Origin: a virus
DNA length: 64,000 nt
Direction: 5' to 3' (one strand)
Virus record (IMG/VR): IMGVR_UViG_3300020183_000001
Coordinates: 18,634 to 82,633 of that record
In this document: one piece after another, positions 1 to 64,000 of the stretch
How positions within the stretch are numbered: the first letter of the stretch is position 1
Layout: each line of letters opens with the position of its first letter
Notes under the pieces: generated by a model
What the model was told of the DNA's origin: nothing
Database searches by the model: none
The model's input: the letters and a program-made list of their open reading frames with translations, nothing else
Made by a program: the position numbers and the translations under genes

Positions 1-156
1 CTCATAAATTGCTTTGTCGTAATGACCGCATCCACGAAGAAAACAAATGAATGAATCAATAATTTCACCAACAAACATTGCGTTAACAGTGTTTGTTATT
101 GTGGTGTTATCATCAACATGTTTGAATTCAAAGTGGTTAAACTGTTTTTCAGTCAT
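1..156 (-). CDS. hypothetical protein (partial, runs off window)
   Basis: ATG at 156, open to the window edge (MTEKQFNHFEFKHVDD...); abuts the SSB stop. Confidence 0.6.
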   Translation of the reverse strand, partial: MTEKQFNHFEFKHVDDNTTITNTVNAMFVGEIIDSFICFLRGCGHYDKAIYE

Positions 157-158
157 GA

Positions 159-974
159 TCAGAAAGGAGGTTCTCCATCGTCATCGGTAACTGAAGCCAT
201 TGCGTAACCAGGAAGATCAGGAAGGCTGGTACCAGTCTGCGCACCCCAAGGTTCAGCAAGATCTTCAGCAACCTTTCCACCCCACAGGCTAGCTACTCCT
301 GAGCCAGAAGCAACGGTTGTTTGCGGTTGAATTGGTTTGGCTTCATTGTTTCCTTTAGGTGCCAAGGTCATTGACACCAACTGAATCTTGGTAGCAACCT
401 TCTTCTCTTTGGTTTCTTTATCTGTCCAGGCATCTGTTACCAGTCTCCCCTGGATCGTAAGCCCCACACCTTTACGTGTAAAGTTAACAAGAAGTTCAGC
501 ATAGTTTAACTTATCTTCTGCAGCGTTAATTGCATAGAAGTTAAACAGATCTGATTGATTACGACCTGTATTAACACCAAGGGTTTGATTACAGATCATC
601 AACCCATCGGCCGTAGTTTTGAATGCACGTGCATCATCTTGATCGATGTCCTTAACACAGCGTCCGCTGAGAACAACTGTATTGAGGATTGGGAATGATG
701 CGTCAACTTGCGCAACAATTCCTCCATGTAAGGAATACGTTTTCGTATCGAGATCATATCGAAGCTTGGCGCCGTGAATGTAGATCTGTGCACCGGCTGG
801 AATACGGGCAAATCGTTCAGCAGCTTTACCATAAACATTTAGTTGAATTGGGGTTGGAGCTTTGTTACCTACTGGAGGCAACAACACATTACATACGGTT
901 GCAAAAGAGCTTTCGCTAATTGCTTTTTCTTTAGGAGCTTCGGCAGTTTGTGCACAAAGGAATGAAAGATTCAT
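159..974 (-). CDS. ssb: single-stranded DNA-binding protein with two tandem OB folds
   Basis: Two SSB-like repeats (MNLSFL...YGKAAE...G.QIYIHG.L and NTVVLSGR...RKG..LTIQGRLVTDAWTDKE); acidic tail DDDGEPPF; start moved to ATG 974, downstream of the RNA motif. Confidence 0.85.
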   Translation of the reverse strand: MNLSFLCAQTAEAPKEKAISESSFATVCNVLLPPVGNKAPTPIQLNVYGKAAERFARIPAGAQIYIHGAKLRYDLDTKTYSLHGGIVAQVDASFPILNTVVLSGRCVKDIDQDDARAFKTTADGLMICNQTLGVNTGRNQSDLFNFYAINAAEDKLNYAELLVNFTRKGVGLTIQGRLVTDAWTDKETKEKKVATKIQLVSMTLAPKGNNEAKPIQPQTTVASGSGVASLWGGKVAEDLAEPWGAQTGTSLPDLPGYAMASVTDDDGEPPF

Positions 975-995
975 GAGATCAAACAGTTGGTGGTA

Positions 996-1022
996 AGGCA
1001 GTTTAACGTCATACCTGGGACG
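996..1022 (-). repeat. family A pseudoknot motif, copy 1
   Basis: CGTCCCAGGTATGACGTTAAACTGCCT; S1 CGTC/GACG, S2 AGGTA/TGCCT. Confidence 0.8.
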
Positions 1023-1028
1023 GAACAA

Positions 1029-1175
1029 TTAAAATTCTTTTTTTATCTCATCTAAATACTCTACATACTTTTCAAAAAGAGCACCATCATTTCTTAATGA
1101 TGAATCAAAATGAGAATGAAAAAAGAAAGTTGCAATTTCATGCAGTTGTTTTGCAGTAGCTTTCCAATCAGTCAT
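1029..1175 (-). CDS. small hypothetical protein (48 aa)
   Basis: MTDWKATAKQLHEIATFFF...; fills the gap between pol and ssb. Confidence 0.6.
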   Translation of the reverse strand: MTDWKATAKQLHEIATFFFHSHFDSSLRNDGALFEKYVEYLDEIKKEF

Positions 1176-1176
1176 G

Positions 1177-3042
1177 TCAGTGCGTATCAAACCAGGTGCA
1201 GCCTACTTTAGCATCGCCATCGATAGGACAACGGAAGTTAAAGAATTGTTGAGCCTTTGGAAAAGCATCCAGTGCTACAGACTTAAGAATGTCTGTTAAT
1301 TCGGGTTTGCAAGCTAACTGAACTTCATCATGAATCATCGCAGCTTGTTGCCAATCAACACCATGTACATAACCAAGTTCATCCATATCTGTATGAATGT
1401 TAATAACAACTTGCTTCATAATTAATGCACCTGCTGATTGCAATAAAACATTTAATGCTTTGAAATCTGATCTACAATAAAGAATACGTTTATCTAAACC
1501 ACGTAACCAATTGTTTTCTTGTAGTGTTTTTGCAAGATGCTCTTTAAGTTTACGTAGTGCTGGTACACCATCCATGAATGAATTAATTGCAGTACTACCT
1601 AGTTTGCGCAGAACTACTTCATTTTTTTCATTCGGATCAATAACAGTTCCTGCTTTAAGTGCACCAGCTCCATAAGCCACAGCATAAAGTAAACGCTTAC
1701 TTATGTCTCTGGTAGCCACACCAAAACGTTCTTGATTATAAACGTGAATATCAATTGATTCATCTGTTACTACACGTGCATACTCGCCATCATCCCAGTA
1801 AGCAAGGTAACCAGCAAGGCACCTAAGTTCAAGAGCTTTAGCATCTACACCAATTAAGTTCCAACCATCTGGTGCATGAAACAAAGATCTACATTCTTTT
1901 CCGTAAGGTGAGTATGCTGCTGGTACCTGAGCCATGTTGGGGTTGCGATGACTGCAGCGACCAGTAATACATCCGTTTGTTACAACGTCACCATGAATAC
2001 ATCCTGTTTCATTGTTGACTAACTTAAGCCAAGCATTTTTACCATCAGCAATCTGACCAAGACGTTTCTCAATCAGCATGTACTCAGCTAATGGTTTGGC
2101 TTCTGGGTAAGGCAACTGTTCAAGTACGTCATCATCAAGGACAGGGTTTCCTTTTTCAGTTGATTTACTTGATTTCCATCCATACTTCTGCTGGAGCCTA
2201 CTGACAATTTGTTGCCTGGATCCAGGATTAAATTCTTCCAGTCGAACTTTTTCAAATGGAACCCCCTTTACATAACCACGTGTTTTGTTATTGACCTTTG
2301 GTACAAATACTTCTTTGTGTTCAATGGGTGGAAAGATTTCTTTTAAGTGTGTTTCAAGTTCTGTTTCTTTTGCTCTGAGACTATCCACCAGATCAAGAGC
2401 TGCATCCACATCAAAAGAAAAACCTGTTCGCACTTGTGCTTCAATGCATCCAGCAAAGTCATGTTCAAGTTTGAGTGCAGGTTCTGGATAGTTTTGTTTT
2501 TGGATTTTTTCAAATAGTTTTGTGGTAACTGCCACGTCTTGACGGCAGTAGTCTGCCATTGCTTCGGAGTATTCTGAAAAATCTTTGAAGTCAATCTTGT
2601 AATCAGCCAACCGATAACCCCACGCTTTAAGTGAGGCTGAACCACGGAGGCCCTTTGGAACCTCCGTATATTGTTCTTCATCAAGGTCATACAGTTTTTC
2701 TTTGGGCCAGATGAGTCGAGTACAAATGAGTGTATCAATAATTCGTGCAGCTCTAAACGTATAGAACGGATAAAGTTTACGAATTACAGGTAAGTCGTAG
2801 AACAGGATGTTATGGCCAATGAGCACATGAGCCCGAGCCAAATGCTCGAGACCACTAGCAATATCATCAGGCCCATAAGTAAAAGTTTGTTTTCGCTGGA
2901 CATCATACAGTACCAAGCAATGTATCTTCGTGACTTTGTCATAAAGATTATCGGTCTCCAAATCGAACACGTAATACTTCTCAACCTCTGAACTTGCCTT
3001 CAGCGGAAACTTCAAGTTTTTGACAGGCGAGATCTGAGTCAT
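1177..3042 (-). CDS. polA: T7-like family A DNA polymerase (3'-5' exonuclease + polymerase)
   Basis: Exo motifs FDLETD, GHNILFYD, YCRQD; motif A DAKALELR, motif B KRLLYAVAYG (Tyr at the 762-equivalent site), motif C HDE; start uncertain (3042/3078). Confidence 0.97.
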   Translation of the reverse strand: MTQISPVKNLKFPLKASSEVEKYYVFDLETDNLYDKVTKIHCLVLYDVQRKQTFTYGPDDIASGLEHLARAHVLIGHNILFYDLPVIRKLYPFYTFRAARIIDTLICTRLIWPKEKLYDLDEEQYTEVPKGLRGSASLKAWGYRLADYKIDFKDFSEYSEAMADYCRQDVAVTTKLFEKIQKQNYPEPALKLEHDFAGCIEAQVRTGFSFDVDAALDLVDSLRAKETELETHLKEIFPPIEHKEVFVPKVNNKTRGYVKGVPFEKVRLEEFNPGSRQQIVSRLQQKYGWKSSKSTEKGNPVLDDDVLEQLPYPEAKPLAEYMLIEKRLGQIADGKNAWLKLVNNETGCIHGDVVTNGCITGRCSHRNPNMAQVPAAYSPYGKECRSLFHAPDGWNLIGVDAKALELRCLAGYLAYWDDGEYARVVTDESIDIHVYNQERFGVATRDISKRLLYAVAYGAGALKAGTVIDPNEKNEVVLRKLGSTAINSFMDGVPALRKLKEHLAKTLQENNWLRGLDKRILYCRSDFKALNVLLQSAGALIMKQVVINIHTDMDELGYVHGVDWQQAAMIHDEVQLACKPELTDILKSVALDAFPKAQQFFNFRCPIDGDAKVGCTWFDTH

Positions 3043-3214
3043 GTTCAATAATCCATTGCAAGATCTGTGCTGCACCAACGCGATATGGATGGCAAAAAAC
3101 TTTGGACAGATCCGAATCAGATTCTACAGGAATCAAGACGAACTTGTTCTTATTTGAATCTGCTCGGACGCAATAGTTAACACCATCTTTACATGTAGCA
3201 ATAACGTAAGACAC
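2981..3214 (-). CDS. hypothetical protein
   Basis: 77-aa ORF filling the gap; its 3' end overlaps the pol start. Confidence 0.6.
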   Translation of the reverse strand: MSYVIATCKDGVNYCVRADSNKNKFVLIPVESDSDLSKVFCHPYRVGAAQILQWIIEHDSDLACQKLEVSAEGKFRG

Positions 3215-3291
3215 AAAAAGTTCCAGAAGAAAGAACAGTTAAATGATACTGTCCTTCTTCTGGAATGCAACTATGTCAGCCAATCAGTATT

Positions 3292-4062
3292 TTATTTTTT
3301 GTAACCAGTCCATTGACCGTTCTTGCGTCGAGCCGCCAGTGCTTTGGATGCTTCGGATCCAGCACGTTGAACATTATGTACAAGTAAAGCAAAAGAGCTG
3401 GGACCAAAGCAATGACTGTCATCGTGGTCAATTTCCAATCCCATTTGCTCAGCCTGTTCTTCTGTGTATACAACATAAGCAACACGATAAAATACTTCTG
3501 GATACTTGGGAAGCAGGTAGTCAAGCGTACCACCAACTGATGCAGTCAGATAAAAGTTATCTGGAATTACATGACGTAACTCATACCACATACCCAAAGA
3601 TTTTGTGTAGGCATAAAACTTAACATCAGGATTTTGTCTAGCAACCTGGAGCCATGCACGGAAATACAACTCAGTATAAAAATCACCACTCTCATGTACA
3701 CGTACAAGATCACAAGGTTCACGTACGGGTTGTGCAGCTTGAATTGATTCATGAATAAGTTGAGTTAACAATACAAGTTTTTCTTCTGGTCGATCAACAG
3801 AATACATTACTTCCTTGATCAGATCCCAGTTACCCCAACGTGAATCACGTACGCCTGGCCTAGTCTCTGCCATTGCAGCAAAGCAGCGATAGTCTTGCCA
3901 GCTAGGACCATTCTCTTGTGGCAGATCAATGATCTTCCCTGTGGTACGATCAGCCATAGTTTTGCACACACCAGCGTGCGGACATGTATAACCAGCAGGC
4001 AACGAAAAGATTAATCGTTTACCAAGTTTGGCATTGCCGGTAGAAAAACTAAGTTGTTCCAT
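3292..4062 (-). CDS. Gp88-like protein (Cys-motif, radical-SAM-like fold suspected)
   Basis: GNAKL...FSLPAGYTCP.AG.C...C.A and RVHESGDFY...YAYTKS motifs typical of the phage gene-product-88 family. Confidence 0.8.
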   Translation of the reverse strand: MEQLSFSTGNAKLGKRLIFSLPAGYTCPHAGVCKTMADRTTGKIIDLPQENGPSWQDYRCFAAMAETRPGVRDSRWGNWDLIKEVMYSVDRPEEKLVLLTQLIHESIQAAQPVREPCDLVRVHESGDFYTELYFRAWLQVARQNPDVKFYAYTKSLGMWYELRHVIPDNFYLTASVGGTLDYLLPKYPEVFYRVAYVVYTEEQAEQMGLEIDHDDSHCFGPSSFALLVHNVQRAGSEASKALAARRKNGQWTGYKK

Positions 4063-4084
4063 GGTTGTGTTGAGTTGAGTGAAC

Positions 4085-4111
4085 AAGCAGTTTAATGTCG
4101 TGCTCAGGACA
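4085..4111 (-). repeat. family A pseudoknot motif, copy 2
   Basis: TGTCCTGAGCACGACATTAAACTGCTT; compensatory C-G to U-A change in S1. Confidence 0.8.
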
Positions 4112-4128
4112 AATCAATTGTTTGTAAC

Positions 4129-4755
4129 TTAACTAAATGCAGCCTCACCAATAATTGGAAACTGTTTACAAAAAATTTCTTTACACTGTTCTGCAATACG
4201 TCTGTGTTCAAGTTGTGTGCTTACATCAGTTCGTATTTGAATGTAATGTAGCCAACTACGTAATGTACCTGACATGTGCATAGTTGTTTGTGTACACAAA
4301 GGAAGTATGCGCCTGGCACACTCCTTTGCTACACCCGCTTCCAACAACTCTTCATACAGTTGAGTAACAGCAAGTAATACTTCTGTTGTTTTATTTTTTA
4401 AATTTACTTTAACGACTGGATCAATATTATCAATTGAATTCTGTCTGTTCTTCAAGTCTTGTCTTCTGTAATCAGGGATTGTAAATGGTTGAGCTTTAGC
4501 ATAACGAGTTGAATATTCTTGAAATGAAAATGAACGATGCCTAAGTATTTGTGCAGCAATATCACGTTCTGTGTGAATAGTTAAAGTCATGTGCGCCATT
4601 TCAAATGGCGACCAGTGTTTGTGTGTAATTAAATAACGCAACAACTTTGGAGCGGTCACCATATTAGTTGCGTTATCAGGATTAGAAACCCTGGCTAACT
4701 CAACAATAATTTCTTCTGCATTAGGTGTTGCAGATTTAAAAACAACTTGCGTCAT
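4129..4755 (-). CDS. thyX: FAD-dependent thymidylate synthase
   Basis: HWSPFE, QILRHRSFSFQEYSTRY (ThyX RHRx7S motif), AKECAR, TQLEHR. Confidence 0.97.
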   Translation of the reverse strand: MTQVVFKSATPNAEEIIVELARVSNPDNATNMVTAPKLLRYLITHKHWSPFEMAHMTLTIHTERDIAAQILRHRSFSFQEYSTRYAKAQPFTIPDYRRQDLKNRQNSIDNIDPVVKVNLKNKTTEVLLAVTQLYEELLEAGVAKECARRILPLCTQTTMHMSGTLRSWLHYIQIRTDVSTQLEHRRIAEQCKEIFCKQFPIIGEAAFS

Positions 4756-4778
4756 AGTAGTTTGTTTAGATGATCGGA

Positions 4779-4973
4779 CTAAGAGGCTGAAGGATAGTTA
4801 AACAGTTTCTCAATTCGGGCTACTTCGTTTTCGTAAAACTCCATAGCTTCAAACGGGTCCATGTCGTAGGTAAAAGCCAGCACATCTAGTTTGTCCCTCA
4901 GTTCACCAGGCTCTTGTAGTTGCCGAAGAATAAACAGCCGGACTTCGTCTTTGTGGGATTTTTTCAAAGTCAT
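4779..4973 (-). CDS. hypothetical protein
   Basis: 64-aa ORF, co-directional in the operon. Confidence 0.6.
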   Translation of the reverse strand: MTLKKSHKDEVRLFILRQLQEPGELRDKLDVLAFTYDMDPFEAMEFYENEVARIEKLFNYPSAS

Positions 4974-5037
4974 TAGTGGTGTTGATTACTAGGTTTAAGC
5001 ATTCCTTTCCTCTACTGTGTTGGTTTAAATTGATAGA

Positions 5038-5319
5038 TTATTTTTCAAACTCTTTTTTTAATTCTTCGTATTCCTTGCGCCGTTTTTCTTCTCGTTTTTT
5101 CAACGATTTTATTCGTCTTTCGTATTCTTTGTCGGTCTCCAAACGATGTTTGTAAACGTAATATTCCACACCATCGTATCCCCTGTTTTCCATTTCAATT
5201 CCTTCCCAACCATCATCTAGCTCTGATTGCAATAAAGAAATAATCTTTTCAAGAGGACCTTGGAAATCATCCCAAAATCGTTCGGTTTCTTTAACTTGAA
5301 TTTTAAAAGAAGTAGTCAT
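5038..5319 (-). CDS. hypothetical protein
   Basis: 93 aa with strong RBS (GAGGAAAGGA); charged C-terminus. Confidence 0.7.
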   Translation of the reverse strand: MTTSFKIQVKETERFWDDFQGPLEKIISLLQSELDDGWEGIEMENRGYDGVEYYVYKHRLETDKEYERRIKSLKKREEKRRKEYEELKKEFEK

Positions 5320-5331
5320 TAGTCCTTTCCT

Positions 5332-5646
5332 CTACTGTTCAAGAATGAAGTTCAGTGGCATTGCTGAGTAGTCCAATTCGCGGGCAATTTGAAGCAGTTC
5401 AGGTGCGGCAATCATCCCTTGGCCGTCTTGGCACTGGTTAATCACTTCACGCAAAGCGGCGGCCAGCATTTCCTTGTCGCTGACCTCACGGTTGCGCAGA
5501 TCAGCAAGTGTGCAGTAGGCGTCAAAGATTGCTTCTGTTTTCTCTTCAACCTTTTTGCGGGCAGCCTTCTGCCACCAACACGGTTCAAGTTTAACGCCAG
5601 ATACATCAGCGCTGGCTTGGCGCAGGTTATTCATGGGGTCACTCAT
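5332..5646 (-). CDS. hypothetical protein
   Basis: Probable start MSDPMNNL; locally GC-richer. Confidence 0.6.
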   Translation of the reverse strand: MSDPMNNLRQASADVSGVKLEPCWWQKAARKKVEEKTEAIFDAYCTLADLRNREVSDKEMLAAALREVINQCQDGQGMIAAPELLQIARELDYSAMPLNFILEQ

Positions 5647-5839
5647 CAGAAGAAAACCGCCAGAAACTAATCTTGAAAAACGGGAAAGACTTAATAGGAA
5701 ATACAATCCACGTTTTTTGGCTAGTCAAATCAATCCATCCGGTAAGCCCTCGTGGATTAAGACACCCTTGGTTGTGCCAGACCAAACCAAATACTTTGCC
5801 CCAGTCAGACGTGATCTGGATAGGAAGGTCGTCAGTCAT
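5639..5839 (-). CDS. hypothetical protein
   Basis: 66 aa, stop overlaps the next start. Confidence 0.55.
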   Translation of the reverse strand: MTDDLPIQITSDWGKVFGLVWHNQGCLNPRGLTGWIDLTSQKTWIVFPIKSFPFFKISFWRFSSDE

Positions 5840-5869
5840 TAGTCGCTTTCTCTTGTGTGTGTAGTTAAG

Positions 5870-6169
5870 TTATTCAATAGCATTGCGGTAATCCTGGAGC
5901 ACACCAGCTAGTTCATGTTCGTGGCACAGACGGAACTGTGCATGTGTTGATGATCTGCCGTTGTCCCAAGCTACATCGTAGTAGGTGTAGGTGTGTTTGC
6001 GTGCATCTTTTTTTTCAAATACATTGGTTACAACACCAATGCGTTGAGTTGAATTACGCAACACAACAATTGTTTTTTCTGGTCTGATAGTTGGGATGTA
6101 ATTGTCTTTTGGTTTTTCAGCAACGCGATCACCAACCTTGAATCGAATAATCTTAACGTGTTTAGACAT
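5870..6169 (-). CDS. hypothetical protein (KOW/SH3-like)
   Basis: FKVGDRV...IGVVTNV...YYDVAWD pattern; probable start MSKHVK. Confidence 0.6.
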   Translation of the reverse strand: MSKHVKIIRFKVGDRVAEKPKDNYIPTIRPEKTIVVLRNSTQRIGVVTNVFEKKDARKHTYTYYDVAWDNGRSSTHAQFRLCHEHELAGVLQDYRNAIE

Positions 6170-6500
6170 GGGTCCAGACTTTGTAGTTAACAATACGTGA
6201 CACGTGGCCACTGTTGATTCCGTAGATAACAGCAATAGCACGGTTTGATTTGCCTTGACGTTTTAATCTACGAATATCAAGGATGTTCTTTTCAATTAAT
6301 ATTGCATTACCATTTTTAACTCCTTGTGTGTCAGGTAGTTTACCACCACGCTTAGGTCCTCGCTGGTACTTGAGATACCGTTCAACTGTTAAGAACTTTT
6401 TGTTGCAATCAAAGCATTGACAATACCGTTTGGTAAAAGTGTCATAACGATCTGTTGAACTAATTTTTGTATTAGTGCTGTGACATTTAGGACAACGCAT
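6162..6500 (-). CDS. NrdR-like Zn-ribbon fused to an HTH-type DNA-binding domain
   Basis: MRCPKC...RYCQCFDCNKKFLTVE (NrdR N-terminus-like) plus a C-terminal helical domain (IAVIYGI...SRIVNYKVWTHV). Confidence 0.75.
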   Translation of the reverse strand: MRCPKCHSTNTKISSTDRYDTFTKRYCQCFDCNKKFLTVERYLKYQRGPKRGGKLPDTQGVKNGNAILIEKNILDIRRLKRQGKSNRAIAVIYGINSGHVSRIVNYKVWTHV

Positions 6501-6657
6501 TAATTCTTTTCAGTAACTAAGTTGTCTACTACTGCAGGTAAGTATTCATCCAACCAATCTTCAACAGTAAGCTGATCTTCTGCAGCAATAGCAACAAGTT
6601 TCCAATAGGTGCTTTCTTTTAAAGAAAGACGTACATCAATAAACTTTTCTCGTTCAG

Positions 6658-6936
6658 TCATGATTCAATTTCAGTAGGAACTTTATTAAGCTGGAGCGAA
6701 TCTAACACATGTACTGTGGTATCAATACCAACAAAAGAAATAAGATCTTGAATGATCTCATCTTTATGTTCGTGATAATACTCAGAGAGTGATAGTTCTG
6801 CAAGCTTAAGCAATGTATTGAGATCCATCAAATCTACAATCTGTGCAATAGCTGCATCTCTTACTAGATCCCATGTGTGGTCAGGAATGTTGTCGTTGAT
6901 TTGTTGGATGAGCTGTTGAAGTTCTTCTGGTTGCAT
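6658..6936 (-). CDS. hypothetical protein
   Basis: 92-aa helical ORF downstream of the hairpin at 6946-6965. Confidence 0.65.
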   Translation of the reverse strand: MQPEELQQLIQQINDNIPDHTWDLVRDAAIAQIVDLMDLNTLLKLAELSLSEYYHEHKDEIIQDLISFVGIDTTVHVLDSLQLNKVPTEIES

Positions 6937-6987
6937 AAAATAAATACCCCCGTTTGCACGGGGGCTGAGTTGTGTTTCGTAAGTAGT

Positions 6988-7344
6988 TTAAACAGCTTGA
7001 GCACTGGTGTCAATGATGTTATCCATCATGCCAGCCTCACGCATCTTATCCAACATTGCGCACATAATGGTAGCGTGTTCATGTGTTTTATCCATGAATG
7101 CTTTAGCGCGTTCAGGAGTAATGGCATGAACAGTACCATTGGCTTCTACGTATTGCCAGCTACCATCAGGCATTGGTTCTCCCTGGAGTGCAAGACGCTC
7201 TGAGTTGCGTACGTACCTGAACTCAAGATTGTGACAATCAGTAAGACCGTCTACATCAGTCCAGGTCAAGCCAAGGTTGTAACGCTTGTCCTCATCCATG
7301 TAACCATGGGGTTGAGGAATGAGATGTTTGAAGTAGGAAAACAT
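6988..7344 (-). CDS. hypothetical protein
   Basis: 118 aa, preceded by a family B motif and an ACTCAATTCA leader. Confidence 0.7.
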   Translation of the reverse strand: MFSYFKHLIPQPHGYMDEDKRYNLGLTWTDVDGLTDCHNLEFRYVRNSERLALQGEPMPDGSWQYVEANGTVHAITPERAKAFMDKTHEHATIMCAMLDKMREAGMMDNIIDTSAQAV

Positions 7345-7374
7345 GGTGTGAATTGAGTAAATGAACTATTAAAC

Positions 7375-7402
7375 CTGGGACTTACACTGTATAGATGCCC
7401 AG
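7375..7402 (-). repeat. family B bulged hairpin, copy 1
   Basis: CTGGGCATC-TATACA-GTGTAAGTCCCAG. Confidence 0.8.
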
Positions 7403-7406
7403 TTAG

Positions 7407-7904
7407 TCAAACGTTTTTCCAAGTAACTCCCCTGTGGATAAATTGAATACACATATAAGTAACACCATAAACGCCAGCAATTTCTTTATATGCTTGATAA
7501 CAAGATGGATAAGTAGCCATAAACTTTGGATCGTAAAGCATTGTTTTAATTTCCATAACTTGTGATCGAGTAAGTTTAGATGTAAATGGTTTTAGGTTTT
7601 GATTTCTATTTTTTATATATTTCTTGGGTTCTTCTCTTGGAAGTTTTGTAATCTTTGGTTCAATACGTTGTTCAATTTGCCGACCATCTTCTGTATAATC
7701 AATGCGTACAACAGTAGGTTTACTAACTTTTGGTTTGGTTACAACAGGAGCTTGTTCTACTTTTTTAATTACTTTGGTTGTACTGGTTGGCAACTTAATT
7801 GATTGCTCAATTCCATTGTCATCAGTAACAGAGATGTGGAAATAGTTATCTGTTTTAAATACAGATACTTGTTGTGGCTTGGTGTAAGTAACAATAGGTT
7901 GCAT
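7407..7904 (-). CDS. putative DNA-binding protein with C-terminal HTH-like domain
   Basis: C-terminus SKLTRSQVMEIK...IAGVYGVT...IHRGVTWKNV resembles that of 6162-6500; start set after the tRNA. Confidence 0.65.
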   Translation of the reverse strand: MQPIVTYTKPQQVSVFKTDNYFHISVTDDNGIEQSIKLPTSTTKVIKKVEQAPVVTKPKVSKPTVVRIDYTEDGRQIEQRIEPKITKLPREEPKKYIKNRNQNLKPFTSKLTRSQVMEIKTMLYDPKFMATYPSCYQAYKEIAGVYGVTYMCIQFIHRGVTWKNV

Positions 7905-7924
7905 GATTTTAATAGCAAATGGAT

Positions 7925-8000
7925 TGGTACCTGAGGTGAGATTTGAACTCACGCTGGAACGATTTTAAGTCGTTTGCCTCTTCCGCTGGGCTACTCAGGC
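7925..8000 (-). tRNA. trnL: tRNA-Leu(UAA), short variable loop, encoded CCA
   Basis: Acceptor GCCTGAG/CTCAGGT, anticodon arm AACGA-CTTAAAA-TCGTT, T-arm GTGAG-TTCAAAT-CTCAC, ACCA end; 76 nt. Confidence 0.93.
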
Positions 8001-8206
8001 ATACTTGGATTTACACTCACATCTATTGATGTGTGATACCAAGTATGATCATGAGGCAGCGGTTCGCAGCCATAGTTCCACGTATCGTAATCATTCTCGT
8101 TACGTGGGTCTTCAATCAGGATGTACTGAGGTGAGTTGTCATGAATGTAGTTACTAATAGTTGCCATTGCCATGGCAAGAAGTTGATCGTCTGTGTAGTC
8201 AGTCAT
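7991..8206 (-). CDS. hypothetical protein
   Basis: 71 aa; stop overlaps the tRNA 5' end. Confidence 0.6.
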   Translation of the reverse strand: MTDYTDDQLLAMAMATISNYIHDNSPQYILIEDPRNENDYDTWNYGCEPLPHDHTWYHTSIDVSVNPSMPE

Positions 8207-8212
8207 TAAGTG

Positions 8213-8246
8213 TGACCCGTCCTATCCTCGACAATAGGGCGGGTCA
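8213..8246. other. strong intergenic hairpin
   Basis: TGACCCGTCCTAT-N8-ATAGGGCGGGTCA. Confidence 0.6.
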
Positions 8247-8257
8247 GCCTGTGGGGG

Positions 8258-10015
8258 CTAAGCAGATGCTAGCGCAGACTCACGTTGCGTCAACGCCTTG
8301 CTGAATGCAGTTGTGTACAACTCACGTTCCTCATCCGTAAGCCTGGCGTTGCTAATACCAGCGATCTGTTTAACGGACATCATACCCATGTTGACTTCCA
8401 ATTGGATTGTGAACATGGGTTTGCTATCAATCATGCACAGCACAATGAAGTGCTTCTTCTTACGAACACCATCTGCATAACCACTGGCACTACCGACGCA
8501 ATTACGTACGGCTTGTCCCCATGCAGCTAGTTGATGGGTATCAACTGGTTGGAAAAATGTCCACCTACTGGAACCAAGTTCAAGCTTGACTGGTTCTGGG
8601 AACAAATCCTGGGGTAGTGATTCGTTTTTGTTCTTGACCTTCCATGCAACAGACTGAACGTGATCATGGAACTCCATGAGACGCCAACGTTTTGGAACAT
8701 CAAGAGTTAGTGGTTCCGTTGCACATGCATTGTGTGCAAGGATTGTATCTAGCATTGATACCGTATCACTCCAGTTGGAATAATAAAAACGTGGACACTG
8801 TAGATCTGAGTCATAATAGTAACGAGTGTGCGTATTGTTTATTTCTCGTTCATATTCTTTTTCAAGAATAGAAAAGAATGAAGCAACAGGCATGTGTTTG
8901 TTCAACCATGCTTGTGTAATAATTGTACCTTGACGTGTTGATTTAAAACTTAACAGTTGAACAATGTAAGTTTGATAGTAATCAATGGGACACTCAGGCC
9001 ATACGTCATACACAAAAGCAATAGCATTAAATAGTACATGGATCTGAGCCCATGGTCCACGGATACACCTAAGATATTGATTACTAGTATCGTTAAACAT
9101 TGCATTGACTTGATCACATCTTGCTTGAATCCATTTCTTAAAGAACGGAGTAGCAATAATGTGCAGCATCTTGTTTAGTTGCCTATAGATATCACCGTCA
9201 TATCCACTGTCGTGTGCATAATGAGTGATAAGTTTGAACAACAAGTCATATGAGATTACAGCTTTGGTAATGTCATGTTGTTGCCAGAATGTTCTACATT
9301 CTTGACCATAATGATAACCATTAGTGAAGATAACAGAAGCTGGATTGATTGCCCGGAGCCGAGCAAAAGTTGATTGACTGTCAGACCACATAGGGATTGT
9401 GTTAAACAGTTGATCTTCAAATGCTTTTACTTGTTGGCACAGATTACCAGACTTTTTGTAGTAAGCTTGAGCACCTGGGATGTTCCAGTTCTTTGCATCG
9501 TAACCATCAATAATATCTTGTCTGGTTACTAGTTTGTTGAATGTAAAATACTGAACGCGGCCAAGCTGATATGTAGATAGTTTGTTTGGATTGTCAACGT
9601 ATAAGTGCTTACGAACTCTATGTGGCAGCATCTTGTGTGCAGATGCGTTGTCTTTGAATGCAAACGAGTATCCATAAATGTACTGATCTTTTTGATGCTT
9701 AGGTGGTAGCCATGCTGCATACCACACTTGCTCAAAGTGATACAAGATTGCATACGGAGTTACTGCACCTTCAACAATTCGTGTAAACAGTTGGTAACGA
9801 TCAGGTGCAGCCTGCAAATTAATATTGTCAATAGCATCGTTATATAACGATACTGGCAATACTTCAGTTGGAATCAGTTGGTTGGGTTTACCCAGTGGGT
9901 GTGCAGCTTTCTTAGTCTTGTTGTTAATTGTTTTCTGTTGTTTAGCCAGTGCTTTAAGAGCTGGGTCATACGCCAACAACTCTTGTTGTAGTTGAGTAGG
10001 AAGACGGAATTGCAT
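8258..10015 (-). CDS. PcfJ-domain protein
   Basis: C-terminal L..WGQAVRNCVGS..Y...FTIQL...QIAGISN motif; start MQFRLP downstream of the RNA motif. Confidence 0.85.
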   Translation of the reverse strand: MQFRLPTQLQQELLAYDPALKALAKQQKTINNKTKKAAHPLGKPNQLIPTEVLPVSLYNDAIDNINLQAAPDRYQLFTRIVEGAVTPYAILYHFEQVWYAAWLPPKHQKDQYIYGYSFAFKDNASAHKMLPHRVRKHLYVDNPNKLSTYQLGRVQYFTFNKLVTRQDIIDGYDAKNWNIPGAQAYYKKSGNLCQQVKAFEDQLFNTIPMWSDSQSTFARLRAINPASVIFTNGYHYGQECRTFWQQHDITKAVISYDLLFKLITHYAHDSGYDGDIYRQLNKMLHIIATPFFKKWIQARCDQVNAMFNDTSNQYLRCIRGPWAQIHVLFNAIAFVYDVWPECPIDYYQTYIVQLLSFKSTRQGTIITQAWLNKHMPVASFFSILEKEYEREINNTHTRYYYDSDLQCPRFYYSNWSDTVSMLDTILAHNACATEPLTLDVPKRWRLMEFHDHVQSVAWKVKNKNESLPQDLFPEPVKLELGSSRWTFFQPVDTHQLAAWGQAVRNCVGSASGYADGVRKKKHFIVLCMIDSKPMFTIQLEVNMGMMSVKQIAGISNARLTDEERELYTTAFSKALTQRESALASA

Positions 10016-10042
10016 GGTGAGTTCGTAGTGAGTGTGTGGTGT

Positions 10043-10070
10043 TGAGCAGTTTAACGTCATGCTCAGGACG
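10043..10070 (-). repeat. family A pseudoknot motif, copy 3
   Basis: CGTCCTGAGCATGACGTTAAACTGCTCA. Confidence 0.85.
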
Positions 10071-10075
10071 ATGGA

Positions 10076-10291
10076 TCAGATACGCATTACCTCTTCACCG
10101 TTACAGGTAAAGACTAGTTGATCGTCATAGTCATCCATGTATTCCTGCAATGTCATAGTCTTCTCTGGTGTGAAGACAGGCATTTCGTTTGCAAAACCAA
10201 ACGCACTGTACACACGACCTTTGGGACCACGAATTACCAGGTACCACCGTTTGAATTCGATAGAGAAACCAATCATGATGCTAGGTACCAA
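10076..10291 (-). CDS. hypothetical protein
   Basis: About 71 aa, tiles the operon; start uncertain. Confidence 0.55.
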   Translation of the reverse strand: MVPSIMIGFSIEFKRWYLVIRGPKGRVYSAFGFANEMPVFTPEKTMTLQEYMDDYDDQLVFTCNGEEVMRI

Positions 10292-10533
10292 TCAGATGTG
10301 TCGACAAGTTGCCATTGAAGATCTCTGTCAGCAAGATACTGACAGAAGCCATCTTCATCAACAGGGATTTGTTCATCCTCATCCAATTCAAAATCTGCAA
10401 TACAAAGTGCTGGAGCCCATTCATCAGGTTCAAAGTAAGTTGCTTTGTGTAGAAGAAGCATGTCTTCAACAAGTGCAGTAACTGTGACATGGGATTGATT
10501 GATGGTTGTTTCTTCAATTGATAAGATTGTCAT
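10273..10533 (-). CDS. hypothetical acidic protein
   Basis: 86 aa, ATG with ACTC leader. Confidence 0.65.
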   Translation of the reverse strand: MTILSIEETTINQSHVTVTALVEDMLLLHKATYFEPDEWAPALCIADFELDEDEQIPVDEDGFCQYLADRDLQWQLVDTSDWYLAS

Positions 10534-10625
10534 GAGTGTAGTTAGTAGAGATAACTATTGTCACTAATAGTGCCTCCGTGGTACAGGTTTGCAGGGGGGT
10601 CCAGGGGGGACCCCATGCATGTACC

Positions 10626-10802
10626 TTAGTCAGGTTCTACAAACTGACAAGCAGTTGTGATGTAACACTTGTATTTGTTCCAGGCACGTGCTGTGCAGAA
10701 CTCGCCATGGAACCGTTGTTCATCACTGCAGTATTCACGTGCACGCTTAGCTGCACACTGTGCAAGATTGATGCGATCAAACATGCTAATGTAGTTGTCC
10801 AT
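10626..10802 (-). CDS. small hypothetical protein (58 aa)
   Basis: MDNYISMFDRINLAQCAA..., directly downstream of family B copy 2. Confidence 0.6.
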   Translation of the reverse strand: MDNYISMFDRINLAQCAAKRAREYCSDEQRFHGEFCTARAWNKYKCYITTACQFVEPD

Positions 10803-10833
10803 AGTTAAGTTGTTGTTGGGGTTGAAGTTGATG

Positions 10834-10872
10834 CTGGGACTTACACCACGTACTTATGTAGGTGATGCCCAG
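10834..10872 (-). repeat. family B bulged hairpin, copy 2
   Basis: CTGGGCATCACCTACATAAGTACGTGGTGTAAGTCCCAG. Confidence 0.8.
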
Positions 10873-10876
10873 TGTT

Positions 10877-11137
10877 TCAGTCTTCTTTATCAAATGATTT
10901 CATAATTGATTCAGGCATAGACATTTCAATTGAAGGCAAGTCATAGTCGTCATTTGTATCAACAATAATTTTATGTAACGGAAAATATCCATCACTAAGA
11001 TCAGCGTTGAGTTTCCAAATTTCTACTAATAGTTCTCGAAAAAATCTTTTTCGGTCCTCTATGCCTGTAAACTCATCAGCACCATAAACTTTTTTAGTGT
11101 CAGTAAATTTAAATTCAATAGTAAATGAATCGATCAT
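10877..11137 (-). CDS. hypothetical protein
   Basis: 86 aa. Confidence 0.6.
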   Translation of the reverse strand: MIDSFTIEFKFTDTKKVYGADEFTGIEDRKRFFRELLVEIWKLNADLSDGYFPLHKIIVDTNDDYDLPSIEMSMPESIMKSFDKED

Positions 11138-11142
11138 GATCT

Positions 11143-11340
11143 TTAGATTATCTTTATGTTTCGTTTGCTTAAACCGGTGCCTGGGATTGAGATAGATCCA
11201 AGGACACCAGACTGCCGTGCGTTAAGTGTTAGTTGGAATGGACCAAGTTTAATTGATTTGGTGTACGATTTGATACCATGTTCAGTTAAGTTAAAGCCAG
11301 CGATAGTACGGTCAAAGTTAATAGGTGATTTCTTTGTCAT
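11143..11340 (-). CDS. small basic protein, DUF4236-like
   Basis: KSIKLGPFQLTL...SISIPGTGLS motif; probable start MTKKSP. Confidence 0.6.
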   Translation of the reverse strand: MTKKSPINFDRTIAGFNLTEHGIKSYTKSIKLGPFQLTLNARQSGVLGSISIPGTGLSKRNIKII

Positions 11341-11557
11341 AACCAAAGTCGTGAATTTGTTTAACAAGTTTGTGTTCGTCTTGAGTTAATTGTGAATATA
11401 AATATTCAACCATATCATCATCAGATGATAATGAATTGATTGCAGCAATTGCACGATGTTTGTCATGTGTTGTTGTATAAGAATGTGGATGAGAAATAAT
11501 TTTAGATATGCAATCTAAAATTTTATTGTAACGAGCTTCGTTTACTTCATTTGTCAT
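11318..11557 (-). CDS. hypothetical protein
   Basis: Probable start MTNEVNE overlapping the upstream stop. Confidence 0.55.
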   Translation of the reverse strand: MTNEVNEARYNKILDCISKIISHPHSYTTTHDKHRAIAAINSLSSDDDMVEYLYSQLTQDEHKLVKQIHDFGYDKEITY

Positions 11558-11880
11558 CACCAGTCTCCACAAGTAAATGTTTGAGTAACAACAAATGAAA
11601 GAGCAAAGGTCTCCTCTTCAATCTCGTCTTCTTCTGCTGGATAGTAACGAGCTTCGAATCCGCCAGTGCCTACCGATCGATCATTAATAGATCGATACAA
11701 AAGATTCCGACATGAACGCTTCATACGTTCAATGGTTGGAACAGTTAAGCTACCGTCTTCCATAACGTTAGCCCACTTCCAATCAAGTGCAGTCATTGCA
11801 ATTTGGACTTTCTCAAAGTTAAAACGTTCGAGAAGGTCTTCAATAAGTTGGGATTGATGTTCAGTGATTGTGAATGTCAT
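11557..11880 (-). CDS. hypothetical protein
   Basis: 107 aa, FNFEKV..AM.ALDWKW motif. Confidence 0.7.
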   Translation of the reverse strand: MTFTITEHQSQLIEDLLERFNFEKVQIAMTALDWKWANVMEDGSLTVPTIERMKRSCRNLLYRSINDRSVGTGGFEARYYPAEEDEIEEETFALSFVVTQTFTCGDW

Positions 11881-11959
11881 TGCAGTTATTCAAACATTTT
11901 GATAAAGAGAATTGTGCCACATATAAAAAATGTGCACAATACTAATGCATCAGGCCAGC

Positions 11960-12241
11960 TCATGGTTTGTTGTAAATAGTTCCGTTGCGTTTGTAAAGAT
12001 CAAACCCATGCATAGTCTTTGTGTCAAGTGTAGTGTAAGGACCAATGTTGGCACAGCCAATTAAGTAGTAGAACTTAAAGAAGCCTGGGTGTTCATCCCA
12101 CTCTTCATCAGTACACATAAGTTTAGATCCAACACCAAACGTATTCTTACGTTGGGTAGTCCATATGTCACCTGGCTGAGCAGGCAGGTGACGTGTCTTA
12201 GATTGAGTCTTAGGTTGAGTCTTTGGTTTAGTTGTAGTCAC
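11960..12241 (-). CDS. hypothetical protein
   Basis: 93 aa, 4-nt overlap with the upstream gene. Confidence 0.6.
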   Translation of the reverse strand: MTTTKPKTQPKTQSKTRHLPAQPGDIWTTQRKNTFGVGSKLMCTDEEWDEHPGFFKFYYLIGCANIGPYTTLDTKTMHGFDLYKRNGTIYNKP

Positions 12242-12456
12242 TGCAGATCTCCTGGCATGAGTGCATTGGTGTCTTCATCAGACATATTGGACATAACAAA
12301 TTTGTTTCCATCGGCGTCTACAAAGCCGCCGACAAAACCAATACCATGTCGATCAGCAGATTCTTTCATCTTTGCAACGATTGACATAGCTTGCAACCGT
12401 TGGTTATCAATGGCATCAGGGATGCGTGGTTTGGGTGCGTCGTTAAGTGCAGTCAT
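12238..12456 (-). CDS. hypothetical protein
   Basis: 72 aa, downstream of family B copy 3. Confidence 0.7.
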   Translation of the reverse strand: MTALNDAPKPRIPDAIDNQRLQAMSIVAKMKESADRHGIGFVGGFVDADGNKFVMSNMSDEDTNALMPGDLQ

Positions 12457-12483
12457 GGTGAGTTAAGTGTGTAGTAGTTGAGC

Positions 12484-12526
12484 AAGCTGGGACTTACACG
12501 CCTTCTGTCAGAGCGATGCCCAGCTT
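12484..12526 (-). repeat. family B bulged hairpin, copy 3
   Basis: AAGCTGGGCATCGCTCTGACAGAAGGCGTGTAAGTCCCAGCTT. Confidence 0.8.
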
Positions 12527-12636
12527 GTGTTTATAAGCTTACCACCCTCTGTCAAGGGTGACCACCCCGTTCATGAGTGGGAGCGTGCATATTTGGGGTG
12601 AAAGCTTATTGAGAATTTAAATAAATGTTTAATTTA

Positions 12637-13008
12637 TTAATTAGCTTTTGTTAATTCAAATGTATTTAAGTTATTGTTCATTGTTTTAAAACCCCATTTT
12701 CTACGGTTAGTATTTTGTTCAGATTTTATTGCCCATTTTAAATTATTTGGATTATTGTTAGATGGACAATTATCAATGTGATCAATAGTCATAGATAATT
12801 TGTATTCATTAAAAGTTAAAACATACACTATTAAATGTACTGGATATTGTTTACCTTTATATGTAACACGCCAATATCCATGTGAAGTTAAACAACCTGC
12901 AACGTTGTTTGCTTTAACACGATTAGTAATTGATATTTTCCATCTTAAAAAAGATGGAGAAGTTTCATCTACATAAAACAAATTTTTAAATAAGGTTAAA
13001 TTGTTCAT
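12637..13008 (-). CDS. HNH homing endonuclease (HNH_3 type)
   Basis: AG.L...GY.RV...VHLIVY...IDHIDNCPSNNNPNNLKW...EQNTN; strongly AT-rich relative to neighbours. Confidence 0.85.
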   Translation of the reverse strand: MNNLTLFKNLFYVDETSPSFLRWKISITNRVKANNVAGCLTSHGYWRVTYKGKQYPVHLIVYVLTFNEYKLSMTIDHIDNCPSNNNPNNLKWAIKSEQNTNRRKWGFKTMNNNLNTFELTKAN

Positions 13009-13013
13009 TGCAG

Positions 13014-13337
13014 TTACCGATGCATTTCTTGGTGTTCTTTCCATGCAGCAGTGTGCATTTCATCCATAGTTATCGGTGGTTCACCAACCCATTCATCTGG
13101 TTCATCAGGCCATTCGATAGCTTGCTCAAGTTGACCAATGGCTTCTAACAGATATTCTTCGTAATGATACGGAAGATCATTGTATCCCAAGGGACGATTC
13201 TGTTCCCGTTGGTAGATAGCCATAAGTTCTTCGATGATCAGCGTGATGCGCATGTCATCGTTGAGCTGGTAGGTATGTGTACTACCATCATGACGGGTGT
13301 ACGTGTTGCTGGTGAATTGAAGTTGATGTTTAGCCAT
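13014..13337 (-). CDS. hypothetical protein
   Basis: 107 aa, downstream of family B copy 4. Confidence 0.7.
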   Translation of the reverse strand: MAKHQLQFTSNTYTRHDGSTHTYQLNDDMRITLIIEELMAIYQREQNRPLGYNDLPYHYEEYLLEAIGQLEQAIEWPDEPDEWVGEPPITMDEMHTAAWKEHQEMHR

Positions 13338-13364
13338 GGTGTGTTTGTTGATAGTTGATTTGAT

Positions 13365-13405
13365 GCTGGGACTTACATCACGTACTTATGTAGTAAATGC
13401 CCAGC
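13365..13405 (-). repeat. family B bulged hairpin, copy 4
   Basis: GCTGGGCATTTACTACATAAGTACGTGATGTAAGTCCCAGC. Confidence 0.8.
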
Positions 13406-13470
13406 TTGTAGTATTAGTACTATTGCCAATACATGGATAGTATTGGCAAGTTTTATGTGCGCTTCAATAC

Positions 13471-13752
13471 TTAGATTAAGCCAAGGATTGAGAGCCAACT
13501 GTTGGGGTCGTCGGGTTCGACCTCGTCCTCCTCTGGCGTGAAACAGACTGAGTCGAAGACCCACTCTTCAATTTCTTCGAGCGTGGGGACGGGGTACCAC
13601 TCACGTTTCCAGAAGATGTGCGGCCAACCGTCTCTGATTTCAACGTCGTGGAAGCAGAGTGTGGTGTCGGCTGGCTCTTGTCCCTCTTCGTTGGTGAGTG
13701 GGGTGTAACCGACGATTGCAGCAATGTCGTGTTGGATGGGTTGGAGGGCCAT
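13471..13752 (-). CDS. hypothetical acidic protein
   Basis: 93 aa ending VEPDDPNSWLSILGLI. Confidence 0.7.
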   Translation of the reverse strand: MALQPIQHDIAAIVGYTPLTNEEGQEPADTTLCFHDVEIRDGWPHIFWKREWYPVPTLEEIEEWVFDSVCFTPEEDEVEPDDPNSWLSILGLI

Positions 13753-13848
13753 AGTAGTGAGATGAATTGAAGGAACAGTGTAGTGAGAATGGTCAGGATA
13801 ACGATGATGTGTAGTATTACATCATCATTATATTGTTGAGGCTGAGTG

Positions 13849-13986
13849 TTAGTCATCAGTTAGTTCATCAGTTGGGTTAGGTGGTTGCATCTCTTCTTGC
13901 ATAGCTTGTTCCTGCTGGTACGCAAGGTCAGACCATGCGTCAAGAAGATCTGCATTGTAGTTCTCATCGAGTTGTTGAGTTGTCAT
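13849..13986 (-). CDS. small acidic protein (45 aa)
   Basis: MTTQQLDENYNADLLDAW..., downstream of family A copy 4. Confidence 0.55.
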   Translation of the reverse strand: MTTQQLDENYNADLLDAWSDLAYQQEQAMQEEMQPPNPTDELTDD

Positions 13987-14005
13987 CGAATGAGTTGATA
14001 AAGGA

Positions 14006-14034
14006 CTGAGCAGTTTAACGTCATACTCAGGACG
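14006..14034 (-). repeat. family A pseudoknot motif, copy 4
   Basis: CGTCCTGAGTATGACGTTAAACTGCTCAG. Confidence 0.85.
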
Positions 14035-14083
14035 GATATCAAGAATATGAATAAACGACGTTTATCAGAATTCCAAGTAATAG

Positions 14084-14560
14084 CTAGTCAAATGGTTTAA
14101 AATCTGTATCTTTCAAGAGAGAGTCAATGTGTGCAACATCGCATTCTCTCATGTATTCACTTAAGTTTTCTGATGGATCAATCTCATAGTCATCAGTTTG
14201 ATTCTCAACAACTTCGCATCCAATGTCTTCGAGTTGATCAACGTAGTTATCCCAGCTATTGGCATTGCCATAGACATGGGCATAACGCCCGGTCTGGTCA
14301 ACGACAAGTGCTACATAAGTCATGGGTTGAGCCTCAGGTAGTGTGAAGGGTCTTTGTTCTGCAGCCATTAACTTTGCAGTAATGGCACGCAAATCGTGCC
14401 TAGATAGTTCTCCATTTGGTCTCCACTTCAACGCGGTATTTGCAAATGTTGTAGTAGGTAAGACCATTGGAATAACAGATAGGTTAATTAGTTTACCGTG
14501 GTTCGACCAAGGTTTGTTGGCATGACCACTGTAGTAAAGACTTTGTAAAGTCGGTACCAA
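14084..14560 (-). CDS. hypothetical protein (start uncertain)
   Basis: ORF up to 158 aa with acidic C-terminal half. Confidence 0.55.
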   Translation of the reverse strand: MVPTLQSLYYSGHANKPWSNHGKLINLSVIPMVLPTTTFANTALKWRPNGELSRHDLRAITAKLMAAEQRPFTLPEAQPMTYVALVVDQTGRYAHVYGNANSWDNYVDQLEDIGCEVVENQTDDYEIDPSENLSEYMRECDVAHIDSLLKDTDFKPFD

Positions 14561-14711
14561 GCATAGCGCCTGTTACGACAAAAGCGATACCGATAACAAT
14601 GGTTGCAGATAAAAAGTTACAAAGGTAACGTCCTGCTCTACTGCTGTGGTACTCAGGGTACACATCAGTGTGAATAAATTGTTTAGGTCCAAGTTTAGTA
14701 ATCTGTTTCAT
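14493..14711 (-). CDS. small membrane protein
   Basis: MKQITKLG..., one hydrophobic helix (FLSATIVIGIAFVVTGAMLG). Confidence 0.55.
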   Translation of the reverse strand: MKQITKLGPKQFIHTDVYPEYHSSRAGRYLCNFLSATIVIGIAFVVTGAMLGTDFTKSLLQWSCQQTLVEPR

Positions 14712-14787
14712 TGGAGAAAGTCCTGTGTAGTAGGAATCAACCTTCGGTTGATGGACGGAGTAATACAACTGTACTACGTTGCAATAG

Positions 14788-14855
14788 GCAGGAGAGGAAG
14801 AAGATCTCCTGCAGAAAACCCACTCATCAATGATGAGCAGGGTTAAGTGCAAGAA
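14788..14855 (-). repeat. family C X-hairpin-Y-Z motif, copy 1
   Basis: TTCTTGCA..CCC-hairpin-GGG TTTTC TGCAGGAG..CTCCTGC. Confidence 0.7.
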
Positions 14856-14870
14856 TCAGTTAGTCAAGAG

Positions 14871-15263
14871 TCAGGCCGCAGCAGTTGCAGCCTTCTTCTT
14901 ACTAGCAGCCTTCGTTCCTTCCTCAGCTTTGGGCTGAGGCTTGGAACCAAAGGCATAATCAGTCACTTTCAGTTGAAACTCTGGTTGCTTGAGCGGCATG
15001 AGCTCTTCATCTTTCATATAGAAAGCACGGATGCCTTGAATTTTACCAGACACCGTGAGCTCTTGGCCTACAACCAGATTGTCATTGGTATAAGCAGTAA
15101 GCAAACCATTGCTGTTGAAGAATTTGATTGTGACCACAGCATCTTTAGAGATACGGTGGTACAAAGTAACAACCAAACAGTCACGCTCATCTTCCGTTTT
15201 GATAACGATAAGACTTGCAATGCGACCAACAACAGTAAACGTTTGCAGATCAGCGTAAGTCAT
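14871..15263 (-). CDS. second SSB/OB-fold-like protein
   Basis: FTVVGRI...LVVGQELTVSGKI OB-fold pattern; basic Ala/Lys tail; start MTYADLQ. Confidence 0.65.
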   Translation of the reverse strand: MTYADLQTFTVVGRIASLIVIKTEDERDCLVVTLYHRISKDAVVTIKFFNSNGLLTAYTNDNLVVGQELTVSGKIQGIRAFYMKDEELMPLKQPEFQLKVTDYAFGSKPQPKAEEGTKAASKKKAATAAA

Positions 15264-15293
15264 AAAATTAAATTGAGTTGAGTTGATAAGCAA

Positions 15294-15345
15294 GCAGAGA
15301 TGAACTCTGCAGAAACCCATCGAAATCGATGGGAATATGCAAAGA
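15294..15345 (-). repeat. family C motif, copy 2
   Basis: TCTTTGCA TATT CCCATCGATTTCGATGGG TTTC TGCAGAG..CTCTGC. Confidence 0.7.
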
Positions 15346-15528
15346 TCACCAGTCGTAAACACGAATGGCTTTAAGGTTAACAGGAGAGATATCCAGTAGT
15401 TCAGCACCAGCAAGCAATGCTTCTGTTTGTGTGCGAGCCATTAGCTCAATAACAAACTCACTACTAAACACTTTCCAAATAACCAAGGGACGTTCCACGA
15501 TTAGTCCACTAGATGTTCTTGTTCCCAT
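15346..15528 (-). CDS. small hypothetical protein
   Basis: 60 aa; stop immediately followed by a family C motif. Confidence 0.5.
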   Translation of the reverse strand: MGTRTSSGLIVERPLVIWKVFSSEFVIELMARTQTEALLAGAELLDISPVNLKAIRVYDW

Positions 15529-15743
15529 TTAAGAAGTGCACGGTTGAGATCAACCTTCTTCTCAAGGACAACACAGAACGGGACCAAGTCTTGGAACTGT
15601 ACCAAGCCATCTTGCCATTGATAAAAGATCTCCAGTGCAGCCTGGCGCTGACTTTCAATCTCCTGATCAATGATAGGAGTGTCTCGACGTGCAAGAAGAC
15701 GAGCTTCTTGGGTAAGGAGACGTTCAACAGCTTTAGGAGTCAT
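15501..15743 (-). CDS. hypothetical protein
   Basis: 80 aa with AACTC-repeat leader. Confidence 0.65.
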   Translation of the reverse strand: MTPKAVERLLTQEARLLARRDTPIIDQEIESQRQAALEIFYQWQDGLVQFQDLVPFCVVLEKKVDLNRALLKWEQEHLVD

Positions 15744-15772
15744 AGCGAAACCAAGTGGAGTTGAGTTGAGTT

Positions 15773-15828
15773 GTGCAGATGTAAAGTCTGCAGAAACCCA
15801 TCTTGTTACAGATGGGAATTTGTAGACA
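15773..15828 (-). repeat. family C motif, copy 3
   Basis: TGTCTACA AATT CCCATCTGTAACAAGATGGG TTTC TGCAGAC..TCTGCAC. Confidence 0.7.
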
Positions 15829-16095
15829 TCACATCATTTGTTCGATGCGTTCTTGCTCCATTGTGGTGGAATAGTCGTAATACTCTTGCATCTCCATCAG
15901 CATGTCTTTCATGCTGGTAGGAATTGAACCAAGAGTACGTACGTCGCGATCAATCCACTCTTGCCATGTGGCACCAGTGTCTAGATCATACATGTTCCAC
16001 AACTTCTCAAAGTGAAGCTGTGTAGTTTCAACGTTGTACCAAGTAACGCGATACCGTCCTTCGTCAGGACGGTAGGTAAGTGTTGGGGTAGCCAT
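15829..16095 (-). CDS. hypothetical protein
   Basis: 88 aa. Confidence 0.65.
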   Translation of the reverse strand: MATPTLTYRPDEGRYRVTWYNVETTQLHFEKLWNMYDLDTGATWQEWIDRDVRTLGSIPTSMKDMLMEMQEYYDYSTTMEQERIEQMM

Positions 16096-16098
16096 AAG

Positions 16099-16284
16099 TC
16101 AATTAGTTTTGTAACCGTTAGAAGCACACCAATTCATATGAATTTGATGCGCAGGCTTAGGCCAGTCATGTTGAAGGCATTGTTTAGCAGTTGCTTCGTG
16201 CAACAAACGTGCACCAATGCAACTAGCAATACCTCCACCAATAACAACGGTAGCAATGTAAATAACCAATTGATTCTTAGTCAT
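16099..16284 (-). CDS. small membrane protein
   Basis: MTKNQLVIYIATVVIGGG.. TM helix followed by C...HDWP...H..WC. Confidence 0.6.
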   Translation of the reverse strand: MTKNQLVIYIATVVIGGGIASCIGARLLHEATAKQCLQHDWPKPAHQIHMNWCASNGYKTN

Positions 16285-16501
16285 GAGTTGATGTGCAGTT
16301 GACAATCGTTAGGCATAATAAGTGCAGCCGCACGAATGCGGTATTCACTTATCTTCTGTCCAAGCTGCTGTTTAGATGGCAGCTTAGCAGTTTCTACTGC
16401 AGATGCTGTTAGTTTCAGCAATGCAGCAGTATTCTTTCGAATGTGTAGTGCAGTCATAAGTTGAATTGAGTTAAGCCACTCTCAGTGAGTGGCAATAGTT
16501 A

Positions 16502-16537
16502 GGCAGGGGTTTGCACCCTGCCACCCGCTTGTACGGA
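16502..16537 (-). repeat. family D double hairpin, copy 1
   Basis: TCCGTACAAGCGGG T GGCAGGG-TGCAAAC-CCCTGCC directly after TAA. Confidence 0.75.
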
Positions 16538-16756
16538 TTAACCGTAGTTCTCGGGAAGCTCTACAAGCTCTGCAAGAACTTGGTGTTGCAGCTCGCGTTC
16601 GCCAGCAATCTTCAGTCCCCATGCGGCAATCTGAAGAGCTTGCTCACGGCTTAGTAGCTGCGAGTGGCCTGACTCCATCCAAAACTGGATGAGATCGTAG
16701 GCCGTAGCCGCTAGTTCTTCCCTGGTAGGAAGTACAGCAGCAGTAGTGTTGGTCAC
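16538..16756 (-). CDS. hypothetical protein (GTG start)
   Basis: GGAG RBS upstream of GTG 16756; 72 aa. Confidence 0.65.
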   Translation of the reverse strand: MTNTTAAVLPTREELAATAYDLIQFWMESGHSQLLSREQALQIAAWGLKIAGERELQHQVLAELVELPENYG

Positions 16757-16769
16757 GGTATTCTCCGTG

Positions 16770-16799
16770 TGTGCGGTACCCATCTCCGCTGAGGGTAAT
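16770..16799 (-). repeat. family E pseudoknot, copy 1
   Basis: ATTACCCTCAGCGGAGATGGGTACCGCACA; S1 TACCC/GGGTA, S2 GCGG/CCGC. Confidence 0.7.
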
Positions 16800-16803
16800 A
16801 ACT

Positions 16804-16840
16804 GGGACAGGGTTTGCACCTGTCCTCCCGCTTTAACGGA
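16804..16840 (-). repeat. family D double hairpin, copy 2
   Basis: TCCGTTAAAGCGGG A GGACAGG-TGCAAAC-CCTGTCC directly after TGA. Confidence 0.75.
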
Positions 16841-16981
16841 TCAGTTAAGAGACCTAAACTTAATTAAAGCCTCACGAATTGCTTCTTGTACCCAGTGCTT
16901 TGGTACTGGATACAGCTGCCATTGCTTCCACGTCTCAAAAACAAGACGCCGTTCGACAGCTGAAAGATGTTTGTAGCTCAC
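16841..16981 (-). CDS. small hypothetical protein (46 aa, GTG start)
   Basis: AGGAG RBS; MSYKHLSAVERRLVFETW... Confidence 0.6.
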   Translation of the reverse strand: MSYKHLSAVERRLVFETWKQWQLYPVPKHWVQEAIREALIKFRSLN

Positions 16982-16994
16982 AGGAATCTCCTGT

Positions 16995-17024
16995 TGTGCG
17001 GTACCCATTTCCGCTGGGGGTAAT
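16995..17024 (-). repeat. family E pseudoknot, copy 2
   Basis: ATTACCCCCAGCGGAAATGGGTACCGCACA (28/30 identical to copy 1; both changes are in loops). Confidence 0.7.
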
Positions 17025-17053
17025 GCTACGGTTTAACGTCCATCAGCTAGACG
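17024..17053 (-). repeat. family A pseudoknot, divergent copy 5
   Basis: CGTCTAGCTGATGGACGTTAAACCGTAGCA; S1 and GTTAAAC conserved, S2 rewritten. Confidence 0.6.
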
Positions 17054-17134
17054 TGAATCGCTGAGATCCCTTGCTACGACTGGGTTCTAAGAACGACAGT
17101 CATTCCTGAACCGCTACCTCGCGGGAGGTTCCCC

Positions 17135-17167
17135 ATATCCACATACTTTTCCACAGGGTGTGGAAAA
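17135..17167. promoter_or_regulatory. cluster of three DnaA-box-like 9-mers
   Basis: ATATCCACA, TTTTCCACA, TGTGGAAAA (the last two inverted, 3 bp apart). Confidence 0.55.
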
Positions 17168-17202
17168 CGTAGTCAGATGTGTGGGTTCCCTGACATGCGG
17201 TG

Positions 17203-17263
17203 TGCAGGTTAGTGAGAGCTGCATAAACCCCTGCCGTAAAGACGACAGGGGAAGAGGCAACTA
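17203..17263 (-). repeat. family C motif, copy 4
   Basis: TAGTTGC CTCTT CCCCTG..CAGGGG TTTA TGCAGCT..CCTGCA. Confidence 0.6.
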
Positions 17264-17545
17264 TCAGATCTTGTGAATCACAACGATCTTCAACCCGTCC
17301 TTGTCTTGGTAAATGCGCATGCTCAGCTTATCGCTTTGCATGTCACATACCACTTGGAACAAGTACTGAGGCTGGCATACCTGACGCAGATCGCTATAAA
17401 CAAAGTCGGCGGAGCCAAGCTCCTCCAACATCTGGTAAGCAAATTCCACATAGTTGCGGAAAAGCTCAGCATTCTGTTGCGTCGGACGCTCACCAACTTG
17501 CTGGCGCCAGTCGTGTTGCCAACGCTTAGCCTGTTTCGTTTGCAT
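17264..17545 (-). CDS. first gene of the early arm, hypothetical
   Basis: 93-aa ATG ORF. Confidence 0.65.
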   Translation of the reverse strand: MQTKQAKRWQHDWRQQVGERPTQQNAELFRNYVEFAYQMLEELGSADFVYSDLRQVCQPQYLFQVVCDMQSDKLSMRIYQDKDGLKIVVIHKI

Positions 17546-17799
17546 TGAATTAAACGCGATGGATTACCTGCGTTGCACGGATGCGCAGCCCCCGTTACAC
17601 TTATATACCTACACACCTATTCTTTTTTTCTACCCACAACTCACTACGTATATGTATGTGGAGAACACTCAGACAATTATTACCCCAAAAGGGTTAAAAA
17701 GTTGGTACCCTCATCTGTAATAATGAGTATTTATACTTAAAAAAATATATAAAATACCCATTTGTACACCAAAAGTGCACGTAGCCCAAACTTTTACAC

Positions 17800-17830
17800 A
17801 AAAATGCCGGGGTTATTTATGCCCCGGCTT
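17800..17830 (-). terminator. intrinsic terminator
   Basis: GCCGGGG-loop-CCCCGGC followed by a T-run, downstream of the ORF ending at 17853. Confidence 0.65.
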
Positions 17831-17852
17831 GGTTAATAAACTTTACTTATGT

Positions 17853-18065
17853 TTATTTTTGTTTTTTACTCATGTAAGCTTTGGTTGCACCCACTGCTTT
17901 TCTAAATGCTTCTTCATCTGGAAGCCCATATGCCAATTCTTTTTTTGCTTCGGTTACAAAATCACGCACTTCTAGCGAATCGCGTCCAGTTTTAGCCATA
18001 TCCATGGCTTTTTCTTTAATTTTCTCCAGGGCTTCTACCCGTTGTTGGCGCACACCTGCGTCCAT
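17853..18065 (-). CDS. small helical hypothetical protein
   Basis: Probable start MDAGVRQQR; divergent from the late arm. Confidence 0.6.
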   Translation of the reverse strand: MDAGVRQQRVEALEKIKEKAMDMAKTGRDSLEVRDFVTEAKKELAYGLPDEEAFRKAVGATKAYMSKKQK

Positions 18066-18166
18066 TTCACACATTACTTCTGTATTTAAATAATATAACG
18101 TACGTACGCTCCAGATTTCTAAACAATAGAATGTAAAAAGATTAAAAGTCGGTTTAAAAGTAATAA

Positions 18167-21100
18167 ATGGCGCTTTCTCAAGCTGATTTCTACGCTTACA
18201 GTCGTGCCACTGGTGCTCCTGTCCCAGAAGATCCCAGGGAACGGGCAGAGATGGCGCCCGAAGTACTGGCATTCCGCCGTAATCAGCTCAAAGCACCTGA
18301 ACAACAGGGTCCAGACCCCTTATCTGTAGGAATTGGGGTAGGTTTGGCTCTTGCTGGAGCAGGTGGAGCATATTTTGGTGCGCGTCGGTTGATGCGTGCG
18401 CCAAAACAAGCTGCAAACGCAGGCGTTCGTGTAGCAGATATTAAAGAAGCAGTTGCGCGAACTCCTGATGTAACAAAAGTTTCTAAAACTTACACACCTG
18501 ACCCTTCTAAAGTTGCAACACCGTCAACTGTTGCAGTAGATATACCAGATCCCTGGAGCGATGCAGAAACAAAATTTACACCACGTTCTTTTTTAGAAGA
18601 GCGAGGTTCAGTTGCTCCACGTGTAGACGTTATTGATAATGCCGATCTTACTTCTAAACAAAAACAGTTAGGTCCTTCACTAACTGATCAAACATACGAC
18701 GCAGTTGAGTCGGGTATTAATCAAGAAGAACAACGAATTGACGTTAAACTTCAACGTCATACAGGTGTTGATGTTCCAGAAGTAGATATTCCTCAAGTAG
18801 AGGATACTTTTGAAGCATATGGTTTATTACCACCTGTCCAACGTACTTTAACAAAAGAAGAAAAAGAAGCAAAGATATTTGCACGTTTAGAAACAGAAGC
18901 ATTAAAACTTGGCAAGACAACGCATTCAGCAGCTAATCCCTTTGGACCAGAAGGAAAACGCATTCCCCCTGGGCCATTGCTATATCCTTCTCAGATTCCC
19001 GCACAAGAAGGTCAAACGGTTGCAGGTGTTTCAAGCCCTACTCGTGAGTTTTTAAGTGCATATGCACAAGGTGATCCCCGCGTACAAGATGTTGTTCGAC
19101 GTGAAAATGTTACAGGGTTTGAACGGATTAAAACTTATGGCGGCGTAAAAGGAGCTTCTTTATTAGAAGGTGATGTTTTTGATCCTTTATCTGGTGAGTT
19201 AATTTCTCAAGGAGAGCAAATTTCTGGTACTGGAAAAACTAAACAGGTACTTAATCCTGCCTGGACCGAGGCGTATAAAACATATTGGGAACGTCGCGCA
19301 GCAGAACTTCCGCATACCCTTGATGATTATGAGGCACGTAAAGCTGTTGGTAAATTAAATTATCAATTACCTGCAGAAGAACAAACTGAAAACAATAATG
19401 CACAAATGTTTGCAAAGTGGGATAAACAAACATCAGGAGCTTTGCAAGAATTGTATGCTGAAACAGTTGGTGATACGCCTCAATACATTACCGAGATTGT
19501 AGAACCCAAAACAAGTTTTGCGGGAACCGAAACCCAATATCGTGGACAAGCTGGAACAACAGGCGAAACAACTGGTGCACCTGTGCCCGTATTAAATCCA
19601 AAAGGGATTGTCTTTGGTGCTCGAAAAAAAGAAGGACCATTTGTTTCTGTCGAAGAAAAGGCTCTTGCTCGCGCGGCGCAAGACCCCTCTTACGCTTCAG
19701 GAAAAGTACTTCGCTTTAAAGGAGAAGGCGGTTCAACCAAACTTGATGTAATGCCTCTTAGTTACGATACTGAAGGCGATGTTCTTCTACCTTCTTCTGT
19801 TTCAGGCCAACAAGTTAGGGGTAAAGCAAAAGTAACGCGCACAGCCCTAGTTCCTTTACAAAAAGCTGTTTTAGTAAAAGACGCAAGAACGGGACAACAA
19901 AAAACACAACTTGTTAATTTTTCTGTTGATTTAATGGCTCCTGTTGGTACGCGCACGGGTATAGATGAATCAGGCAAAGAAATTGCAAAAACAGTAACTT
20001 TACAAGAAGCTGTTAATGATTTACGTAATTATCACGGAAATGATTACGCATCTTTAAATCGTGATGTAGATGCATTGTTAAAACGTACTCATAATGCTTA
20101 TGACGTTCCAGTAATGACACGAAGTGCGTTTGATAAATATGACGAAGGACGCAACGAGTTTATTCGTATGCTTTCTGGTAGTCAATATGAAGCAAAAGAA
20201 TATGGGTTTTTAACATCTGTAGAAGGACAAAAATTACCCTACACAGGACCTATTGGTCCAGGTCAAAAAGGAAATAGAGCCGAAAACGTAGCAAATGCAC
20301 GTTTAATGCTTTCACAAGCAGGTGTTCCTTTGGATAAACTCTCTGATTATTTACCTGATCTAGAAGAGTTGGGAGAAACTCCTCGTGTTGAAACAACATC
20401 TAAACGTGACCTTGGAATTCCCAAGCCAGATGTTATGTCAACTGGTACAGATTTGGGTATTCTTACCAGTACATATGAACGTATTTCTCCCAGGATGGGA
20501 GGTGCTGTCACAAGTCAATTAAGAGATTTAATTTCTAAAGGTGCCAAAGTTGAAAATATTGATGGTAATGTAATTTATTCAACTGAACGAGGTAAGGTTT
20601 CTTATCCAGAAAATCAATTAATTCAAACTTTAAAATCAGAAAACCAAGACGCACCTTCTATTGCTGCTTTAGTTGGCAGATCTATTGCTACAGAAAAAAC
20701 TGATCCTTTAGCTATTCGCAAAGAACCAAGCGTTCTTGCACAAGAGCGAGGTAGTGAAACTGGTTATTATTACGACGAAGCTGGTCAACGGCGTAAAGAG
20801 CCTGTTACAACTCCCTGGGGCTCTTTTACAGGAGCAGCTCGTTTTGCTGCTGGTCCAGCTTCCGTTGCTTCCATGGGAACGTATCCACAAGGAGGCAGTC
20901 GGGTACGCGTAAAAACTTCGCCTACAGATTTAAGTCAACTTCAAGAACGTAATCAATTTGCTTTAACTGCTAACCTTACTCCTGGTGGAACAGTTCGTCA
21001 AGGTGCAATAAACCTGGGCGGCGGCCTTGGTTCAATTGCAGCAGGTATTGAATCGTTACCTAGTGAATCGGCAACGATTGAGCGCTATGGTGTAACCGGC

Positions 21101-21385
21101 GGACAACTCAAACAAGTTGGAGAAACTCTTATGTCTCGTGCTGCACAAAAAAAAGCATCACAACAAACCGCAGCTTCCTTGCCTATTAATCAAGAAGAGA
21201 TTGCCCGTGACCGAGCAACCGCACAACATCTAGCTAATTACATTACAGCAGCAGCTCAACGTTTGGAAGGCCCAGAGACTTGGCAAGGTGATGTTAAGCT
21301 AAAAGGCAGGGGTCAGAGTGCGTTAAGACCGTATCAAGCACCTTCTGAAGCAATGCTTCAACAATTAATGCGTGCGTATCGTTAA
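18167..21385 (+). CDS. large probable virion/internal protein
   Basis: 1072 aa, N-terminal Gly-rich hydrophobic helix, first gene of the late arm; no catalytic motif recognised. Confidence 0.6.
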   Translation: MALSQADFYAYSRATGAPVPEDPRERAEMAPEVLAFRRNQLKAPEQQGPDPLSVGIGVGLALAGAGGAYFGARRLMRAPKQAANAGVRVADIKEAVARTPDVTKVSKTYTPDPSKVATPSTVAVDIPDPWSDAETKFTPRSFLEERGSVAPRVDVIDNADLTSKQKQLGPSLTDQTYDAVESGINQEEQRIDVKLQRHTGVDVPEVDIPQVEDTFEAYGLLPPVQRTLTKEEKEAKIFARLETEALKLGKTTHSAANPFGPEGKRIPPGPLLYPSQIPAQEGQTVAGVSSPTREFLSAYAQGDPRVQDVVRRENVTGFERIKTYGGVKGASLLEGDVFDPLSGELISQGEQISGTGKTKQVLNPAWTEAYKTYWERRAAELPHTLDDYEARKAVGKLNYQLPAEEQTENNNAQMFAKWDKQTSGALQELYAETVGDTPQYITEIVEPKTSFAGTETQYRGQAGTTGETTGAPVPVLNPKGIVFGARKKEGPFVSVEEKALARAAQDPSYASGKVLRFKGEGGSTKLDVMPLSYDTEGDVLLPSSVSGQQVRGKAKVTRTALVPLQKAVLVKDARTGQQKTQLVNFSVDLMAPVGTRTGIDESGKEIAKTVTLQEAVNDLRNYHGNDYASLNRDVDALLKRTHNAYDVPVMTRSAFDKYDEGRNEFIRMLSGSQYEAKEYGFLTSVEGQKLPYTGPIGPGQKGNRAENVANARLMLSQAGVPLDKLSDYLPDLEELGETPRVETTSKRDLGIPKPDVMSTGTDLGILTSTYERISPRMGGAVTSQLRDLISKGAKVENIDGNVIYSTERGKVSYPENQLIQTLKSENQDAPSIAALVGRSIATEKTDPLAIRKEPSVLAQERGSETGYYYDEAGQRRKEPVTTPWGSFTGAARFAAGPASVASMGTYPQGGSRVRVKTSPTDLSQLQERNQFALTANLTPGGTVRQGAINLGGGLGSIAAGIESLPSESATIERYGVTGGQLKQVGETLMSRAAQKKASQQTAASLPINQEEIARDRATAQHLANYITAAAQRLEGPETWQGDVKLKGRGQSALRPYQAPSEAMLQQLMRAYR

Positions 21386-21387
21386 TT

Positions 21388-21606
21388 ATGGCTGAAGAAA
21401 AGAAAAAAGAGAAAAAATGGATTCAAAAAGCTGATATTAAAGAAGGTGTTTTTACAGCTAAGGCTAAGCGTAAAGGAATTACTTCTGCTCAGCTCCAGGA
21501 GAACGTTCTTGCTAATCCTGAGAAGTACGACGAGCGTACGGTAAAACAAGCTAACCTTCGTAAAACTCTTGTAGGATTACATAACAAGAAAAAAAATAAA
21601 GAATGA
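21388..21606 (+). CDS. small basic phage protein
   Basis: KWIQKA...K.G.FT.KAK...KQANL..TL motif. Confidence 0.7.
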   Translation: MAEEKKKEKKWIQKADIKEGVFTAKAKRKGITSAQLQENVLANPEKYDERTVKQANLRKTLVGLHNKKKNKE

Positions 21607-22247
21607 AAGATGCACGCCTGGAGCTAGGTCGATACATATCCAATCCTTTTGATAACAAAGGACGAATTCCGTCTCAGTTAAATTTTCGTGAGTTGTTTCG
21701 TGATAAATATGCAACGGAATATGGTGGCTCCCCCTGGGTACCGTCTCGATATACTTTTGAAGATTTAACTAAGGCCGTTCAAAATCGTAAAGTAATTCAT
21801 AATCCCCGTCTTAACTACGTTTCTAATTCTCCTTTTTGGGATGACAAGAACGAGCTTCCTCAAGAAGGGTATGAAATGTTCCAGGGGCTGGGGCGATTTA
21901 AAAGAACTGATTATAACTTTGATGAAGGCCGCGCTTTAACACGTGTGCGCCCAGAAGAACAACCAGATTTTAATCCTGGCTGGATAGAAGCTTATAAGTT
22001 AAGTCCTACAGTGCGCCCTGATAAACGCGCTAAAAATCCTATGCCACGTACCAGGAATCCAGATCCAAATGGATTCATTATGCAGCTTGCAGAAAAGCGT
22101 GCAGAAAATGAATTTAAAGATAACGTATCTGTTGCACAACTTCTTGCTGACAAAAAATTAAACCCAACAGAAGAACGGGTTGGCCAAGAAAAAATTACGG
22201 AAGAAGAAGAAAACATATCTCCGGGCAAGACGATTACAACAACGTAA
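21603..22247 (+). CDS. hypothetical protein
   Basis: 214 aa, ATGA-type overlap. Confidence 0.7.
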   Translation: MKDARLELGRYISNPFDNKGRIPSQLNFRELFRDKYATEYGGSPWVPSRYTFEDLTKAVQNRKVIHNPRLNYVSNSPFWDDKNELPQEGYEMFQGLGRFKRTDYNFDEGRALTRVRPEEQPDFNPGWIEAYKLSPTVRPDKRAKNPMPRTRNPDPNGFIMQLAEKRAENEFKDNVSVAQLLADKKLNPTEERVGQEKITEEEENISPGKTITTT

Positions 22248-22277
22248 AATAAGTACAGAATCATAAGTTAGATATCT

Positions 22278-22895
22278 GTGGTTAAAGCGCAACCCCTAAA
22301 AAATTTATTGTCTTTTTTAAGGTTAGGTAGCCCCGGCTCTAAAGGAGCTGCTCAGTCTGCTGCAATGGGAGCTGGTTTAAGTGGAGCTGTAGGTTTATTA
22401 ACGGGTGGTCCAGTAGAGGCATTGGCTTATGGTGCAGGAGATTTTTTAATTAACTATCCTATTCTTAGGGCGACACGTAAAGTATTTAAACCAACACCTA
22501 AACAGATTTTAGATAAAAAAACTAATAAATACGTAGAAGCACCAGGCGACCCTCATTTTGTTGAGAATATTGTTAACGTTGGCGCTTCTCTTGGCGCAAG
22601 CCAATTGATTGGAAGTATGCTGCCACAACGCGTTGAATCTGTTCAACCTGATGCACAACAGTTTTTAGCGCAACAAGCTCAACAAGTTATTCCTCAAGTT
22701 GAATCTCAAGCGGCGCAAAATACTCAACAAATGATTCAACGATCTCGTGTAAACAGTCTTCCGTTGGGTAGTCTTGATGTTGCTCCCAACACAATGTATC
22801 AAACACAAGGAATTGAACATACCGCTTTTCATTATCCTGGTTTGACGTTGCCTCCTGAACTACTCGCTCAGTTGCAAGAGCAAGGAATGACATAG
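22278..22895 (+). CDS. Gly/Ala-rich putative internal virion protein
   Basis: Glycine-zipper-like helices. Confidence 0.6.
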   Translation: MVKAQPLKNLLSFLRLGSPGSKGAAQSAAMGAGLSGAVGLLTGGPVEALAYGAGDFLINYPILRATRKVFKPTPKQILDKKTNKYVEAPGDPHFVENIVNVGASLGASQLIGSMLPQRVESVQPDAQQFLAQQAQQVIPQVESQAAQNTQQMIQRSRVNSLPLGSLDVAPNTMYQTQGIEHTAFHYPGLTLPPELLAQLQEQGMT

Positions 22896-22897
22896 TT

Positions 22898-23860
22898 ATG
22901 TTAAAGCAATATCAAGGTTTTCGTGGTGGTGTCAGAGCTGCTCAACAATCTTTAGAAACCTTAGGAACGGGCAAGTCTTATCGTCCAAGGCGTAATATTT
23001 TTTATGATCCAGAGTTTAGGGAGGATATTAAAAAAGCAGGGATTAGTAAAGAAACACCGTTAGCTTTTCTTGGTGCATATGCAACACGTCTTGGTGCTGA
23101 CTTAACCACTGATGAGTTGCGTTCATTGTATTGGCAAATGAGTCATCCATTGGAGATGGCTGATCAAACAATGCGTAAAGTTGTTGATCCAGATAAGCAA
23201 CTTGGTTACGCACGTGGCTTGCTTGCATTAACTGCTATTGCTCCAGCCGCAGCTCTTACTGGTGCATACAACCCATTAAACATTGGAGAGTTAGGTAGGC
23301 CAACTGGTTACAAGCAAAATGCTCCTGACCCAGAAGATCCAACTAAAACAACAGAACCTGGTACTGAACTGTTTCAACGTTTCTTCCAAGGAAGAACAGG
23401 TCGTCCTTTAGCTTTTGAGAAAGCTCGTGAAGAAATTCCTGATTTAACAAAGCAACGGTATGCCAATTACATGAATTTTCTTTATAACGATCCTGGTCCA
23501 ATTGGTAAGGCAACTATGGGTATTGTTAAAGTTACACCAGAGAACCTTCAGGGCGACCCAGAGGCCCGTGTTCTTGGTTACCCGGTCAGTATCCCTTCTG
23601 TTACTGCACTAGCTGGTGGCATCACTGGGTCACGTATGGGAATCCTTTCTTCTCCCACTGTTGAGCGAACTGTCCAGCCAAGCCTGCTCAAAGGTGAGAG
23701 GGCGACTATTACTCGGACGATGGGAAGAAAAAGCCCAGTTCTTGTGCGTGGTTTAGCAGGCGGAGCAATTGGATCTGCCGCTGGTGCAATTGCAGGTGTT
23801 CTTGTCAACCAGGCTATTGCTGCCGCTGGCAATACACAAGATAAATTACCGATGCAATAA
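22898..23860 (+). CDS. putative internal virion protein
   Basis: 320 aa, C-terminal glycine zipper GGAIGSAAGAIAG. Confidence 0.6.
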   Translation: MLKQYQGFRGGVRAAQQSLETLGTGKSYRPRRNIFYDPEFREDIKKAGISKETPLAFLGAYATRLGADLTTDELRSLYWQMSHPLEMADQTMRKVVDPDKQLGYARGLLALTAIAPAAALTGAYNPLNIGELGRPTGYKQNAPDPEDPTKTTEPGTELFQRFFQGRTGRPLAFEKAREEIPDLTKQRYANYMNFLYNDPGPIGKATMGIVKVTPENLQGDPEARVLGYPVSIPSVTALAGGITGSRMGILSSPTVERTVQPSLLKGERATITRTMGRKSPVLVRGLAGGAIGSAAGAIAGVLVNQAIAAAGNTQDKLPMQ

Positions 23861-23906
23861 ATGTTGCTTCTGGTAGAATTTAAACATCTCAAGAAATATT
23901 ATTAAT

Positions 23907-24734
23907 ATGGACGACGGGTCCTCTTTTGGGTATTTAAGAAACCTTGTAGCATCGCGTGAAAAAGGTGGACAAGGCGTAAACCCGCTTTTAATTCGTTCTT
24001 TGGGGCCAGAAAAAGCGCAGCAATTTCAACAGGGAGTTGGAAATATAGGTCCACAAGCAGAAGCAGTAAGAAAAGGATATATGAAGAAGCCTGGTGCATA
24101 TAGCACTATTGCAGCAACCGCAGGTACTTCTGCTTTACAGGCGTTAGGTGGTGATCCTCTTGGTGCAGTTACTTCTATTCCTGGAACTTTAGCGGGAGGC
24201 GGAGCTGGAAGTCTTCTTGCAGGTCTTATGCCAAAAAGTATTCAACCTATTGCAAAAGCAGTCTTTCCTTTAATCGGCGCTACAGTTGGTGGTAGCGCAT
24301 CAGAACAAGCTGCACGTGCGGGCCTTAATTATCTTGGAGCTAAAATTCCAGGGTCAGAAGAAGTTTCTGCAAAGAGTAAAGAAGAACGGGATCGTGAGTT
24401 TATTCGTGAGCAAGCAAGGAAAGATATTGAAACTCAATCACGGGCCGATCTTGCGCGTGACGTAGAGTATGCAAGGGCAATGCTGCCGTTAACAATTGAG
24501 CAAGAAAAAGCATTAATGCCTCTTCGAGAGCGCCTTATGCGTACACAACTTGTTAACCAACAGGCTCTCAACGCAAGTAACGCAGCCCTTTATCAACAAA
24601 TGGGACGTAGTGCAACGATGGGTAAATACGTGTTAGGAGCACAAGCAGAAGCTGGAGCTACAACTCGCACACTATTATCCCAAAATCCATACGCTGGTTC
24701 TGTTCTTCAAGCTCCTCAAATTAGCTTTGGTTGA
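23907..24734 (+). CDS. putative internal virion (ejection) protein
   Basis: Gly-rich hydrophobic segment followed by a coiled coil. Confidence 0.6.
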   Translation: MDDGSSFGYLRNLVASREKGGQGVNPLLIRSLGPEKAQQFQQGVGNIGPQAEAVRKGYMKKPGAYSTIAATAGTSALQALGGDPLGAVTSIPGTLAGGGAGSLLAGLMPKSIQPIAKAVFPLIGATVGGSASEQAARAGLNYLGAKIPGSEEVSAKSKEERDREFIREQARKDIETQSRADLARDVEYARAMLPLTIEQEKALMPLRERLMRTQLVNQQALNASNAALYQQMGRSATMGKYVLGAQAEAGATTRTLLSQNPYAGSVLQAPQISFG

Positions 24735-25186
24735 TCATGGCTTTTTCTGATACTCTTTCTAAAGGTAATCAAATAGGTATGTTTGGTTGGAATCCTCTTG
24801 CCAATATTCGCTCTCAAGAAGATTACAACAAATTACCTGACGATCTTAAAAAGGTTTATAATGAAGCTCTTGGGTACAGAAATATTGTTCGCGACTTAAA
24901 CGAAACTCCAGATGAACGTCGCGAAAGATTGCAAGTTGAACTTGATGCACAAAAACAAATGCTTAATTTTGCACAAGGCTTAGGCAAAGAATCTGTAAAA
25001 GAAGCATATAAATATTCAACACTTGCTAATATTCCTAAAACCATTGCTCAAGGTTTTGGTAATATTGCGGCAACAAATTTATATGCAGGCCAAGCTGTAG
25101 CAGATACTTTTGCTAAAACTCTTGCTAATTATCCCAGGGCGCAATTCGCTTCTTATCAGTTTCAGCCTGAAAAATACTTTGGGTAG
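24731..25186 (+). CDS. hypothetical virion-region protein
   Basis: 151 aa. Confidence 0.65.
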   Translation: MIMAFSDTLSKGNQIGMFGWNPLANIRSQEDYNKLPDDLKKVYNEALGYRNIVRDLNETPDERRERLQVELDAQKQMLNFAQGLGKESVKEAYKYSTLANIPKTIAQGFGNIAATNLYAGQAVADTFAKTLANYPRAQFASYQFQPEKYFG

Positions 25187-25192
25187 AATATA

Positions 25193-25747
25193 GTGAGTTA
25201 CAGTTTTCCGTCATCATTTTCAACTTTTGATCCGTCAAAAGCTTTTTCTGGTGGTTATGGAAATTTTTCTAGCCTTGGCACGTTAAAAAGTGGAAGTGGA
25301 GGTGGAATGGATCCCTTAAGTCTTGGCCTTGGTTTGGGTGGCAGTTTGATTAGCGGTTTGTTTGGCATGGGCCAGGCACAGACCTCTGCAAGCATTGCAC
25401 AAGCGCAACTTGCCGCTCAGAACCAAGCTATTCTTGAAGGACGTGAGCAAACTAAAGCAGCTCTTGGTTCTTCAATGTGGGGACCTCTGTTTGCTGCTGG
25501 TGCAGGCGGTGATATTGCTTTTGGTCGAGAAAAAGCTGCTAAAAAATGGCTGCAAGGATCTTTTGCAGAGCGTCAACTTGGCCTTGGTTCAGAAGCAGCA
25601 AAACGTGAGCGCCTGGCACGCATTTCACCAGAATCGAAAGAAGCCGCTCAATTTGAAAACCGTTTGGCTATTGAGCGTTCTTTGGCCGAAAAACGCGCAT
25701 TAACTGATGCGATGTTTGGTCGTACATCTTCTAGTTACTTTGCATAA
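25193..25747 (+). CDS. putative internal virion/pilot-like protein
   Basis: MDPLSLGLGLGGSLISGLFG followed by Ala/Gln helix, a pattern typical of ejection proteins. Confidence 0.6.
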   Translation: MSYSFPSSFSTFDPSKAFSGGYGNFSSLGTLKSGSGGGMDPLSLGLGLGGSLISGLFGMGQAQTSASIAQAQLAAQNQAILEGREQTKAALGSSMWGPLFAAGAGGDIAFGREKAAKKWLQGSFAERQLGLGSEAAKRERLARISPESKEAAQFENRLAIERSLAEKRALTDAMFGRTSSSYFA

Positions 25748-25756
25748 GGAGAAAAT

Positions 25757-26638
25757 ATGGGAGGAGGTCCTACCATTAAATATACTCCGCCACCGCCGGA
25801 CGATAGTTTTGCAAAGTATTTGCAATACACAAAAGAAAAAGAATCTTTAGCAGAAGAACGTGCTGCAACAGAACGTGCAGAAGCTAAAGCTGCAGAACAA
25901 GCACGTAAGGCTTCTGGCGCCGCTGCTTACGGTGGGCTTAAACAAACCACTCAACAACAACTTGCTCAAGGTTTAATTGGTTACGAAAGTGCCGCTAACC
26001 AATTACGTGACTATGCAGCTAAATATGATTTAACTCCTCCTGAAGCAGATATTCAAGAGCTGACCCAACAGTACACAGCAGCTTTACCTGGTAAACGTGA
26101 GACCGGTATTAAAGCATCTTATGAAGAACTTCTTGGTCGTCAAGCAACTACTGAAGAACTTGCCAAAGCTCAAGAGCGTTTTGGACAGGGTTATTATGGT
26201 TCGATGGAAGACTTTAAGTCTTCTCTTACCAAAAGTTCTGAGTATCAAGATAAATTCAATCAAAGCTATCTTGATAATTATTACGACACCATGTACGGTA
26301 AGCAAACGCTTACCGCAGAGGGAAAGAAAACAGGTCAACGCACCTTCAAATTTGATTCCTCTCTTCTTCCCCAGTATGGCGGAGATCTTCAGGCGCGTAC
26401 CAAGGTCACGACACCTGACTTTGGGAAAGAGTTTGTAGGCACTCCGGCAGAGCTGGAAGCGCAACAACAAAACATTCGTGATACTAGACAGTATCTGTAC
26501 AGTGCAGGTCTTACCAACCTCCAAGGTGAGATTGATAAAGAGACACAGAAGCTTAAGAATGAAGGTACAGAAAAAGTTGCAAAGATTGCTTCTGCCGGTA
26601 GCCTGTATTCAAATCTTGTTTCTGGGTTCTGGTCTTAA
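25757..26638 (+). CDS. putative internal virion protein
   Basis: AAGGAG RBS; MGGG..PPPP start, helical. Confidence 0.65.
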   Translation: MGGGPTIKYTPPPPDDSFAKYLQYTKEKESLAEERAATERAEAKAAEQARKASGAAAYGGLKQTTQQQLAQGLIGYESAANQLRDYAAKYDLTPPEADIQELTQQYTAALPGKRETGIKASYEELLGRQATTEELAKAQERFGQGYYGSMEDFKSSLTKSSEYQDKFNQSYLDNYYDTMYGKQTLTAEGKKTGQRTFKFDSSLLPQYGGDLQARTKVTTPDFGKEFVGTPAELEAQQQNIRDTRQYLYSAGLTNLQGEIDKETQKLKNEGTEKVAKIASAGSLYSNLVSGFWS

Positions 26639-26681
26639 ATTCATATTGTTATAATTAATCAAGAGTCAATACTTATACAAG

Positions 26682-26861
26682 ATGACCAGCTCTGTTCCTG
26701 CAGGACAAGGTACTGCCGACGATTACTTTGATATCAATAAGTTCGAGCAACTGCTTGCTCGTCTTGAAGCTTCCAAAGGTCGTCAACAACGTCAGAAATC
26801 TCTTGAAGGCCGTCGCGATATCTTTTCGCAAGGTCTTGCCAGCATGATGTCTAACTTCTGA
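26682..26861 (+). CDS. small protein, paralogue A (59 aa)
   Basis: MTSSVPAGQGTADDYFDINKFEQLLARLE...; TATAAT upstream. Confidence 0.8.
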   Translation: MTSSVPAGQGTADDYFDINKFEQLLARLEASKGRQQRQKSLEGRRDIFSQGLASMMSNF

Positions 26862-27013
26862 TGCAAGAAGAAATTCAAGAAGGTCAAATGCCTGAACAAG
26901 GATTTGATCTTGACAGTTACCGAAACCTTCTTGAGCGTTTGCAAGCAAACAAACGTGATCAACAACGGTTGGCTAAAAAACTTCCTGATTCTTCGCAACA
27001 ACAAACTGTATAA
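26861..27013 (+). CDS. small protein, paralogue B (50 aa)
   Basis: TGATG overlap; GFDLDSYRNLLERLQANK. Confidence 0.75.
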   Translation: MQEEIQEGQMPEQGFDLDSYRNLLERLQANKRDQQRLAKKLPDSSQQQTV

Positions 27014-27022
27014 TTCGTTATC

Positions 27023-27271
27023 ATGACTAGCAGTGTTCCCGCTGGACAAACTGATGTTGATGATTGGTTTGATCTAGATAAATATCGTCAGGCGGCTGGC
27101 GTTGCCTACGAATTTTCCAAAAAGAAAATGGAGACTGCTGGTGAACAAGAGCGAGAAACTATCGGTAAGGGTGCAGAAGAGCAGAGAACTTCCTCTGAGC
27201 AATCCCAGCGATTTAAACAAGAAGACGAAGCCCGAGACTACGGTCAGTCTCAACGAGCATATCGATATTAA
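27023..27271 (+). CDS. small protein, paralogue C (82 aa)
   Basis: MTSSVPAGQTDVDDWFDLDKYRQ... Confidence 0.8.
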   Translation: MTSSVPAGQTDVDDWFDLDKYRQAAGVAYEFSKKKMETAGEQERETIGKGAEEQRTSSEQSQRFKQEDEARDYGQSQRAYRY

Positions 27272-27758
27272 AGTTTTTGACCACTGGTTAGACAACTTAG
27301 ATTCTCCCACCAGGGAAAGTTTTGTTGCGTTTGCTGAAAGTAATAATTCAGTAATTGAAATTTATCTTTATTCTCGGTTCCTTGGTTACAACGGTTCAAT
27401 TACTTGTTGTAATCTTTGGATTAACGAACACTACTCAAAGCCTGATCACAGGAGTGTACTTCTTGCTGAGATCATGGAGATGCAAGAAGACATCCGTAAA
27501 CTCAGGGAAGATATTGAAAACTTTGCTGTTAAACGTGATTCAGGAGTTGCACGTATTGCTGGTATGCAAAAAGAATTGCGCGGTACTATTGCACAGGTAG
27601 AAAACTATACAGCTAATAAAGATCGTAAAGGTTTGTTGATGGCTGGTGCTGACCAGGCCATTCGTGAGTTATTGATGATTTTTAAAGACGATCCAATTGA
27701 AGGTCCCCTGCAAGAAGCATCAATGTCAGTGTGGGCTAAAATGCAATTAAGTGAATAG
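27102..27758 (+). CDS. helical protein, candidate terminase small subunit (start uncertain)
   Basis: Just upstream of TerL; coiled-coil; only TTG/GTG starts, inside the upstream gene. Confidence 0.5.
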   Translation: MPTNFPKRKWRLLVNKSEKLSVRVQKSRELPLSNPSDLNKKTKPETTVSLNEHIDIKVFDHWLDNLDSPTRESFVAFAESNNSVIEIYLYSRFLGYNGSITCCNLWINEHYSKPDHRSVLLAEIMEMQEDIRKLREDIENFAVKRDSGVARIAGMQKELRGTIAQVENYTANKDRKGLLMAGADQAIRELLMIFKDDPIEGPLQEASMSVWAKMQLSE

Positions 27759-27763
27759 TAGTA

Positions 27764-27922
27764 ATGCAACAACTACCAAACTATCAACATCCCCTTCCTG
27801 AGTCGCAACTGCGGACTGGTATTGTCTTTGGACCAGGGAGAACTACTCGTCTACCTGAGAAAGGTACACGCGAGTATCAAGAGCTTATTAATCGTATCCG
27901 TGGTACTGCAGCACAGAACTAA
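27764..27922 (+). CDS. small hypothetical protein (52 aa)
   Basis: MQQLPNYQHP...; TAATG coupling to the next ORF. Confidence 0.6.
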   Translation: MQQLPNYQHPLPESQLRTGIVFGPGRTTRLPEKGTREYQELINRIRGTAAQN

Positions 27923-28077
27923 TGAGTAAGATGCCACCAGAGCTTCTTGAGCACTTTAAGAAGAAAGAAGCCAAGAAAGAAGACGGTACTGAGATGAACG
28001 ATAAGGAAAAACGTAAAGCGGCTCTTGATAAAGCACGTAAGTATCAAGAACAAAAACGCAGTAAAAAAGAAGAATAG
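27922..28077 (+). CDS. small Lys/Glu-rich protein (51 aa)
   Basis: MSKMPPELLEHFKKKE... Confidence 0.65.
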   Translation: MSKMPPELLEHFKKKEAKKEDGTEMNDKEKRKAALDKARKYQEQKRSKKEE

Positions 28078-28108
28078 GTTAGTATCAGATTACTAACTGG
28101 TCTTTTCT

Positions 28109-29635
28109 GTGCCTGCGTATCTTCATCAAGCTTATCGACGTAACGCCCAGGCTGCTGCTAAGAATCACAGGGTACGTAAAAAAAATAATGAAGATCTTCT
28201 GGAGCTGGCACGAGAAGACTTTGGTTATTTCTGTGAGTATGTAGCAGATAAACCACCTGCCCAACATCACCAAGAGTGGCACCGTCAATTGGTTACCAAC
28301 CAAGACAGCTCTTGTTTACTGAAGATTGCCGGTCCAAATATTGATCTATTAGCACCACGCGGAAGTGCCAAATCGACTGTTGCAGGTTTGTTTGCTGCCT
28401 GGGCTATTGGTATTCATACAGCAGCTAAACGTCCACTGCAGATTCTTTATCTTTCCTACACGGTTGATATTGCTCGTTCCAAGTCAGCAACAATCAAAAG
28501 ACTTATTGAAAGCAAAAGATATCAAGATGTTTTTCCGACAGTAAAACTTTTAAAGAATGTCACCAGTAATGAGTACTGGTCAATTGATCATCGTTTTGCT
28601 GGTATTGATATTGCTGGTGAAGAACAGTTTACACTCTGCGCTGCTGGCCTAAAAGGTTCAGTTACTTCTAAGCGTAGCCAATTGGTAATCATCGATGACG
28701 CAATCAAAAGCTCATCAGATATTGCCAACCCTGATATCAGGAAGATGATGCAGGATAACTGGAATGCTGTGATTGCACCCACCATGTTTGAAGGGGGAAG
28801 GGCAATCTGTCTTGGTACCAGATTCAGACATGATGACATCCATGCAACTACTTTTAATGAACAAAATAATTGGATGCAGATTGTTCTTTCTGCAATCCAA
28901 AACAATGAGATAACTGGAGAAGAAGAATCTTATTGGCCCGAGATGTGGTCATTGGATTACTTAAAGGAAAAGAAACGGCAAGCACCAATTGCTTTTTCTT
29001 TCCAGTACATGAATCAAATTGTCAGGCAAAACGAGTTGTCATTGGCGCCTGAACTATTGGTCAAAGCAGAGATTGCTACTGAGTTTGATTCACTGGCTGT
29101 TGGGGTTGACCTCTCCGCTGGTACAAAAGAAAAAAATGATTACACCGTTTTTGTGCTCGGTGGAAAATTAGGTGATCAGATTCACATTATTGATTACCGG
29201 CGTATGCGAGTGATGGGTAATCTAGAAAAACTAGATGCTCTTAAAGAATTGCTTAATGATTGGTCCATTCTTGGGCGCGACGAGAACGGCAATTACTTCC
29301 CCACGTACAACACTTGTGATGTCTACTCAGAAGCTGTAGCGTACCAAGCATCTCTTGAAGCTGACTTCAAACGAATTTGTTTGAGAAACGAGAATCTTTA
29401 CAACATTAACTGGCATGCCGTTAAAGGTTTTAGGGCAGATAAACTTGCTCGCTTCCGTGGTTGCATGGGTCTTTTTGAAGATCGAAAAGTTATCTTCAAT
29501 CGGTATCGAAACTTTACTTCAATGTTTGAAGAGCTTACTAACTTTGGCGTGAGTAGTCACGACGATTGTGTTGATGCGCTTGTTTGGTTAATCAATGGAT
29601 TAACACGAAAAGGTACTCTTCAGGTTGATTATTAG
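28109..29635 (+). CDS. terL: terminase large subunit
   Basis: Walker A APRGSAKST, Walker B VIIDD, GTR coupling motif, nuclease GVDLS...DYTV...HDDCVDA. Confidence 0.95.
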   Translation: MPAYLHQAYRRNAQAAAKNHRVRKKNNEDLLELAREDFGYFCEYVADKPPAQHHQEWHRQLVTNQDSSCLLKIAGPNIDLLAPRGSAKSTVAGLFAAWAIGIHTAAKRPLQILYLSYTVDIARSKSATIKRLIESKRYQDVFPTVKLLKNVTSNEYWSIDHRFAGIDIAGEEQFTLCAAGLKGSVTSKRSQLVIIDDAIKSSSDIANPDIRKMMQDNWNAVIAPTMFEGGRAICLGTRFRHDDIHATTFNEQNNWMQIVLSAIQNNEITGEEESYWPEMWSLDYLKEKKRQAPIAFSFQYMNQIVRQNELSLAPELLVKAEIATEFDSLAVGVDLSAGTKEKNDYTVFVLGGKLGDQIHIIDYRRMRVMGNLEKLDALKELLNDWSILGRDENGNYFPTYNTCDVYSEAVAYQASLEADFKRICLRNENLYNINWHAVKGFRADKLARFRGCMGLFEDRKVIFNRYRNFTSMFEELTNFGVSSHDDCVDALVWLINGLTRKGTLQVDY

Positions 29636-29664
29636 ATCTTAGAATAAAAGAAAATCTTTTTGCC

Positions 29665-29955
29665 ATGGGACCCGAGTACCTGGCGATCCTCGTTACAACT
29701 TGTGTAGCTGGAATCTCAGGTGGTACCTGGGCCGCAAATAAGTTACTATCTAGGTCGCATGAAAGAATCAAACAACTTTCTGATCGCGTGACAATTCAAG
29801 AAAAAAAACTTGAGCATCTTGACGAAAGTTTTAATCGGATGCCACTGGAGTACGTGTTAAAAGTTGATTTTCTTCGCGAAATTCAGCACATGCACGACAC
29901 CTTTAAGGAAATTAATAGTAAGCTGGACAGAATGATGGATCGCCTTCTCAAATGA
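29665..29955 (+). CDS. membrane-anchored coiled-coil protein (XhlA/holin-like)
   Basis: N-terminal TM, then LEYVLK.DF...KLDR. Confidence 0.6.
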   Translation: MGPEYLAILVTTCVAGISGGTWAANKLLSRSHERIKQLSDRVTIQEKKLEHLDESFNRMPLEYVLKVDFLREIQHMHDTFKEINSKLDRMMDRLLK

Positions 29956-30137
29956 CCAGCTACATCGTCGAAGTACAAGAGGATCAAGACGGAGAACTTT
30001 TTATTGAGTTTCCCGAAGAAATCATCGAAGAACTCGGTTGGCAAGAAGGAGATATTCTTTCGTGGGATCTGAAAGGCGAAGGTATTGTCCTTTCTAAACT
30101 TAATGATGAGTCTGGTTACGAAGTTATAGAAGAGTAA
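29952..30137 (+). CDS. AbrB/MazE-type DNA-binding protein
   Basis: LFIEFPEEIIEELGWQEGDILSW motif. Confidence 0.8.
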   Translation: MTSYIVEVQEDQDGELFIEFPEEIIEELGWQEGDILSWDLKGEGIVLSKLNDESGYEVIEE

Positions 30138-30163
30138 GATAGAAACAAGATAATAACAGGGAC

Positions 30164-30514
30164 ATGGCTGGTTTTTACGGCGGATACATGGGTAACGCTG
30201 GTATAGAGCAATTAATGGCTGGTAATCCCAGTTTTGATATTAACCGTACCCCTGGCGCTTTAGGTGGAAGAAGTGGGGAACAACTAAAAAGACTGTATGA
30301 AGGTGGTACGCAACAAAATCAACAACTAAATGATGAGTTGAGGCAACGGGGAATTATGCCAGGGGGAGCTAAACTTTTTCCGCTTTCTTTACAAAACAAT
30401 ATGCAAGGTGCCGCCATGGGTAATATGGCTGGTCTTACTAACGCTCAGTTTTATGGCGGTCCACAAATGGGACAACAAGTCCCCCCTGGATTTCAAAATA
30501 AAATGGTCTACTAA
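30164..30514 (+). CDS. Gly/Met/Gln-rich hypothetical protein
   Basis: 116 aa, low complexity. Confidence 0.6.
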   Translation: MAGFYGGYMGNAGIEQLMAGNPSFDINRTPGALGGRSGEQLKRLYEGGTQQNQQLNDELRQRGIMPGGAKLFPLSLQNNMQGAAMGNMAGLTNAQFYGGPQMGQQVPPGFQNKMVY

Positions 30515-30561
30515 TACTTTGTAAAACTGTTAAACTAATTCCAGTGGGTTGAAAATAGTTA

Positions 30562-32916
30562 ATGTCTGCAGACGCTAAATCCAGGCTCAAAGAAATTGTT
30601 GATTCCTATCTTGAAAAAGATGGTGGGGTTGGCGTTGATACTGGTGTCGTAGCAGCACACTTGGCACAAATGAAACTCTTTGGTATCCGCCAGGGGGTAG
30701 AATTTTTCCCAGCTCAAGACAACTTTGGTAATCAACGCAAAGATTTTATTGATCGCGTAGTTAAATACAATCAGATTGACACAAGGCTTGATTCCATTTG
30801 GGATTACTTTTTGTGTGATGGCCAGGGGTTGTTTTACATCCGGCCTACTATCAGCAATTACCGTCTTTATTTTTTCAGGAAGCACGAGTATCGTACCTAC
30901 TACAACGTAGATGGAGAGCTTGATGAAGTTGTCATTATCTACAGTTATAAAGTTAAAAATGGTTTTGGCGTTAATCAAGATATTCAGCAAACTTCAATCA
31001 CGGGGATGGATGGCCTTGGTTCCCCAGGCCAAAAGAAGTATATAAAATTATCAATCAAACGTAAGACTATTGAAGAGACTCATTCAGATGGTGAACTCTC
31101 TTTTGACCAACCTGTGTCTGTGGTACCAGGCAAAACACAAACTTATCGCAACACTCTTGGATTTATTCCTTGTGTAGAGATCTTCAACAACCCCAAAGGT
31201 TTCTCTACTGAAGGTGTTGGTGAGTTTGATTCACTTGCAAATCATATTGTTACGCATGACGAGATGATTCGTACGATGCGGAAGAACGTTCAATTCTTTG
31301 GTAATCCAACTCTTCTTTCGTCTCGTCCCAAGACTGATCTGATTGAGTCAGGTGGAGAAGGCGTGGTACAGCGCCCATCAATCGCTGCCAACTCTGGGTT
31401 TGCAAGCCCGTCTTCTCTTAGTCGTTCCATGTTTAAGGCTGATCCAATCAGCCGTGGAATGGATGGTCAAATTCGTGTTCCAAGGATTATTGCCAACCTG
31501 GAACCAAACGATCGTGTTGGTTACATTGTCCCAGATGCTATTACTGGAGATCAAAACGCGTTTGCTCGCCAATATCGAGAAGAGATTCGTACGGCACTTG
31601 GCGGTGTTGACGAGTTGTCAATTTCTGCAGGTGTGACTGCAACTGAGTACAAGTCACTGTTTGGTCGTGTCTCTGCCACATCCAAGAAAAAAGCAAATTC
31701 TATTTACACATATGGCATCTGCCGTTGCCTGGAACTCATTATTTTCCAAGAAGAACGTTTGTTCCGCGAAACGCTTGCTGCTGCTGCAGGATTAGAGAAG
31801 CCTGTGGAGCCTGACGAAGGTGCAGATGAAAGTATTGTGCAGATGTATAAAGATGCCTTAGTTGGGTTTGAAGATCGCATCAAGCAATTGATGATGGCTT
31901 GTGTGCGCACACAACAAATTCCTCCTGGTGTCCTTGGTTTAATTCCAGATGGCGATCTAACTATTCAGTGGCGCTGGCTCGGACCAGTGTACGAAGATTC
32001 AACGCAAGACATTCTTAACAACTCGATTGTTGTTAGAAACTTACAAGAATTAGGTGTTGATAGCATTGAAGCACTGAAATACCTCTTCCCGTCAAAAACG
32101 GATGAGGAACGGGCCGAGATGTTATCTGGGTTCCCGTTCAGGATGGTGGGTGAACTACAGAATGCATATTCTTCGTTCGCACGCCTGGTGGGGGGCATGA
32201 TGCAGACTCCTCATCCGCAATCACCGGACTTACCGATGGCTGCAGATCCAAGACTGGATTTAACCCCATATCTGTATCGAACTCTTGAAGCATTACAAAA
32301 GGAGATGAGTTATGCAGGACGCTACCGTCCAGTCGATCCCACAGACGAGCCAAGTACCGGCGGCAGTGGCACCAAGCAGCTACGTGGCACCGGCTCCGTC
32401 CAGCCAACCGGTCAATTACCAGGTGGCACCTCAGGCGTATCAGGTGGGTACCAGTTACCCCCAAGCGGTACCTCAGGCAGCCCCCAGCTACCAATCAGCC
32501 CCTATTCAGTACGCCCCCCAATCCCAACCGGAAGCGCCCCAGGGCAATCCATGGGAATCGGCGTTCAACAAGGTGGTGAACCTGCTGAGCGCACCAGTCC
32601 AATCCCCGTTCCAGGGTCAACCCTCAGCGCCGAGTCCGCAGTACGCCCCGGCGAACTTCGGTCAAGTCAGCAGCCCAGCTACGCAACAATCGGCTCCGCA
32701 GACCTGGTCGCCCAGCCCGGCATACTCGCCCAACTATTCCCAAACCTCCTCGACAGTCTCTTTAGAGCAGGTGGCCGACCTGGTGGGAATGAGCCAGGAA
32801 AGCCGTCAGGTGATGGACGCGTTCGGAATCGAAACACCGGCAATTCTGAACAACTACGCCCTGAATCTGGAAGGAATGCTGGACAGCGCCGTCGCGTGGG
32901 GAAACCGCGCCGCTGA
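30562..32916 (+). CDS. portal protein with ~200-aa C-terminal extension overlapping the scaffold gene
   Basis: Between TerL and scaffold/MCP; NTLGFIPCVEIFN...G.GEF motif as in SPP1-type portals. Confidence 0.85.
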   Translation: MSADAKSRLKEIVDSYLEKDGGVGVDTGVVAAHLAQMKLFGIRQGVEFFPAQDNFGNQRKDFIDRVVKYNQIDTRLDSIWDYFLCDGQGLFYIRPTISNYRLYFFRKHEYRTYYNVDGELDEVVIIYSYKVKNGFGVNQDIQQTSITGMDGLGSPGQKKYIKLSIKRKTIEETHSDGELSFDQPVSVVPGKTQTYRNTLGFIPCVEIFNNPKGFSTEGVGEFDSLANHIVTHDEMIRTMRKNVQFFGNPTLLSSRPKTDLIESGGEGVVQRPSIAANSGFASPSSLSRSMFKADPISRGMDGQIRVPRIIANLEPNDRVGYIVPDAITGDQNAFARQYREEIRTALGGVDELSISAGVTATEYKSLFGRVSATSKKKANSIYTYGICRCLELIIFQEERLFRETLAAAAGLEKPVEPDEGADESIVQMYKDALVGFEDRIKQLMMACVRTQQIPPGVLGLIPDGDLTIQWRWLGPVYEDSTQDILNNSIVVRNLQELGVDSIEALKYLFPSKTDEERAEMLSGFPFRMVGELQNAYSSFARLVGGMMQTPHPQSPDLPMAADPRLDLTPYLYRTLEALQKEMSYAGRYRPVDPTDEPSTGGSGTKQLRGTGSVQPTGQLPGGTSGVSGGYQLPPSGTSGSPQLPISPYSVRPPIPTGSAPGQSMGIGVQQGGEPAERTSPIPVPGSTLSAESAVRPGELRSSQQPSYATIGSADLVAQPGILAQLFPNLLDSLFRAGGRPGGNEPGKPSGDGRVRNRNTGNSEQLRPESGRNAGQRRRVGKPRR

Positions 32917-33277
32917 TACCATCAAGGGTTACGCTGAGTTTGCCGTTAATGAGCACCAGGAAAACCTGGCTTACAACGAGATCCTGACCAATCCCGATGT
33001 CCTGAGCGATTACACGCTGAAGTTCTTCGGTCCTGAAGGTCCGTATCCTGTGTATGAAAATGAACAACAGCTTGAGACTCCTGGGTATCGCACTGAGCCT
33101 GTGAATCCTCAGTATGGTCAGTTCCCCGCTCCTCCTGCTGCAGCCGCTCCTCAGCAACCTGAGAACTTCTGGGGTTCGTTTAATGAGATGATGGCTCGTG
33201 ACCCACAGAATGCCTGGCGCGTCATTAACCAAGCTCAACCTCAAGTCCTGGCAAACAAACTGTTTGTGATGGAGTGA
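32312..33277 (+). CDS. putative capsid scaffolding protein
   Basis: AAGGAG 7 nt upstream; P/Q/A-rich N-terminus, helical C-terminus; upstream of the MCP. Confidence 0.75.
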   Translation: MQDATVQSIPQTSQVPAAVAPSSYVAPAPSSQPVNYQVAPQAYQVGTSYPQAVPQAAPSYQSAPIQYAPQSQPEAPQGNPWESAFNKVVNLLSAPVQSPFQGQPSAPSPQYAPANFGQVSSPATQQSAPQTWSPSPAYSPNYSQTSSTVSLEQVADLVGMSQESRQVMDAFGIETPAILNNYALNLEGMLDSAVAWGNRAADTIKGYAEFAVNEHQENLAYNEILTNPDVLSDYTLKFFGPEGPYPVYENEQQLETPGYRTEPVNPQYGQFPAPPAAAAPQQPENFWGSFNEMMARDPQNAWRVINQAQPQVLANKLFVME

Positions 33278-33281
33278 GGCC

Positions 33282-33866
33282 ATGCGTCCACTTCTTAAAC
33301 TGGGTATTCCTGCTGCCGCTGGTTTAGCTACCGGCGGCTATGCCCTCTCCCAAGGTGAAGATCCAGGTTCTGCTGCACTTGCCGGTATTGCTGGAGGCCT
33401 GGGTGGGGCAGCAGGTTTGCTTGGTGCTCGCGGTCTTGCAGGTAAGTACAACCCGGCTTTAATTTCAGCAGCTCAAAAGCAAGTATCCAATCTTGGTAAC
33501 AAGGTGGGTGATGTTGCACGTAATCTTCCTGAAAAGGGATTACGCCGCGGAACCGCTAACATTGCGGCGGATGTTGTATCCGCAGTAGATACACGGTTGT
33601 TTGGTAGCCCTTATGCTGGAATCTCTGCAGCACTACCTTTCCCCACGCAGAATGTTCAAAGAAACATTGGGCGTGGCTTAGCTGCTGGCCTTGTTCCTGC
33701 TTCCGCAGTCGCTGCTGGCCTTGGTGGTGTAGCCCTTGGTGCCATCCCCGGCTCAATGGGAGTTCCAGGTTTCCAGCAAAATGTAATTGCTGATCCCGAA
33801 CTTGCTGCTTCTAGTAATACTCCGATGGCCCGGAGTTATACTCCTACGCTTAAATATCTTGGTTGA
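33282..33866 (+). CDS. Gly/Ala-rich hydrophobic virion-region protein
   Basis: 194 aa with several glycine zippers. Confidence 0.65.
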   Translation: MRPLLKLGIPAAAGLATGGYALSQGEDPGSAALAGIAGGLGGAAGLLGARGLAGKYNPALISAAQKQVSNLGNKVGDVARNLPEKGLRRGTANIAADVVSAVDTRLFGSPYAGISAALPFPTQNVQRNIGRGLAAGLVPASAVAAGLGGVALGAIPGSMGVPGFQQNVIADPELAASSNTPMARSYTPTLKYLG

Positions 33867-33964
33867 TAAATTATCAACTGTTAAAATTTGTTTTAGATGA
33901 GACAATATCTATTGTCTGAATCTTTCACCAAATAATCGTCCTGTGTACTGGAGGATAAACTAAA

Positions 33965-35128
33965 GTGTTCCTTGATACCGACTTCCCTAAGATTCTGGGT
34001 GCTGAGCTGTATCGCCCTCACCCCGCTTATATCTGTGAGATGGCGGTAGAGCCTGTGGTTGTCCACGACTTTACCCGTCAACCTGGTCAAACTGTTCAAC
34101 TTGATCGCTACAAGTTCTGGGGTAACCCTGGCACTAAGGACAGCCGTGCTCGTGTGGCTGACCAAACCATTGGTACCGCCAATAGCCGTAACATCACCAA
34201 GGAGAAAGTCCTGGTGGTGCTTAACGAATACACTGGCCCTGCTGATCCTGGCGATCCGACCCAGCCTTCGACCTTTAAGATTGCTCGCGAAACTCTGATT
34301 ACCGCTCAGCGCCTTCTGCTGGACACTGGTAATCTCAACATGTTCCACCAGTCAATCGGTAGCCTGACGCTGCTTGACGACTATCGCCGTTGGCGTGACC
34401 GCGTCTTCATTGACGAACTGTCCAAAGCAGAAGCTAATGGCGCTGCTTCCAGCACTCAAGGCGGTTACTTCTTCCCTGGTGGTAAGACCAAGAATTCTTC
34501 TGGTCAAATCACCTACACTGCCGCTGAATATACTGCTGATCAACAACAGTTTTCGGTTCGTACCGACTTGCTGAACGTTGTTAAGGATCTGCGCAAGCGT
34601 AACGTTCCGACCTTTGCTGATGGTCTGTATCGTTGTATTTGCGATCCTGTGTTCATGATGCATCTGCGTCGTGACCCCGACTTCCGTGAGATCGCCCGTT
34701 ACAGCGGCAACCCTGGTCAAGGCATGTACATGGGCAATCCCATGATGCCTAACAACGCCAGCTTCTACATGGGTCCCCAGGCTGGTCAAGGTTACTTCCT
34801 GGCTGGTGAACCCGTCATGCCGACTGGTGTTCAGTTTGAAGGTGTTAAGTTCTTCGAATCGACCAACTTCCCCAACAAGACCATTGCTGCTTCGTTTACT
34901 GGTGGTGCTCCTTACGCCAACCAAGACGTTGCTCAAGGTTTCTTCTTCGGTCCTCAGGCCGTTGGTGTTGGTATCGGTGGTCCGAACGCTCAAGTGCTCA
35001 TCAATAACAACGATGACTTTAGCCGTTTCATCATCTTGATCTGGCAACTGTACGCTGGTTTTGAAGTTCTGAACAACGACTTCATCACCACTGCCTACAG
35101 CTTCGTCTCTGATGACGGTACCGTCTGA
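33965..35128 (+). CDS. major capsid protein
   Basis: GGAGG RBS + GTG; 387 aa; strongest codon bias; HK97-like pattern (PGQTVQL, G.QFEGVKFFEST, FFGPQAVG, DDFSRF..W..YAG). Confidence 0.9.
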   Translation: MFLDTDFPKILGAELYRPHPAYICEMAVEPVVVHDFTRQPGQTVQLDRYKFWGNPGTKDSRARVADQTIGTANSRNITKEKVLVVLNEYTGPADPGDPTQPSTFKIARETLITAQRLLLDTGNLNMFHQSIGSLTLLDDYRRWRDRVFIDELSKAEANGAASSTQGGYFFPGGKTKNSSGQITYTAAEYTADQQQFSVRTDLLNVVKDLRKRNVPTFADGLYRCICDPVFMMHLRRDPDFREIARYSGNPGQGMYMGNPMMPNNASFYMGPQAGQGYFLAGEPVMPTGVQFEGVKFFESTNFPNKTIAASFTGGAPYANQDVAQGFFFGPQAVGVGIGGPNAQVLINNNDDFSRFIILIWQLYAGFEVLNNDFITTAYSFVSDDGTV

Positions 35129-35161
35129 TCTATAACATAAACATACATAAAGGAGAAATAA

Positions 35162-35959
35162 ATGTCCTACCTTTCGTCTAAAAAAATCTACCCCGGCAAC
35201 TGGGCAGAGCCTCTCAACGGTTGGTACAAGAATATTGATACTGACTACAGTGGTGCTAACGACGGTTCGGAAGCAGGTCCTACTTCGGTTCTTGCTATCC
35301 CTGGCTATCGTTATTTCCAACAGCGTGGTTATGTTGCAGTGTCCAACACCTCTGGTGATGGTGCCATTGCTTCTGGTAGCGTTATCGTTCCTTCGCCTTA
35401 CCGCCAAGACGATACCCGTACTGATATCACCGGCATGGTGATCAGTGGTTCTTCCACCTATCCCATCTACGTGTACCGCACCGCAATGTCGGTTGCTTCC
35501 GGTTGGGGTGATGGTCGCGTTGCCTCCGGTATCTACACCGCTACTGGCCGTGTGATCTCGTTTGCTACTGGCCTTGTTTCCAGCGCAGCTTCTGGTGAAG
35601 GTGTGGCCCAGGTCAACTTGGCCTCTACCGTGTCTGGTTCGCAAGAAGGTGAAATCTTCTTTGCTGCTGGTACCAATGCAGTTGCTGCTGTTCCCGTTCC
35701 CGTGGTTAGCGGTGCTGTTGGTATCACCGATGGCAACGTCTACAAGCCTCACACTGCAGCCGCTACTTATAGCGTCTTTACCCGTACTGCTTCTACCGTT
35801 ACTTCTGGTACCGCCGCTGGTTGGTACATCTCTGCTGCTGATAAAGCTGCTGGTCGTACCGGTTACTTTGTTGTTGAAGTCTGCTACATCCAACCCGATG
35901 AAGCTCCTGGTTACAACGACATCGAAGCTTATCTGGTCAACCGCATCGTGAGTAACTGA
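35162..35959 (+). CDS. abundant structural protein (decoration/minor capsid)
   Basis: AAGGAG RBS, MCP-like codon bias, beta-rich. Confidence 0.7.
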   Translation: MSYLSSKKIYPGNWAEPLNGWYKNIDTDYSGANDGSEAGPTSVLAIPGYRYFQQRGYVAVSNTSGDGAIASGSVIVPSPYRQDDTRTDITGMVISGSSTYPIYVYRTAMSVASGWGDGRVASGIYTATGRVISFATGLVSSAASGEGVAQVNLASTVSGSQEGEIFFAAGTNAVAAVPVPVVSGAVGITDGNVYKPHTAAATYSVFTRTASTVTSGTAAGWYISAADKAAGRTGYFVVEVCYIQPDEAPGYNDIEAYLVNRIVSN

Positions 35960-35991
35960 GTTAAACTAGGACCAGGTATTTTCTTGGTCCT

Positions 35992-36423
35992 ATGTCAGTT
36001 GCCACAGAGTTACTCTTGCATCGTCATAAAAAAACAGGTGCACGGGTACGAATCATTAGTGAGTGGGATGAAGGCGATTGGTTCATGGTCGAAGATCAGG
36101 ACGGTCGCCTTTACACCGCTTACAAAACTGAACTTGAACCTGATGAGTCGGCAACTAAAAAAGTAAAGACTCTTCAAGTAAAAGACAAAGCAGCTAACGA
36201 GGAACCTCGTAATTTTCCACCCGATACGCGTCTTAATATTAATGGTGCTACTGCACAAATGATTGCAGACCATATCAAAGGAATTGGTTTGAAAACTGCC
36301 CGAGAAATCAAGGACCTTCAGTTGTCCCTGTCTGGTGAAAGATTCAGTAGTCTTGAGCAGCTACGCCAAATCAAACGAATTGATTGGGATGCAGTATTTG
36401 CCGCAGACCTGGTACGTGTATAA
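35992..36423 (+). CDS. helix-hairpin-helix (ComEA-like) DNA-binding protein
   Basis: RLNINGAT...IKGIGLKTAREI...F.SLEQL.QIKRI. Confidence 0.85.
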   Translation: MSVATELLLHRHKKTGARVRIISEWDEGDWFMVEDQDGRLYTAYKTELEPDESATKKVKTLQVKDKAANEEPRNFPPDTRLNINGATAQMIADHIKGIGLKTAREIKDLQLSLSGERFSSLEQLRQIKRIDWDAVFAADLVRV

Positions 36424-36440
36424 CTAACATCTCCAACTAC

Positions 36441-36467
36441 AAGCCCCTGAGTAATCAGGGGTTTTTT
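36441..36467 (+). terminator. intrinsic terminator
   Basis: AAGCCCCTGA-GTAA-TCAGGGGTT followed by a T-run. Confidence 0.8.
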
Positions 36468-36493
36468 AGTTTTAAAATAAAAAGAAAAGTATA

Positions 36494-37234
36494 ATGTCAT
36501 ATTTAACAGAGCGATCTGGTTTTACCGCTCCAAAGGGAAAGGGTGGAGTAGGTGATGAATATCATATTGATTTAAAACTTTTATCATCTTTGCCAATTGC
36601 TGAACGAGTAAAAATGTTTGACGCCTTGGCGCGTCAAAAACAAGCAATTGGTAGAGAGATTGAATTTTCTAATCCAGCAGTTTCAGGTCGCCGCTGGAAT
36701 CTCAATGCAGAACTGGCTGAAAAAGTAGATTTATTAGAAAGAGCTGCGGGGGCACACAGTCACAGTCAACATCCTGACTGGCAGTCTTTTGATTATTACG
36801 TACCCTTTAAAGGAAAAAGTAGGTTTGATAAAGGGGCGGTAGAAGACGCTTCTATTTATATTCCTGCTGTTGCGGGTGGGAAAGTGCGCAGGGGATCTGG
36901 TGGTGGTTATGGTTATTTTTCTGAGTCCTTAGATCCCAGTGGAAAAGTTATTGCTCGTGTTGGTCACGGTAATGTCGATCGACCCGAAGTGGGCGATGTA
37001 AATGTTTTAGGCGCTCCTCCGGAAGCCCCACAACTTCCTAGCACAAACACACCAGATCAAAATACAGATAAACTTCTTGAACAGTTACTGGGTAAACAGC
37101 CCACAATAAAAGATATTCTTTTGTCGCGAGCATTAGGTCAAGCCTTGGAACGTAGACAAGAAATGTCAAATTTGTTTAACACACCTCAAGCTGGTTACAT
37201 TTCTCCACAACAAGCAATGAAAATGTTTAGTTGA
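36494..37234 (+). CDS. virion protein with M23-peptidase-like segment
   Basis: AGGKV...GGGYG...GHG; canonical motifs incomplete. Confidence 0.5.
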   Translation: MSYLTERSGFTAPKGKGGVGDEYHIDLKLLSSLPIAERVKMFDALARQKQAIGREIEFSNPAVSGRRWNLNAELAEKVDLLERAAGAHSHSQHPDWQSFDYYVPFKGKSRFDKGAVEDASIYIPAVAGGKVRRGSGGGYGYFSESLDPSGKVIARVGHGNVDRPEVGDVNVLGAPPEAPQLPSTNTPDQNTDKLLEQLLGKQPTIKDILLSRALGQALERRQEMSNLFNTPQAGYISPQQAMKMFS

Positions 37235-37273
37235 TTGTTTGAATTTATAATGTTAAGTAAATGGGTGTAGTTT

Positions 37274-37735
37274 GTGAAACTCAGTGACTTTGATAAGAGT
37301 AGAGTCAGGTATCACCTAGGTTACTACGTGGTTTCTGTCCCAGCAGGCGACTACGCCCGTTTGGAAGAAGCTATGAACACGGTTCCTGATTCATACTTTT
37401 ATAGTAAAATTATTATTCAGATCGATCGTTGTGATACGGCCGAAAAGAAAACTGAGGTTGCAACCACGCCTTCAACAAGGGTTGAAAACATTGCTGGTGA
37501 CGTGGATCGTACCATCCGATCTAGCAATGCCAAAGAAGCATTAAAGACCTGGGATGAGATTTATCTTTACGAGACAAATCGACTTGCCCACATTCTTTAC
37601 GTTCCTAACTACAAAGATCCTTTCCAGGCTCGTTATCGTTACGAACGCTCAGGTGCTGAATTCATTCAGGCCATGCCTGGACCTGCTGACGTATCTGTTG
37701 GCTCTAACATTTTCTTAGCGGAGAATTACCGATGA
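37274..37735 (+). CDS. putative head-tail adaptor
   Basis: DKSRVRYHLG motif, 153 aa, located after the capsid genes. Confidence 0.6.
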   Translation: MKLSDFDKSRVRYHLGYYVVSVPAGDYARLEEAMNTVPDSYFYSKIIIQIDRCDTAEKKTEVATTPSTRVENIAGDVDRTIRSSNAKEALKTWDEIYLYETNRLAHILYVPNYKDPFQARYRYERSGAEFIQAMPGPADVSVGSNIFLAENYR

Positions 37736-38619
37736 TTGGACCTGCACTACAAGGAGCACAGTTTTTATCACGAGCAGGGCAAATTGCTCCCTGGGCTTTA
37801 AACGTTGGACTTGCAAGCGCACAGTTCGCACCTCAAATTGTTAGTGGTTTAAACGCTTTTGGGGGAGTCTTCAGTCGCCCCGGAGCGCCCTACACTCCTG
37901 GCGGTGGAGGTATGGGAGGGCGCCGTGGGGCCACGAGAACACAAGTAAGTAACTTGGGTAAAAACTATCGTGGTGAAGAGCTTGCCTTGTCTGCTGCCGC
38001 TAGGGCTGCCGCTGGTCCCAGTGCGGGAGGTGGTATTGGCGGAGGGAATATGGCAAGCTACGTTCCCCGCTCAACAACTTTTGCTTCTGTTGATACACCG
38101 AGCCAACGTGAAGAAAAAGTTGAACGCTCACGTATTGCTCAGTTGAGTGAACAAGATCCTCTGTTTAAAAAGTATCGTGTTGCTGAATTAACTAAAGCTT
38201 ATAACACTGCTAGTCCAGAAGATAAAGAAAAGATTGGTCTTGAGATCTGGGCCACCACAAATCCACAGTTGGCACAAAAACTTAAACCAGGCCAACTTGG
38301 TTACACACAAGCTACCTCTGCCGTCATGTCCCAAAGTCCTCTGGGTCAATTCCAGGCACAGACTGGTGATATGCAGTATGCCAATAAAATGGATCAGGTA
38401 CCAGGTGCAATGGCTGGATTCCAACCACAAACTCCGCTTACTGGTATCCCAACTCCAACAGTTCCTCAGTTTGGTGCTTCTGAAGTTTTTGCCAAAGCAA
38501 CACCAATTCCTGGTGCCACCGAGATGTTTACAGATCCACGTAAGTTTTTAAGCCAGGAAGACCTTGATCAGACTAAGCTTGCACTCCTTAAAAGAGCGTA
38601 TGAAAGCCGCTTAAAATAA
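37732..38619 (+). CDS. putative internal virion protein
   Basis: 295 aa, Gly-rich. Confidence 0.6.
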   Translation: MIGPALQGAQFLSRAGQIAPWALNVGLASAQFAPQIVSGLNAFGGVFSRPGAPYTPGGGGMGGRRGATRTQVSNLGKNYRGEELALSAAARAAAGPSAGGGIGGGNMASYVPRSTTFASVDTPSQREEKVERSRIAQLSEQDPLFKKYRVAELTKAYNTASPEDKEKIGLEIWATTNPQLAQKLKPGQLGYTQATSAVMSQSPLGQFQAQTGDMQYANKMDQVPGAMAGFQPQTPLTGIPTPTVPQFGASEVFAKATPIPGATEMFTDPRKFLSQEDLDQTKLALLKRAYESRLK

Positions 38620-38634
38620 CCCTTTGATAAACTA

Positions 38635-38841
38635 GGGTTACTTGGCACCACACCTGTGGGTAAGACCACCAACTGGACACAAGACTTTTAGTCGCCGGGG
38701 GCCAGTGTAGTTGCATTATTTCCAATGATTCTCTGCCGTAATTTTGTCCGTCGACTTACTGCTAAATTGAGTCTGATCGTAGCTCTACAGGCAGTATTTG
38801 TCCCCGGTCTTAAGGCAGAGTCAAATTGGGTAGGAGAATAA
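38635..38841 (+). ncRNA. candidate structured RNA and/or 38-aa ORF (38725-38841)
   Basis: Own -10 box (TAAACT 38628); several complementary segments. Confidence 0.4.
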
Positions 38842-38854
38842 GGAAACAATTACA

Positions 38855-39550
38855 ATGGCACAACCAAAAGCCAAACTTCGCGTCGGTACTCTTCCCCAAG
38901 AAGAGCGTATGGCGATTATTGAAGGTGCTAGAAAATTAGGACTTGATCCTTACGAGTTTGGTGGGTTTCTTTCTTTAGAATCCGGTATGAATATGGATCC
39001 CAACATAGTTGGGGGAGCTGGAGGTCGCCATAGAGGTTTAATTCAATTTGGTCAAAATGAACAAAGAATGTATGGTATTACGGGTCCGCAAACGCGAGTC
39101 GGGCAAATGCCTAAAGTTCTTCAATATTTTCAAGACCGTGGATATAAACCTGGCATGGGTATTGAACGTGCTTACGCCACAGTATTAGGTGGAAATCCAA
39201 ACGTATCTTTAAATGCTAAAGATTCTTTTGGTACATCAGTGGCAAGTGCTTCAAAAAGATTTAAAAAAGGTGGTGATCTTTATGCGAATGCGCAACGTGT
39301 TCTTGGAGATTTTACGCCGCCCGCTCCAGCACTTCCACCCGCTTCATCTACAGCAGCAGCAAGTCCTAGAGAACAAGGTAATAGCCTTGGTGCAAGTTTT
39401 TTGAATTTAATTAAAGGTTCAGGTTTAGGTACCATATTTCGTCCACAAAGTTCTCTCCCTGGTTACGACGAAATTTTAAACACAATTCCTGATCCACAAT
39501 CTTATCTTCAAGCTTTCGCAAACCGTTTAATGGAAGAGGAAGAGGTCTGA
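38855..39550 (+). CDS. virion lytic-transglycosylase-like protein
   Basis: LESG...GLIQF...Y..VL.GN lysozyme-like motifs. Confidence 0.75.
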   Translation: MAQPKAKLRVGTLPQEERMAIIEGARKLGLDPYEFGGFLSLESGMNMDPNIVGGAGGRHRGLIQFGQNEQRMYGITGPQTRVGQMPKVLQYFQDRGYKPGMGIERAYATVLGGNPNVSLNAKDSFGTSVASASKRFKKGGDLYANAQRVLGDFTPPAPALPPASSTAAASPREQGNSLGASFLNLIKGSGLGTIFRPQSSLPGYDEILNTIPDPQSYLQAFANRLMEEEEV

Positions 39551-39813
39551 TGGCTAGGTTTTCTGAATACGTTGATAGCAACGATTATTTACCCGGAGAC
39601 ATCTATTCTGCCGGGTTAAGCGATTATCAACTTTATCCACAGTTGCGGACAGATTACGTCAATCGCAAACGCTGGAAATTTCAACCAAGAAAAGAAGATG
39701 AGGATGGAACATCATTTCAAACATTTTTAGCATTACAAAACAATCCAGAAGCTTTAATGCCGCGCTTACCAGATACTCCGTTTGGTAATTTAAAATCCTT
39801 TATGGGCGGCTAA
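39550..39813 (+). CDS. hypothetical protein
   Basis: 87 aa, TGATG coupling. Confidence 0.65.
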   Translation: MARFSEYVDSNDYLPGDIYSAGLSDYQLYPQLRTDYVNRKRWKFQPRKEDEDGTSFQTFLALQNNPEALMPRLPDTPFGNLKSFMGG

Positions 39814-39850
39814 ATCGTTTATAATTGGAAATAAAAGTTTGAGTTGGTAA

Positions 39851-40633
39851 ATGAGCAGCACAAGTTCCAATAAACAACCCGTTTTCGTAGATCGTCCTCT
39901 TTACGATTCGGTTCGTGTAACTACTCAGGTTGCTGGTAGTGCAACTTCCAATACGCTTTTTGTGCAGGGTGGTCAAGTTCCGGCAATTCTTGTGGACATG
40001 GATGCCACACTTAGCGAAGATAATAACAGCGGTGGCATTGTTGATTCGGTAAAGATTGTTCGTAATGATTTCTACCGTGATCCTGATTACACGGTAAGTG
40101 CTTCTACTTCTGGTACTGTTATTTCTTTTGTAAGTGGACAGATCGTTAATATTGCTGCTACAGGTGTACTCACTGGTAGTGGCGCTGCAAGTGGGGTTGG
40201 TTATTACACTTACACTGGCGCGGCCACTCTTACAGGGGTAAACACAGCTCTCCACTATTCTGGTGGACTGGTTAATGGCTTTACTTACAACGGGGTAAAC
40301 TACGGTAATCAACCAGCAGTAACCTTCGTGTTTTACCACACCCGTGGTACGACACAACCCGTCCCGGCCTCTGGTGACTACAAAGTTGTGTTCGCCAAAA
40401 CAATCCCTGGTAATGCACAAGAAGCTGACTGTTCTGATGTGATGCCAATCATTGCTACTCCAGCAATGTCCGCAGGCAACACCACAGGGCTCGGGGAGAC
40501 CGCTCCACTACGCAATAAGGGTGTGTACCTGGAACGAGGCGATAGGCTGTACGTAGGCGTCTTTCCGGACGGTCCCAACATCTCTGGTTACATCCCTGGT
40601 GCGCACGTTGTTGCACAAGGTGGTTTCTTCTAA
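39851..40633 (+). CDS. tail/structural protein
   Basis: Beta-rich; G.YLERGDRLYVG motif. Confidence 0.65.
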   Translation: MSSTSSNKQPVFVDRPLYDSVRVTTQVAGSATSNTLFVQGGQVPAILVDMDATLSEDNNSGGIVDSVKIVRNDFYRDPDYTVSASTSGTVISFVSGQIVNIAATGVLTGSGAASGVGYYTYTGAATLTGVNTALHYSGGLVNGFTYNGVNYGNQPAVTFVFYHTRGTTQPVPASGDYKVVFAKTIPGNAQEADCSDVMPIIATPAMSAGNTTGLGETAPLRNKGVYLERGDRLYVGVFPDGPNISGYIPGAHVVAQGGFF

Positions 40634-40635
40634 AG

Positions 40636-42156
40636 ATGGCTAAAAAAATTGGAAGTAGCTTTGGTAACTTCCAAGAGGTTAAATCTTTAACACCAAATAA
40701 AATAAAACCGATCACTACAGAGTTTTCTAGGGGCAGCGTCCCTGATTCAATCTACTCTGCAAACAGGGAATCGGCCTGGACCAGATGGAGAAAGGGTTAC
40801 GAACTGGCAACATCTCTTACCTATAACGGTGAGTACACATTCCCTTTTTCTTACACAGTTCCCAACACAACTACTTCTGGTAATCCATCAGTTACAATCT
40901 CTGGTGCATTTGTAGGTTTTCCTACAACCAATAAAGAGTTTGGTATGCATTGGGCCATTTGGCGTTATGCGGGATCTTTTCGCACCGACTCTGTACAAGA
41001 TCCAGTTAGCAGTCAGAAGCTGTTTGTTGAATCCGTCACAGAAGACGCTAGTTACTGGTATGTGAAGTTAGCTGGAACCTGGAGTCCATCTAATCCACTT
41101 CCTCCACCTTTTTACATCCCCGTAACGGGGCAACCCAATGGATTAAAACCTGCCAACACAGAGATCTTTGAGGATCGAATCGTTGTTGATGGTGGTCCGC
41201 TTATTGATAAAGAGACGATTAACCCTGCAAACCAAAGACGATATGGTTATGTCCAGGCAGTTGTTGTCAACATAAACCAAAACACAGGAGTACTGACATT
41301 TAAAAAAGCAGGTTCTGTGTATGTAACTCCTGATGCTGTATTTACCACACCATCACCACAAGGATTTGAAGTTGGTAGATACTTGGTAACAGGATCTAGA
41401 TATTCATGTACTTGTCAAGATTTTACCCATCGCGATTATTCCTTTATTTCAAATGGTGGGAAAAATAATCAACGTCAATTTCCTCGAAGTTCCAGAGCAT
41501 CTGTTAAGCCTGGTCGATTTGAAGAAATTAAAACCAATGGGAGAATTGACAACAGAGCGATGACACGCCCTGATGTTAACAGGGTGCTTGAAACGTATGC
41601 TCCACAGGGTTTTGAGTTGGATTACACCGTAAATGAATCTACTACAGATACAAAAGCAACACGTGATAATCCTGGAGTGTACAGAGATTTTGGGATGATT
41701 TATACACGAAGTACTAGTAACATTGCAACGGTTGGTTCACAGGCAGAGGGTATGCCTGGATACGGCGACTACAGCTCTGCAGCATTCGAGACAGATGCAA
41801 GTGTTGTTCCACAAGATGTCATCTTGACGATTAGTGACAACTGGACGCCACTACTTGATGAGTTACGATACTGCAAACATATTTATGCGCTTAGGTTTAA
41901 AGATCGTGTGTTTCCTCCAGAACCATCTGATTTCCCTGTGGGACCAGATAGCATGGCCAACTGGGAGCAACGGTTAGTTAAACAAACAGAAGAAGATTTG
42001 ACAAAGGCACGCACATTGCAAGAGACCAAACGTGCATTGGCAGTCATGGATGTTCCGCCATATAACTGTCAATCACCAATGATTTATCCAATGGTGCAAA
42101 AAATATTTAACATTGCAACAGATAAGATCACAATCGATAACTTTACAATGCTTTAA
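40636..42156 (+). CDS. protein with split SWIM-type Zn finger
   Basis: YSCTCQDF ... YCKHIYAL, separated by about 150 aa. Confidence 0.65.
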   Translation: MAKKIGSSFGNFQEVKSLTPNKIKPITTEFSRGSVPDSIYSANRESAWTRWRKGYELATSLTYNGEYTFPFSYTVPNTTTSGNPSVTISGAFVGFPTTNKEFGMHWAIWRYAGSFRTDSVQDPVSSQKLFVESVTEDASYWYVKLAGTWSPSNPLPPPFYIPVTGQPNGLKPANTEIFEDRIVVDGGPLIDKETINPANQRRYGYVQAVVVNINQNTGVLTFKKAGSVYVTPDAVFTTPSPQGFEVGRYLVTGSRYSCTCQDFTHRDYSFISNGGKNNQRQFPRSSRASVKPGRFEEIKTNGRIDNRAMTRPDVNRVLETYAPQGFELDYTVNESTTDTKATRDNPGVYRDFGMIYTRSTSNIATVGSQAEGMPGYGDYSSAAFETDASVVPQDVILTISDNWTPLLDELRYCKHIYALRFKDRVFPPEPSDFPVGPDSMANWEQRLVKQTEEDLTKARTLQETKRALAVMDVPPYNCQSPMIYPMVQKIFNIATDKITIDNFTML

Positions 42157-42275
42157 GAAAGGTTTGTATAATGTATACTAATGTTGAGTCTATTAAGACT
42201 CAAAAAGATTTGTCCACCACGGCGTCCCTGGGCTAAGTAAGGTCTAAGGTTTGGTTAGCTCATACGCACCAACCA

Positions 42276-42707
42276 ATGAAGCACCTACACCCTCCTCCGC
42301 CTGACCAGGCGATTGTTGACGACTATTTCAAACTTCTTCACAAGAAGTCTTTTGGACAAGCAGCCTGGTTTTATGGTATGCTTGCGACTTACGGCGTACA
42401 CCCAAAAGAGCTAAAAGGATTTACCTGGAACGCTGACAACACAATTAATATCAACTCAAAGAAGAAAAAAGTTCGTCCTATGCATCCACAGTGGGTTCTC
42501 CTTTTCCAACTAAAAGAAAAGCAGCCCTCAAAACTTGAGAACTGCTTTAAAGAAATTCAAGACAAACTCGAAGCTGGTATCAAGAACAAAGTAATTAATT
42601 TAAACTTGACGGATCTGATTCTTTCCTATCGAATCAGGAAGGATTTTTATCAGCCGAAGAAAGTGGATCAGCAAATGCAATACCCTGTTTACGCAGTGCT
42701 TTCCTGA
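42276..42707 (+). CDS. truncated, degenerate tyrosine-recombinase-like protein
   Basis: YGMLATYGVHPKEL resembles the cyanobacterial integrase box I (G.MA.YGLRP.E) without the Arg; no RH/Y box II. Confidence 0.5.
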   Translation: MKHLHPPPPDQAIVDDYFKLLHKKSFGQAAWFYGMLATYGVHPKELKGFTWNADNTININSKKKKVRPMHPQWVLLFQLKEKQPSKLENCFKEIQDKLEAGIKNKVINLNLTDLILSYRIRKDFYQPKKVDQQMQYPVYAVLS

Positions 42708-42879
42708 CGCTGGTCACATTCCAACGATACGAATCACGCGAAAACGTATCCTTAAAAGCTGCAAAGTGAGGACCTAGTTTCATGGTGCCGTCATCTCGCA
42801 TCTTAAACAGTTGTTTTTTGTCGAGCCCAAGAAGCTCGCACGCTTTGTTGGCTGTGACCCAGCCGGTAGAAGCAGTCAT
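42634..42879 (-). CDS. excisionase/MerR-like HTH protein
   Basis: WVTANKACELLGLDKKQLFKMR...G.H...YRWN; TTGACG-N16-TAGTGT promoter upstream. Confidence 0.7.
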   Translation of the reverse strand: MTASTGWVTANKACELLGLDKKQLFKMRDDGTMKLGPHFAAFKDTFSRDSYRWNVTSVRKALRKQGIAFADPLSSADKNPS

Positions 42880-43003
42880 AAGAACAGGAAGTGTTCATAT
42901 ATACACTACCCATAAACCAAGGTGCGTCAAGGATTTTTAGCAAATCTTAAGACTTTTGGCTCGGTTAAGCAACCTTAAAATAAGGTAACGGCAACTAAAG
43001 AGT

Positions 43004-43366
43004 ATGTTCAGTGACGAGAACGCACCACTCGCCCTACTGATCGAAGTAACTCCAAGGTTAGCAAAGAAACGATTTAAAGAAGATATCTACAAATCCTGGG
43101 ACTACAAATGTGGTTATTGCGAAGATGTAGCAACAAGCCTGGATCACATTGTCCCAAGGTTCAAGTCAGGTTCTAGTAATAGGAACAATCTGATTCCTGC
43201 TTGTCGTCGCTGCAACAGCAATAAAGGCAGCACTGAAGTAGAAACCTGGTACAGACAACAAGAATTCTTTACTCAGGCTAGGATGGAAAGAATTAGTTCT
43301 TGGATGTCGCAAGAGATTATCGACATCTTTTCTTGTCATTTAGACGCATTGCAGGTGGCTGTTTGA
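43004..43366 (+). CDS. HNH endonuclease
   Basis: CGYC...SLDHIVPR..G.S...NLIPACRRCNSNKG. Confidence 0.9.
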   Translation: MFSDENAPLALLIEVTPRLAKKRFKEDIYKSWDYKCGYCEDVATSLDHIVPRFKSGSSNRNNLIPACRRCNSNKGSTEVETWYRQQEFFTQARMERISSWMSQEIIDIFSCHLDALQVAV

Positions 43367-43367
43367 G

Positions 43368-45953
43368 ATGGGACTTTCATATGATCCTGGTTCGCGCAAG
43401 TGGAATTTAATTTATGAAAAAGTAGATTACAAGACCGATAATCCAACAAACCTTCCCGAAACTAATCAAGTTCAAAGAACTTTTGCGGATCTTCGCTCAG
43501 ATCCTGATATTGAATTTAGGCGTCAGTGGGGAGGACCACAGTTCCCTTGGAGTAAATCTCGACAAAGATATATAGGCCCTGGTAATTTAGGTACCAAAGC
43601 TGTACCGAATGAAGCCAATATAACAACTAATAAGAGGAACAAAGAATTAAATGATTTAAATGCATCTTTAAACACAAGTAACGCAGCCAAGAACGCTGCT
43701 TACGATAAAACAATGGCAGCCGTTAATTCAACACGAGGAGGTGATTATGTTCAACAAAGAGAGTTAATTCGTCAAATTGGTGGAGTTGATTCAGGTTTAA
43801 AAAATACACTCGAAAATTATTACAAGGCGTATTACAGTAATGAAAAACTGCAACCATGGGATTCAAACCTTGGAGCTAAACCTCCCTATGGTACGTTTGA
43901 TCCCAGCTATTACAAAGCTCAAAACCCAGCAGCTACACAACAATGGCAAGCTGCTGTTGCCAACGATGATATTGATATTACACAACGGTATGGTGAGAAT
44001 GGGTTTTACTTAAATCACTACACAACGCAGGGAAAACCAGCAGGTGCCCGTGGGAACAAAGCAGAAGAACTCGCAGCGGCTAAACAATATGTAGAACGTA
44101 AACCAACTGATGTAGACCTCCAACAAGTACGTACAGTTCAACTTGGCGTAGATACAGATACACAAACGGAACGTCTTTTGCGTGTACCAGAAGTGGCTGC
44201 AGCCTGGGAAGCAGCCAAAGCAGGAGATAGTTATTGGAAAGCAAAAGGAAAAGAATTCTTCCTGGACCCCAACAAACCAGATGAGTTTGCTGTTCTCTTC
44301 CGGATGTCTGATCGACCGGAAGATAAAGAGATTGCTTTCAAGTACAACATTAATGCAGATTACGGTATTACTGAGCTGGAAGATGCTCTTAACGTTGCTG
44401 TTGGTGAAAAAGCAATTGTTGACGTAAAGCGTTTTGGTGCGTTAACTCAGAACGTCTTAAAAGATACAATTGATCAGATGAAGCAAGCAAAAGCACGAGA
44501 ACAAGAGCTTGCCATCTTTAATAGCTTTGATACTTTTGGTGAGATCACAAATATTAATAAAGATTTAACAAATTCAATTCTTGGTGATTCTGGGATTGGT
44601 GGAGTTCTTTCATTTATGGGTGGCGATAAAGCTCAGAAATCTTTAGAAAAATCTCTGCGTGGAATTACTGGTATTAATAACGAAGTCACTTATAACTGGC
44701 AGCAATGGTTTGATGATACTCTTAAGAAAAAGTACCAGGAAGATATTGAGCTGGGACTTACAAAAGATGAAGCACAAGAACAAGTAAAAATTCAAGGGCA
44801 GTTTGCACGTGACTTCATTGATCAATATTTGATTCCGCGTTTTAACGAATCAAGATCGATGAATGAATTTGTCGAGTATCTTGATGTACGTCAATCAGAG
44901 CAAAACCCATTTCAGACTCAAGACATTCTTAATGCTGTAAAATTGGTTGCCGATTTGAAAGCTAATCAATATATTGAAGAGTTGCGTAAAACACCAGAAC
45001 GATACTTTAATGCTGAGTTTTATTTCAACCCATCGGGAGACAAAGCAAGAGAAGGTGCTTATGCAACACAAGCGCAAACAGTTAACGCCGACTGGGAAGC
45101 AGCTAAAAATGGAGATCCCTACTGGGCATCACAAGCTTATCGCTTTGGTGTAGACATCAATGACAAAGATGCCTTTGCACGCATGCACTTCCAAGTCAAA
45201 GGACAAGGACAAGGATATGATCCAGCGGATGACATCTTAAATGCTTCTAAAGTCAGCGATTACATCTACAGTAAAATTCTGCCTGCACTTAACGAAGAGG
45301 CCCTGGCGCAAGGGACAGTCTTTGGTCAGTTCCTGCGGCCAGAAGAGTTTGCTGATGAAATGCTAAAAGGACTGGATCCAAACGATAAAGACACTTGGAA
45401 TGAAGTATTGAAGAAGTACGGCCTTGATAAATTTGGCGGAACAATTAATGAGTTAAAGGAGTACATTACTGAAACCGTTAGAACTGGATCAGCACAAGAA
45501 ATCAGAGAACAAATTAAGTATCTAAATGAGAAACGAGAAAAACCAACGCAAGAAATCTTAGGTGTAAGTTACATTCAAAGGGAAGAAGACTACAAACCCA
45601 AAGATACCGTTGAGGGACAGACAGAGCTTTACAAAACGTTCCAGTCTGCTGGTTTTAAAGGTACAGAAGATGAGTTTTACGAAAGTTTTTTCCCCGACCT
45701 TGACCGCTCAGAACAAGTTGCACTTACCAAAGCAGGTACAAACCAAGCATTAAAAACAACAGGTCTTGACTTCTCTGACCCGTTTGCTTCTCTTGGTACG
45801 ATTGAAAGTTTCTTTGGTGAAGGACAGAAGGAAGAAGAAACAAAAAGAAGTAGTTATTTTACAATTGATGAAGATGAAGAATTACCGACCAAAACAAAAG
45901 CTGGTCAAGGATTCTTGGATGAATTTACATCGATGTTTAAAGGGTTTAGTTGA
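43368..45953 (+). CDS. large virion-region protein
   Basis: 861 aa; FDP.YY...N repeats and an internal repeat WEAAK.GD.YW. Confidence 0.65.
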   Translation: MGLSYDPGSRKWNLIYEKVDYKTDNPTNLPETNQVQRTFADLRSDPDIEFRRQWGGPQFPWSKSRQRYIGPGNLGTKAVPNEANITTNKRNKELNDLNASLNTSNAAKNAAYDKTMAAVNSTRGGDYVQQRELIRQIGGVDSGLKNTLENYYKAYYSNEKLQPWDSNLGAKPPYGTFDPSYYKAQNPAATQQWQAAVANDDIDITQRYGENGFYLNHYTTQGKPAGARGNKAEELAAAKQYVERKPTDVDLQQVRTVQLGVDTDTQTERLLRVPEVAAAWEAAKAGDSYWKAKGKEFFLDPNKPDEFAVLFRMSDRPEDKEIAFKYNINADYGITELEDALNVAVGEKAIVDVKRFGALTQNVLKDTIDQMKQAKAREQELAIFNSFDTFGEITNINKDLTNSILGDSGIGGVLSFMGGDKAQKSLEKSLRGITGINNEVTYNWQQWFDDTLKKKYQEDIELGLTKDEAQEQVKIQGQFARDFIDQYLIPRFNESRSMNEFVEYLDVRQSEQNPFQTQDILNAVKLVADLKANQYIEELRKTPERYFNAEFYFNPSGDKAREGAYATQAQTVNADWEAAKNGDPYWASQAYRFGVDINDKDAFARMHFQVKGQGQGYDPADDILNASKVSDYIYSKILPALNEEALAQGTVFGQFLRPEEFADEMLKGLDPNDKDTWNEVLKKYGLDKFGGTINELKEYITETVRTGSAQEIREQIKYLNEKREKPTQEILGVSYIQREEDYKPKDTVEGQTELYKTFQSAGFKGTEDEFYESFFPDLDRSEQVALTKAGTNQALKTTGLDFSDPFASLGTIESFFGEGQKEEETKRSSYFTIDEDEELPTKTKAGQGFLDEFTSMFKGFS

Positions 45954-46252
45954 TGTCAGATAAACGTAAAAAAGCAGCGAAAGCAGCTAAGCTAGCGAAA
46001 GATGATATGGCTTGCAACAAGCCAAGGAAAACTCCTGGTCATCCCACCAAGTCACACGTGGTTAAAGCGTGTAAAGGTGGGGAAGAAAAAATTATTCGCT
46101 TTGGCCAACAAGGCGTTGAAGGCGCCGGTAAAAACCCTACAACTGAAAAAGATAAAGCTAGGCGCAAATCTTATTATGCACGTCATAATGCTCAAGATGC
46201 AAAGCCGGATATCATGTCAGCAAGATATTGGAGTCATCGCGTTAAGTGGTAA
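45950..46252 (+). CDS. small basic conserved-type phage protein
   Basis: KIIRFGQQG...ARRKSYYARH...SARYWS motif. Confidence 0.75.
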   Translation: MMSDKRKKAAKAAKLAKDDMACNKPRKTPGHPTKSHVVKACKGGEEKIIRFGQQGVEGAGKNPTTEKDKARRKSYYARHNAQDAKPDIMSARYWSHRVKW

Positions 46253-46274
46253 ACAAAGTTAAATGGTAATTTAA

Positions 46275-46403
46275 ATGGGAAAAGTAAAAGGCAACACGTC
46301 AACCAAGAAAGAGTCTCGTCCTAAGTTAACAAAACAAGGACAAGGGCAACATTCTAAACCTTCCCACGGACGCAAGAAGTCCCGTGGGCAAGGTAAAGGG
46401 TAA
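46275..46403 (+). CDS. small basic protein (42 aa)
   Basis: PKLTKQGQGQHSK...RGQGK. Confidence 0.65.
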   Translation: MGKVKGNTSTKKESRPKLTKQGQGQHSKPSHGRKKSRGQGKG

Positions 46404-46452
46404 CAGTTAGTTTCAATTAAGACTATTATGGGAAATAGATGAACTATTTCTC

Positions 46453-47118
46453 ATGTCCGATTTTTCGCGGGCAATTAAACTAATCAAGAAATATGAGGGG
46501 TTTAGCGAAAAAGCGTACCCAGATCCGTGTACTGGAACAACTCCTTACACCCTAGGGTTTGGAACACAATACTATCCTGATGGTGCTCCAGTGCGTCAGG
46601 GGCATTGTTGTACAGAACGTAAGGCACTGGAATATCTAAACCACGAAGTAGAAGTCATCAACGAAGAATTGATGCGTCTCAACCTAGGCCTTGATGACTC
46701 GATGGTTAATGCGCTAATTTCTTTTATTCATTCCGTTGGTTGGGAACCATTCCTTTACAGTCCCATCATCGATGCAGTAGAGATTGAGGATTGGCGTGGT
46801 GTAGCAGAACAAATCACACGTTGGGTCTTTGATCATTACTACCGGGTAGTAGGCGGACTTCTTGATCGACGCAGGGAAGAATCTTCACTTTTCCTATCGG
46901 AAATACGTTCTTCTCTTTCACCTACAGGGGGCATTCTCCTGCGTGCATTTTCTAATTACGGTGGGGCTGAGCACCAGATCAGATCAATTGAAGCCCTGGA
47001 ACGAAAGCTCAATCCTTATACTCTGGCCGAGTTTGCAAACCAGTTCGATCTAGAAGTCACTTTTGATTTTGGCCAGGAGCATGAATGGAAGGGATCATCA
47101 TTTGACTCGTGGGATTAG
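46453..47118 (+). CDS. lysozyme (GH24-like)
   Basis: IKKYEGF...AYPD...TLGFGT...GLLDRRREE. Confidence 0.85.
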   Translation: MSDFSRAIKLIKKYEGFSEKAYPDPCTGTTPYTLGFGTQYYPDGAPVRQGHCCTERKALEYLNHEVEVINEELMRLNLGLDDSMVNALISFIHSVGWEPFLYSPIIDAVEIEDWRGVAEQITRWVFDHYYRVVGGLLDRRREESSLFLSEIRSSLSPTGGILLRAFSNYGGAEHQIRSIEALERKLNPYTLAEFANQFDLEVTFDFGQEHEWKGSSFDSWD

Positions 47119-47143
47119 AATATTTGAAGACAAAGCAAACAAG

Positions 47144-47440
47144 ATGGAAGACACTGTTCGTCCCCGCGAGTTAGAACTCCCTCTGCAACTGCAATTTGCC
47201 ATGCGCAAAGCAGAGCTTGAAGCGCAAGAAATGACGTGGGACCAGTTATACGCAGCTCTGTTAAACCTTTATCAACGCCGTCTGATTGAGTGGGCAGCAG
47301 TGAAAGACATCCTTCAAGGCGAAAATATCGAACTTGAATTTGACTGCCCGACTCAACTTGAACTCGTGGAACTCGCCATGATGTGTGAAGGTAACGACGA
47401 TGATGATGACGAAGATGACGAACCGATGTCAGTCTTCTAA
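47144..47440 (+). CDS. nblA: NblA-like phycobilisome degradation protein
   Basis: ELPLQLQFAMR..E.....MTWDQL...LLNLYQRRL fits the NblA two-helix pattern; own TAGAAT; acidic tail. Confidence 0.6.
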   Translation: MEDTVRPRELELPLQLQFAMRKAELEAQEMTWDQLYAALLNLYQRRLIEWAAVKDILQGENIELEFDCPTQLELVELAMMCEGNDDDDDEDDEPMSVF

Positions 47441-47842
47441 GTACTGAATCAAACGATCTAAATACCACTGGGCTTTTTTAAGGGACTCAACACCGCCCTT
47501 GTGACGCTCCCTCCATAAATACTTCACGCAATTTCCTTTCAGGTAACCACGATACTCTTCTGCGGTTAGCTGTGCTTCAATTGCTTCAATACATTCGATA
47601 CCACCTTCTGTGTAGTGCTGGGGGTGGTTCACTACATCCACAACCTTCCGTTGAGGCATTGGACAGAAACCGTCCTTACACCCGTCTTCTGAATCTACCG
47701 GCGTAAACCACGGCGCTGCTTCGACATCTCGATCTCGTCCTCCGGCATCCCCTCCAGTTCCAAGACTAAAGACCTGGGCTTCGGATTGGCGCCCATCTTC
47801 ATCCCTTCTTCCATACTCGGAATATACCCCGTCAGTCCGCAT
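47429..47842 (-). CDS. DUF3310 / T7 gp1.7-like nucleotide kinase domain protein
   Basis: VNHPQHYT.GGIECIEAI...KGN.VKYLWR..HKGG.ESLKKAQWYL. Confidence 0.85.
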   Translation of the reverse strand: MRTDGVYSEYGRRDEDGRQSEAQVFSLGTGGDAGGRDRDVEAAPWFTPVDSEDGCKDGFCPMPQRKVVDVVNHPQHYTEGGIECIEAIEAQLTAEEYRGYLKGNCVKYLWRERHKGGVESLKKAQWYLDRLIQYLED

Positions 47843-48057
47843 CGCTCTCCTCCTTCAAGTTGTAAGTTCTGGCGCTCACGACCTTCTTGGGTGAGCACTA
47901 AACCACGATTATAAAGGTCTTGAAGAGGAACGTCGTTGGTCTCGTTATCCAACTCCTGTCCAAAATCAGCCAGGCTTAAGCACCTGTTTTTTACTTCATC
48001 ATTATTAACAATGAAGTTATCTAAGAAATCACTCATTGATGACGCAGCGTGCATCAT
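47695..48057 (-). CDS. hypothetical protein
   Basis: 120 aa. Confidence 0.65.
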   Translation of the reverse strand: MMHAASSMSDFLDNFIVNNDEVKNRCLSLADFGQELDNETNDVPLQDLYNRGLVLTQEGRERQNLQLEGGERCGLTGYIPSMEEGMKMGANPKPRSLVLELEGMPEDEIEMSKQRRGLRR

Positions 48058-48098
48058 TGTTATATCTTGGCCTGAATTCCTTCAAGTAAAATAATAAC

Positions 48099-48491
48099 AT
48101 GGCAAGATTTTTAGACCCCACATACGATCCCAGGAATCAGTCCGGTACCTCTGGAGCTGAGGTAACAGACCTTAATCCTGAACAGGCGTATGACACTGAC
48201 GTTCGTCGATTAGACGAAACAGCACGGGAGATTGCTGATGAAACAGATGTACGCAATACCAGGCAACAAGATCGAGTAGCCAAGTACATGGCAGCAGCTA
48301 AAACCGCTGGTGCATACAAGCAAAGAGCCTCGATTGATGAACCACAGATTCATGGTAGAACTCCTAGGAACGAAGCAAATATCGATGGTGTAGTTCTTCC
48401 CAGCCAGGGAGACTCCGGTGGTAAAGCCGGTGGTGTCAGTTACGCACGAAAGCCTCAACCCTTCTCTGGTACTTTTAGAGGATTTAGTTAA
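48099..48491 (+). CDS. hypothetical protein
   Basis: 130 aa, TAAAAT upstream. Confidence 0.65.
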   Translation: MARFLDPTYDPRNQSGTSGAEVTDLNPEQAYDTDVRRLDETAREIADETDVRNTRQQDRVAKYMAAAKTAGAYKQRASIDEPQIHGRTPRNEANIDGVVLPSQGDSGGKAGGVSYARKPQPFSGTFRGFS

Positions 48492-49075
48492 ACCTGACTG
48501 AACACAACTTCTTTCTTTTGGTCCTGGTACTTACCCTTCCTCATTTGATAATCAACTTCACATTCATTACCACGGAAGAAGAGCAACTGGCAGATACCTT
48601 CGTTTGCGTAGATTCGATTAAAAAGTGCAGTACAGTTACTGATCTCAAGAGTTAAGTGTCCCTTCCACCGTGCTTCCGCTGGAGTAATATTTGCCATAAT
48701 CCCCGATCGAGCATACGTACTTTTCCCAACAGCAACTACAGTAACGTCTTTGGGTAAGTCCAGATACTCCTCTGCAACTCCAAGACAATAACCAAAGGGA
48801 GGAAGAAGGAAGTACTGACCCTTCTCATCTTCTAACAACTCGGCTGGTTTAAGAATATCCGTATCAAACGCTTTGGGATCGCAGTCACCTGCCTGGGTAC
48901 GACCAAAAATCAAACATTGCTTAGGTGAAAGTCGGATATCATACCCGTAAGAACTCAACCCATAGCTCAGCAAACGGCGACCATCCTGTTCATTAATCAA
49001 TCGATCCTGGAACGGTTGGATCATTCCTTCTTCAAGGGCGAGTTGCTTGATTTCTTTATCTGAAAGGATGCTCAT
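48488..49075 (-). CDS. dcd: dCTP deaminase
   Basis: SYGLSSYGYD, GKSTYARSG, TP.EA.W.G.LTLE, YANEGICQ, GKYQ.Q. Confidence 0.95.
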   Translation of the reverse strand: MSILSDKEIKQLALEEGMIQPFQDRLINEQDGRRLLSYGLSSYGYDIRLSPKQCLIFGRTQAGDCDPKAFDTDILKPAELLEDEKGQYFLLPPFGYCLGVAEEYLDLPKDVTVVAVGKSTYARSGIMANITPAEARWKGHLTLEISNCTALFNRIYANEGICQLLFFRGNECEVDYQMRKGKYQDQKKEVVFSQV

Positions 49076-49107
49076 AACGTCAACTAAGCTTTCAAAGTGT
49101 AGCTCAC

Positions 49108-49701
49108 TCAGACAAGAACGCGGCCTTTGGGGCTGTAAATCTCAACAAAATGTTCGGTAGCTTCCGTCACATTTGTCTTAGGTTGAAGAAATACAACAAA
49201 AGAAGCGCACGTATTTCGCACCTTGATTTCGCCCGTGTTAATAAAATGCTGGTTTAGCATCGGTCTCGTTTTCAAAATACAGATTGGATGATCGAAAATA
49301 TCTTGACAGTACAAGAACATGTCCGGTGCATTGGCAAAATACACACCTTGTTCAATTTCACCAGAAACCCATTTCCTTTTTAAGGTTCTCCACCAGAGTG
49401 CATAGGCCGAAGTCAAAGTGGGGGACAATCCCCTGGTCATCTTCCACCGCTGAGACTGCTCATGCCAGAAATATGAATGACGTGGTGGAAATACATACAC
49501 ATTTCCGTGCCACTCCATTTCATTCAACCCGTCTTCCTTGGGTGTATAAAATTGTTTGGCATTGACATACTCATTAGCCTTTGCTGAACTAGCTGGATCC
49601 AGATCAATACCACCCATCAGCAAGTGAGCGGAATCAACCATGTCACGATTACTGATCCACTCATAGTTCTCAACTTTTTTGTTTCCAAGAAAAGCAGGCA
49701 T
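49108..49701 (-). CDS. phage N6-adenine methyltransferase-like protein (degenerate motif IV)
   Basis: GGIDLDPASS...DGL..EWHGNVYVFPP (normally NPPY). Confidence 0.7.
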   Translation of the reverse strand: MPAFLGNKKVENYEWISNRDMVDSAHLLMGGIDLDPASSAKANEYVNAKQFYTPKEDGLNEMEWHGNVYVFPPRHSYFWHEQSQRWKMTRGLSPTLTSAYALWWRTLKRKWVSGEIEQGVYFANAPDMFLYCQDIFDHPICILKTRPMLNQHFINTGEIKVRNTCASFVVFLQPKTNVTEATEHFVEIYSPKGRVLV

Positions 49702-50099
49702 CAGTCTTTGATCACTTCATCTTTAGTCTGGTCATACGCTATTTCCAAATAGCGAATACCCTCCTGATCATTCAAGACATAACCAGCTTTTTCTTCTGGA
49801 TCAATCTTTTGTGCAGCACTGAGAATACGCCTAAAAGTCTCCGCCAGATCGCCGTTGTTCTCGCGCTCACACTCTTCTTGTGCCGCGTGAAGTTCTTTAA
49901 GTGTCAAGTAGAACATTGAGCGCTCTACCACCTGAGGCTGAAAACACATAACTCCGGGTCCTTCCGTTTCCCAGAATTTTGTGAACATATCACCCATGTC
50001 TCCGAGGATTAAACGGAGAGTTGTGTCCAACATCTTTGCTTTATCTTCTTCTAGCTCTGGGCCGACCACAGAAGCAATTAATTTTTCACGTCGGTTCAT
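49701..50099 (-). CDS. hypothetical protein
   Basis: 132 aa, coupled overlaps. Confidence 0.7.
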   Translation of the reverse strand: MNRREKLIASVVGPELEEDKAKMLDTTLRLILGDMGDMFTKFWETEGPGVMCFQPQVVERSMFYLTLKELHAAQEECERENNGDLAETFRRILSAAQKIDPEEKAGYVLNDQEGIRYLEIAYDQTKDEVIKD

Positions 50100-50557
50100 T
50101 TTTTTACCAGTCCCTGACGAATAAGTGTATCACGCATCTTAGGGAGCGGCTGGTAAATAACGACTAACTTACCAAGAACACCACGTTTTTTTAGTAATTT
50201 ACCGTTGTCATCCCTCATCTTGTCAAATTCTCCAGCCCTGATAAGATATTCGGCCACACAACGTAACCGTCTTTTCAAGGGTAGATCAGCATTGGGAAAT
50301 TTGCCACAGATTGTATCGGGTGTCATGTCTTGGAACGCCATCCGTAACCTGTTTGCCAGAGTCATTGCAAAACTTGGGTCTTCTTCTTCATAATTTTTTA
50401 AGTTTTCCAGGTATCGGCGCAAGGTTGGATCATCAAAAGAACCGGATGGTGGCAAGAACATCTCGACTTGAACGGCAAGAGACTCCGGTAAAGTTTCTTT
50501 ATAATTTTTTAAGGTTACAACCCCAATTTCCAGGCCGGTAAAGCGGTTCTTCATCAA
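50096..50557 (-). CDS. hypothetical protein (possible winged helix)
   Basis: 153 aa. Confidence 0.7.
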   Translation of the reverse strand: MMKNRFTGLEIGVVTLKNYKETLPESLAVQVEMFLPPSGSFDDPTLRRYLENLKNYEEEDPSFAMTLANRLRMAFQDMTPDTICGKFPNADLPLKRRLRCVAEYLIRAGEFDKMRDDNGKLLKKRGVLGKLVVIYQPLPKMRDTLIRQGLVKK

Positions 50558-51051
50558 CCCTCCTCATCCGTCTCTTCATCAAAGTCTGGGGTTTTAGGTA
50601 CGGATGGGTCTGGGATGTGATCATCTTTGCGATCTCGGGCATACGTGTCATATAAATTGTTGCCCCGACTGCCAGCAAAAGTTAAATAATTTGGTTTCGT
50701 GTCTCGAATAAAACTTTGGATTAGTCGGTTCCAGGGGACACGGATTGTCTGCTTTCGTCCCTCGGTAGCTTCGATGTTGATGTAGTGAACACCGTAGATC
50801 CAACCTTTTTCTGGATTTTTTTTACCAGCAAGAATCCAGTTGCGAATCGTTTGATCTGAAATGCTCAGCCTACGAGCGCACTCTTCAGTAGAAATGTACT
50901 CATCTGCGTACACTTCAGGACCAACCCGATCAGTTTCCCCATTTTGGTACCGTGCATGCCACATCGACGCAAGAATATGCTTAATACCTCGCAGCTCATG
51001 TGCAATGTCTTCTAATCCTTTCCGTAATCCGTGTGTCATACCAACAATCAA
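50554..51051 (-). CDS. HTH (excisionase/MerR-like) DNA-binding protein
   Basis: YISTEECARRLSISDQTIRNWI...G.HY. Confidence 0.8.
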   Translation of the reverse strand: MIVGMTHGLRKGLEDIAHELRGIKHILASMWHARYQNGETDRVGPEVYADEYISTEECARRLSISDQTIRNWILAGKKNPEKGWIYGVHYINIEATEGRKQTIRVPWNRLIQSFIRDTKPNYLTFAGSRGNNLYDTYARDRKDDHIPDPSVPKTPDFDEETDEEG

Positions 51052-51094
51052 TCTGATTAAATGCTAGTCTTTTTACAGATAATCTGCTTGTTTC

Positions 51095-51451
51095 ATGGAA
51101 GATTTTTTTGCTGCACCCGACAACAGTAAGGAGCCACCGCAGTCGACTATTCCACTACCCAGTCAAATCACCCCTGAGGACCTGGAACGCATGAAACAAC
51201 AAGCACGTGAGCTGGCTGTTGCACAGTACTACGCTCAACAACGTGGAAACTTAGCTCCAGAACCAAAACCAACATTTGAAATCAATCAACCAATACAAGT
51301 TCCAACAAAAGTTGTTTATGTTCGCCGCAACCTGACGATTGCAGAACTGCTGTTGATTTTTGCAGTGTCCTGTGGTTTGGTTTACGGTGTACCAGCAACC
51401 TGGAACCTTGCTACACAAAACTTACCGCGAATTGAAATTCGAGTTAAGTAA
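51095..51451 (+). CDS. membrane protein
   Basis: C-terminal TM helix. Confidence 0.6.
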   Translation: MEDFFAAPDNSKEPPQSTIPLPSQITPEDLERMKQQARELAVAQYYAQQRGNLAPEPKPTFEINQPIQVPTKVVYVRRNLTIAELLLIFAVSCGLVYGVPATWNLATQNLPRIEIRVK

Positions 51452-51498
51452 GAGGTTGGACGAACTATAATCACTTATAAGGCTTTGTATTCTTATAA

Positions 51499-53325
51499 GT
51501 GGCAAATAGAAGGATTACCGAACTGCCTTCAATTCAGGGCGGGAGCTTAGCAGAGCAAGATCTGTTAACTCTCGTCCGTGTTTTTGAAGTTGACCCGACG
51601 TTAAAAAATAAGAAAATTACTCTTTCAGAGTTTAGTAATTACCTTAACACAAAATATTTAACGCTTAGTGGCGGGACCATGACTGGTCCGCTCACAATCA
51701 ACGCACCTTTAACTGTTTCTGGCCTTACCACGCTTAATGATGTAACGGTAAATGGCGTTGCAAACTTCAGTGGTGTTTACGTTCAAACCACTCTCAACGT
51801 CACCGGAACATTAAGCGGTACCACAATTACTGGTACAACAGTAAACGCAACAAACGCAACGTTCCAAAATCTGACCGCCAGTGGCCACAACATTCAGGGA
51901 GATCTGACCGTCTCTGGCACCCTGTCTGCGCTTGGTAATTCGTTCTTCTCTTCTGGCGTAACGGTTACCGGCACCCTGACAGGGACCACGGTCACTGGTA
52001 CGACTGCCAACTTCTCGTCTGGTGTCTTTACTGGACAGATTTCTGGTGCTGCAGTAACAGGAAATACGGCCAATTTTACAAGTGTCACAGGCGCGACTGG
52101 GGTTTTTACTTCGCTCCTGTCAGGTCTTCTCATCACAGGAAACACCGGTCAATTCTCAAATATTACTGGTGTATCAGGCGTATTTACTGATCGCATCTCC
52201 GGAACAACCGTTACAGGAAACACGGGTCAGTTCTCAAATATCACCGGAATCTCTGGTGTTTTTACTGATCATATCTCCGGGCAAACCATTACAGGGAATA
52301 CGGTCCTTGCTTCTACAGTTACTGGGATCTCTGGCGTCTTTACCGACCAAATCTCTGGGGCAACCATTACTGGTACCAACGTCAATGCAACTACAGGTAC
52401 ATTTGCAACCCTTGTTACCAGTGGTCATACAGTTCAAAACAACTTAACTGTCTCGGGTAATCTTTCGGTTCTTGGTTCAGGGTTCTTTAGTTCAGGTGTT
52501 TCGGTCACTGGAACTTTAAGTGGAACCACAGTTACTGGTACAACAGCAAACTTTGCAACCGGTGTTTTCACCACACTAGCTTCTGGTGCCACAGTAAGGG
52601 GTACCGTCGTTTCAGGTAATACGGTTACCGGTGGAACGGGACAATTCACCACACTTACTGGTGGTACGGCAGGGTTTACAACAGTTACCGGAACCACTGT
52701 TACTGGTACAACAGCTAACTTTGTAACTGTTTCTGGTACCACTGCTACAGGAGGAACAGCTAATTTTGTTTCCGGTGTCTTTACAACGCAAGTCTCTGGT
52801 GCAACCGTCACCGGGGATATCGGACGCTTTACGCAACTATCCGGAATTTCCGGAGTGTTCACTGCACAAGTTTCAGGTGCAACCATTACAGGTAACGTTG
52901 TTAACGCAACGTCTGGTTTCTTTGAATTCTTAACTGCAGTTAACCAGGCATTTGGAGGCAACCTAACTTTCTCAGGAGATACTTTTACTCTTGGCTCTGG
53001 TTTTATCAGTTCTGGATTAAGTGTTACAGGAACTGTTTCAGGTCAGACTTTTACAGGTACAACTGCTCAATTCACGTCAATTACTGGTAGTACGGCAGGA
53101 TTTACCACTGTCACTGGCACAACCGTAACCGGTGTTACCGCTAATTTTGTCACAGTTTCTGGTACTACTGTCACAGGTAATACAGGGCTGTTTACCAATA
53201 TCACTGGAAGCACATTACATGTAACCACACCTTCTGGTGCTACTGCAGCAATTGTGTGCTCTGGTGTAGTGTCTGGTAGTACCAGTGGATTTATAATCCA
53301 AGGTCCATTAATTATTCTGCCCTGA
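51499..53325 (+). CDS. tail fibre protein with Thr/Gly-rich repeats
   Basis: MANRRITELP N-terminus, L.GGTMTG.L, about 10-aa repeats SGxTVTGxTxxF. Confidence 0.8.
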   Translation: MANRRITELPSIQGGSLAEQDLLTLVRVFEVDPTLKNKKITLSEFSNYLNTKYLTLSGGTMTGPLTINAPLTVSGLTTLNDVTVNGVANFSGVYVQTTLNVTGTLSGTTITGTTVNATNATFQNLTASGHNIQGDLTVSGTLSALGNSFFSSGVTVTGTLTGTTVTGTTANFSSGVFTGQISGAAVTGNTANFTSVTGATGVFTSLLSGLLITGNTGQFSNITGVSGVFTDRISGTTVTGNTGQFSNITGISGVFTDHISGQTITGNTVLASTVTGISGVFTDQISGATITGTNVNATTGTFATLVTSGHTVQNNLTVSGNLSVLGSGFFSSGVSVTGTLSGTTVTGTTANFATGVFTTLASGATVRGTVVSGNTVTGGTGQFTTLTGGTAGFTTVTGTTVTGTTANFVTVSGTTATGGTANFVSGVFTTQVSGATVTGDIGRFTQLSGISGVFTAQVSGATITGNVVNATSGFFEFLTAVNQAFGGNLTFSGDTFTLGSGFISSGLSVTGTVSGQTFTGTTAQFTSITGSTAGFTTVTGTTVTGVTANFVTVSGTTVTGNTGLFTNITGSTLHVTTPSGATAAIVCSGVVSGSTSGFIIQGPLIILP

Positions 53326-53357
53326 GTTACAATTAAAGAAAGATTTTGTAGAGACAA

Positions 53358-55556
53358 ATGCCGTACGGTCAAATCAAGGTAGATGAGATTACATTTACCA
53401 ATGCAGGCGTAGATCAAACTATCTCTGTTTCTGGTGTTGTTGGTTCTATTTCTGGAAGCATTACAGCAACTGGAACCATCTCCGGTGATGTGATTCGCGG
53501 GGGAACACTTGTTTCTGGCGCCACTGTCACTGGTACGGCAGGCCAGTTTGGTACCATCACCGGTAATACGGCAGCATTTACAACTGTTACAGGCACAACC
53601 GTCACTGGAACTACTGCAAACTTTGTAACTGTTTCTGGTACCACAGTTACCGGGGCGACAGCTCAATTCACAACACTTACTGGTGGTACTGCTGGTTTTA
53701 CTACAATTACAGGTACTACGATCACAGGAACAACACTTACTGTTGCTTCCGGTACTTTTAGCGGCAACTCTACTGCCGCAGCTTTCATCCCTACTGGTAG
53801 CACCGTCCCCACAAATGGAGTTTATCTACCTGCCGCCAACACCGTAGGGGTAGCAACTGGTGGGTCTGGGAGGTTGTTTGTTAATAGCAGTGGGAATATC
53901 GGAATCAATACAACCCCTTCTTCAATTGGCACAAATGTCACGACTCTTGAAATTAAGGGGGCGTCTACCACCAGATCCGGCGGCCTAAGAATTTCTTCAA
54001 GTGATAGTTCCGTAAAAGGTGCTTTTTATATCTATGACGGCGCCGGTGTTTTAGGCACGGAAACGGCAACACCGCTCGACCTTTATACAAACAACGCCCC
54101 TAGGCTCAGAATCACCTCCGCTGGCCTTGTAGGCATAGGGACTTCAAGCCCAGTGTTCTTAACAGATATTCTTTCGGGCACCGCTAACACTGGTGCCAAC
54201 GTCAATAATCCATCGCAACTTAGTGTTACCGGACCTAATAAATCATTAACAGGCGGTGGAGCAACGGTTTTTGTAAACAGCAATTCTGACCTTGCTATTG
54301 ACACTGGCGGCAGTATTGCGCTTTCTGGACGCAATACAACTAGCTCTACAAGTAGCATGGTTTGGGGCGTCGTAAAGGGCGCAAAAGAAAACGCTACCTC
54401 TGCAAATACTGCTGGTTATTTAGCATTTGCTTCTCAAAACCATAACGCTGGTGCGCTTGTTGAGGCAATGCGTATTGACTCGTCACAGCGAGTAGGGATT
54501 GGCACTACGAGTCCTACCGATACAAACGGGTTTGGAAACTGCATCGACATTCGTAGTTCCACTGGCGCTGCCATTTACCTTCGGGACAGTGATGACACCA
54601 CAAATGATACTTTTGTCATCGGCAGAGACAATTCAGATTCTTATTTGATTTCAAATTCTGGCAACCTGCTATTTTCAAATAACGGCAGCGAACGCGCCCG
54701 CATCGACTCCAGCGGACGCCTGTTAGTTGGCACGTCTACTGCGACTAACAACTTGCGCCTGGACGCAAAACTCGCTGTTGTAAGCACAGGCAGCGGAAAT
54801 CTTGGTGGCGTAAACCTTACAAACTATGGCGGAACCGCGGGGGGCGCAGCTTCTTTCATTGATTTCAATAGATCAAGGGGAACAACTGATGGCTCGTTAA
54901 CGAGCGTTGCATCAGGCGATACTCTTGGTTATTTAGTTTGGCGTGGCGCTACGGGAAGTGGATTTAACCACTTTGCTCAAATAACAGCAGAAGTTGATGG
55001 AACACCTGGAAACAATGACGCTCCAGGCCGCCTAGTGTTCAGCACTACCGCCGACGGGGCGAGTTCTCCGACGGAGCGGATGAGGATAAATAACGCAGGC
55101 GCCGTCTTTTTTCCTTCAGTTAGCACCACTGCATCAGCAGCTAACGCTTTCCTGAATAGTGGCAGCTCTCCCGCCAACCAGCTTCTCCGGTCCACATCTT
55201 CGCTTCGTTACAAAACTGACATCGAAGATCTTGAAGAAGAGCGCTCTGCCTCGATCCTCGATTTCCGCCCCGTCTGGTATCGCTCTACGGCAGAGGCAGA
55301 TCGCAGTGACTGGTCTTGGTACGGCCTCATCGCCGAAGAAGTAGCTGAGATCGAGCCCCGGCTGGTTCACTGGACCTACCTTGACGACGCTTATGAAGAA
55401 GTCGATGGGGAAAAACAGCTCAAGCCCGATGCGGAAATGGTGCCCGACGGTGTTCAATACGACCGCTTGACGGTGCTTCTACTGGATGTTGTGAAGCGGC
55501 AACAACAGGCCATCGAAACCCTTGAGGCCAAAGTAACAGCCCTTGAAAGCCAGTAA
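53358..55556 (+). CDS. tail fibre with C-terminal intramolecular chaperone (Peptidase S74)
   Basis: VGIGT.SP / ER.RIDSSG repeats; SSLRYKTDI...YGLIAEEV...Y.RL..LL..VK coiled coil. Confidence 0.9.
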   Translation: MPYGQIKVDEITFTNAGVDQTISVSGVVGSISGSITATGTISGDVIRGGTLVSGATVTGTAGQFGTITGNTAAFTTVTGTTVTGTTANFVTVSGTTVTGATAQFTTLTGGTAGFTTITGTTITGTTLTVASGTFSGNSTAAAFIPTGSTVPTNGVYLPAANTVGVATGGSGRLFVNSSGNIGINTTPSSIGTNVTTLEIKGASTTRSGGLRISSSDSSVKGAFYIYDGAGVLGTETATPLDLYTNNAPRLRITSAGLVGIGTSSPVFLTDILSGTANTGANVNNPSQLSVTGPNKSLTGGGATVFVNSNSDLAIDTGGSIALSGRNTTSSTSSMVWGVVKGAKENATSANTAGYLAFASQNHNAGALVEAMRIDSSQRVGIGTTSPTDTNGFGNCIDIRSSTGAAIYLRDSDDTTNDTFVIGRDNSDSYLISNSGNLLFSNNGSERARIDSSGRLLVGTSTATNNLRLDAKLAVVSTGSGNLGGVNLTNYGGTAGGAASFIDFNRSRGTTDGSLTSVASGDTLGYLVWRGATGSGFNHFAQITAEVDGTPGNNDAPGRLVFSTTADGASSPTERMRINNAGAVFFPSVSTTASAANAFLNSGSSPANQLLRSTSSLRYKTDIEDLEEERSASILDFRPVWYRSTAEADRSDWSWYGLIAEEVAEIEPRLVHWTYLDDAYEEVDGEKQLKPDAEMVPDGVQYDRLTVLLLDVVKRQQQAIETLEAKVTALESQ

Positions 55557-55778
55557 CCCCCTTCTCCTCTGGGTCTGGGAAAGCATTGAATTGCCCCCAG
55601 ACCTAAGCCTGAGGGCGCAGCAGCATCGTAACGCCACTGGGTGAAATCCAAGTCTAGCCCACAAGTCTTTGACGTTACCGATCGGGATTAAAAGATACAA
55701 ATCCTGGTACGAATTTAAAAACATTACCGTTCGGGAACTTCTAATTTGGTTAAAATTAGGAGGTAATTAGGAGTTGGT

Positions 55779-55916
55779 ATGAATGATCCTATCGATGATC
55801 TCCTGAACGATCTGTTTGATATGTATGCTGAGCCAGGGACTTTTGGCCTGGAGATGAACAGAAACGAATTTATCGCAGCATGTGAAGACCTCCTGGAACG
55901 CATCAAAGATCTATGA
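55779..55916 (+). CDS. small acidic protein (45 aa)
   Basis: AGGAG RBS; MNDPIDDLLNDLF... Confidence 0.55.
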   Translation: MNDPIDDLLNDLFDMYAEPGTFGLEMNRNEFIAACEDLLERIKDL

Positions 55917-56077
55917 CTAAACAACAAAAAGCTGTGCTTACGGCTGCAGTAGATCTTGTTAACGGTGGACAAGACATGGAAGAAGCACTCGGGTGTTATC
56001 GCGTTATTTCCCAGTATGTACTGAATACCGTACCACCAGATGCGGAAGAGCTTGACTCGCCTGGGCTGACCGAGTAG
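55913..56077 (+). CDS. small hypothetical protein (54 aa)
   Basis: ATGA overlap. Confidence 0.5.
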   Translation: MTKQQKAVLTAAVDLVNGGQDMEEALGCYRVISQYVLNTVPPDAEELDSPGLTE

Positions 56078-56093
56078 TGTAATCCTTTACTCG
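56052..56093 (+). promoter_or_regulatory. sigma70-type promoter with overlapping inverted repeat
   Basis: TTGACT-N17-TAGTGT; CGAGTA-N11-TACTCG. Confidence 0.55.
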
Positions 56094-56101
56094 ACTCAAC
56101 C

Positions 56102-56956
56102 GTGCCCACCACACTCAAAGACTTATGGCTCGCCTTCATGGAAGAGCGTTCCATTTCGTTGTGCCCTACAAGCCTTACGTCAGATTACAGACAAGTAACC
56201 AAATGGTTAACCAGGTGCCCCATTCAAGAGATTGATGAAGCACGCAAGATTATGATCTGGGTACTGGGAGAAAAACCAGTGCTAACTTCCAGACGTGTAG
56301 CCATGTACACAAAAACAATGTACAAATGGGCTGCACAAGAAGATATTGCATATATCCCAAGGAATCCATTGGCAAGTTTTAAAATGCCAAAAGCTCCTCA
56401 AAAAGATGAAGAGATTATTGTTATTCCAAGAAACGAAGTCAGTTTAGTGCTTGCTGCCCTGGAAGCAAAACAAACTTATCGACACGTTAACTGGGCTTGG
56501 TATACAGAGTTTATGCTTCAAACTGCTATGCGCACAGGAGAAGTAAGGGCTTTGCTTTGGGACGACATCAAAGAAAATAAAATCCTTGTACATCAAAACT
56601 GGACATTAACACATGGTCTTAAAGACAGCACTAAAACAAACAAACGACGCTGGGTGCCGCTAAACAGTAAATGTCAAGAACTTTTGAAGCAATTACCACA
56701 AGACAATCGTTTCATCTTTCCCTGGGATAGGCTTGCTTTTCAAAGTTACTTCCGTAAAAAATTACAACCTTTACACACAGGAGAATTAATCAGTCACTTG
56801 TACAGGCCATACGATTGTCGCCACACTGCAATCAGTCGCTGGATTGAGGCGGGCATCCCTGTGCCCCAAGTTGCATCATGGGCTGGTAATACAAGTGAGA
56901 TTATTTTTAAACATTATTGCAACAGCACAAAAGAATACGACATGCCAGAGCTTTAA
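56102..56956 (+). CDS. tyrosine recombinase/integrase
   Basis: MRTGEV, TKT, YDCRHT, WAGN...KHY catalytic residues; core-binding domain, no arm-binding domain. Confidence 0.92.
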   Translation: MPTTLKDLWLAFMEERSISLCPTSLTSDYRQVTKWLTRCPIQEIDEARKIMIWVLGEKPVLTSRRVAMYTKTMYKWAAQEDIAYIPRNPLASFKMPKAPQKDEEIIVIPRNEVSLVLAALEAKQTYRHVNWAWYTEFMLQTAMRTGEVRALLWDDIKENKILVHQNWTLTHGLKDSTKTNKRRWVPLNSKCQELLKQLPQDNRFIFPWDRLAFQSYFRKKLQPLHTGELISHLYRPYDCRHTAISRWIEAGIPVPQVASWAGNTSEIIFKHYCNSTKEYDMPEL

Positions 56957-56993
56957 ATAGTGTCTTATACTTATACAGAGGTTTTGTTTTTCT

Positions 56994-57296
56994 ATGGCTA
57001 CCACAACCACCTGGCACATTGCTCAGCTTGAGAGGGAAACGAGTGACGGTTTTGTTTTTACCGCTCACTATACGATTGATTCCAAAAATGAGGCTTACAG
57101 TGCCGGAGCCTACGGAAGTATTGGCTTCCAGCGTCCCGAAAATCTCATCCCGTATGCGGACTTAACAGAAGACTTGGTAATTTCTTGGGTTAAAGAAGCT
57201 CTTGGTGACGACAAAGTTACTGAGATTGAAGCTGCTCTCCAGGCTCAACTAGATGAACAAGCACACCCCACCAAACAAGCTGGTGTTCCCTGGTAA
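56994..57296 (+). CDS. tail-fibre-associated protein
   Basis: W.I.QLER..SDG.V..AHY...IPYADLTE..V..WVK.ALG...GVPW. Confidence 0.75.
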   Translation: MATTTTWHIAQLERETSDGFVFTAHYTIDSKNEAYSAGAYGSIGFQRPENLIPYADLTEDLVISWVKEALGDDKVTEIEAALQAQLDEQAHPTKQAGVPW

Positions 57297-57314
57297 TTAC
57301 TGACACATAATTAA

Positions 57315-57340
57315 GTGCGGTCCCAGAGGCCGCATTTTTT
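57315..57340 (+). terminator. intrinsic terminator
   Basis: GTGCGGTC-loop-GGCCGCAT + T-run. Confidence 0.75.
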
Positions 57341-57381
57341 ATTGGACATTTTATAGTAGTAATGAACTGGTATAAGGCGAT

Positions 57382-58494
57382 ATGACAATTAATGTACTGG
57401 ACGCTGTTCGTTATTTCAAAGGGCTGCCGCATCAGGTAGATGCCTTTGTTTGGTTAGATAAAAACTTGACGCCTGAGCAAAAAATTGAGTTTGCACGGTT
57501 GTATCGAGAAGAAAAAAACCCACCCAAAGAAACAGTTACTAACGATTGGGCTGGAATCTTGGGAGCTGCACGTAAAGCTGGAGCTAAATTCCCAGAAGTT
57601 GTTGCTGCTCAATGGGCGCTTGAATCGGGATACGGTAAACACACCTCAGGTAAAAACAATTTTTTTGGCTTGAAAGGAACAGGTAGTGCAGTAGGAACTA
57701 AAGAATTTGTTAATGATCGCTGGATTGAAATTACAGCTAGCTTTATTGATTTCCCCAACATTCAAACCTGTGTTCAGTACTTAGTTGATCGCTGGTACAA
57801 AGACTACAGACATTTCAAAGGTGTCAACAGAGCTAACAACAGAAATGAATGTGCAAATCTTCTTGTAGCAGAACGCTACGCAACTGACCCCGACTATGCA
57901 ACCAAGTTGATTCAAATCATGGATCGAGAGCTTGGTACAGTGCCAAGTGTACCGGGAGTAATTACAGAAAAATCGTTAGTTGTTCCTTACTTTTACCAAC
58001 TAGATAACTCAAGTGGTACTGGTTATCGCGAATGTTTCTCGTCATCTTGTGCGATGATTGCCGCTTATTACGGTTTAGTCGGCTCGGATGACGAATACAA
58101 CAGTGTGCGTAAGAAATTTGGTGATACAACTGATAATACAGTCCAATTAAAAACACTCAGGCACCTGGGACTAACCGCAAAGTTTGTAACCAATGGAAAC
58201 TCTGCTGTTCTTGAAAATGAAATTCGCAATGGTAGACCAGTTGCTGTCGGTTGGCTTCATCACGGAAACATAAGTAGGCCAACAGGGGGTGGACATTGGA
58301 CAGTGGTGCGTGGATTTACACCTACTCATTTCATTCACAACGATCCACAAGGAGAATGTGACATGGTAAACGGTGGTTATGTTTCGACCAGACCGAAAGC
58401 TGGTAATGGGATTAAGTATTCGCGTAAAAATTGGTTACGTCGGTGGGAAGTTGATGGATCTAGTACAGGATGGGCAATTCTTGTAAACAAATGA
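57382..58494 (+). CDS. endolysin: GH73 glucosaminidase + C39-like peptidase
   Basis: AQWALESG.G...NNFFGLK...YATDPDY; YFYQLD...CFSSSCAM...GHW.V...DP. Confidence 0.9.
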   Translation: MTINVLDAVRYFKGLPHQVDAFVWLDKNLTPEQKIEFARLYREEKNPPKETVTNDWAGILGAARKAGAKFPEVVAAQWALESGYGKHTSGKNNFFGLKGTGSAVGTKEFVNDRWIEITASFIDFPNIQTCVQYLVDRWYKDYRHFKGVNRANNRNECANLLVAERYATDPDYATKLIQIMDRELGTVPSVPGVITEKSLVVPYFYQLDNSSGTGYRECFSSSCAMIAAYYGLVGSDDEYNSVRKKFGDTTDNTVQLKTLRHLGLTAKFVTNGNSAVLENEIRNGRPVAVGWLHHGNISRPTGGGHWTVVRGFTPTHFIHNDPQGECDMVNGGYVSTRPKAGNGIKYSRKNWLRRWEVDGSSTGWAILVNK

Positions 58495-58649
58495 AAGTCA
58501 AGAGGGATCCGGCAATCAAGGTAAATATCTGTTGGGAAGTAGGAGATGAAAAAAAATGCGTAACACTTCCAAAAGAGGAAGCGTACGCAACAAGAGATTG
58601 GGCCGAGAGAGAAGGAGGAGTAGTGTTTTGGTTTCAACCAGTTAACTAA
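58491..58649 (+). CDS. small hypothetical protein (52 aa)
   Basis: ATGA overlap with the endolysin. Confidence 0.6.
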   Translation: MKVKRDPAIKVNICWEVGDEKKCVTLPKEEAYATRDWAEREGGVVFWFQPVN

Positions 58650-58814
58650 TCAGCGTTGCTTGGCACGACCAATATTTAGTGCAAGAAACTCAAGCACTTT
58701 ATAGGCTTTACCAAGGAAGGCATCATCTTTCCTTGTGGGAGTTAAAGCACAAAGAATAGATGCAGCAGCGTGAATCGCAAGAGCAATCTCGATGTAATGG
58801 TTAAGTTTATCCAT
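58650..58814 (-). CDS. small holin-like membrane protein (54 aa)
   Basis: IALAIHAAASILCALTPT.KDD..LGK.YK.LE.LALNIG.AK. Confidence 0.7.
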   Translation of the reverse strand: MDKLNHYIEIALAIHAAASILCALTPTRKDDAFLGKAYKVLEFLALNIGRAKQR

Positions 58815-58835
58815 GAGTATTTAGTAACTCTTCTT

Positions 58836-59279
58836 TTATTCTACGTACCTTTGTTTATAGAAGGTATAACATTTTAATTCTGGATTACCAACCCACTGGT
58901 ACTGTGCATCTTTACGTGCTAACCACTTACCCCATACTCGATACTGCTTGTCAGGATCAGCACTTTCACAACGGAAGGCAATCATATCCCCTGGTTCCAA
59001 CTCCTCACACCACTGTCGAAGAGTATCAATAACAGTGCGGTAGTGATGGAGAGTAACCTTACCGGTCAAATTTTGTCCCAAGCGCCTTACGCATGTTCTC
59101 CTCCCACGTTTCTCCAGCCAATCGTTTATCTGGCGCGAACTCTTTCCAGTGGCTAATGAGGCAAGCCATATCATCCCCGCACTGTTTCGTAGGTACGGTA
59201 CCAGCCTCATCTTGAATATCCAGTTGTTCGGTAATCGTTTTGTTACCAGTTTTTTCTTGGGCCTGGGACGCCTGCTCAT
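58836..59279 (-). CDS. hypothetical protein
   Basis: Probable start MSRRPRPKKK. Confidence 0.6.
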   Translation of the reverse strand: MSRRPRPKKKLVTKRLPNNWIFKMRLVPYLRNSAGMIWLASLATGKSSRQINDWLEKRGRRTCVRRLGQNLTGKVTLHHYRTVIDTLRQWCEELEPGDMIAFRCESADPDKQYRVWGKWLARKDAQYQWVGNPELKCYTFYKQRYVE

Positions 59280-59949
59280 TTTCTTTTTCTGCTGGAGTTT
59301 TCCAGAAATAATCATCTTGCTCCCCAAGTCGACCCCACTTCGGTACGCATTCAACATCGAAGTAACGAGTTGATACCTTGAAGTCTGGCGTCTTGAGATT
59401 GTGATACGTCAGTGATGGGTCGACCATCCGGCAGCGATTATTAGGATAAGCCCCAATTTGGCCGTTGTCCAAAGCCACAATGTTGTGCGATTTGTGTTCA
59501 TCTGGAAACTCCGAAAAATAAAAGTCGGGTTCATTGCGATGTGGATGGTAATTGTCAATTGTAAACAAGTATGTGCCTTGCATTACACCATGCTCTCTTG
59601 TCAGCACTTCAAAACGCATATTGAAGATCAGATTCTTTTCAATGACCGTCAACCCATGATCAAATCCATTCCAGTACTGAAGATCTGTTAGCGGAAGATC
59701 AGGTGTTGGTTCAACAGGTTTATCTGGACTATCGGAATCCCAGGAAAGAAATGCACTGATTGGCAACTTGTCAAACATTGCGCCGTATTCGGTTAGGTAA
59801 GTTTCGAAGTACAGTGCTCTACCCGTCAAAGACTTACAGGTTACCCAGTAACCAGGAGTGTACTCACCATGCCCCTTTTGAAGATCATACAAATATTCAT
59901 TTCTGACCCACACCTTAACGGGTGGCACATTAGCTACAAGCGTGGTCAT
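59059..59949 (-). CDS. conserved phage protein of unknown function
   Basis: AN.PP...VR.EYLYD..KGHGE...LPISAF...EHKS..LDNG....PNNR motif. Confidence 0.75.
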   Translation of the reverse strand: MTTLVANVPPVKVWVRNEYLYDLQKGHGEYTPGYWVTCKSLTGRALYFETYLTEYGAMFDKLPISAFLSWDSDSPDKPVEPTPDLPLTDLQYWNGFDHGLTVIEKNLIFNMRFEVLTREHGVMQGTYLFTIDNYHPHRNEPDFYFSEFPDEHKSHNIVALDNGQIGAYPNNRCRMVDPSLTYHNLKTPDFKVSTRYFDVECVPKWGRLGEQDDYFWKTPAEKENEQASQAQEKTGNKTITEQLDIQDEAGTVPTKQCGDDMACLISHWKEFAPDKRLAGETWEENMRKALGTKFDR

Positions 59950-59982
59950 AGACTTCTCTTCTGTTGAAAAAAGTCTAACAAC

Positions 59983-60906
59983 TTATTGACGAGTAACAAG
60001 CGGAATAAATACGTTCGGGAACTTATCGGTATCCTGGTGTTCACGCTCCCATGCTTCACGCCATTCCGTTAGCGAGTGTTCGTGAATCGAGTTGGGATCA
60101 TAGGTTGGTGATGGATCCAGGAGGAATTTATCTTCTGGTTCTTGAGTGGGTGGTACGACCTCACCAATCAACCAAGACGAGCCAGAAGGAATTTCAACTG
60201 TGACACCAGAGTTAATTGTTGCCAGGGTCTCCGTGAAACCGTTAAAGCCAGAGGGAAGTGTGTAGTTGACAGAGAAAATAGGTCCAATCTCAACCGTATT
60301 GGCGTTATCAATACCATCTTCTAAACACAAAATGCTTCCATCTGTGTCCTCCAGGAGAATGAATAGCTCATCAGAGGGGAACTCAACAACAACACCAACG
60401 TTGTAATTGAGAGGCTCGTTGCGCGTACTGGAAACACAAATTAAATATTTACCAGCACCCAACGGGTAGTAGCGATCATCCCCTTTGTCCAGCAGGTATT
60501 GGTTAAAGGTGTTGTAAAGGTCGGACTGCGCTCCCATCGCATGACCGACGTAGGGATGATACACATCATCCTCTGCATCGTAGAAAAAATCTCCACGTAC
60601 ACTATCAGCCTGGAAGATTGACCGACCTTCAATTGGAACCTGGTTCAGGTCATAAAAAGAAATCTGTACGTACTTAGAACGCTCACCATCTTTTGACAGG
60701 ATGATCCAGGCAGGACTAGTAATTTCAACAGAGAACCAGTGGTTGTATGTACCCCCACCAAAACCATCTGACTGAACGTTATAAACAGCTTGAAGAGTTC
60801 CCTGAAGATAACGTAGGGATGTAGTAGAAAAAGTACCAAGAAACAAAGGGTTGCTTCGTGTCCTGGAACGTTGTGCAAGACTTACTTGATTACTGTAACG
60901 AGACAT
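59983..60906 (-). CDS. hypothetical beta-rich protein
   Basis: 307 aa; L.AG.Y.ICVSS motif. Confidence 0.65.
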   Translation of the reverse strand: MSRYSNQVSLAQRSRTRSNPLFLGTFSTTSLRYLQGTLQAVYNVQSDGFGGGTYNHWFSVEITSPAWIILSKDGERSKYVQISFYDLNQVPIEGRSIFQADSVRGDFFYDAEDDVYHPYVGHAMGAQSDLYNTFNQYLLDKGDDRYYPLGAGKYLICVSSTRNEPLNYNVGVVVEFPSDELFILLEDTDGSILCLEDGIDNANTVEIGPIFSVNYTLPSGFNGFTETLATINSGVTVEIPSGSSWLIGEVVPPTQEPEDKFLLDPSPTYDPNSIHEHSLTEWREAWEREHQDTDKFPNVFIPLVTRQ

Positions 60907-60929
60907 TTATTTTTATCTTTTTTTCTATT

Positions 60930-61574
60930 TTACTCTTCGGGATACTCCACAAGAGTTGGGTAAGTAATTGATTTCTTAAATTGCTGCTGTATTGGGGTAT
61001 CAAGTGCTGCACCTTGAGTCTCACGGGACGCAGCATGGGCAAGTTTTGCGTAATCAAACGTTGTAAAGAACGGAGTGATTTTGTCAGGCGGGACGTTGTT
61101 GTTCCATTTTGAGACCATGTGGAGAGGGTTGAGACAGTCAGGGTTTCCACACAAACGCTTGACCGTAAGGGAACCAACGTCTCCCCAGGCGCACTGGTAC
61201 ACCAACTTATGAGTACATACGTTCTCTGATTTCTGCTTGCTCCAGAAGGACCTGTAGGAGGGGAAGCAGAAACGTGACTTGATCTTCTGCTGGTCCCAGC
61301 ACTCGCTGAAGGAGGCGACCTGGAGACGCTTCCAGAGGGTCTCGTACTTGACTTTGTAGTCGACGTGGAAGTAGTTGATGTCGAATCCACAGACGTTGCT
61401 GATGATCTTCTGGACGCAGTGGTAGCACCAGTGATCGTTCACATCCCTGATGACGTGACCATGGGCGCAGGGTGCTCCACGGTAGTACAGATGTTTCCTG
61501 AGATCAAGAGTAGGGAGTGCGTCGATCCCTGGGACGAACCGGAAAAGGGAGTTGTAGGTGGGTGTCGTTTTCAT
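60930..61574 (-). CDS. Zn-binding His-Me-finger (HNH-like) protein, catalytic His apparently lost
   Basis: CAHGH..CYHC; HKLVY...VKRLCGNPDCLNPLHM versus canonical RHxCDNPxCxNPxHL. Confidence 0.7.
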   Translation of the reverse strand: MKTTPTYNSLFRFVPGIDALPTLDLRKHLYYRGAPCAHGHVIRDVNDHWCYHCVQKIISNVCGFDINYFHVDYKVKYETLWKRLQVASFSECWDQQKIKSRFCFPSYRSFWSKQKSENVCTHKLVYQCAWGDVGSLTVKRLCGNPDCLNPLHMVSKWNNNVPPDKITPFFTTFDYAKLAHAASRETQGAALDTPIQQQFKKSITYPTLVEYPEE

Positions 61575-61589
61575 GAGTTGAGGTGCTGA

Positions 61590-61930
61590 GGTCGGACTTT
61601 GGCGGAAAAGTCGGACTTGACCCCCCTTTTTATCTTTATAGCACCGAAATTAAAATTTTACCCTTTTTGTACGTACTAGCAGTATGCCTGTACTACTAAT
61701 AGTACGGACCTACCACTACCAATTAAAATTCCACCCTTTTTGTACGAGACTCCCTCCAAACGCTCCTCAACCACTCTCAGTCTCACCCAGTGGTGCAACA
61801 CTTCTCACCACCGGTGGTGGCACACCAGGACACCTGTACTATCAATCCGTACAAAAAGGATAAAATTTTAATTTCGGTGTACTAAAGATAGATCGACCCC
61901 CAAAGTCCGACTTTTTGCCCAAAGTCCACC
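61590..61930. repeat. ~83-bp imperfect inverted repeats flanking a ~175-bp spacer
   Basis: 61642-61673 vs the reverse complement of 61848-61879: 31/32 identical; outer AAAGTCGGAC(TT) boxes mirrored. Confidence 0.9.
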
Positions 61931-62005
61931 CTGGAACCCCACCTAATCTCATTACCGTCTCACATTCGTCTCAACATGAGACACTCCTTACCCTTTCGTA
62001 CGCAC

Positions 62006-62032
62006 AAAAAAAGACCCCGCCGAAGCAGGGTC
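62006..62032 (-). terminator. intrinsic terminator
   Basis: GACCCTGC-TTCG-GCGGGGTC-T7. Confidence 0.85.
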
Positions 62033-62056
62033 CCACCTTCCACGCCGAGATCATCT

Positions 62057-63340
62057 TCACACAGCCACCAGCTCCCTGGGACTTCCTTTACGTTTCTTTG
62101 TTTTCTTACTCTTCTTCTCAAGTGCGACCGGTGAGACAGGACTTGGGGTGTCATCAAACGTCCCTTCCAGTACCTCCTGAAACACTTTGTGGAACTCAGC
62201 AGCGACCGTACCCCACTCAAAGCACACATCCGTAGCCCGCTGGTAGCAGAGATCCCCAACCCTCTTCAACCTTTCACGATCCTGGTACAGACCGTCCAGA
62301 AGCTCTGCCAGGTGGTCATCAGAAGGGCAGGGCATCTCTCGTGCGTAGTTCACGTCCACATCCGTGTGATCGCACCTGATCAGCTCCCCATACCCCTCAA
62401 AGATCTCCTTACAGGACGTATGGTCTGGTACCACCTGAGCCACCCTGCAAGCAGCATGCTCAAAGTTGACAAGTCCCCAACCCTCTCCTTTGCAGGTGTT
62501 GACCCCTACATCACATGCGTTATAGATCTGATTCAGAGTCTCAACTGAGACAGACGGTGGATTAGGTGTTGGTGCAGTCATGATGATCCTTCCGTTTGGA
62601 TCCAGACCCTGCTTACTCATTTCTCTGCCGAACACTTGCATCACATCCCAGCCCTGGTCCTTCATCCCCATATGCAAGTACAACTTTGCCTCTGGTTTAC
62701 CAACGGCAAACTTGGCAAAGCCTGAGATCGTAATATCAATCCTTTTCCTGAACTGATTCCTGTTCCCGTTGAACACAATGAAATCATCAGGCTGAAGATT
62801 GAGTGCTTTACGTGCCTCCTGCTTATCCGTGGGATAAAACTGACCAGACGTAAGTCCATGCGGAATTACACTGATCGGCTTCCGCACACCACCCTTAATA
62901 AATTCGTATGCACCAAATTCTGTATACGAAACAATTGCATCCCAATCGTTAGCAGTATCTGAGATCGCACCAATCCAGTTGTAACTATCCATGGGGCAGT
63001 ACCCCACAAACTTAAATTTCCCAGCCTTGTGCAGATCTTGAATACGCCTGTACTGCTCGTTAACAATCCAGATGTCGTTAATTGTAAAAACAATGTCCGG
63101 GTTTTCGCGCTCCACAATTTCCCTAATCCGATCTTCTCCAAAGGGAGCCTGCTGGAATCGATTGGTTGCTGGATAAATTAAATAGTCTTCTTGCAGTGGA
63201 TGCGGATCTCCATGCCAGTTGCATCCGAGCACCACAATCTCATACTCATCCTTCAGTTTTGCCAATACATTTTCAGTGACACGAGCAAAACCAGTAGTGG
63301 CAATGATGTCACCGATCCAAAGCAATTTGCTTTTTTTCAT
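62057..63340 (-). CDS. GT-B (GT4-like) glycosyltransferase
   Basis: TGFARV, NRNQFRK, EGWGLVNFEHAAC (EX7E motif). Confidence 0.9.
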   Translation of the reverse strand: MKKSKLLWIGDIIATTGFARVTENVLAKLKDEYEIVVLGCNWHGDPHPLQEDYLIYPATNRFQQAPFGEDRIREIVERENPDIVFTINDIWIVNEQYRRIQDLHKAGKFKFVGYCPMDSYNWIGAISDTANDWDAIVSYTEFGAYEFIKGGVRKPISVIPHGLTSGQFYPTDKQEARKALNLQPDDFIVFNGNRNQFRKRIDITISGFAKFAVGKPEAKLYLHMGMKDQGWDVMQVFGREMSKQGLDPNGRIIMTAPTPNPPSVSVETLNQIYNACDVGVNTCKGEGWGLVNFEHAACRVAQVVPDHTSCKEIFEGYGELIRCDHTDVDVNYAREMPCPSDDHLAELLDGLYQDRERLKRVGDLCYQRATDVCFEWGTVAAEFHKVFQEVLEGTFDDTPSPVSPVALEKKSKKTKKRKGSPRELVAV

Positions 63341-63437
63341 TAGGAAAATCGGAACTTATCCGAGTATACCTAACTATTCAAACAAATAAGCAGTGATGGA
63401 TTTTATTTAAATACACCAGATTTAAAATAAAAAAAAG

Positions 63438-64000
63438 ATGACAAGACAAGTGCAGTTAGCCGGTAAATTTGCTGACTTAAAAGAAGAAGCCACTGAAGGC
63501 GTGCTGGGAGGTGTAATGGCAGGAGCGGGAATGCTTGGTACTGACACACCATTACCGCAGGTTGCCATTCAAACACTAAGTGCAATGGCATTGGGCACAG
63601 GAATTGGGATGTTAGGTAAGGGGCTTGGCGCAAGAATTGGTAAAGCAATTCATCCACAAGCGTTAAAAAATCAAGAAGGTGCGTTAGCTAATTTTGGTAG
63701 GCTTACAGGACAAAAAACATTACAAAGTGGCGCCGCTGAAGTGTTGCGTCAAGGTAAAGGACAGATCAAACAAGAATTAAAAAAACAAACTTCAGCTAGT
63801 TTAATGAATGAAGCTTTGCAAAACCCTATTGCTTTTGCAGGCAAATATGGAGTAGAAGCAGAAACTTTTAAAAAGTACCATGCTCAAGTGAGTCAAGCAG
63901 GCCAGGGAATGGCGGCCTTAGAAACCCTGGAAAATTTGACTCCTGAAATGCGTAGTCAGGTTGCAGCAAAAGCAAATCAAATGATGAACCAAGGTTTTAA
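63438..64000 (+). CDS. Gly/Ala-rich probable virion protein (partial)
   Basis: ATG 63438 after TAAAAT; open to the window edge. Confidence 0.65.
   Translation, partial: MTRQVQLAGKFADLKEEATEGVLGGVMAGAGMLGTDTPLPQVAIQTLSAMALGTGIGMLGKGLGARIGKAIHPQALKNQEGALANFGRLTGQKTLQSGAAEVLRQGKGQIKQELKKQTSASLMNEALQNPIAFAGKYGVEAETFKKYHAQVSQAGQGMAALETLENLTPEMRSQVAAKANQMMNQGF

Follow-up and report, generated by a model that had tools for sequence, protein, structure and literature searches.

Genomic location of the hairpin copies

The phage under study is an 82.6-kb (82,633-bp) lake relative of Synechococcus phage S-EIV1. A stretch of 64,000 nucleotides of its genome, referred to as the window, was analyzed, and positions are counted from its first letter. 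The window reveals a small hairpin in four copies, located on the minus strand only and matching the pattern CTGGGCAT-N(8-19)-TGTAAGTCCCAG. The four copies named in the initial annotation are all present on this strand; the starts given there for the third (12484) and fourth (13365) hold only when the adjoining flank pairs are reckoned as part of the stem, while the pattern gives 12487 and 13366. The total, however, is five, as a diverged member at 8004-8043(-) had been overlooked. In 5' to 3' order of the minus strand, the features are:

13366..13404, minus strand: copy 4 (39 nt), z -3.91, covariance-model score 45.4 bits, E 4.7e-12; the preceding ORF ends about 66-71 nt upstream, and the next ATG (ORF 13014-13337) lies 28 nt downstream
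12487..12523, minus strand: copy 3 (37 nt), z -3.15, 39 bits; flanks add 4 bp to the basal stem; upstream lies an HNH endonuclease ORF (12637-13044), 113 nt away, and the ATG of ORF 12238-12456 follows 30 nt downstream
10834..10872, minus strand: copy 2 (39 nt), z -3.46, 42.1 bits; the stop of ORF 10877-11137 lies 4 nt before it and the ATG of ORF 10626-10802 31 nt downstream
8004..8043, minus strand: fifth, diverged member, 38.9 bits, E 7.2e-10; basal stem CUUGG/CCAAG, TAAAT in place of TAAGT, U/A in place of C6/G22; its 3' end lies 3 nt before the 5' end of tRNA-Leu(UAA)
7925..8000, minus strand: tRNA-Leu, anticodon UAA, directly downstream of the fifth hairpin
7375..7402, minus strand: copy 1 (28 nt, minimal form), z -0.92, 39.3 bits; the stop of ORF 7407-7904 lies 4 nt before it and the ATG of ORF 6988-7344 30 nt downstream
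7345..7374, minus strand: G-poor leader without Shine-Dalgarno sequence between copy 1 and its ATG
10803..10833, 12457..12486 and 13338..13365, minus strand: equivalent leaders of copies 2, 3 and 4

The full pattern matches four times in the whole 82,633-bp genome, every time on the reverse strand, and the control, the same pattern read backwards, yields 0 matches. The 12-mer of the hairpin has exactly five exact occurrences in the window, and with up to two mismatches 12 matches are found, compared to a mean of 4.65 and a maximum of 10 in shuffled sequence (0 of 100 shuffles reach 12). A further exact 12-mer at 44751(-) lacks the 5' arm and is thus no family member. Copies 2 to 4 each exceed every one of 200 shuffles in folding stability (z -3.2 to -3.9); the fold of copy 1 is no better than that of shuffled sequence (z -0.92, 200 shuffles).

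Core sequence and consensus structure

Family members measure 26-60 nt, with about 20 fixed bases, and are composed of a 6-bp basal helix (one variable pair plus CUGGG/CCCAG), an asymmetric internal loop and a variable apical stem-loop. The internal loop reads C-A-(U) on its 5' side and (U)-G/A-UAA-G-U on its 3' side, where the UAA never changes. Across 150 family sequences, positions U2, G4, G5, U19, A20, A21, C24, C25, and A27 are invariant; the larger set of parts first described as invariant is so within this window only. The 26-28-nt forms comprise six basal pairs, at most three core pairs and one or two apical pairs, in total about 10-11 pairs.

Both helices covary, and homologues keep the core, so that the initial view of a structured RNA whose core is fixed and whose apex is free is borne out. 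The additional basal pair 6-59 forms in 113 of 150 sequences with six pair types, the apical pair 15-46 in all 150 with four pair types, and pair 16-45 in 134. Covariation scores of 0.326 and 0.317 stand against a shuffle mean of 0.11-0.12; 0 of 500 shuffles reach either, and slid controls do not exceed 0.105. Beyond the flank pair 6-59, pairing is at chance level (5-60 in 78 of 150, 4-61 in 59 of 150). With the 3' core as sole anchor, the basal arm is fully paired in 217 of 296 contexts, by CTG/CAG (165), CTT/AAG (22), CTA/TAG (9), ATG/CAT (7), and other combinations.

The unpaired 5-nt UAAGU bulge of the initial annotation stands as regards its UAA, which is conserved, but is doubtful as a bulge. 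C6-G22 pairs in every one of the 150 sequences, shows two double changes and is chosen by RNAalifold, while the pair C6-G18 proposed previously is broken in 15 of 150; yet single-sequence energies favor the register with C6-G18 against C6-G22. Part of the 'invariant 5-nt bulge' is probably base-paired, and the region is better called an asymmetric internal loop that is conserved and in which the UAA is invariant.

The apex varies in length and sequence, with 77 distinct, dispersed variants among 155 exact-pattern matches. Copies 2 and 4 do share an identical 15-nt apex, as had been noticed. A recent duplication or conversion, though possible, is not needed to explain it, because this apex belongs to an old and widespread 39-nt subtype; the set has 32 distinct cores of 39 nt, and the subtype is present at orthologous sites of the relatives L122 and L123.

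In 35 distinct cores of 26 or 28 nt, GNRA loops occur eight times (expected 1.1) and UNCG loops four times (expected 0.5) on the gene-sense strand, compared to two and zero on the opposite strand of the same cores. Among the variable pairs, 31 cells are G.U and 16 are A.C. Given the covariation of both helices and the tetraloop enrichment on the sense strand only, the hairpin is therefore an RNA element. Its position suggests that it is cis-acting and transcribed within polycistronic phage messages.

Distribution among phages and hosts

The core is present in at least 117 IMG/VR contigs. Its carriers belong to at least four unrelated cyanophage-like lineages and offer dozens of gene contexts, with at least 30 ORF families adjoining downstream and at least 38 upstream. 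The closest cultured relatives of three carrier classes are the Synechococcus phages S-EIV1, S-CBWM1, and S-CBS1/3, and S-EIV1 itself has hairpin copies. Other lineages have a single copy, and a 39-kb siphovirus is also a carrier. No protein family common to G000 and the G003, G001/G002 and G004/G005 carrier classes was detected by blastp at 1e-4, a comparison in which some records are incomplete (G000 is 100% and G003 96% complete) and which a short or fast-evolving partner could escape.

Among cyanobacterial hosts, no credible copy was found in 401 genomes searched with a relaxed pattern or in 121 genomes searched with the covariance model. The Rfam 15 gathering scan of the whole window returned tRNA only, a permissive scan (E <= 10) of positions 7000-14000 gave nothing overlapping the hairpin copies, and a literature search found no paper with the hairpin sequence. 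The hairpin family is absent from the RNA catalogues searched. With its core also kept in homologues, neither outcome that the initial annotation named as refuting was observed.

Placement relative to genes and tRNAs

In the usual layout, a stop codon is followed after 3-8 nt by the hairpin, a G-poor leader of 27-31 nt and an ATG; in the alternative layout, the hairpin lies 3-5 nt ahead of a tRNA. In a set of 127 distinct occurrences, a stop codon precedes 83 hairpins at 0-8 nt; for 84 of the 127, an ATG follows at a distance of 18-32 nt, with a peak at 27-31 nt. Within the window, the distance to the ATG is 28-31 nt. Twenty-seven of 280 occurrences lie 3-5 nt before a co-oriented tRNA, which accounts for 27 of the 40 tRNAs of these loci. 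Two classes deviate: in the capsid-gene class the hairpin directly precedes the major capsid gene, with the ATG 47-53 nt away and a GGAGA Shine-Dalgarno sequence present, and in the GC-rich class the hairpin is followed by a non-coding stretch of about 350 nt.

The leaders contain 6.0% G, compared to 23.7% overall, and share the motifs ACTCAA (35 of 88) and TCAAC (47 of 88). Other structured families in the same arm also precede such G-poor leaders. Apart from the A's of the stop codon and the G-poor leader, no conserved positions were found upstream of the hairpin or between hairpin and ATG. Immediately 3' of the hairpin, R-N-W-U is modestly enriched (90 of 186 distinct flanks; shuffle mean 56, maximum 75), and T is modestly preferred at +3 and +4.

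Homology blocks shared with the relatives L122-L126 begin or end at hairpin edges, and L123 has one additional hairpin-gene cassette. Counted by eye, approximately 17 of 152 HSP ends fall within 25 nt of a hairpin, compared to 3.5% of the sequence. An HNH gene is inserted beside copy 3. Many different small genes adjoin this one short core, which may therefore act as an exchange point for gene cassettes.

Proposed role and alternative explanations

From the observed structure, strand, position and distribution of the hairpin, and its absence from the searched hosts, we infer a partner, possible cleavage and an effect on expression. Tentatively, and with somewhat less than even confidence, we propose that the hairpin is recognized by a trans-acting factor, probably of the host, and serves to punctuate polycistronic transcripts with regard to their processing or stability. 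The internal loop would provide the recognition surface. The factor, an endoribonuclease or RNA-binding protein, would most likely be host-encoded, because the carriers share no detectable protein and all resemble picocyanobacterial phages. Binding or cutting at the hairpin would punctuate the transcript such that the upstream cistron would end in a folded 3' structure, while the downstream unit, either an unstructured leader with its ORF or a tRNA, would become an independent segment; relative stability and expression of neighboring genes would be set in this way. Against this proposal counts that a host factor reading the core would be expected to find it in host transcripts, too, and it was found in none of the 401 and 121 genomes searched. 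The short forms are unlikely to protect 3' ends simply through a strong stem, since copy 1 is no more stable than shuffles, and the tight ATG spacing of 27-31 nt would equally fit a translational role. An unlikely further idea is a horizontally shared 'host-handle', in which the invariant UAA loop would dock onto one conserved picocyanobacterial machine as a virus-only RNA ligand without cellular counterpart. RNase E or J, an RRM-type RNA-binding protein or, by a tetraloop-receptor-like contact, the ribosome would be candidates, and the phage would either commandeer this machine for its own transcripts or blind it.

The partner might instead be phage-encoded, making the hairpin the operator of a translational repressor, activator or antiterminator, in analogy to the MS2/PP7 coat-protein hairpins, T4 RegA sites and lambda N-boxB. 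A fixed core with a free apex suits this class, as do the five copies within a single operon of small early ORFs and the constant ATG distance of 28-31 nt in the window, and arginine-rich or other small partners would evade blastp. We nevertheless regard it as rather improbable in view of the blastp comparison, which gave no common protein family for G000 and the G003, G001/G002 and G004/G005 classes, the 27 copies ahead of tRNAs and the single copies in other lineages. A boxB/nut-type antitermination hairpin in particular, with a conserved apical loop read by an N-type protein at one or two sites per operon, is rejected by the variable apex and five sites in one arm. A similarly low probability is assigned to a ribosome standby element that would dock the 30S subunit or S1 and present the G-poor leader for a start without Shine-Dalgarno sequence. 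The ATG spacing (18-32 nt in 84 of 127, peak 27-31), leaders with 6% G and their ACTCAA (35/88) and TCAAC (47/88) motifs, the hairpin directly before the major capsid gene in another lineage and the same leader type behind other structured families of the arm speak for it; an untranslated tRNA rather than an ORF after 27 of 280 copies, the Shine-Dalgarno sequence and longer distance in the capsid-gene class and the long non-coding stretch in the GC-rich class do not. Quite unlikely is a role mainly as a recombination linker for swaps of small genes, with a secondary RNA function as insulator or weak attenuator. This would account for the block edges in L122-L126, the extra cassette of L123, the nearby HSP ends and the HNH gene at copy 3, and PeSLs are described as mediating such shuffling (PMC4122927, PMC2839356). 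It leaves unexplained, however, why two helices carry compensatory changes, why the tetraloops are biased to one strand and why the UAA is invariant; moreover, the hairpin has no sigma-70-like promoter, and breakpoints at gene borders are expected regardless.

Just as doubtful as a linker is a decoy, i.e., an abundant phage RNA module that titrates or blocks a host RNA-targeting defence or ribonuclease. The restriction to phages, with no copy in the host genomes searched, the identical core in unrelated phages of one host group and several copies in the early arm are consistent with it, but a decoy would not require such strict positions with respect to stop codons, ATGs and tRNAs, and CRISPR-repeat likeness is missing. 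A CRISPR or solitary repeat unit, which would be constant including its loop and usually arranged in arrays, is rejected by the variable apices and dispersed copies. A small ribozyme or ligand-binding aptamer could make use of the nearly invariant asymmetric internal loop between two variable helices, and is very improbable given a minimal form of 26-28 nt, without expression platform or further conserved flanks, and no Rfam overlap with any copy even at E <= 10. Hardly credible, too, is a DNA-level signal or terminator, for which the position just upstream of genes and tRNAs and the modest T preference at +3 and +4 could be invoked. Already the initial annotation rejected a terminator for want of a U-tract, and rightly so: at least four T's among the first six flanking nucleotides occur in only 16 of 166 distinct cores, and in 27 copies a co-oriented tRNA starts 3-5 nt downstream. 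An ordinary U-tract terminator of this phage lies elsewhere, at 6965-6946(-). Variable spacing between the halves rules out a duplex operator or -35/-10 promoter, and a promoter scan revealed no more sites than in shuffles and no sigma-70-like promoter beside the hairpin. In N4-type promoters, a phage-encoded or virion RNA polymerase reads hairpins with a conserved small loop; here, no phage RNA polymerase was found, the loop is variable, the longest ORF has 1072 aa, i.e., no giant ORF exists, and PF00940 had no match, a weak result as the control matched nowhere either. The 39-kb siphovirus among the carriers and the RNA-type tetraloops on the sense strand argue against DNA-level signals as well.

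Small RNA signals that organize phage transcripts are known from few model coliphages, and we know of almost nothing of this kind for cyanophages, which control globally important primary producers. One element ahead of early ORFans, tRNAs and the major capsid gene in at least four unrelated lineages, and in none of the searched hosts, points to a single conserved partner acting in trans, and a simple bait could identify it. The cultured pair of S-EIV1 and Synechococcus PCCC-A2c has the family, so direct testing is possible. For annotators, the covariance model constitutes a marker of gene-cassette borders in freshwater cyanophage contigs.

Comparison with known systems

The 11-nt GAAA tetraloop receptor is CCUAAG/UAUGG. 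As a lead only, the hairpin likewise has UAAG opposite an A-U-containing strand, and its invariant AA step could form a platform; in contrast to the receptor, its long strand has extra U residues, and no tetraloop partner was identified. In the MS2/PP7 coat-protein sites and the lambda/P22 boxB, small hairpins too, specificity is carried by few unpaired bases within a helical frame, and the same may hold by analogy for our element. There, however, the apical loop belongs to the recognized surface, whereas our element has a free apex and a fixed internal loop, and no cognate phage protein was found.

PeSLs (promoter-early stem-loops) of T4-type phages are described as composite terminator/promoter motifs mediating gene-cassette shuffling (PMC4122927, PMC2839356); the hairpin has neither a sigma-70-like promoter nor a U-tract. 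Like the PeSLs, it is a short and conserved intergenic motif that recurs ahead of small variable genes where related phages differ by indels or replacements, and block borders at hairpin edges were found in L122, L123, and L124-L126. Different from PeSLs, the conservation of the hairpin follows an RNA-structure pattern and crosses phage lineages.

The RNase III signals of the T7 early mRNA (R0.3-R1.3) are repeated internal-loop hairpins between cistrons with a duplex of about 20 bp. They share with our element the repetition, the internal loop, the lack of a U-tract and the intercistronic, sense-strand location in an early polycistronic message; for the hairpin this location is apparent from the stop codons (83/127) and ATGs (84/127), and it is presumably transcribed. 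The T7 duplex extends over about two helical turns, compared to about 10-11 pairs in the short hairpins, which thus differ in this respect. The core of the hairpin is far more conserved than the T7 sites and, unlike these, is common to unrelated phages.

Genomic setting and copies of the hairpin

The source record comprises 82,633 bp with terminal repeats, and the window corresponds to its bases 18634-82633. The minus strand holds every gene from approximately 17,500 down to 1, an arm of small ORFs and genes for a PcfJ-like protein, ThyX, a gp88-family protein, DNA polymerase A and SSB, with a primase/helicase further on; the plus strand carries the terminase, capsid, tail and lysis genes. The nearest cultured relative is Synechococcus phage S-EIV1 (TerL 82% and PolA 75% identical), and the 24 sequencing runs listed as containing the sequence are all of DNA from lake or freshwater samples.

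At four sites the plus strand reads CTGGGACTTACA...ATGCCCAG, and thus the hairpin as written in the initial annotation lies on the minus strand. As the replication/small-ORF arm is encoded there as well, the hairpins are on the sense strand of this arm, whose gene content suggests early expression. All four copies originally proposed are present; the full pattern occurs four times in the 82,633-bp genome, always on the reverse strand, and its backwards-read control not once. The count of four was nevertheless incomplete. The 3' half of the core is a 12-mer with exactly five occurrences in the window; with up to two mismatches there are 12, versus a shuffle mean of 4.65. A genuine fifth hairpin has its 3' half in one of the two-mismatch matches, at 8004-8015. 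The covariance-model search suggested in the initial annotation returns exactly five sites genome-wide, and a relaxed pattern gives the identical five.

Members of the hairpin family in the window
7375-7402, minus strand: hairpin copy 1, full pattern
10834-10872, minus strand: hairpin copy 2, full pattern
12487-12523, minus strand: hairpin copy 3, full pattern
13366-13404, minus strand: hairpin copy 4, full pattern
8004-8043, minus strand: fifth member, ending 3 nt before a tRNA-Leu(UAA) at 7925-8000

Eight of the nine ORFs flanking these hairpins have no PHROG or Pfam match, the exception being an HNH endonuclease. A 71-aa ORF (7991-8206, minus strand) spans the tRNA-linked hairpin and reaches 10 nt into the tRNA gene, and in the S-EIV1 record an annotated CDS likewise covers that phage's diverged hairpin; either the end of the 71-aa ORF is miscalled, or coding overlaps RNA structure. 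An orphan exact 12-mer, TGTAAGTCCCAG, is found at 44751-44762 (minus strand) without a 5' arm, antisense within an 861-aa ORF (43368-45953, plus strand). By our estimate, about 0.008 exact 12-mers are expected by chance in the window; the orphan could be a relic or a coincidence.

Helices, RNA strand and core loop

We aligned 150 distinct sequences with 6-nt flanks, after removing cores above 52 nt and two probable false positives, and then six of the 156 left. The set required a perfect 5-bp basal stem, and hence the 100% pairing of columns 7-11 with 54-58 is by construction. The apical pair 15-46 is formed in 150 of 150 sequences (CG 111, UA 34, UG 4, AU 1) and 16-45 in 134 of 150, while a sixth basal pair contributed by the flanks (6-59), seen in 113 of 150, takes six different pair types. 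For the structure as a whole the covariation score is 0.32-0.33, a value reached by none of 500 shuffles (mean 0.11-0.12) and by no slid control (at most 0.105). In an unbiased recheck of the basal stem, anchored on TAAGTCC and three free bases only, the 5' arm is fully paired in 217 of 296 contexts (CTG/CAG 165, CTT/AAG 22, CTA/TAG 9, ATG/CAT 7, and others); the remainder consists of about eight evident members with one mismatch, as judged by eye, and of unrelated 7-mers.

Among 35 distinct cores with short apices, GNRA loops occur eight times and UNCG loops four times, compared to two and zero when the opposite strand is read. The variable pairs contain 31 G.U cells versus 16 A.C cells. Both biases indicate that the folded molecule is the gene-sense RNA.

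The initial annotation had paired C6-G18 and A7-U17, leaving a 5-nt UAAGU bulge. These positions are unpaired in 15 and 29 of 150 sequences, respectively, whereas an alternative register pairs C6-G22 in 150 of 150 and A7-U19 in 140 of 150, together with U8-N18 (UG 107, UA 11, CG 5). C6-G22 shows two C-G to U-A double changes, both in tRNA-linked hairpins, and is independently picked by RNAalifold. Nearest-neighbour energies of the five window copies, on the other hand, favor the register with the bulge by 1-6 kcal/mol. Since the core is near-invariant, covariation is no arbiter between the two. Firmly supported is an asymmetric internal loop in which U19, A20 and A21 are constant in 150 of 150 aligned sequences.

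Position relative to genes and tRNAs

In the window, 28-31 nt separate every canonical hairpin from the ATG of the ORF that follows, and two of these hairpins start 4 nt past the preceding stop codon. The matches listed include 127 distinct occurrences of the exact pattern. In 83 of them an upstream ORF of at least 40 codons ends 0-8 nt before the hairpin; in 84, an ORF of at least 40 codons has its ATG 18-32 nt downstream (peak 27-31), and in 19 the ATG lies 47-53 nt downstream, the spacing of the capsid-gene class. A same-strand tRNA begins 3-5 nt after the hairpin in 27 of 280 occurrences (25 Leu, 2 Asn), and 27 of the 40 tRNAs of carrier loci directly follow a hairpin, both among the matches listed.

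The leaders, i.e., the stretches between hairpin and ATG, contain 6.0% G versus 23.7% overall; they carry ACTCAA and TCAAC motifs and lack a Shine-Dalgarno sequence. A pseudoknot of GUAAGU with the leader is no part of the motif, as the complement is too rare: ACTTAC was seen in 8 of 88 distinct leaders, where shuffles give a mean of 1.8 and at most 7, and the shorter ACTTA in 17 of 88. Directly past the 3' end of the stem, G-N-U-U is moderately preferred, and 90 of 186 distinct flanks have R-N-W-U, compared to a mean of 56 and at most 75 in shuffles; RNase E prefers to cleave at R-N-W-U-U. Upstream of the hairpins, no conserved sequence was detected except the A's of stop codons.

Further elements were observed in this arm. 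A second repeated element, containing GACGTTAAAC or GACATTAAAC, occurs on the minus strand at 975-1021, 4063-4107, 13987-14031 and 17009-17053, and directly precedes leaders that are likewise poor in G and lack a Shine-Dalgarno sequence. As both this element and the hairpin family precede similar leaders, several structures share the slot structure-leader-ATG. A 10-bp inverted repeat, TTGCCAATAC...GTATTGGCAA (13423-13449), lies just upstream of hairpin 4 and may be an operator or a region of early control; GCCAATAC or GCGAATAC repeats occupy the equivalent place upstream of the hairpins of relatives (L014, L015, L043, L045, L072). A canonical intrinsic terminator (6946-6965, minus strand), with a GC-rich 8-bp stem and a U-run, closes the unit that hairpin 1 leads; the next ORF (6658-6936) has its ATG 10 nt further on.

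Distribution in viruses and bacteria

The exact pattern was found on at least 117 IMG/VR contigs. Among the matches listed there are 155 occurrences with 77 distinct sequences, a count that includes four loci of the source genome itself; with up to two mismatches per half, the matches listed rise to 280 occurrences with 166 distinct cores. More than one group of phages carries the hairpin.

Classes of hairpin carriers
S-EIV1-like genomes, 70-86 kb: several hairpins each
Fragments of larger phages, capsid protein 66.6% identical to Synechococcus phage S-CBWM1: hairpin immediately before the major head gene
Siphovirus-like contigs, GC 0.50-0.65, TerL 51% identical to Synechococcus phages S-CBS1/S-CBS3: hairpin after a TerL-HNH-phrog_4652 block
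Phages of about 110-150 kb: hairpin precedes tRNA-Asn or a 429-aa ORF

The ORFs adjoining the hairpins belong to at least 30 downstream and at least 38 upstream families. An all-against-all blastp of ORFs of at least 45 aa from ten carriers (G000, the source genome, to G005, and L005, L012, L038, L063) revealed no protein family common to the classes. S-EIV1 itself has two clear members and a diverged one, none of them annotated. No member is found in the whole record of S-CBS1; in that of S-CBWM1, relaxed-pattern matches occur only at control level, with nothing before the capsid gene, around which a 6-kb stretch was scanned with the covariance model.

Two classes contain additional features. 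In the GC-rich siphovirus-like class (L012, L021, L032, L068 and others), an apparently non-coding, GGC-repeat-rich stretch of about 350 nt lies 3' of the hairpin; it separates phrog_4652 from the head-tail joining gene and might be a cos region or an ncRNA. In capsid-gene loci (L006, L020, L038, L039, L062 and others), a second small palindromic hairpin, which covaries (TGGTTGCAACCA, TGTGTGCACACA, TGTGTATACACA), is located between the family hairpin and the major head gene, followed by TTTGAAGAC and a GGAGA Shine-Dalgarno sequence.

Searched with the exact pattern, bacterial genomes yielded seven matches, of which only one folds like the hairpin family. This locus (L132) is a 2.5-kb MAG contig with an S-EIV1-type leader and ORF start, and looks like a fragment of an S-EIV1-type phage; the other six matches look like chance. 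Within Cyanobacteriota, the relaxed pattern matched two of 401 sampled genomes, the same MAG and a chance match antisense inside an 845-aa ORF, and the covariance model one of 121, again the MAG only.

Possible function

The variable spacing between the hairpin halves excludes a duplex-DNA operator and a -35/-10 promoter. A hairpin promoter is disfavored, since no phage RNA polymerase was found and the hairpin is present in a 39-kb siphovirus; the absence of PF00940 matches is a weak result, as the control matched nowhere either, and an 878-aa ORF outside the window, considered as a polymerase, was identified as the primase/helicase. That the element is not a terminator, as proposed from the start, is supported by the missing U-tract, which is indeed absent 3' of the hairpins, and by tRNAs only 3-5 nt downstream. 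Classical RNase III substrates need more base pairs than the short hairpin forms offer, which argues against this class. The tRNA contexts speak against a purely translational role, and the low stability of the minimal form (copy 1) against a mere exonuclease block.

A near-invariant internal loop between two free helices, found in unrelated phages with only their likely host group in common, is best accounted for by a single trans-acting partner. This partner, in the simplest case an endoribonuclease or RNA-binding protein of the host, would recognize the hairpin and segment polycistronic transcripts there. Both the partner and the biochemical event are what we infer from comparative data, and we advance this reading tentatively, with somewhat less than even confidence. 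What weakens it most is the lack of the hairpin in the host genomes searched; a small phage protein, ribosome docking or a decoy function are therefore credible, if individually less likely, alternatives to a host partner.

Cassette borders and relation to known elements

Comparing window positions 4000-16500 with five protein-anchored relatives (L122-L126) and S-EIV1, we observed that homology blocks repeatedly begin or stop at hairpin edges.

Block edges at hairpins
6 nt before hairpin 2: L122, L123
First base of hairpin 1: L122, L124
Hairpin 4: L123, with an extra hairpin-gene cassette
Within or just past hairpin 3: L123-L126

As counted from the comparison table, 17 of the 152 block ends fall no more than 25 nt from a hairpin; hairpins with these margins cover 3.5% of the sequence. 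The HNH homing-endonuclease ORF (12637-13044, minus strand; phrog_99, E 3.4e-26) is inserted between hairpin 3 and the gene that hairpin 4 leads, and this segment is an indel missing from the close relatives L122 and L123. An association of HNH genes with the hairpin is not general: they occur near it in 21 of 125 loci among the matches listed, and are a fixed neighbor only in the siphovirus-like L012 class.

An already described Rfam family, which the initial annotation had considered, does not account for the element, as no Rfam match overlaps any hairpin copy. In the literature searched, the 12-mer matched only unrelated vertebrate papers, and searches on S-EIV1, on cyanophage stem-loops and RNase E, and on structured RNAs of cyanophages yielded no account of the motif. 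More than ten thousand candidate structured RNAs in viruses, five of them upstream of a major capsid protein family, are reported in PMC10690425, whose supplementary tables may list the motif unnamed. The hairpin is an uncatalogued family with an unusual distribution, across lineages and virus-only in the genomes searched. As a kind, it belongs among the already known intercistronic RNA signals of phages, and its cassette borders find a parallel in the PeSL cassettes of T4-type phages (PMC4122927).

Follow-up and report, generated by a model that had tools for sequence, protein, structure and literature searches.

The early operon of an S-EIV1-like lake cyanophage with a genome of 82.6 kb carries four copies of a structured RNA element, here called Family C, all of them on the minus strand. 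Comparison with related phages suggests that Family C is a conserved, uncatalogued and bistable RNA module, which S-EIV1-like phages of freshwater cyanobacteria carry at cistron junctions of their early polycistronic mRNA. Each element, of ~65–80 nt, consists of a stop codon, a segment X, a G-free pyrimidine spacer, a hairpin, UUU(U)C/A, a segment Y, a loop, and a segment Z, with Y able to pair either with X (fold A) or with Z (fold B). The element is found between small early genes of this phage and of its relatives and starts at the upstream stop codon, and compensating mutations preserve both of its predicted, mutually exclusive folds.

Occurrence and distribution

The window, that is the whole 64,000-nt stretch of phage DNA that was analysed, contains four copies, and the full 82.6-kb genome holds none besides these. 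The initial annotation had placed them between 14788 and 17263; inspection of the sequence confirmed this and put all four on the minus strand. Their features are as follows.

14782..14862, minus strand: copy 1, whole element, between a 130-aa ORF and a 72-aa ORF (R2 56.0 bits, R1 49.8 bits; z -4.77; the Y:Z fold is the minimum-free-energy fold)
14871-14873, minus strand: copy 1, real stop of the upstream ORF, 15 nt upstream of the TGA adjoining X (stop distance 16 nt)
14856..14858, minus strand: copy 1, TGA adjoining X, in frame with the real stop and downstream of it
14848..14855, minus strand: copy 1, X (UUCUUGCA), from sequence
14817..14844, minus strand: copy 1, central hairpin (AACCCUG...GGGUU), from folding and terminator scan
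14805..14813, minus strand: copy 1, Y (UGCAGGAGA), from sequence
14788..14795, minus strand: copy 1, Z (UCUCCUGC), from sequence
15288..15352, minus strand: copy 2, whole element, between a 60-aa ORF (stop 15346-15348) and a 130-aa ORF (ATG 15263) (R2 59.9 bits; z -6.06; the X:Y fold is the minimum-free-energy fold)
15338..15344, minus strand: copy 2, X (CUUUGCA), from sequence
15316..15333, minus strand: copy 2, central hairpin (CCCAUCG AUUU CGAUGGG), from folding
15305..15311, minus strand: copy 2, Y (UGCAGAG), from sequence
15294..15299, minus strand: copy 2, Z (CUCUGC), from sequence
15769..15835, minus strand: copy 3, whole element, between an 88-aa ORF (stop 15829-15831) and an 80-aa ORF (ATG 15743) (R2 60.5 bits; z -6.17; the X:Y fold is the minimum-free-energy fold)
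15821..15827, minus strand: copy 3, X (GUCUACA, complementary to Y except for an A.C mismatch), from sequence
15797..15816, minus strand: copy 3, central hairpin, from folding
15786..15792, minus strand: copy 3, Y (UGCAGAC), from sequence
15774..15779, minus strand: copy 3, Z (UCUGCA), from sequence
17198..17270, minus strand: copy 4, whole element, after a 93-aa ORF (stop 17264-17266) (R2 54.2 bits, R1 58.3 bits; z -4.82)
17257..17262, minus strand: copy 4, X (AGUUGC), from sequence and folding
17228..17251, minus strand: copy 4, central hairpin (CCCCUGUCGUC UUUA CGGCAGGGG), from folding
17217..17223, minus strand: copy 4, Y (UGCAGCU), with UUUA just 5' of it, from sequence
17203..17207, minus strand: copy 4, Z (CUGCA), from sequence

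The X/Y pairs quoted in the initial annotation (UUCUUGCA/UGCAGGAG in copy 1, then CUUUGCA/UGCAGAG, GUCUACA/UGCAGAC and AGUUGC/GCAGCU) are correct, the third containing one A.C mismatch, and its claim that Y can pair with either neighbour holds in every copy, the Y:Z potential being 8, 6, 6 and 5 bp in copies 1–4. All four RNAs fold far better than their shuffled counterparts (z -4.8 to -6.2; 0/200 shuffles fold equally well), with X:Y in the minimum-free-energy fold of three copies and Y:Z in that of copy 1.

Within the window, the core GGGTTTHTGCAG occurs four times at one mismatch or fewer, on the minus strand only; shuffled sequences contain a mean of 1.06 occurrences, and 1/100 shuffles reaches four. 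The family-level pattern far exceeds chance. Covariance models retrieved 89–92 distinct copies across the 41 related stretches searched (95 matches for model R1 and 93 for R2 at E<=1e-5, 41 sources), and copies within any one record lie on a single strand throughout. Model R2 is specific, its best score in 80 cellular loci sharing the DNA pattern being 22.9 bits, versus 30–74 bits in phage loci. The genomes estimated to be complete (G000, G002 and G003) carry three to four copies each, a contig estimated to be 66% complete carries three, and phage S-EIVl carries one. With Rfam 15 at the gathering threshold a tRNA was the sole match in the window, no family covering the elements, and an E-value search of 14700-17350 returned three chance-level hits (E 1.2–2), none overlapping them.

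The elements are mosaic: a set of 58 comprises 42 different hairpin cores and precedes 31 different gene starts, and one hairpin core is paired with three Y types and stands upstream of five different genes.

Two mutually exclusive folds

Fold A is a single long, imperfect hairpin of 21–46 nt per strand (median 25 on the 5' strand; 58 elements), built from UGA:UCA/UUA pairing, a 1x1 mismatch, a 7-bp X:Y helix, an internal loop and a variable apical hairpin. The internal loop is symmetric (3–4 x 3–4), pyrimidine and G-free, most commonly CUUA or CUUU opposite UUUC, its 3' side being UUUC in 62/89 copies; loop and box sequences are strongly conserved, and the flanking stems vary. In the MAFFT alignment A1, 94.5% of X:Y and hairpin cells are paired, against 80.7% after shuffling (0/500), a control that, like those below, takes no account of relatedness among copies. 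Sliding the partner lowers pairing to 35–46%, and RNAalifold predicts fold A from A1 unaided. Alignment A6, fitted to the structure counted on it, gives 94.6% against 80.3% (0/500), with pair 9/118 appearing as UA 46, GC 20, CG 13 and AU 3, and pair 10/116 as CG 30, UG 25, UA 16 and GC 13.

In fold B the apical hairpin is kept, and Y:Z forms a second small hairpin directly 3' of UUUC, beginning 0–1 nt beyond it. Alignment A5, likewise fitted to the structure counted on it, has 91.9% of hairpin and Y:Z cells paired, compared with 73.7% in shuffles (0/500). Three of its Y:Z pairs illustrate the exchanges: 120/146 (AU 56, GC 14, CG 10, UA 3), 119/150 (GC 59, AU 12, CG 7) and 115/154 (GC 69, GU 15, AU 7). 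In some copies Y:Z is longer than the X:Y register, up to 8–11 bp, and Z is therefore not a mere duplicate of X.

Where the second position of Y (Y2) has changed from G to A, in five copies, X has changed from C to U in all five, and Z has done so in the four that are complete, the fifth (L025:9396) ending before Z. The lower stem has 83 G.U pairs against 8 A.C mismatches, and Y:Z has 20 against 4, an excess of G.U that points to RNA of the sense strand. Comparison of about 90 copies thus shows two mutually exclusive, predicted helices that are specific to the sense strand and carry compensatory changes, and the proposal that both would be kept in homologues is upheld. As the elements are mosaic, some of this covariation may have been inherited as whole modules rather than as independent events.

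The folds are not equally stable. Mean predicted energies over 58 elements are -28.1 kcal/mol for fold A and -24.2 kcal/mol for fold B, fold A being lower, by about 4 kcal/mol, in 56/58. At predicted equilibrium fold B is nearly unpopulated (pYZ <=0.05 in 52/58), which implies that a kinetic or external trigger would be needed.

Anchoring to the stop codon

Upstream ORFs terminate 1 nt 5' of X in 60/88 copies and 0–9 nt 5' of it in 72/88, near enough in most copies for a terminating ribosome to reach X, as suggested earlier. The initial annotation had X starting directly after the TGA in three window copies; in copies 2–4 it begins 1 nt after the TGA. The TGA that does adjoin X, in copy 1, is a second in-frame TGA, downstream of the real stop. 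A TGA or TAA triplet is present at this site in 84/88 copies; the real stop lies 13–46 nt upstream in 10/88, window copy 1 included, and inside the element in three further copies by the frame rule used.

A feature new to this analysis is that the stop codon itself pairs, with UCA/UUA in the Y–Z loop. The stop-codon G is paired in 89/89 cells of alignment A6 (GC 62, GU 19, AU 7, CG 1), and UAA stops co-occur with a UUA partner. With both helices conserved and X near the stop, the structural half of the initial interpretation, namely two states coupled geometrically to translation, stands.

A bacterial SECIS or stop-codon readthrough signal was also considered, given the UGA at the stem base, and was rejected: the in-frame run after the UGA ranges from 0 to 189 codons with no favoured length (54/58 elements with a stop triplet).

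A proposed mechanism

We tentatively propose, at somewhat less than even odds (a probability of about 0.45), that a ribosome at the stop codon melts the lower stem and allows Z to capture Y, and that the likely output is the processing or stability of the polycistronic mRNA rather than the unmasking of the next start. The ground state would be fold A, the long hairpin starting at the stop codon of the upstream gene. An arriving ribosome would meet the stop and X on its way and would therefore have to unzip the lower stem; the positions of the ribosome helicase and of the mRNA entry site underlie this footprint argument. Y, once set free, would be captured by Z to give fold B, and when ribosomes are absent X would re-invade and restore fold A, owing to the greater stability of the latter. 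Such ribosome-driven refolding would make the junction a reporter of translation of the upstream cistron.

The toggle may in turn set how a nuclease sees the junction. In one state it would meet a closed duplex of two turns, shaped like an RNase III substrate and weakened by a pyrimidine patch; in the other, two hairpins with single strands on either side. A cut in the pyrimidine loop might leave an upstream piece ending in a 3' hairpin, and a downstream piece capped at its 5' end by the Y:Z hairpin. A further-reaching version, which we consider somewhat unlikely, would make the elements a previously undescribed class of translation sensor anchored at stop codons: the first ribosome to complete a given early cistron would flip the junction from one long hairpin to two short ones, committing it to, or protecting it from, endonucleolytic separation, and the whole cyanophage lineage would thereby both time and dose its early proteins, with mRNA processing triggered by translation at interchangeable junction modules.

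If both folds are used, Family C would be a compact, natural 65–80 nt device that links what becomes of a polycistronic mRNA to the translation of the gene before the junction, and dozens of uncultured cyanophages from lakes would be reusing it, with three to four copies per genome. Such a device would add a new family to the few ribosome-sensing RNA switches, and would show how early gene expression is organised by phages of cyanobacteria, hosts not known to have Rho.

Alternative explanations

Fold A might instead be the substrate of a host endonuclease of the RNase III type, specific for double strands, with no role for the ribosome: a single-strand nick in the pyrimidine loop would separate the cistrons, and fold B would form afterwards as a protective 5'-terminal hairpin. 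We hold this to be unlikely. Several observations fit it. The rod has the length given above and a central symmetric internal loop, the elements lie between early-operon cistrons as the RNase III sites of T7 do, and Y:Z starts immediately past UUUC. Z is also retained in copies whose real stop is inside the element or so far upstream that a ribosome there would not extend to X, as would suit a ribosome-independent role for fold B. An RNase III gene was present in the Synechococcus elongatus control genome. Against the reading, no such gene was found in the phage, the stop triplet at the stem base in 84/88 copies and the real stop there in 60/88 are left unexplained, and the symmetric, pyrimidine-only loop differs from the asymmetric loops of the T7 sites. 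Fold A is compatible in size and shape with the rules for RNase III substrates set out in PMC1540722, according to which substrates span about two helical turns, and an internal loop confines cleavage to a single strand, so that a hairpin remains to protect the 3' end.

An operator for an RNA-binding protein is improbable. A phage or host protein would read the G-free loop and the UGCA boxes, with the alternative pairing tuning its binding, in keeping with the strong conservation of loop and boxes amid varying stems, and all ten neighbouring early proteins (10/10) are without an assigned function. No candidate protein has emerged, however, and the two folds and the stop codon already account for the conserved residues.

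Partial termination at the junctions seems still less probable. The central hairpin and U run would here form an insulator or a leaky terminator of the intrinsic type, to which X, Y and Z are accessory. The elements do possess the GC-rich hairpin of an intrinsic terminator, most copies read GGG then UUU(U)C, and a terminator consensus scan flags one of the four window copies (copy 1). Against this, only 4/89 copies have five or more U among the 8 nt that follow the base pair closing the hairpin (71/89 have exactly four), some variants, such as CCUC-AACAGG, have no U run at all, and covariation of X and Z with Y is left unexplained because Y is transcribed after the termination decision.

Classical translational coupling, in which upstream translation opens a structure hiding the downstream ribosome binding site, is very improbable. 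A stop codon at the stem base, and a ribosome melting an intercistronic helix, follow the logic of the RNA-unfolding model as presented in PMC12548453. The predicted unpaired probability from -18 to +6 around the next ATG is nevertheless alike in the two folds (0.61 vs 0.63, 49 elements), the start lies 18–31 nt past Z in most copies, and the leaders are G-poor (6% G), with no segment found in them that could pair with Z. On these predictions it seems that the ribosome binding site of the next gene is not what the toggle unmasks. The initial interpretation is partly supported as a whole: of the two outputs it had offered, gating of downstream initiation finds no support, and an RNase III-like stem is compatible with fold A in size and shape.

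A DNA-level recombination cassette without RNA function, its boxes serving as cross-over points for early-gene shuffling, would accord with the mosaic elements and with the T4-type PeSLs, which PMC4122927 describes as repeated intergenic stem-loop cassettes linked to gene shuffling, but is extremely improbable, as the G.U excess and the compensation in two overlapping helices point to RNA, the elements have no promoter-like site, and shuffling may be an added consequence rather than the function.

Relation to known systems

The early RNase III signals of phage T7, named R0.3 to R1.3, resemble Family C in that structured elements recur from one cistron junction to the next of an early polycistronic phage mRNA, and in forming an imperfect two-turn hairpin with an internal loop, a likeness in predicted shape only. 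Family C differs from them in its symmetric, pyrimidine-only loop, the stop codon at its stem base, its dedicated partner Z and its cyanobacterial host; we know of no dedicated second partner for the 3' arm of the T7 sites.

In leader-peptide attenuators of the trp type, ribosome position sets the choice between 1:2, 2:3 and 3:4 hairpins, and Family C shares with them three successive segments of which the middle one pairs with either neighbour. Unlike these attenuators it follows full-length genes inside an operon rather than forming a leader, and its Z is followed by neither a fourth segment, nor the U run of a terminator, nor a mask over a start site, a consistent U run 3' of Z being absent from the sequences listed.

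Coupling by RNA unfolding, for which PMC12548453 gives MS2 coat–lysis, f1 genes VII–IX and rpmI–rplT as examples, is similar in that a helix between cistrons is broken up by the ribosome that completes the upstream gene, as it would be in Family C; the Family C helix, however, excludes the downstream start region, whose predicted accessibility is the same in both folds. The PeSLs of PMC4122927 are also repeated intergenic stem-loop modules of a variable early region, distributed as a mosaic upstream of small genes that are not related to one another, but combine a promoter with a terminator, whereas Family C conserves RNA pairings, and the four promoter-like sites in 13800-18300 all fall outside its elements.

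The two exclusive helices, each with compensatory support, would serve well as a benchmark for the detection of alternative RNA structures, and phage S-EIVl, which is cultured, provides with its single copy a direct test system.

Genomic setting and architecture of the element

The virus record supplying the window (bases 18634–82633 of 82,633 bp) carries direct terminal repeats and is estimated to be complete. Its nearest named phage, the arctic-lake Synechococcus phage S-EIVl, matches the element region in patches of ~75% identity, and the DNA sequencing runs containing the stretch are labelled as lake-water, freshwater or freshwater-sediment metagenomes; a run search found no RNA sequencing run containing window positions 14000–17600. 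The four copies described in the initial annotation are real, and are located on the minus strand of the window, within a leftward series of small ORFs extending from 17545 to about 14000:

14782–14862, minus strand: element copy 1
15288–15352, minus strand: element copy 2
15769–15835, minus strand: element copy 3
17198–17270, minus strand: element copy 4

Pfam and PHROGs were silent on all ten of the ORFs adjoining the elements (0/10), leaving an "SSB-like" label for the 130-aa protein unsupported. A search of the phage for a sigma factor found no sigma-70 region 4, a search for a single-subunit RNA polymerase (PF00940) gave no match in the phage or in the control genomes, and no RNase III gene is encoded by the phage.

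Read along the RNA strand, each copy comprises a stop triplet, 0–1 nt, segment X, a 4–5-nt spacer, a hairpin, UUU(U)C or UUUA, segment Y, a loop and segment Z, followed by a G-poor leader and the next ATG. In the window copies the hairpin is CCC...GGG, Y begins UGCAG and Z finishes CUGC(A). Y can pair with either of the other segments, giving fold A (a long hairpin formed by the stop codon with UCA/UUA, X:Y and the apical hairpin) or fold B (the apical hairpin and Y:Z). The X/Y pairs quoted in the initial annotation are correct, copy 3 having one A·C mismatch. Folding z-scores of the four window RNAs range from −4.8 to −6.2, and the minimum-free-energy fold contains X:Y in three copies and Y:Z in one.

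The Z-to-ATG leader is composed of 35% C, 33% A and 6% G, with no segment that pairs with Z. Leaders such as window 15264–15293 and 15744–15773, and those of relatives, often contain CAACUCAAC-type repeats and have no Shine-Dalgarno sequence.

Family size and distribution

A gapped DNA pattern scan of IMG/VR returned 54 stretches, most of them plainly the same element, and proved far richer than a protein search for relatives using the 130-aa protein, which recovered one locus only. From 69 parsed pattern matches, eight were set aside as chance (L016, L017, L018, two in L026, L028, L035 and L047, L-numbers denoting loci) and three further matches without sequence anchors were left out (L022:7398, L027:1159 and L040:2178), giving 58 elements. 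Alignment A1 comprises 56 sequences: it omits L015:3447, L036:398 and L030:5257 from the 58 and adds window copy 3, whose sequence is identical to that of L030:5257.

Two covariance models were built: R1, describing the hairpin and Y:Z, from 17 sequences of equal Y–Z geometry, and R2, describing the stop:UCA pairing, X:Y and the hairpin, from 56 sequences. At E≤1e-5, R1 gave 95 matches and R2 93 (92 and 89 distinct rows) in 41 sources, which exclude L002–L004 (own genome), L054 (same contig as L005), the seven loci with the eight chance matches, and eight loci duplicating other matches. These matches take in variants invisible to the DNA pattern, plus a single minus-strand copy in S-EIVl at KJ410740 42654–42721. 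The three records estimated to be complete have 3–4 copies each and one estimated to be 66% complete has three; within each record the copies share one strand and are spaced 1.1–2.5 kb apart. In cellular genomes the DNA pattern matches by chance, with a best R2 score of 22.9 bits (80 of at least 120 loci) versus 30–74 bits in phage loci. Rfam yielded no family at the gathering threshold and chance-level matches only in an E-value search, and no description of the element was found there or in the searched literature; the S-EIV1 genome paper or supplementary files may mention it.

Conservation of two alternative helices

Both helices, not one alone, are kept in homologues, with compensatory changes in X:Y and in Y:Z, as the two-state switch proposed in the initial annotation predicts. 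At first, sequence alone served to anchor X (the UGCA-type box preceding the spacer) and Z (the earliest CUG[CU] 3' of Y). On this basis the two variable positions of X:Y are canonical in 56/58 and 55/58 elements, each position showing three or four Watson-Crick types, and those of Y:Z are canonical in 57/58 and 46/58. When Y was reassigned among the 58 elements, canonical X:Y pairs fell from 174/232 to a mean of 129.8 (maximum of 2000 shuffles, 147) and canonical Y:Z pairs from 177/232 to a mean of 136.4 (maximum of 2000 shuffles, 155). About ten distinct Y cores are seen, each with a fitting X and Z.

Fold A was predicted unaided by RNAalifold on A1. In a MAFFT alignment of the Y-to-Z pieces (A2), the sequences were left-aligned and Z was out of register, and A2 was therefore kept out of the counts and R1 built instead. 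As the elements are mosaic, the independent covariation events are fewer than the cells counted.

Table. Pairing in each alignment, with shuffled and slid-partner controls. The shuffle controls for both folds take no account of relatedness, and A5 and A6 are each biased towards their own model; A5 includes one reverse-strand match (L046:4720–4802) and one incomplete match (L025:9396).
Fold A, A1 (MAFFT, fitted to no structure): paired 94.5%; shuffled 80.7%, 0/500 as high; partner slid 35–46%
Fold A, A6 (fitted to R2): paired 94.6%; shuffled 80.3%, 0/500 as high; partner slid 38–46%
Fold B, A5 (fitted to R1): paired 91.9%; shuffled 73.7%, 0/500 as high; partner slid 31–51%

The model-based alignments reveal changes even in the otherwise invariant UGCA boxes. 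Five copies (L032:1239, L048:5313, L048:4989, L014:4247 and L025:9396) have A rather than G at the second position of Y, and U for C in X; Z also has U for C in the four complete copies, L025:9396 ending before Z. X and Z are not copies of one another: opposite G, X often has U where Z has C, and Y:Z extends to 8–11 bp in copies whose X:Y ends at 7. The lower stem has 83 G·U pairs against 8 A·C, and Y:Z has 20 against 4, so the pairing works in the transcribed strand alone.

Integration of the stop codon into fold A

The stop codon is built into fold A: beyond a 1×1 mismatch, UCA/UUA of the Y–Z loop pairs with the last two bases of UGA (GA) and in most cases with its U as well. In A6 the stop-codon G position is paired in 89/89 cells (GC 62, GU 19, AU 7, CG 1), and UUA accompanies UAA stops. 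Exactly 1 nt separates the end of the upstream ORF from the 7-nt X in 60/88 distinct copies, bearing out the earlier placement of X within reach of a terminating ribosome, and the gap is 0–9 nt in 72/88 and 0–20 nt in 82/88; TGA or TAA in any frame occupies the stop site in 84/88. The initial annotation has X starting right after the TGA in three copies; the gap is in fact 1 nt in copies 2–4, and in copy 1 the TGA adjoining X is the second in frame, 15 nt past the real stop.

This pair of in-frame stops in copy 1 (TGA...TGA; 14856–14873, minus strand) has TAA...TGA at the equivalent site in L005:5385–5420, and the TGA nearest the element is retained despite not being the working stop. L015:2930–2994 and several other relatives have TGA triplets 4 nt apart just upstream of X (TGAtTGAtTGAt), so that every reading frame meets a stop, as would be expected if the module must end any ORF to which it is joined.

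Fold A is predicted to be the ground state; its mean energy is −28.1 kcal/mol versus −24.2 for fold B, and it is lower in 56/58 elements. From stop to apical loop the stem measures 21–46 nt (median 25). The internal loop is G-free (2 G in 353 nt on the 5' side, 0 in 349 nt on the 3' side), its 3' side is UUUC in 62/89 copies, and by reading of the sequences its sides appear to be opposed as U·U, C·C and C·U mismatches. The apical hairpin is variable, with 42 cores among 58 elements and G-rich 5' arms in some. Identical cores recur in different copies of one genome (L005:4586–4652 and L005:4912–4980), and are also found upstream of unrelated genes in combination with different X/Y/Z types, pointing to parts exchanged between elements.

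A putative ribosome-driven switch

When a stop codon occupies its A site, a ribosome covers about ten further nucleotides in the mRNA entry channel, so the pairs between stop and UCA, and most of the X:Y helix, would already be opened. Y would thus be freed, and could be captured by the nearby Z, which lies 3–12 nt from Y in most copies. Such a ribosome-driven flip is taken as the most likely explanation for the retention of Z. Attenuators and RNA-unfolding coupling share this proposed logic, in which the ribosome selects between alternative hairpins, and the shape of the element resembles T7 RNase III sites; we know of no system in which the stem base contains a stop codon, the 3' arm has a spare partner and the module also recurs between full-length cistrons.

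The strongest rival supposes that the junction is cleaved and then refolds with no part played by the ribosome; it is favoured by the 10/88 copies whose real stop lies 13–46 nt upstream and which still keep Z, but is weakened by the anchoring of the stop codon. A DNA cassette resembling PeSLs (PMC4122927) fits only in part, agreeing with the mosaic distribution of the elements but at odds with their strand-specific pairing and lack of a promoter; gene shuffling at the modules may be a side effect. Classical coupling, in which upstream translation unmasks the next start (a model set out in PMC12548453), fails on predicted accessibility, which likewise lends no support to the earlier suggestion that downstream initiation is toggled: with each fold enforced, the predicted unpaired probability from −18 to +6 around the next ATG is practically the same, at 0.61 and 0.63 (49 elements), and the next start does not seem to be the target of the flip. 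Termination of transcription by the hairpin and U tract also fails, at least five U in eight being found in only 4/89 copies and X and Z being left unexplained. Readings as a promoter (no −35/−10 pair inside the elements), a triple helix (wrong strand polarity, by reasoning) and a MITE or target-site duplication (leaving Y unexplained) were rejected.

For the output of the ribosome-driven flip, controlled nuclease access at the junction is favoured, as speculation. Fold A matches an RNase III-type substrate in size and loop; such substrates are two helical turns long, and their internal loops confine cleavage to a single strand, leaving a protective hairpin at the 3' end (PMC1540722). A cut within UUUC would leave the Y:Z hairpin at the extreme 5' end of the downstream piece.

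Neighbouring features

7925–8000, minus strand: tRNA-Leu (anticodon TAA), inside the early arm
16458–16537 and 16785–16840, minus strand: two further repeated junction modules, repeat families D10 and D17
17010–17195, minus strand: ~190 nt without a convincing ORF, after copy 4
51800–53800, plus-strand region: long in-frame tandem repeats, families D1 and D2

A CCUGUGGAAAA-like motif recurs within the ~190-nt stretch, which may represent a small RNA or a promoter/leader. The counterpart of this stretch, L005:2990–3190, is largely conserved, on a contig that has neither copy 4 nor the 93-aa gene. One D10/D17 module has a UCCGU..GCGGG hairpin and a 7-bp stem capped by a UGCAAAC loop, directly 3' of stop codons; in the other, a UACCC..GGGUA element overlaps the ATG of two genes, both starting MGTA. 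The tandem-repeat region is probably a fibre-like structural gene.
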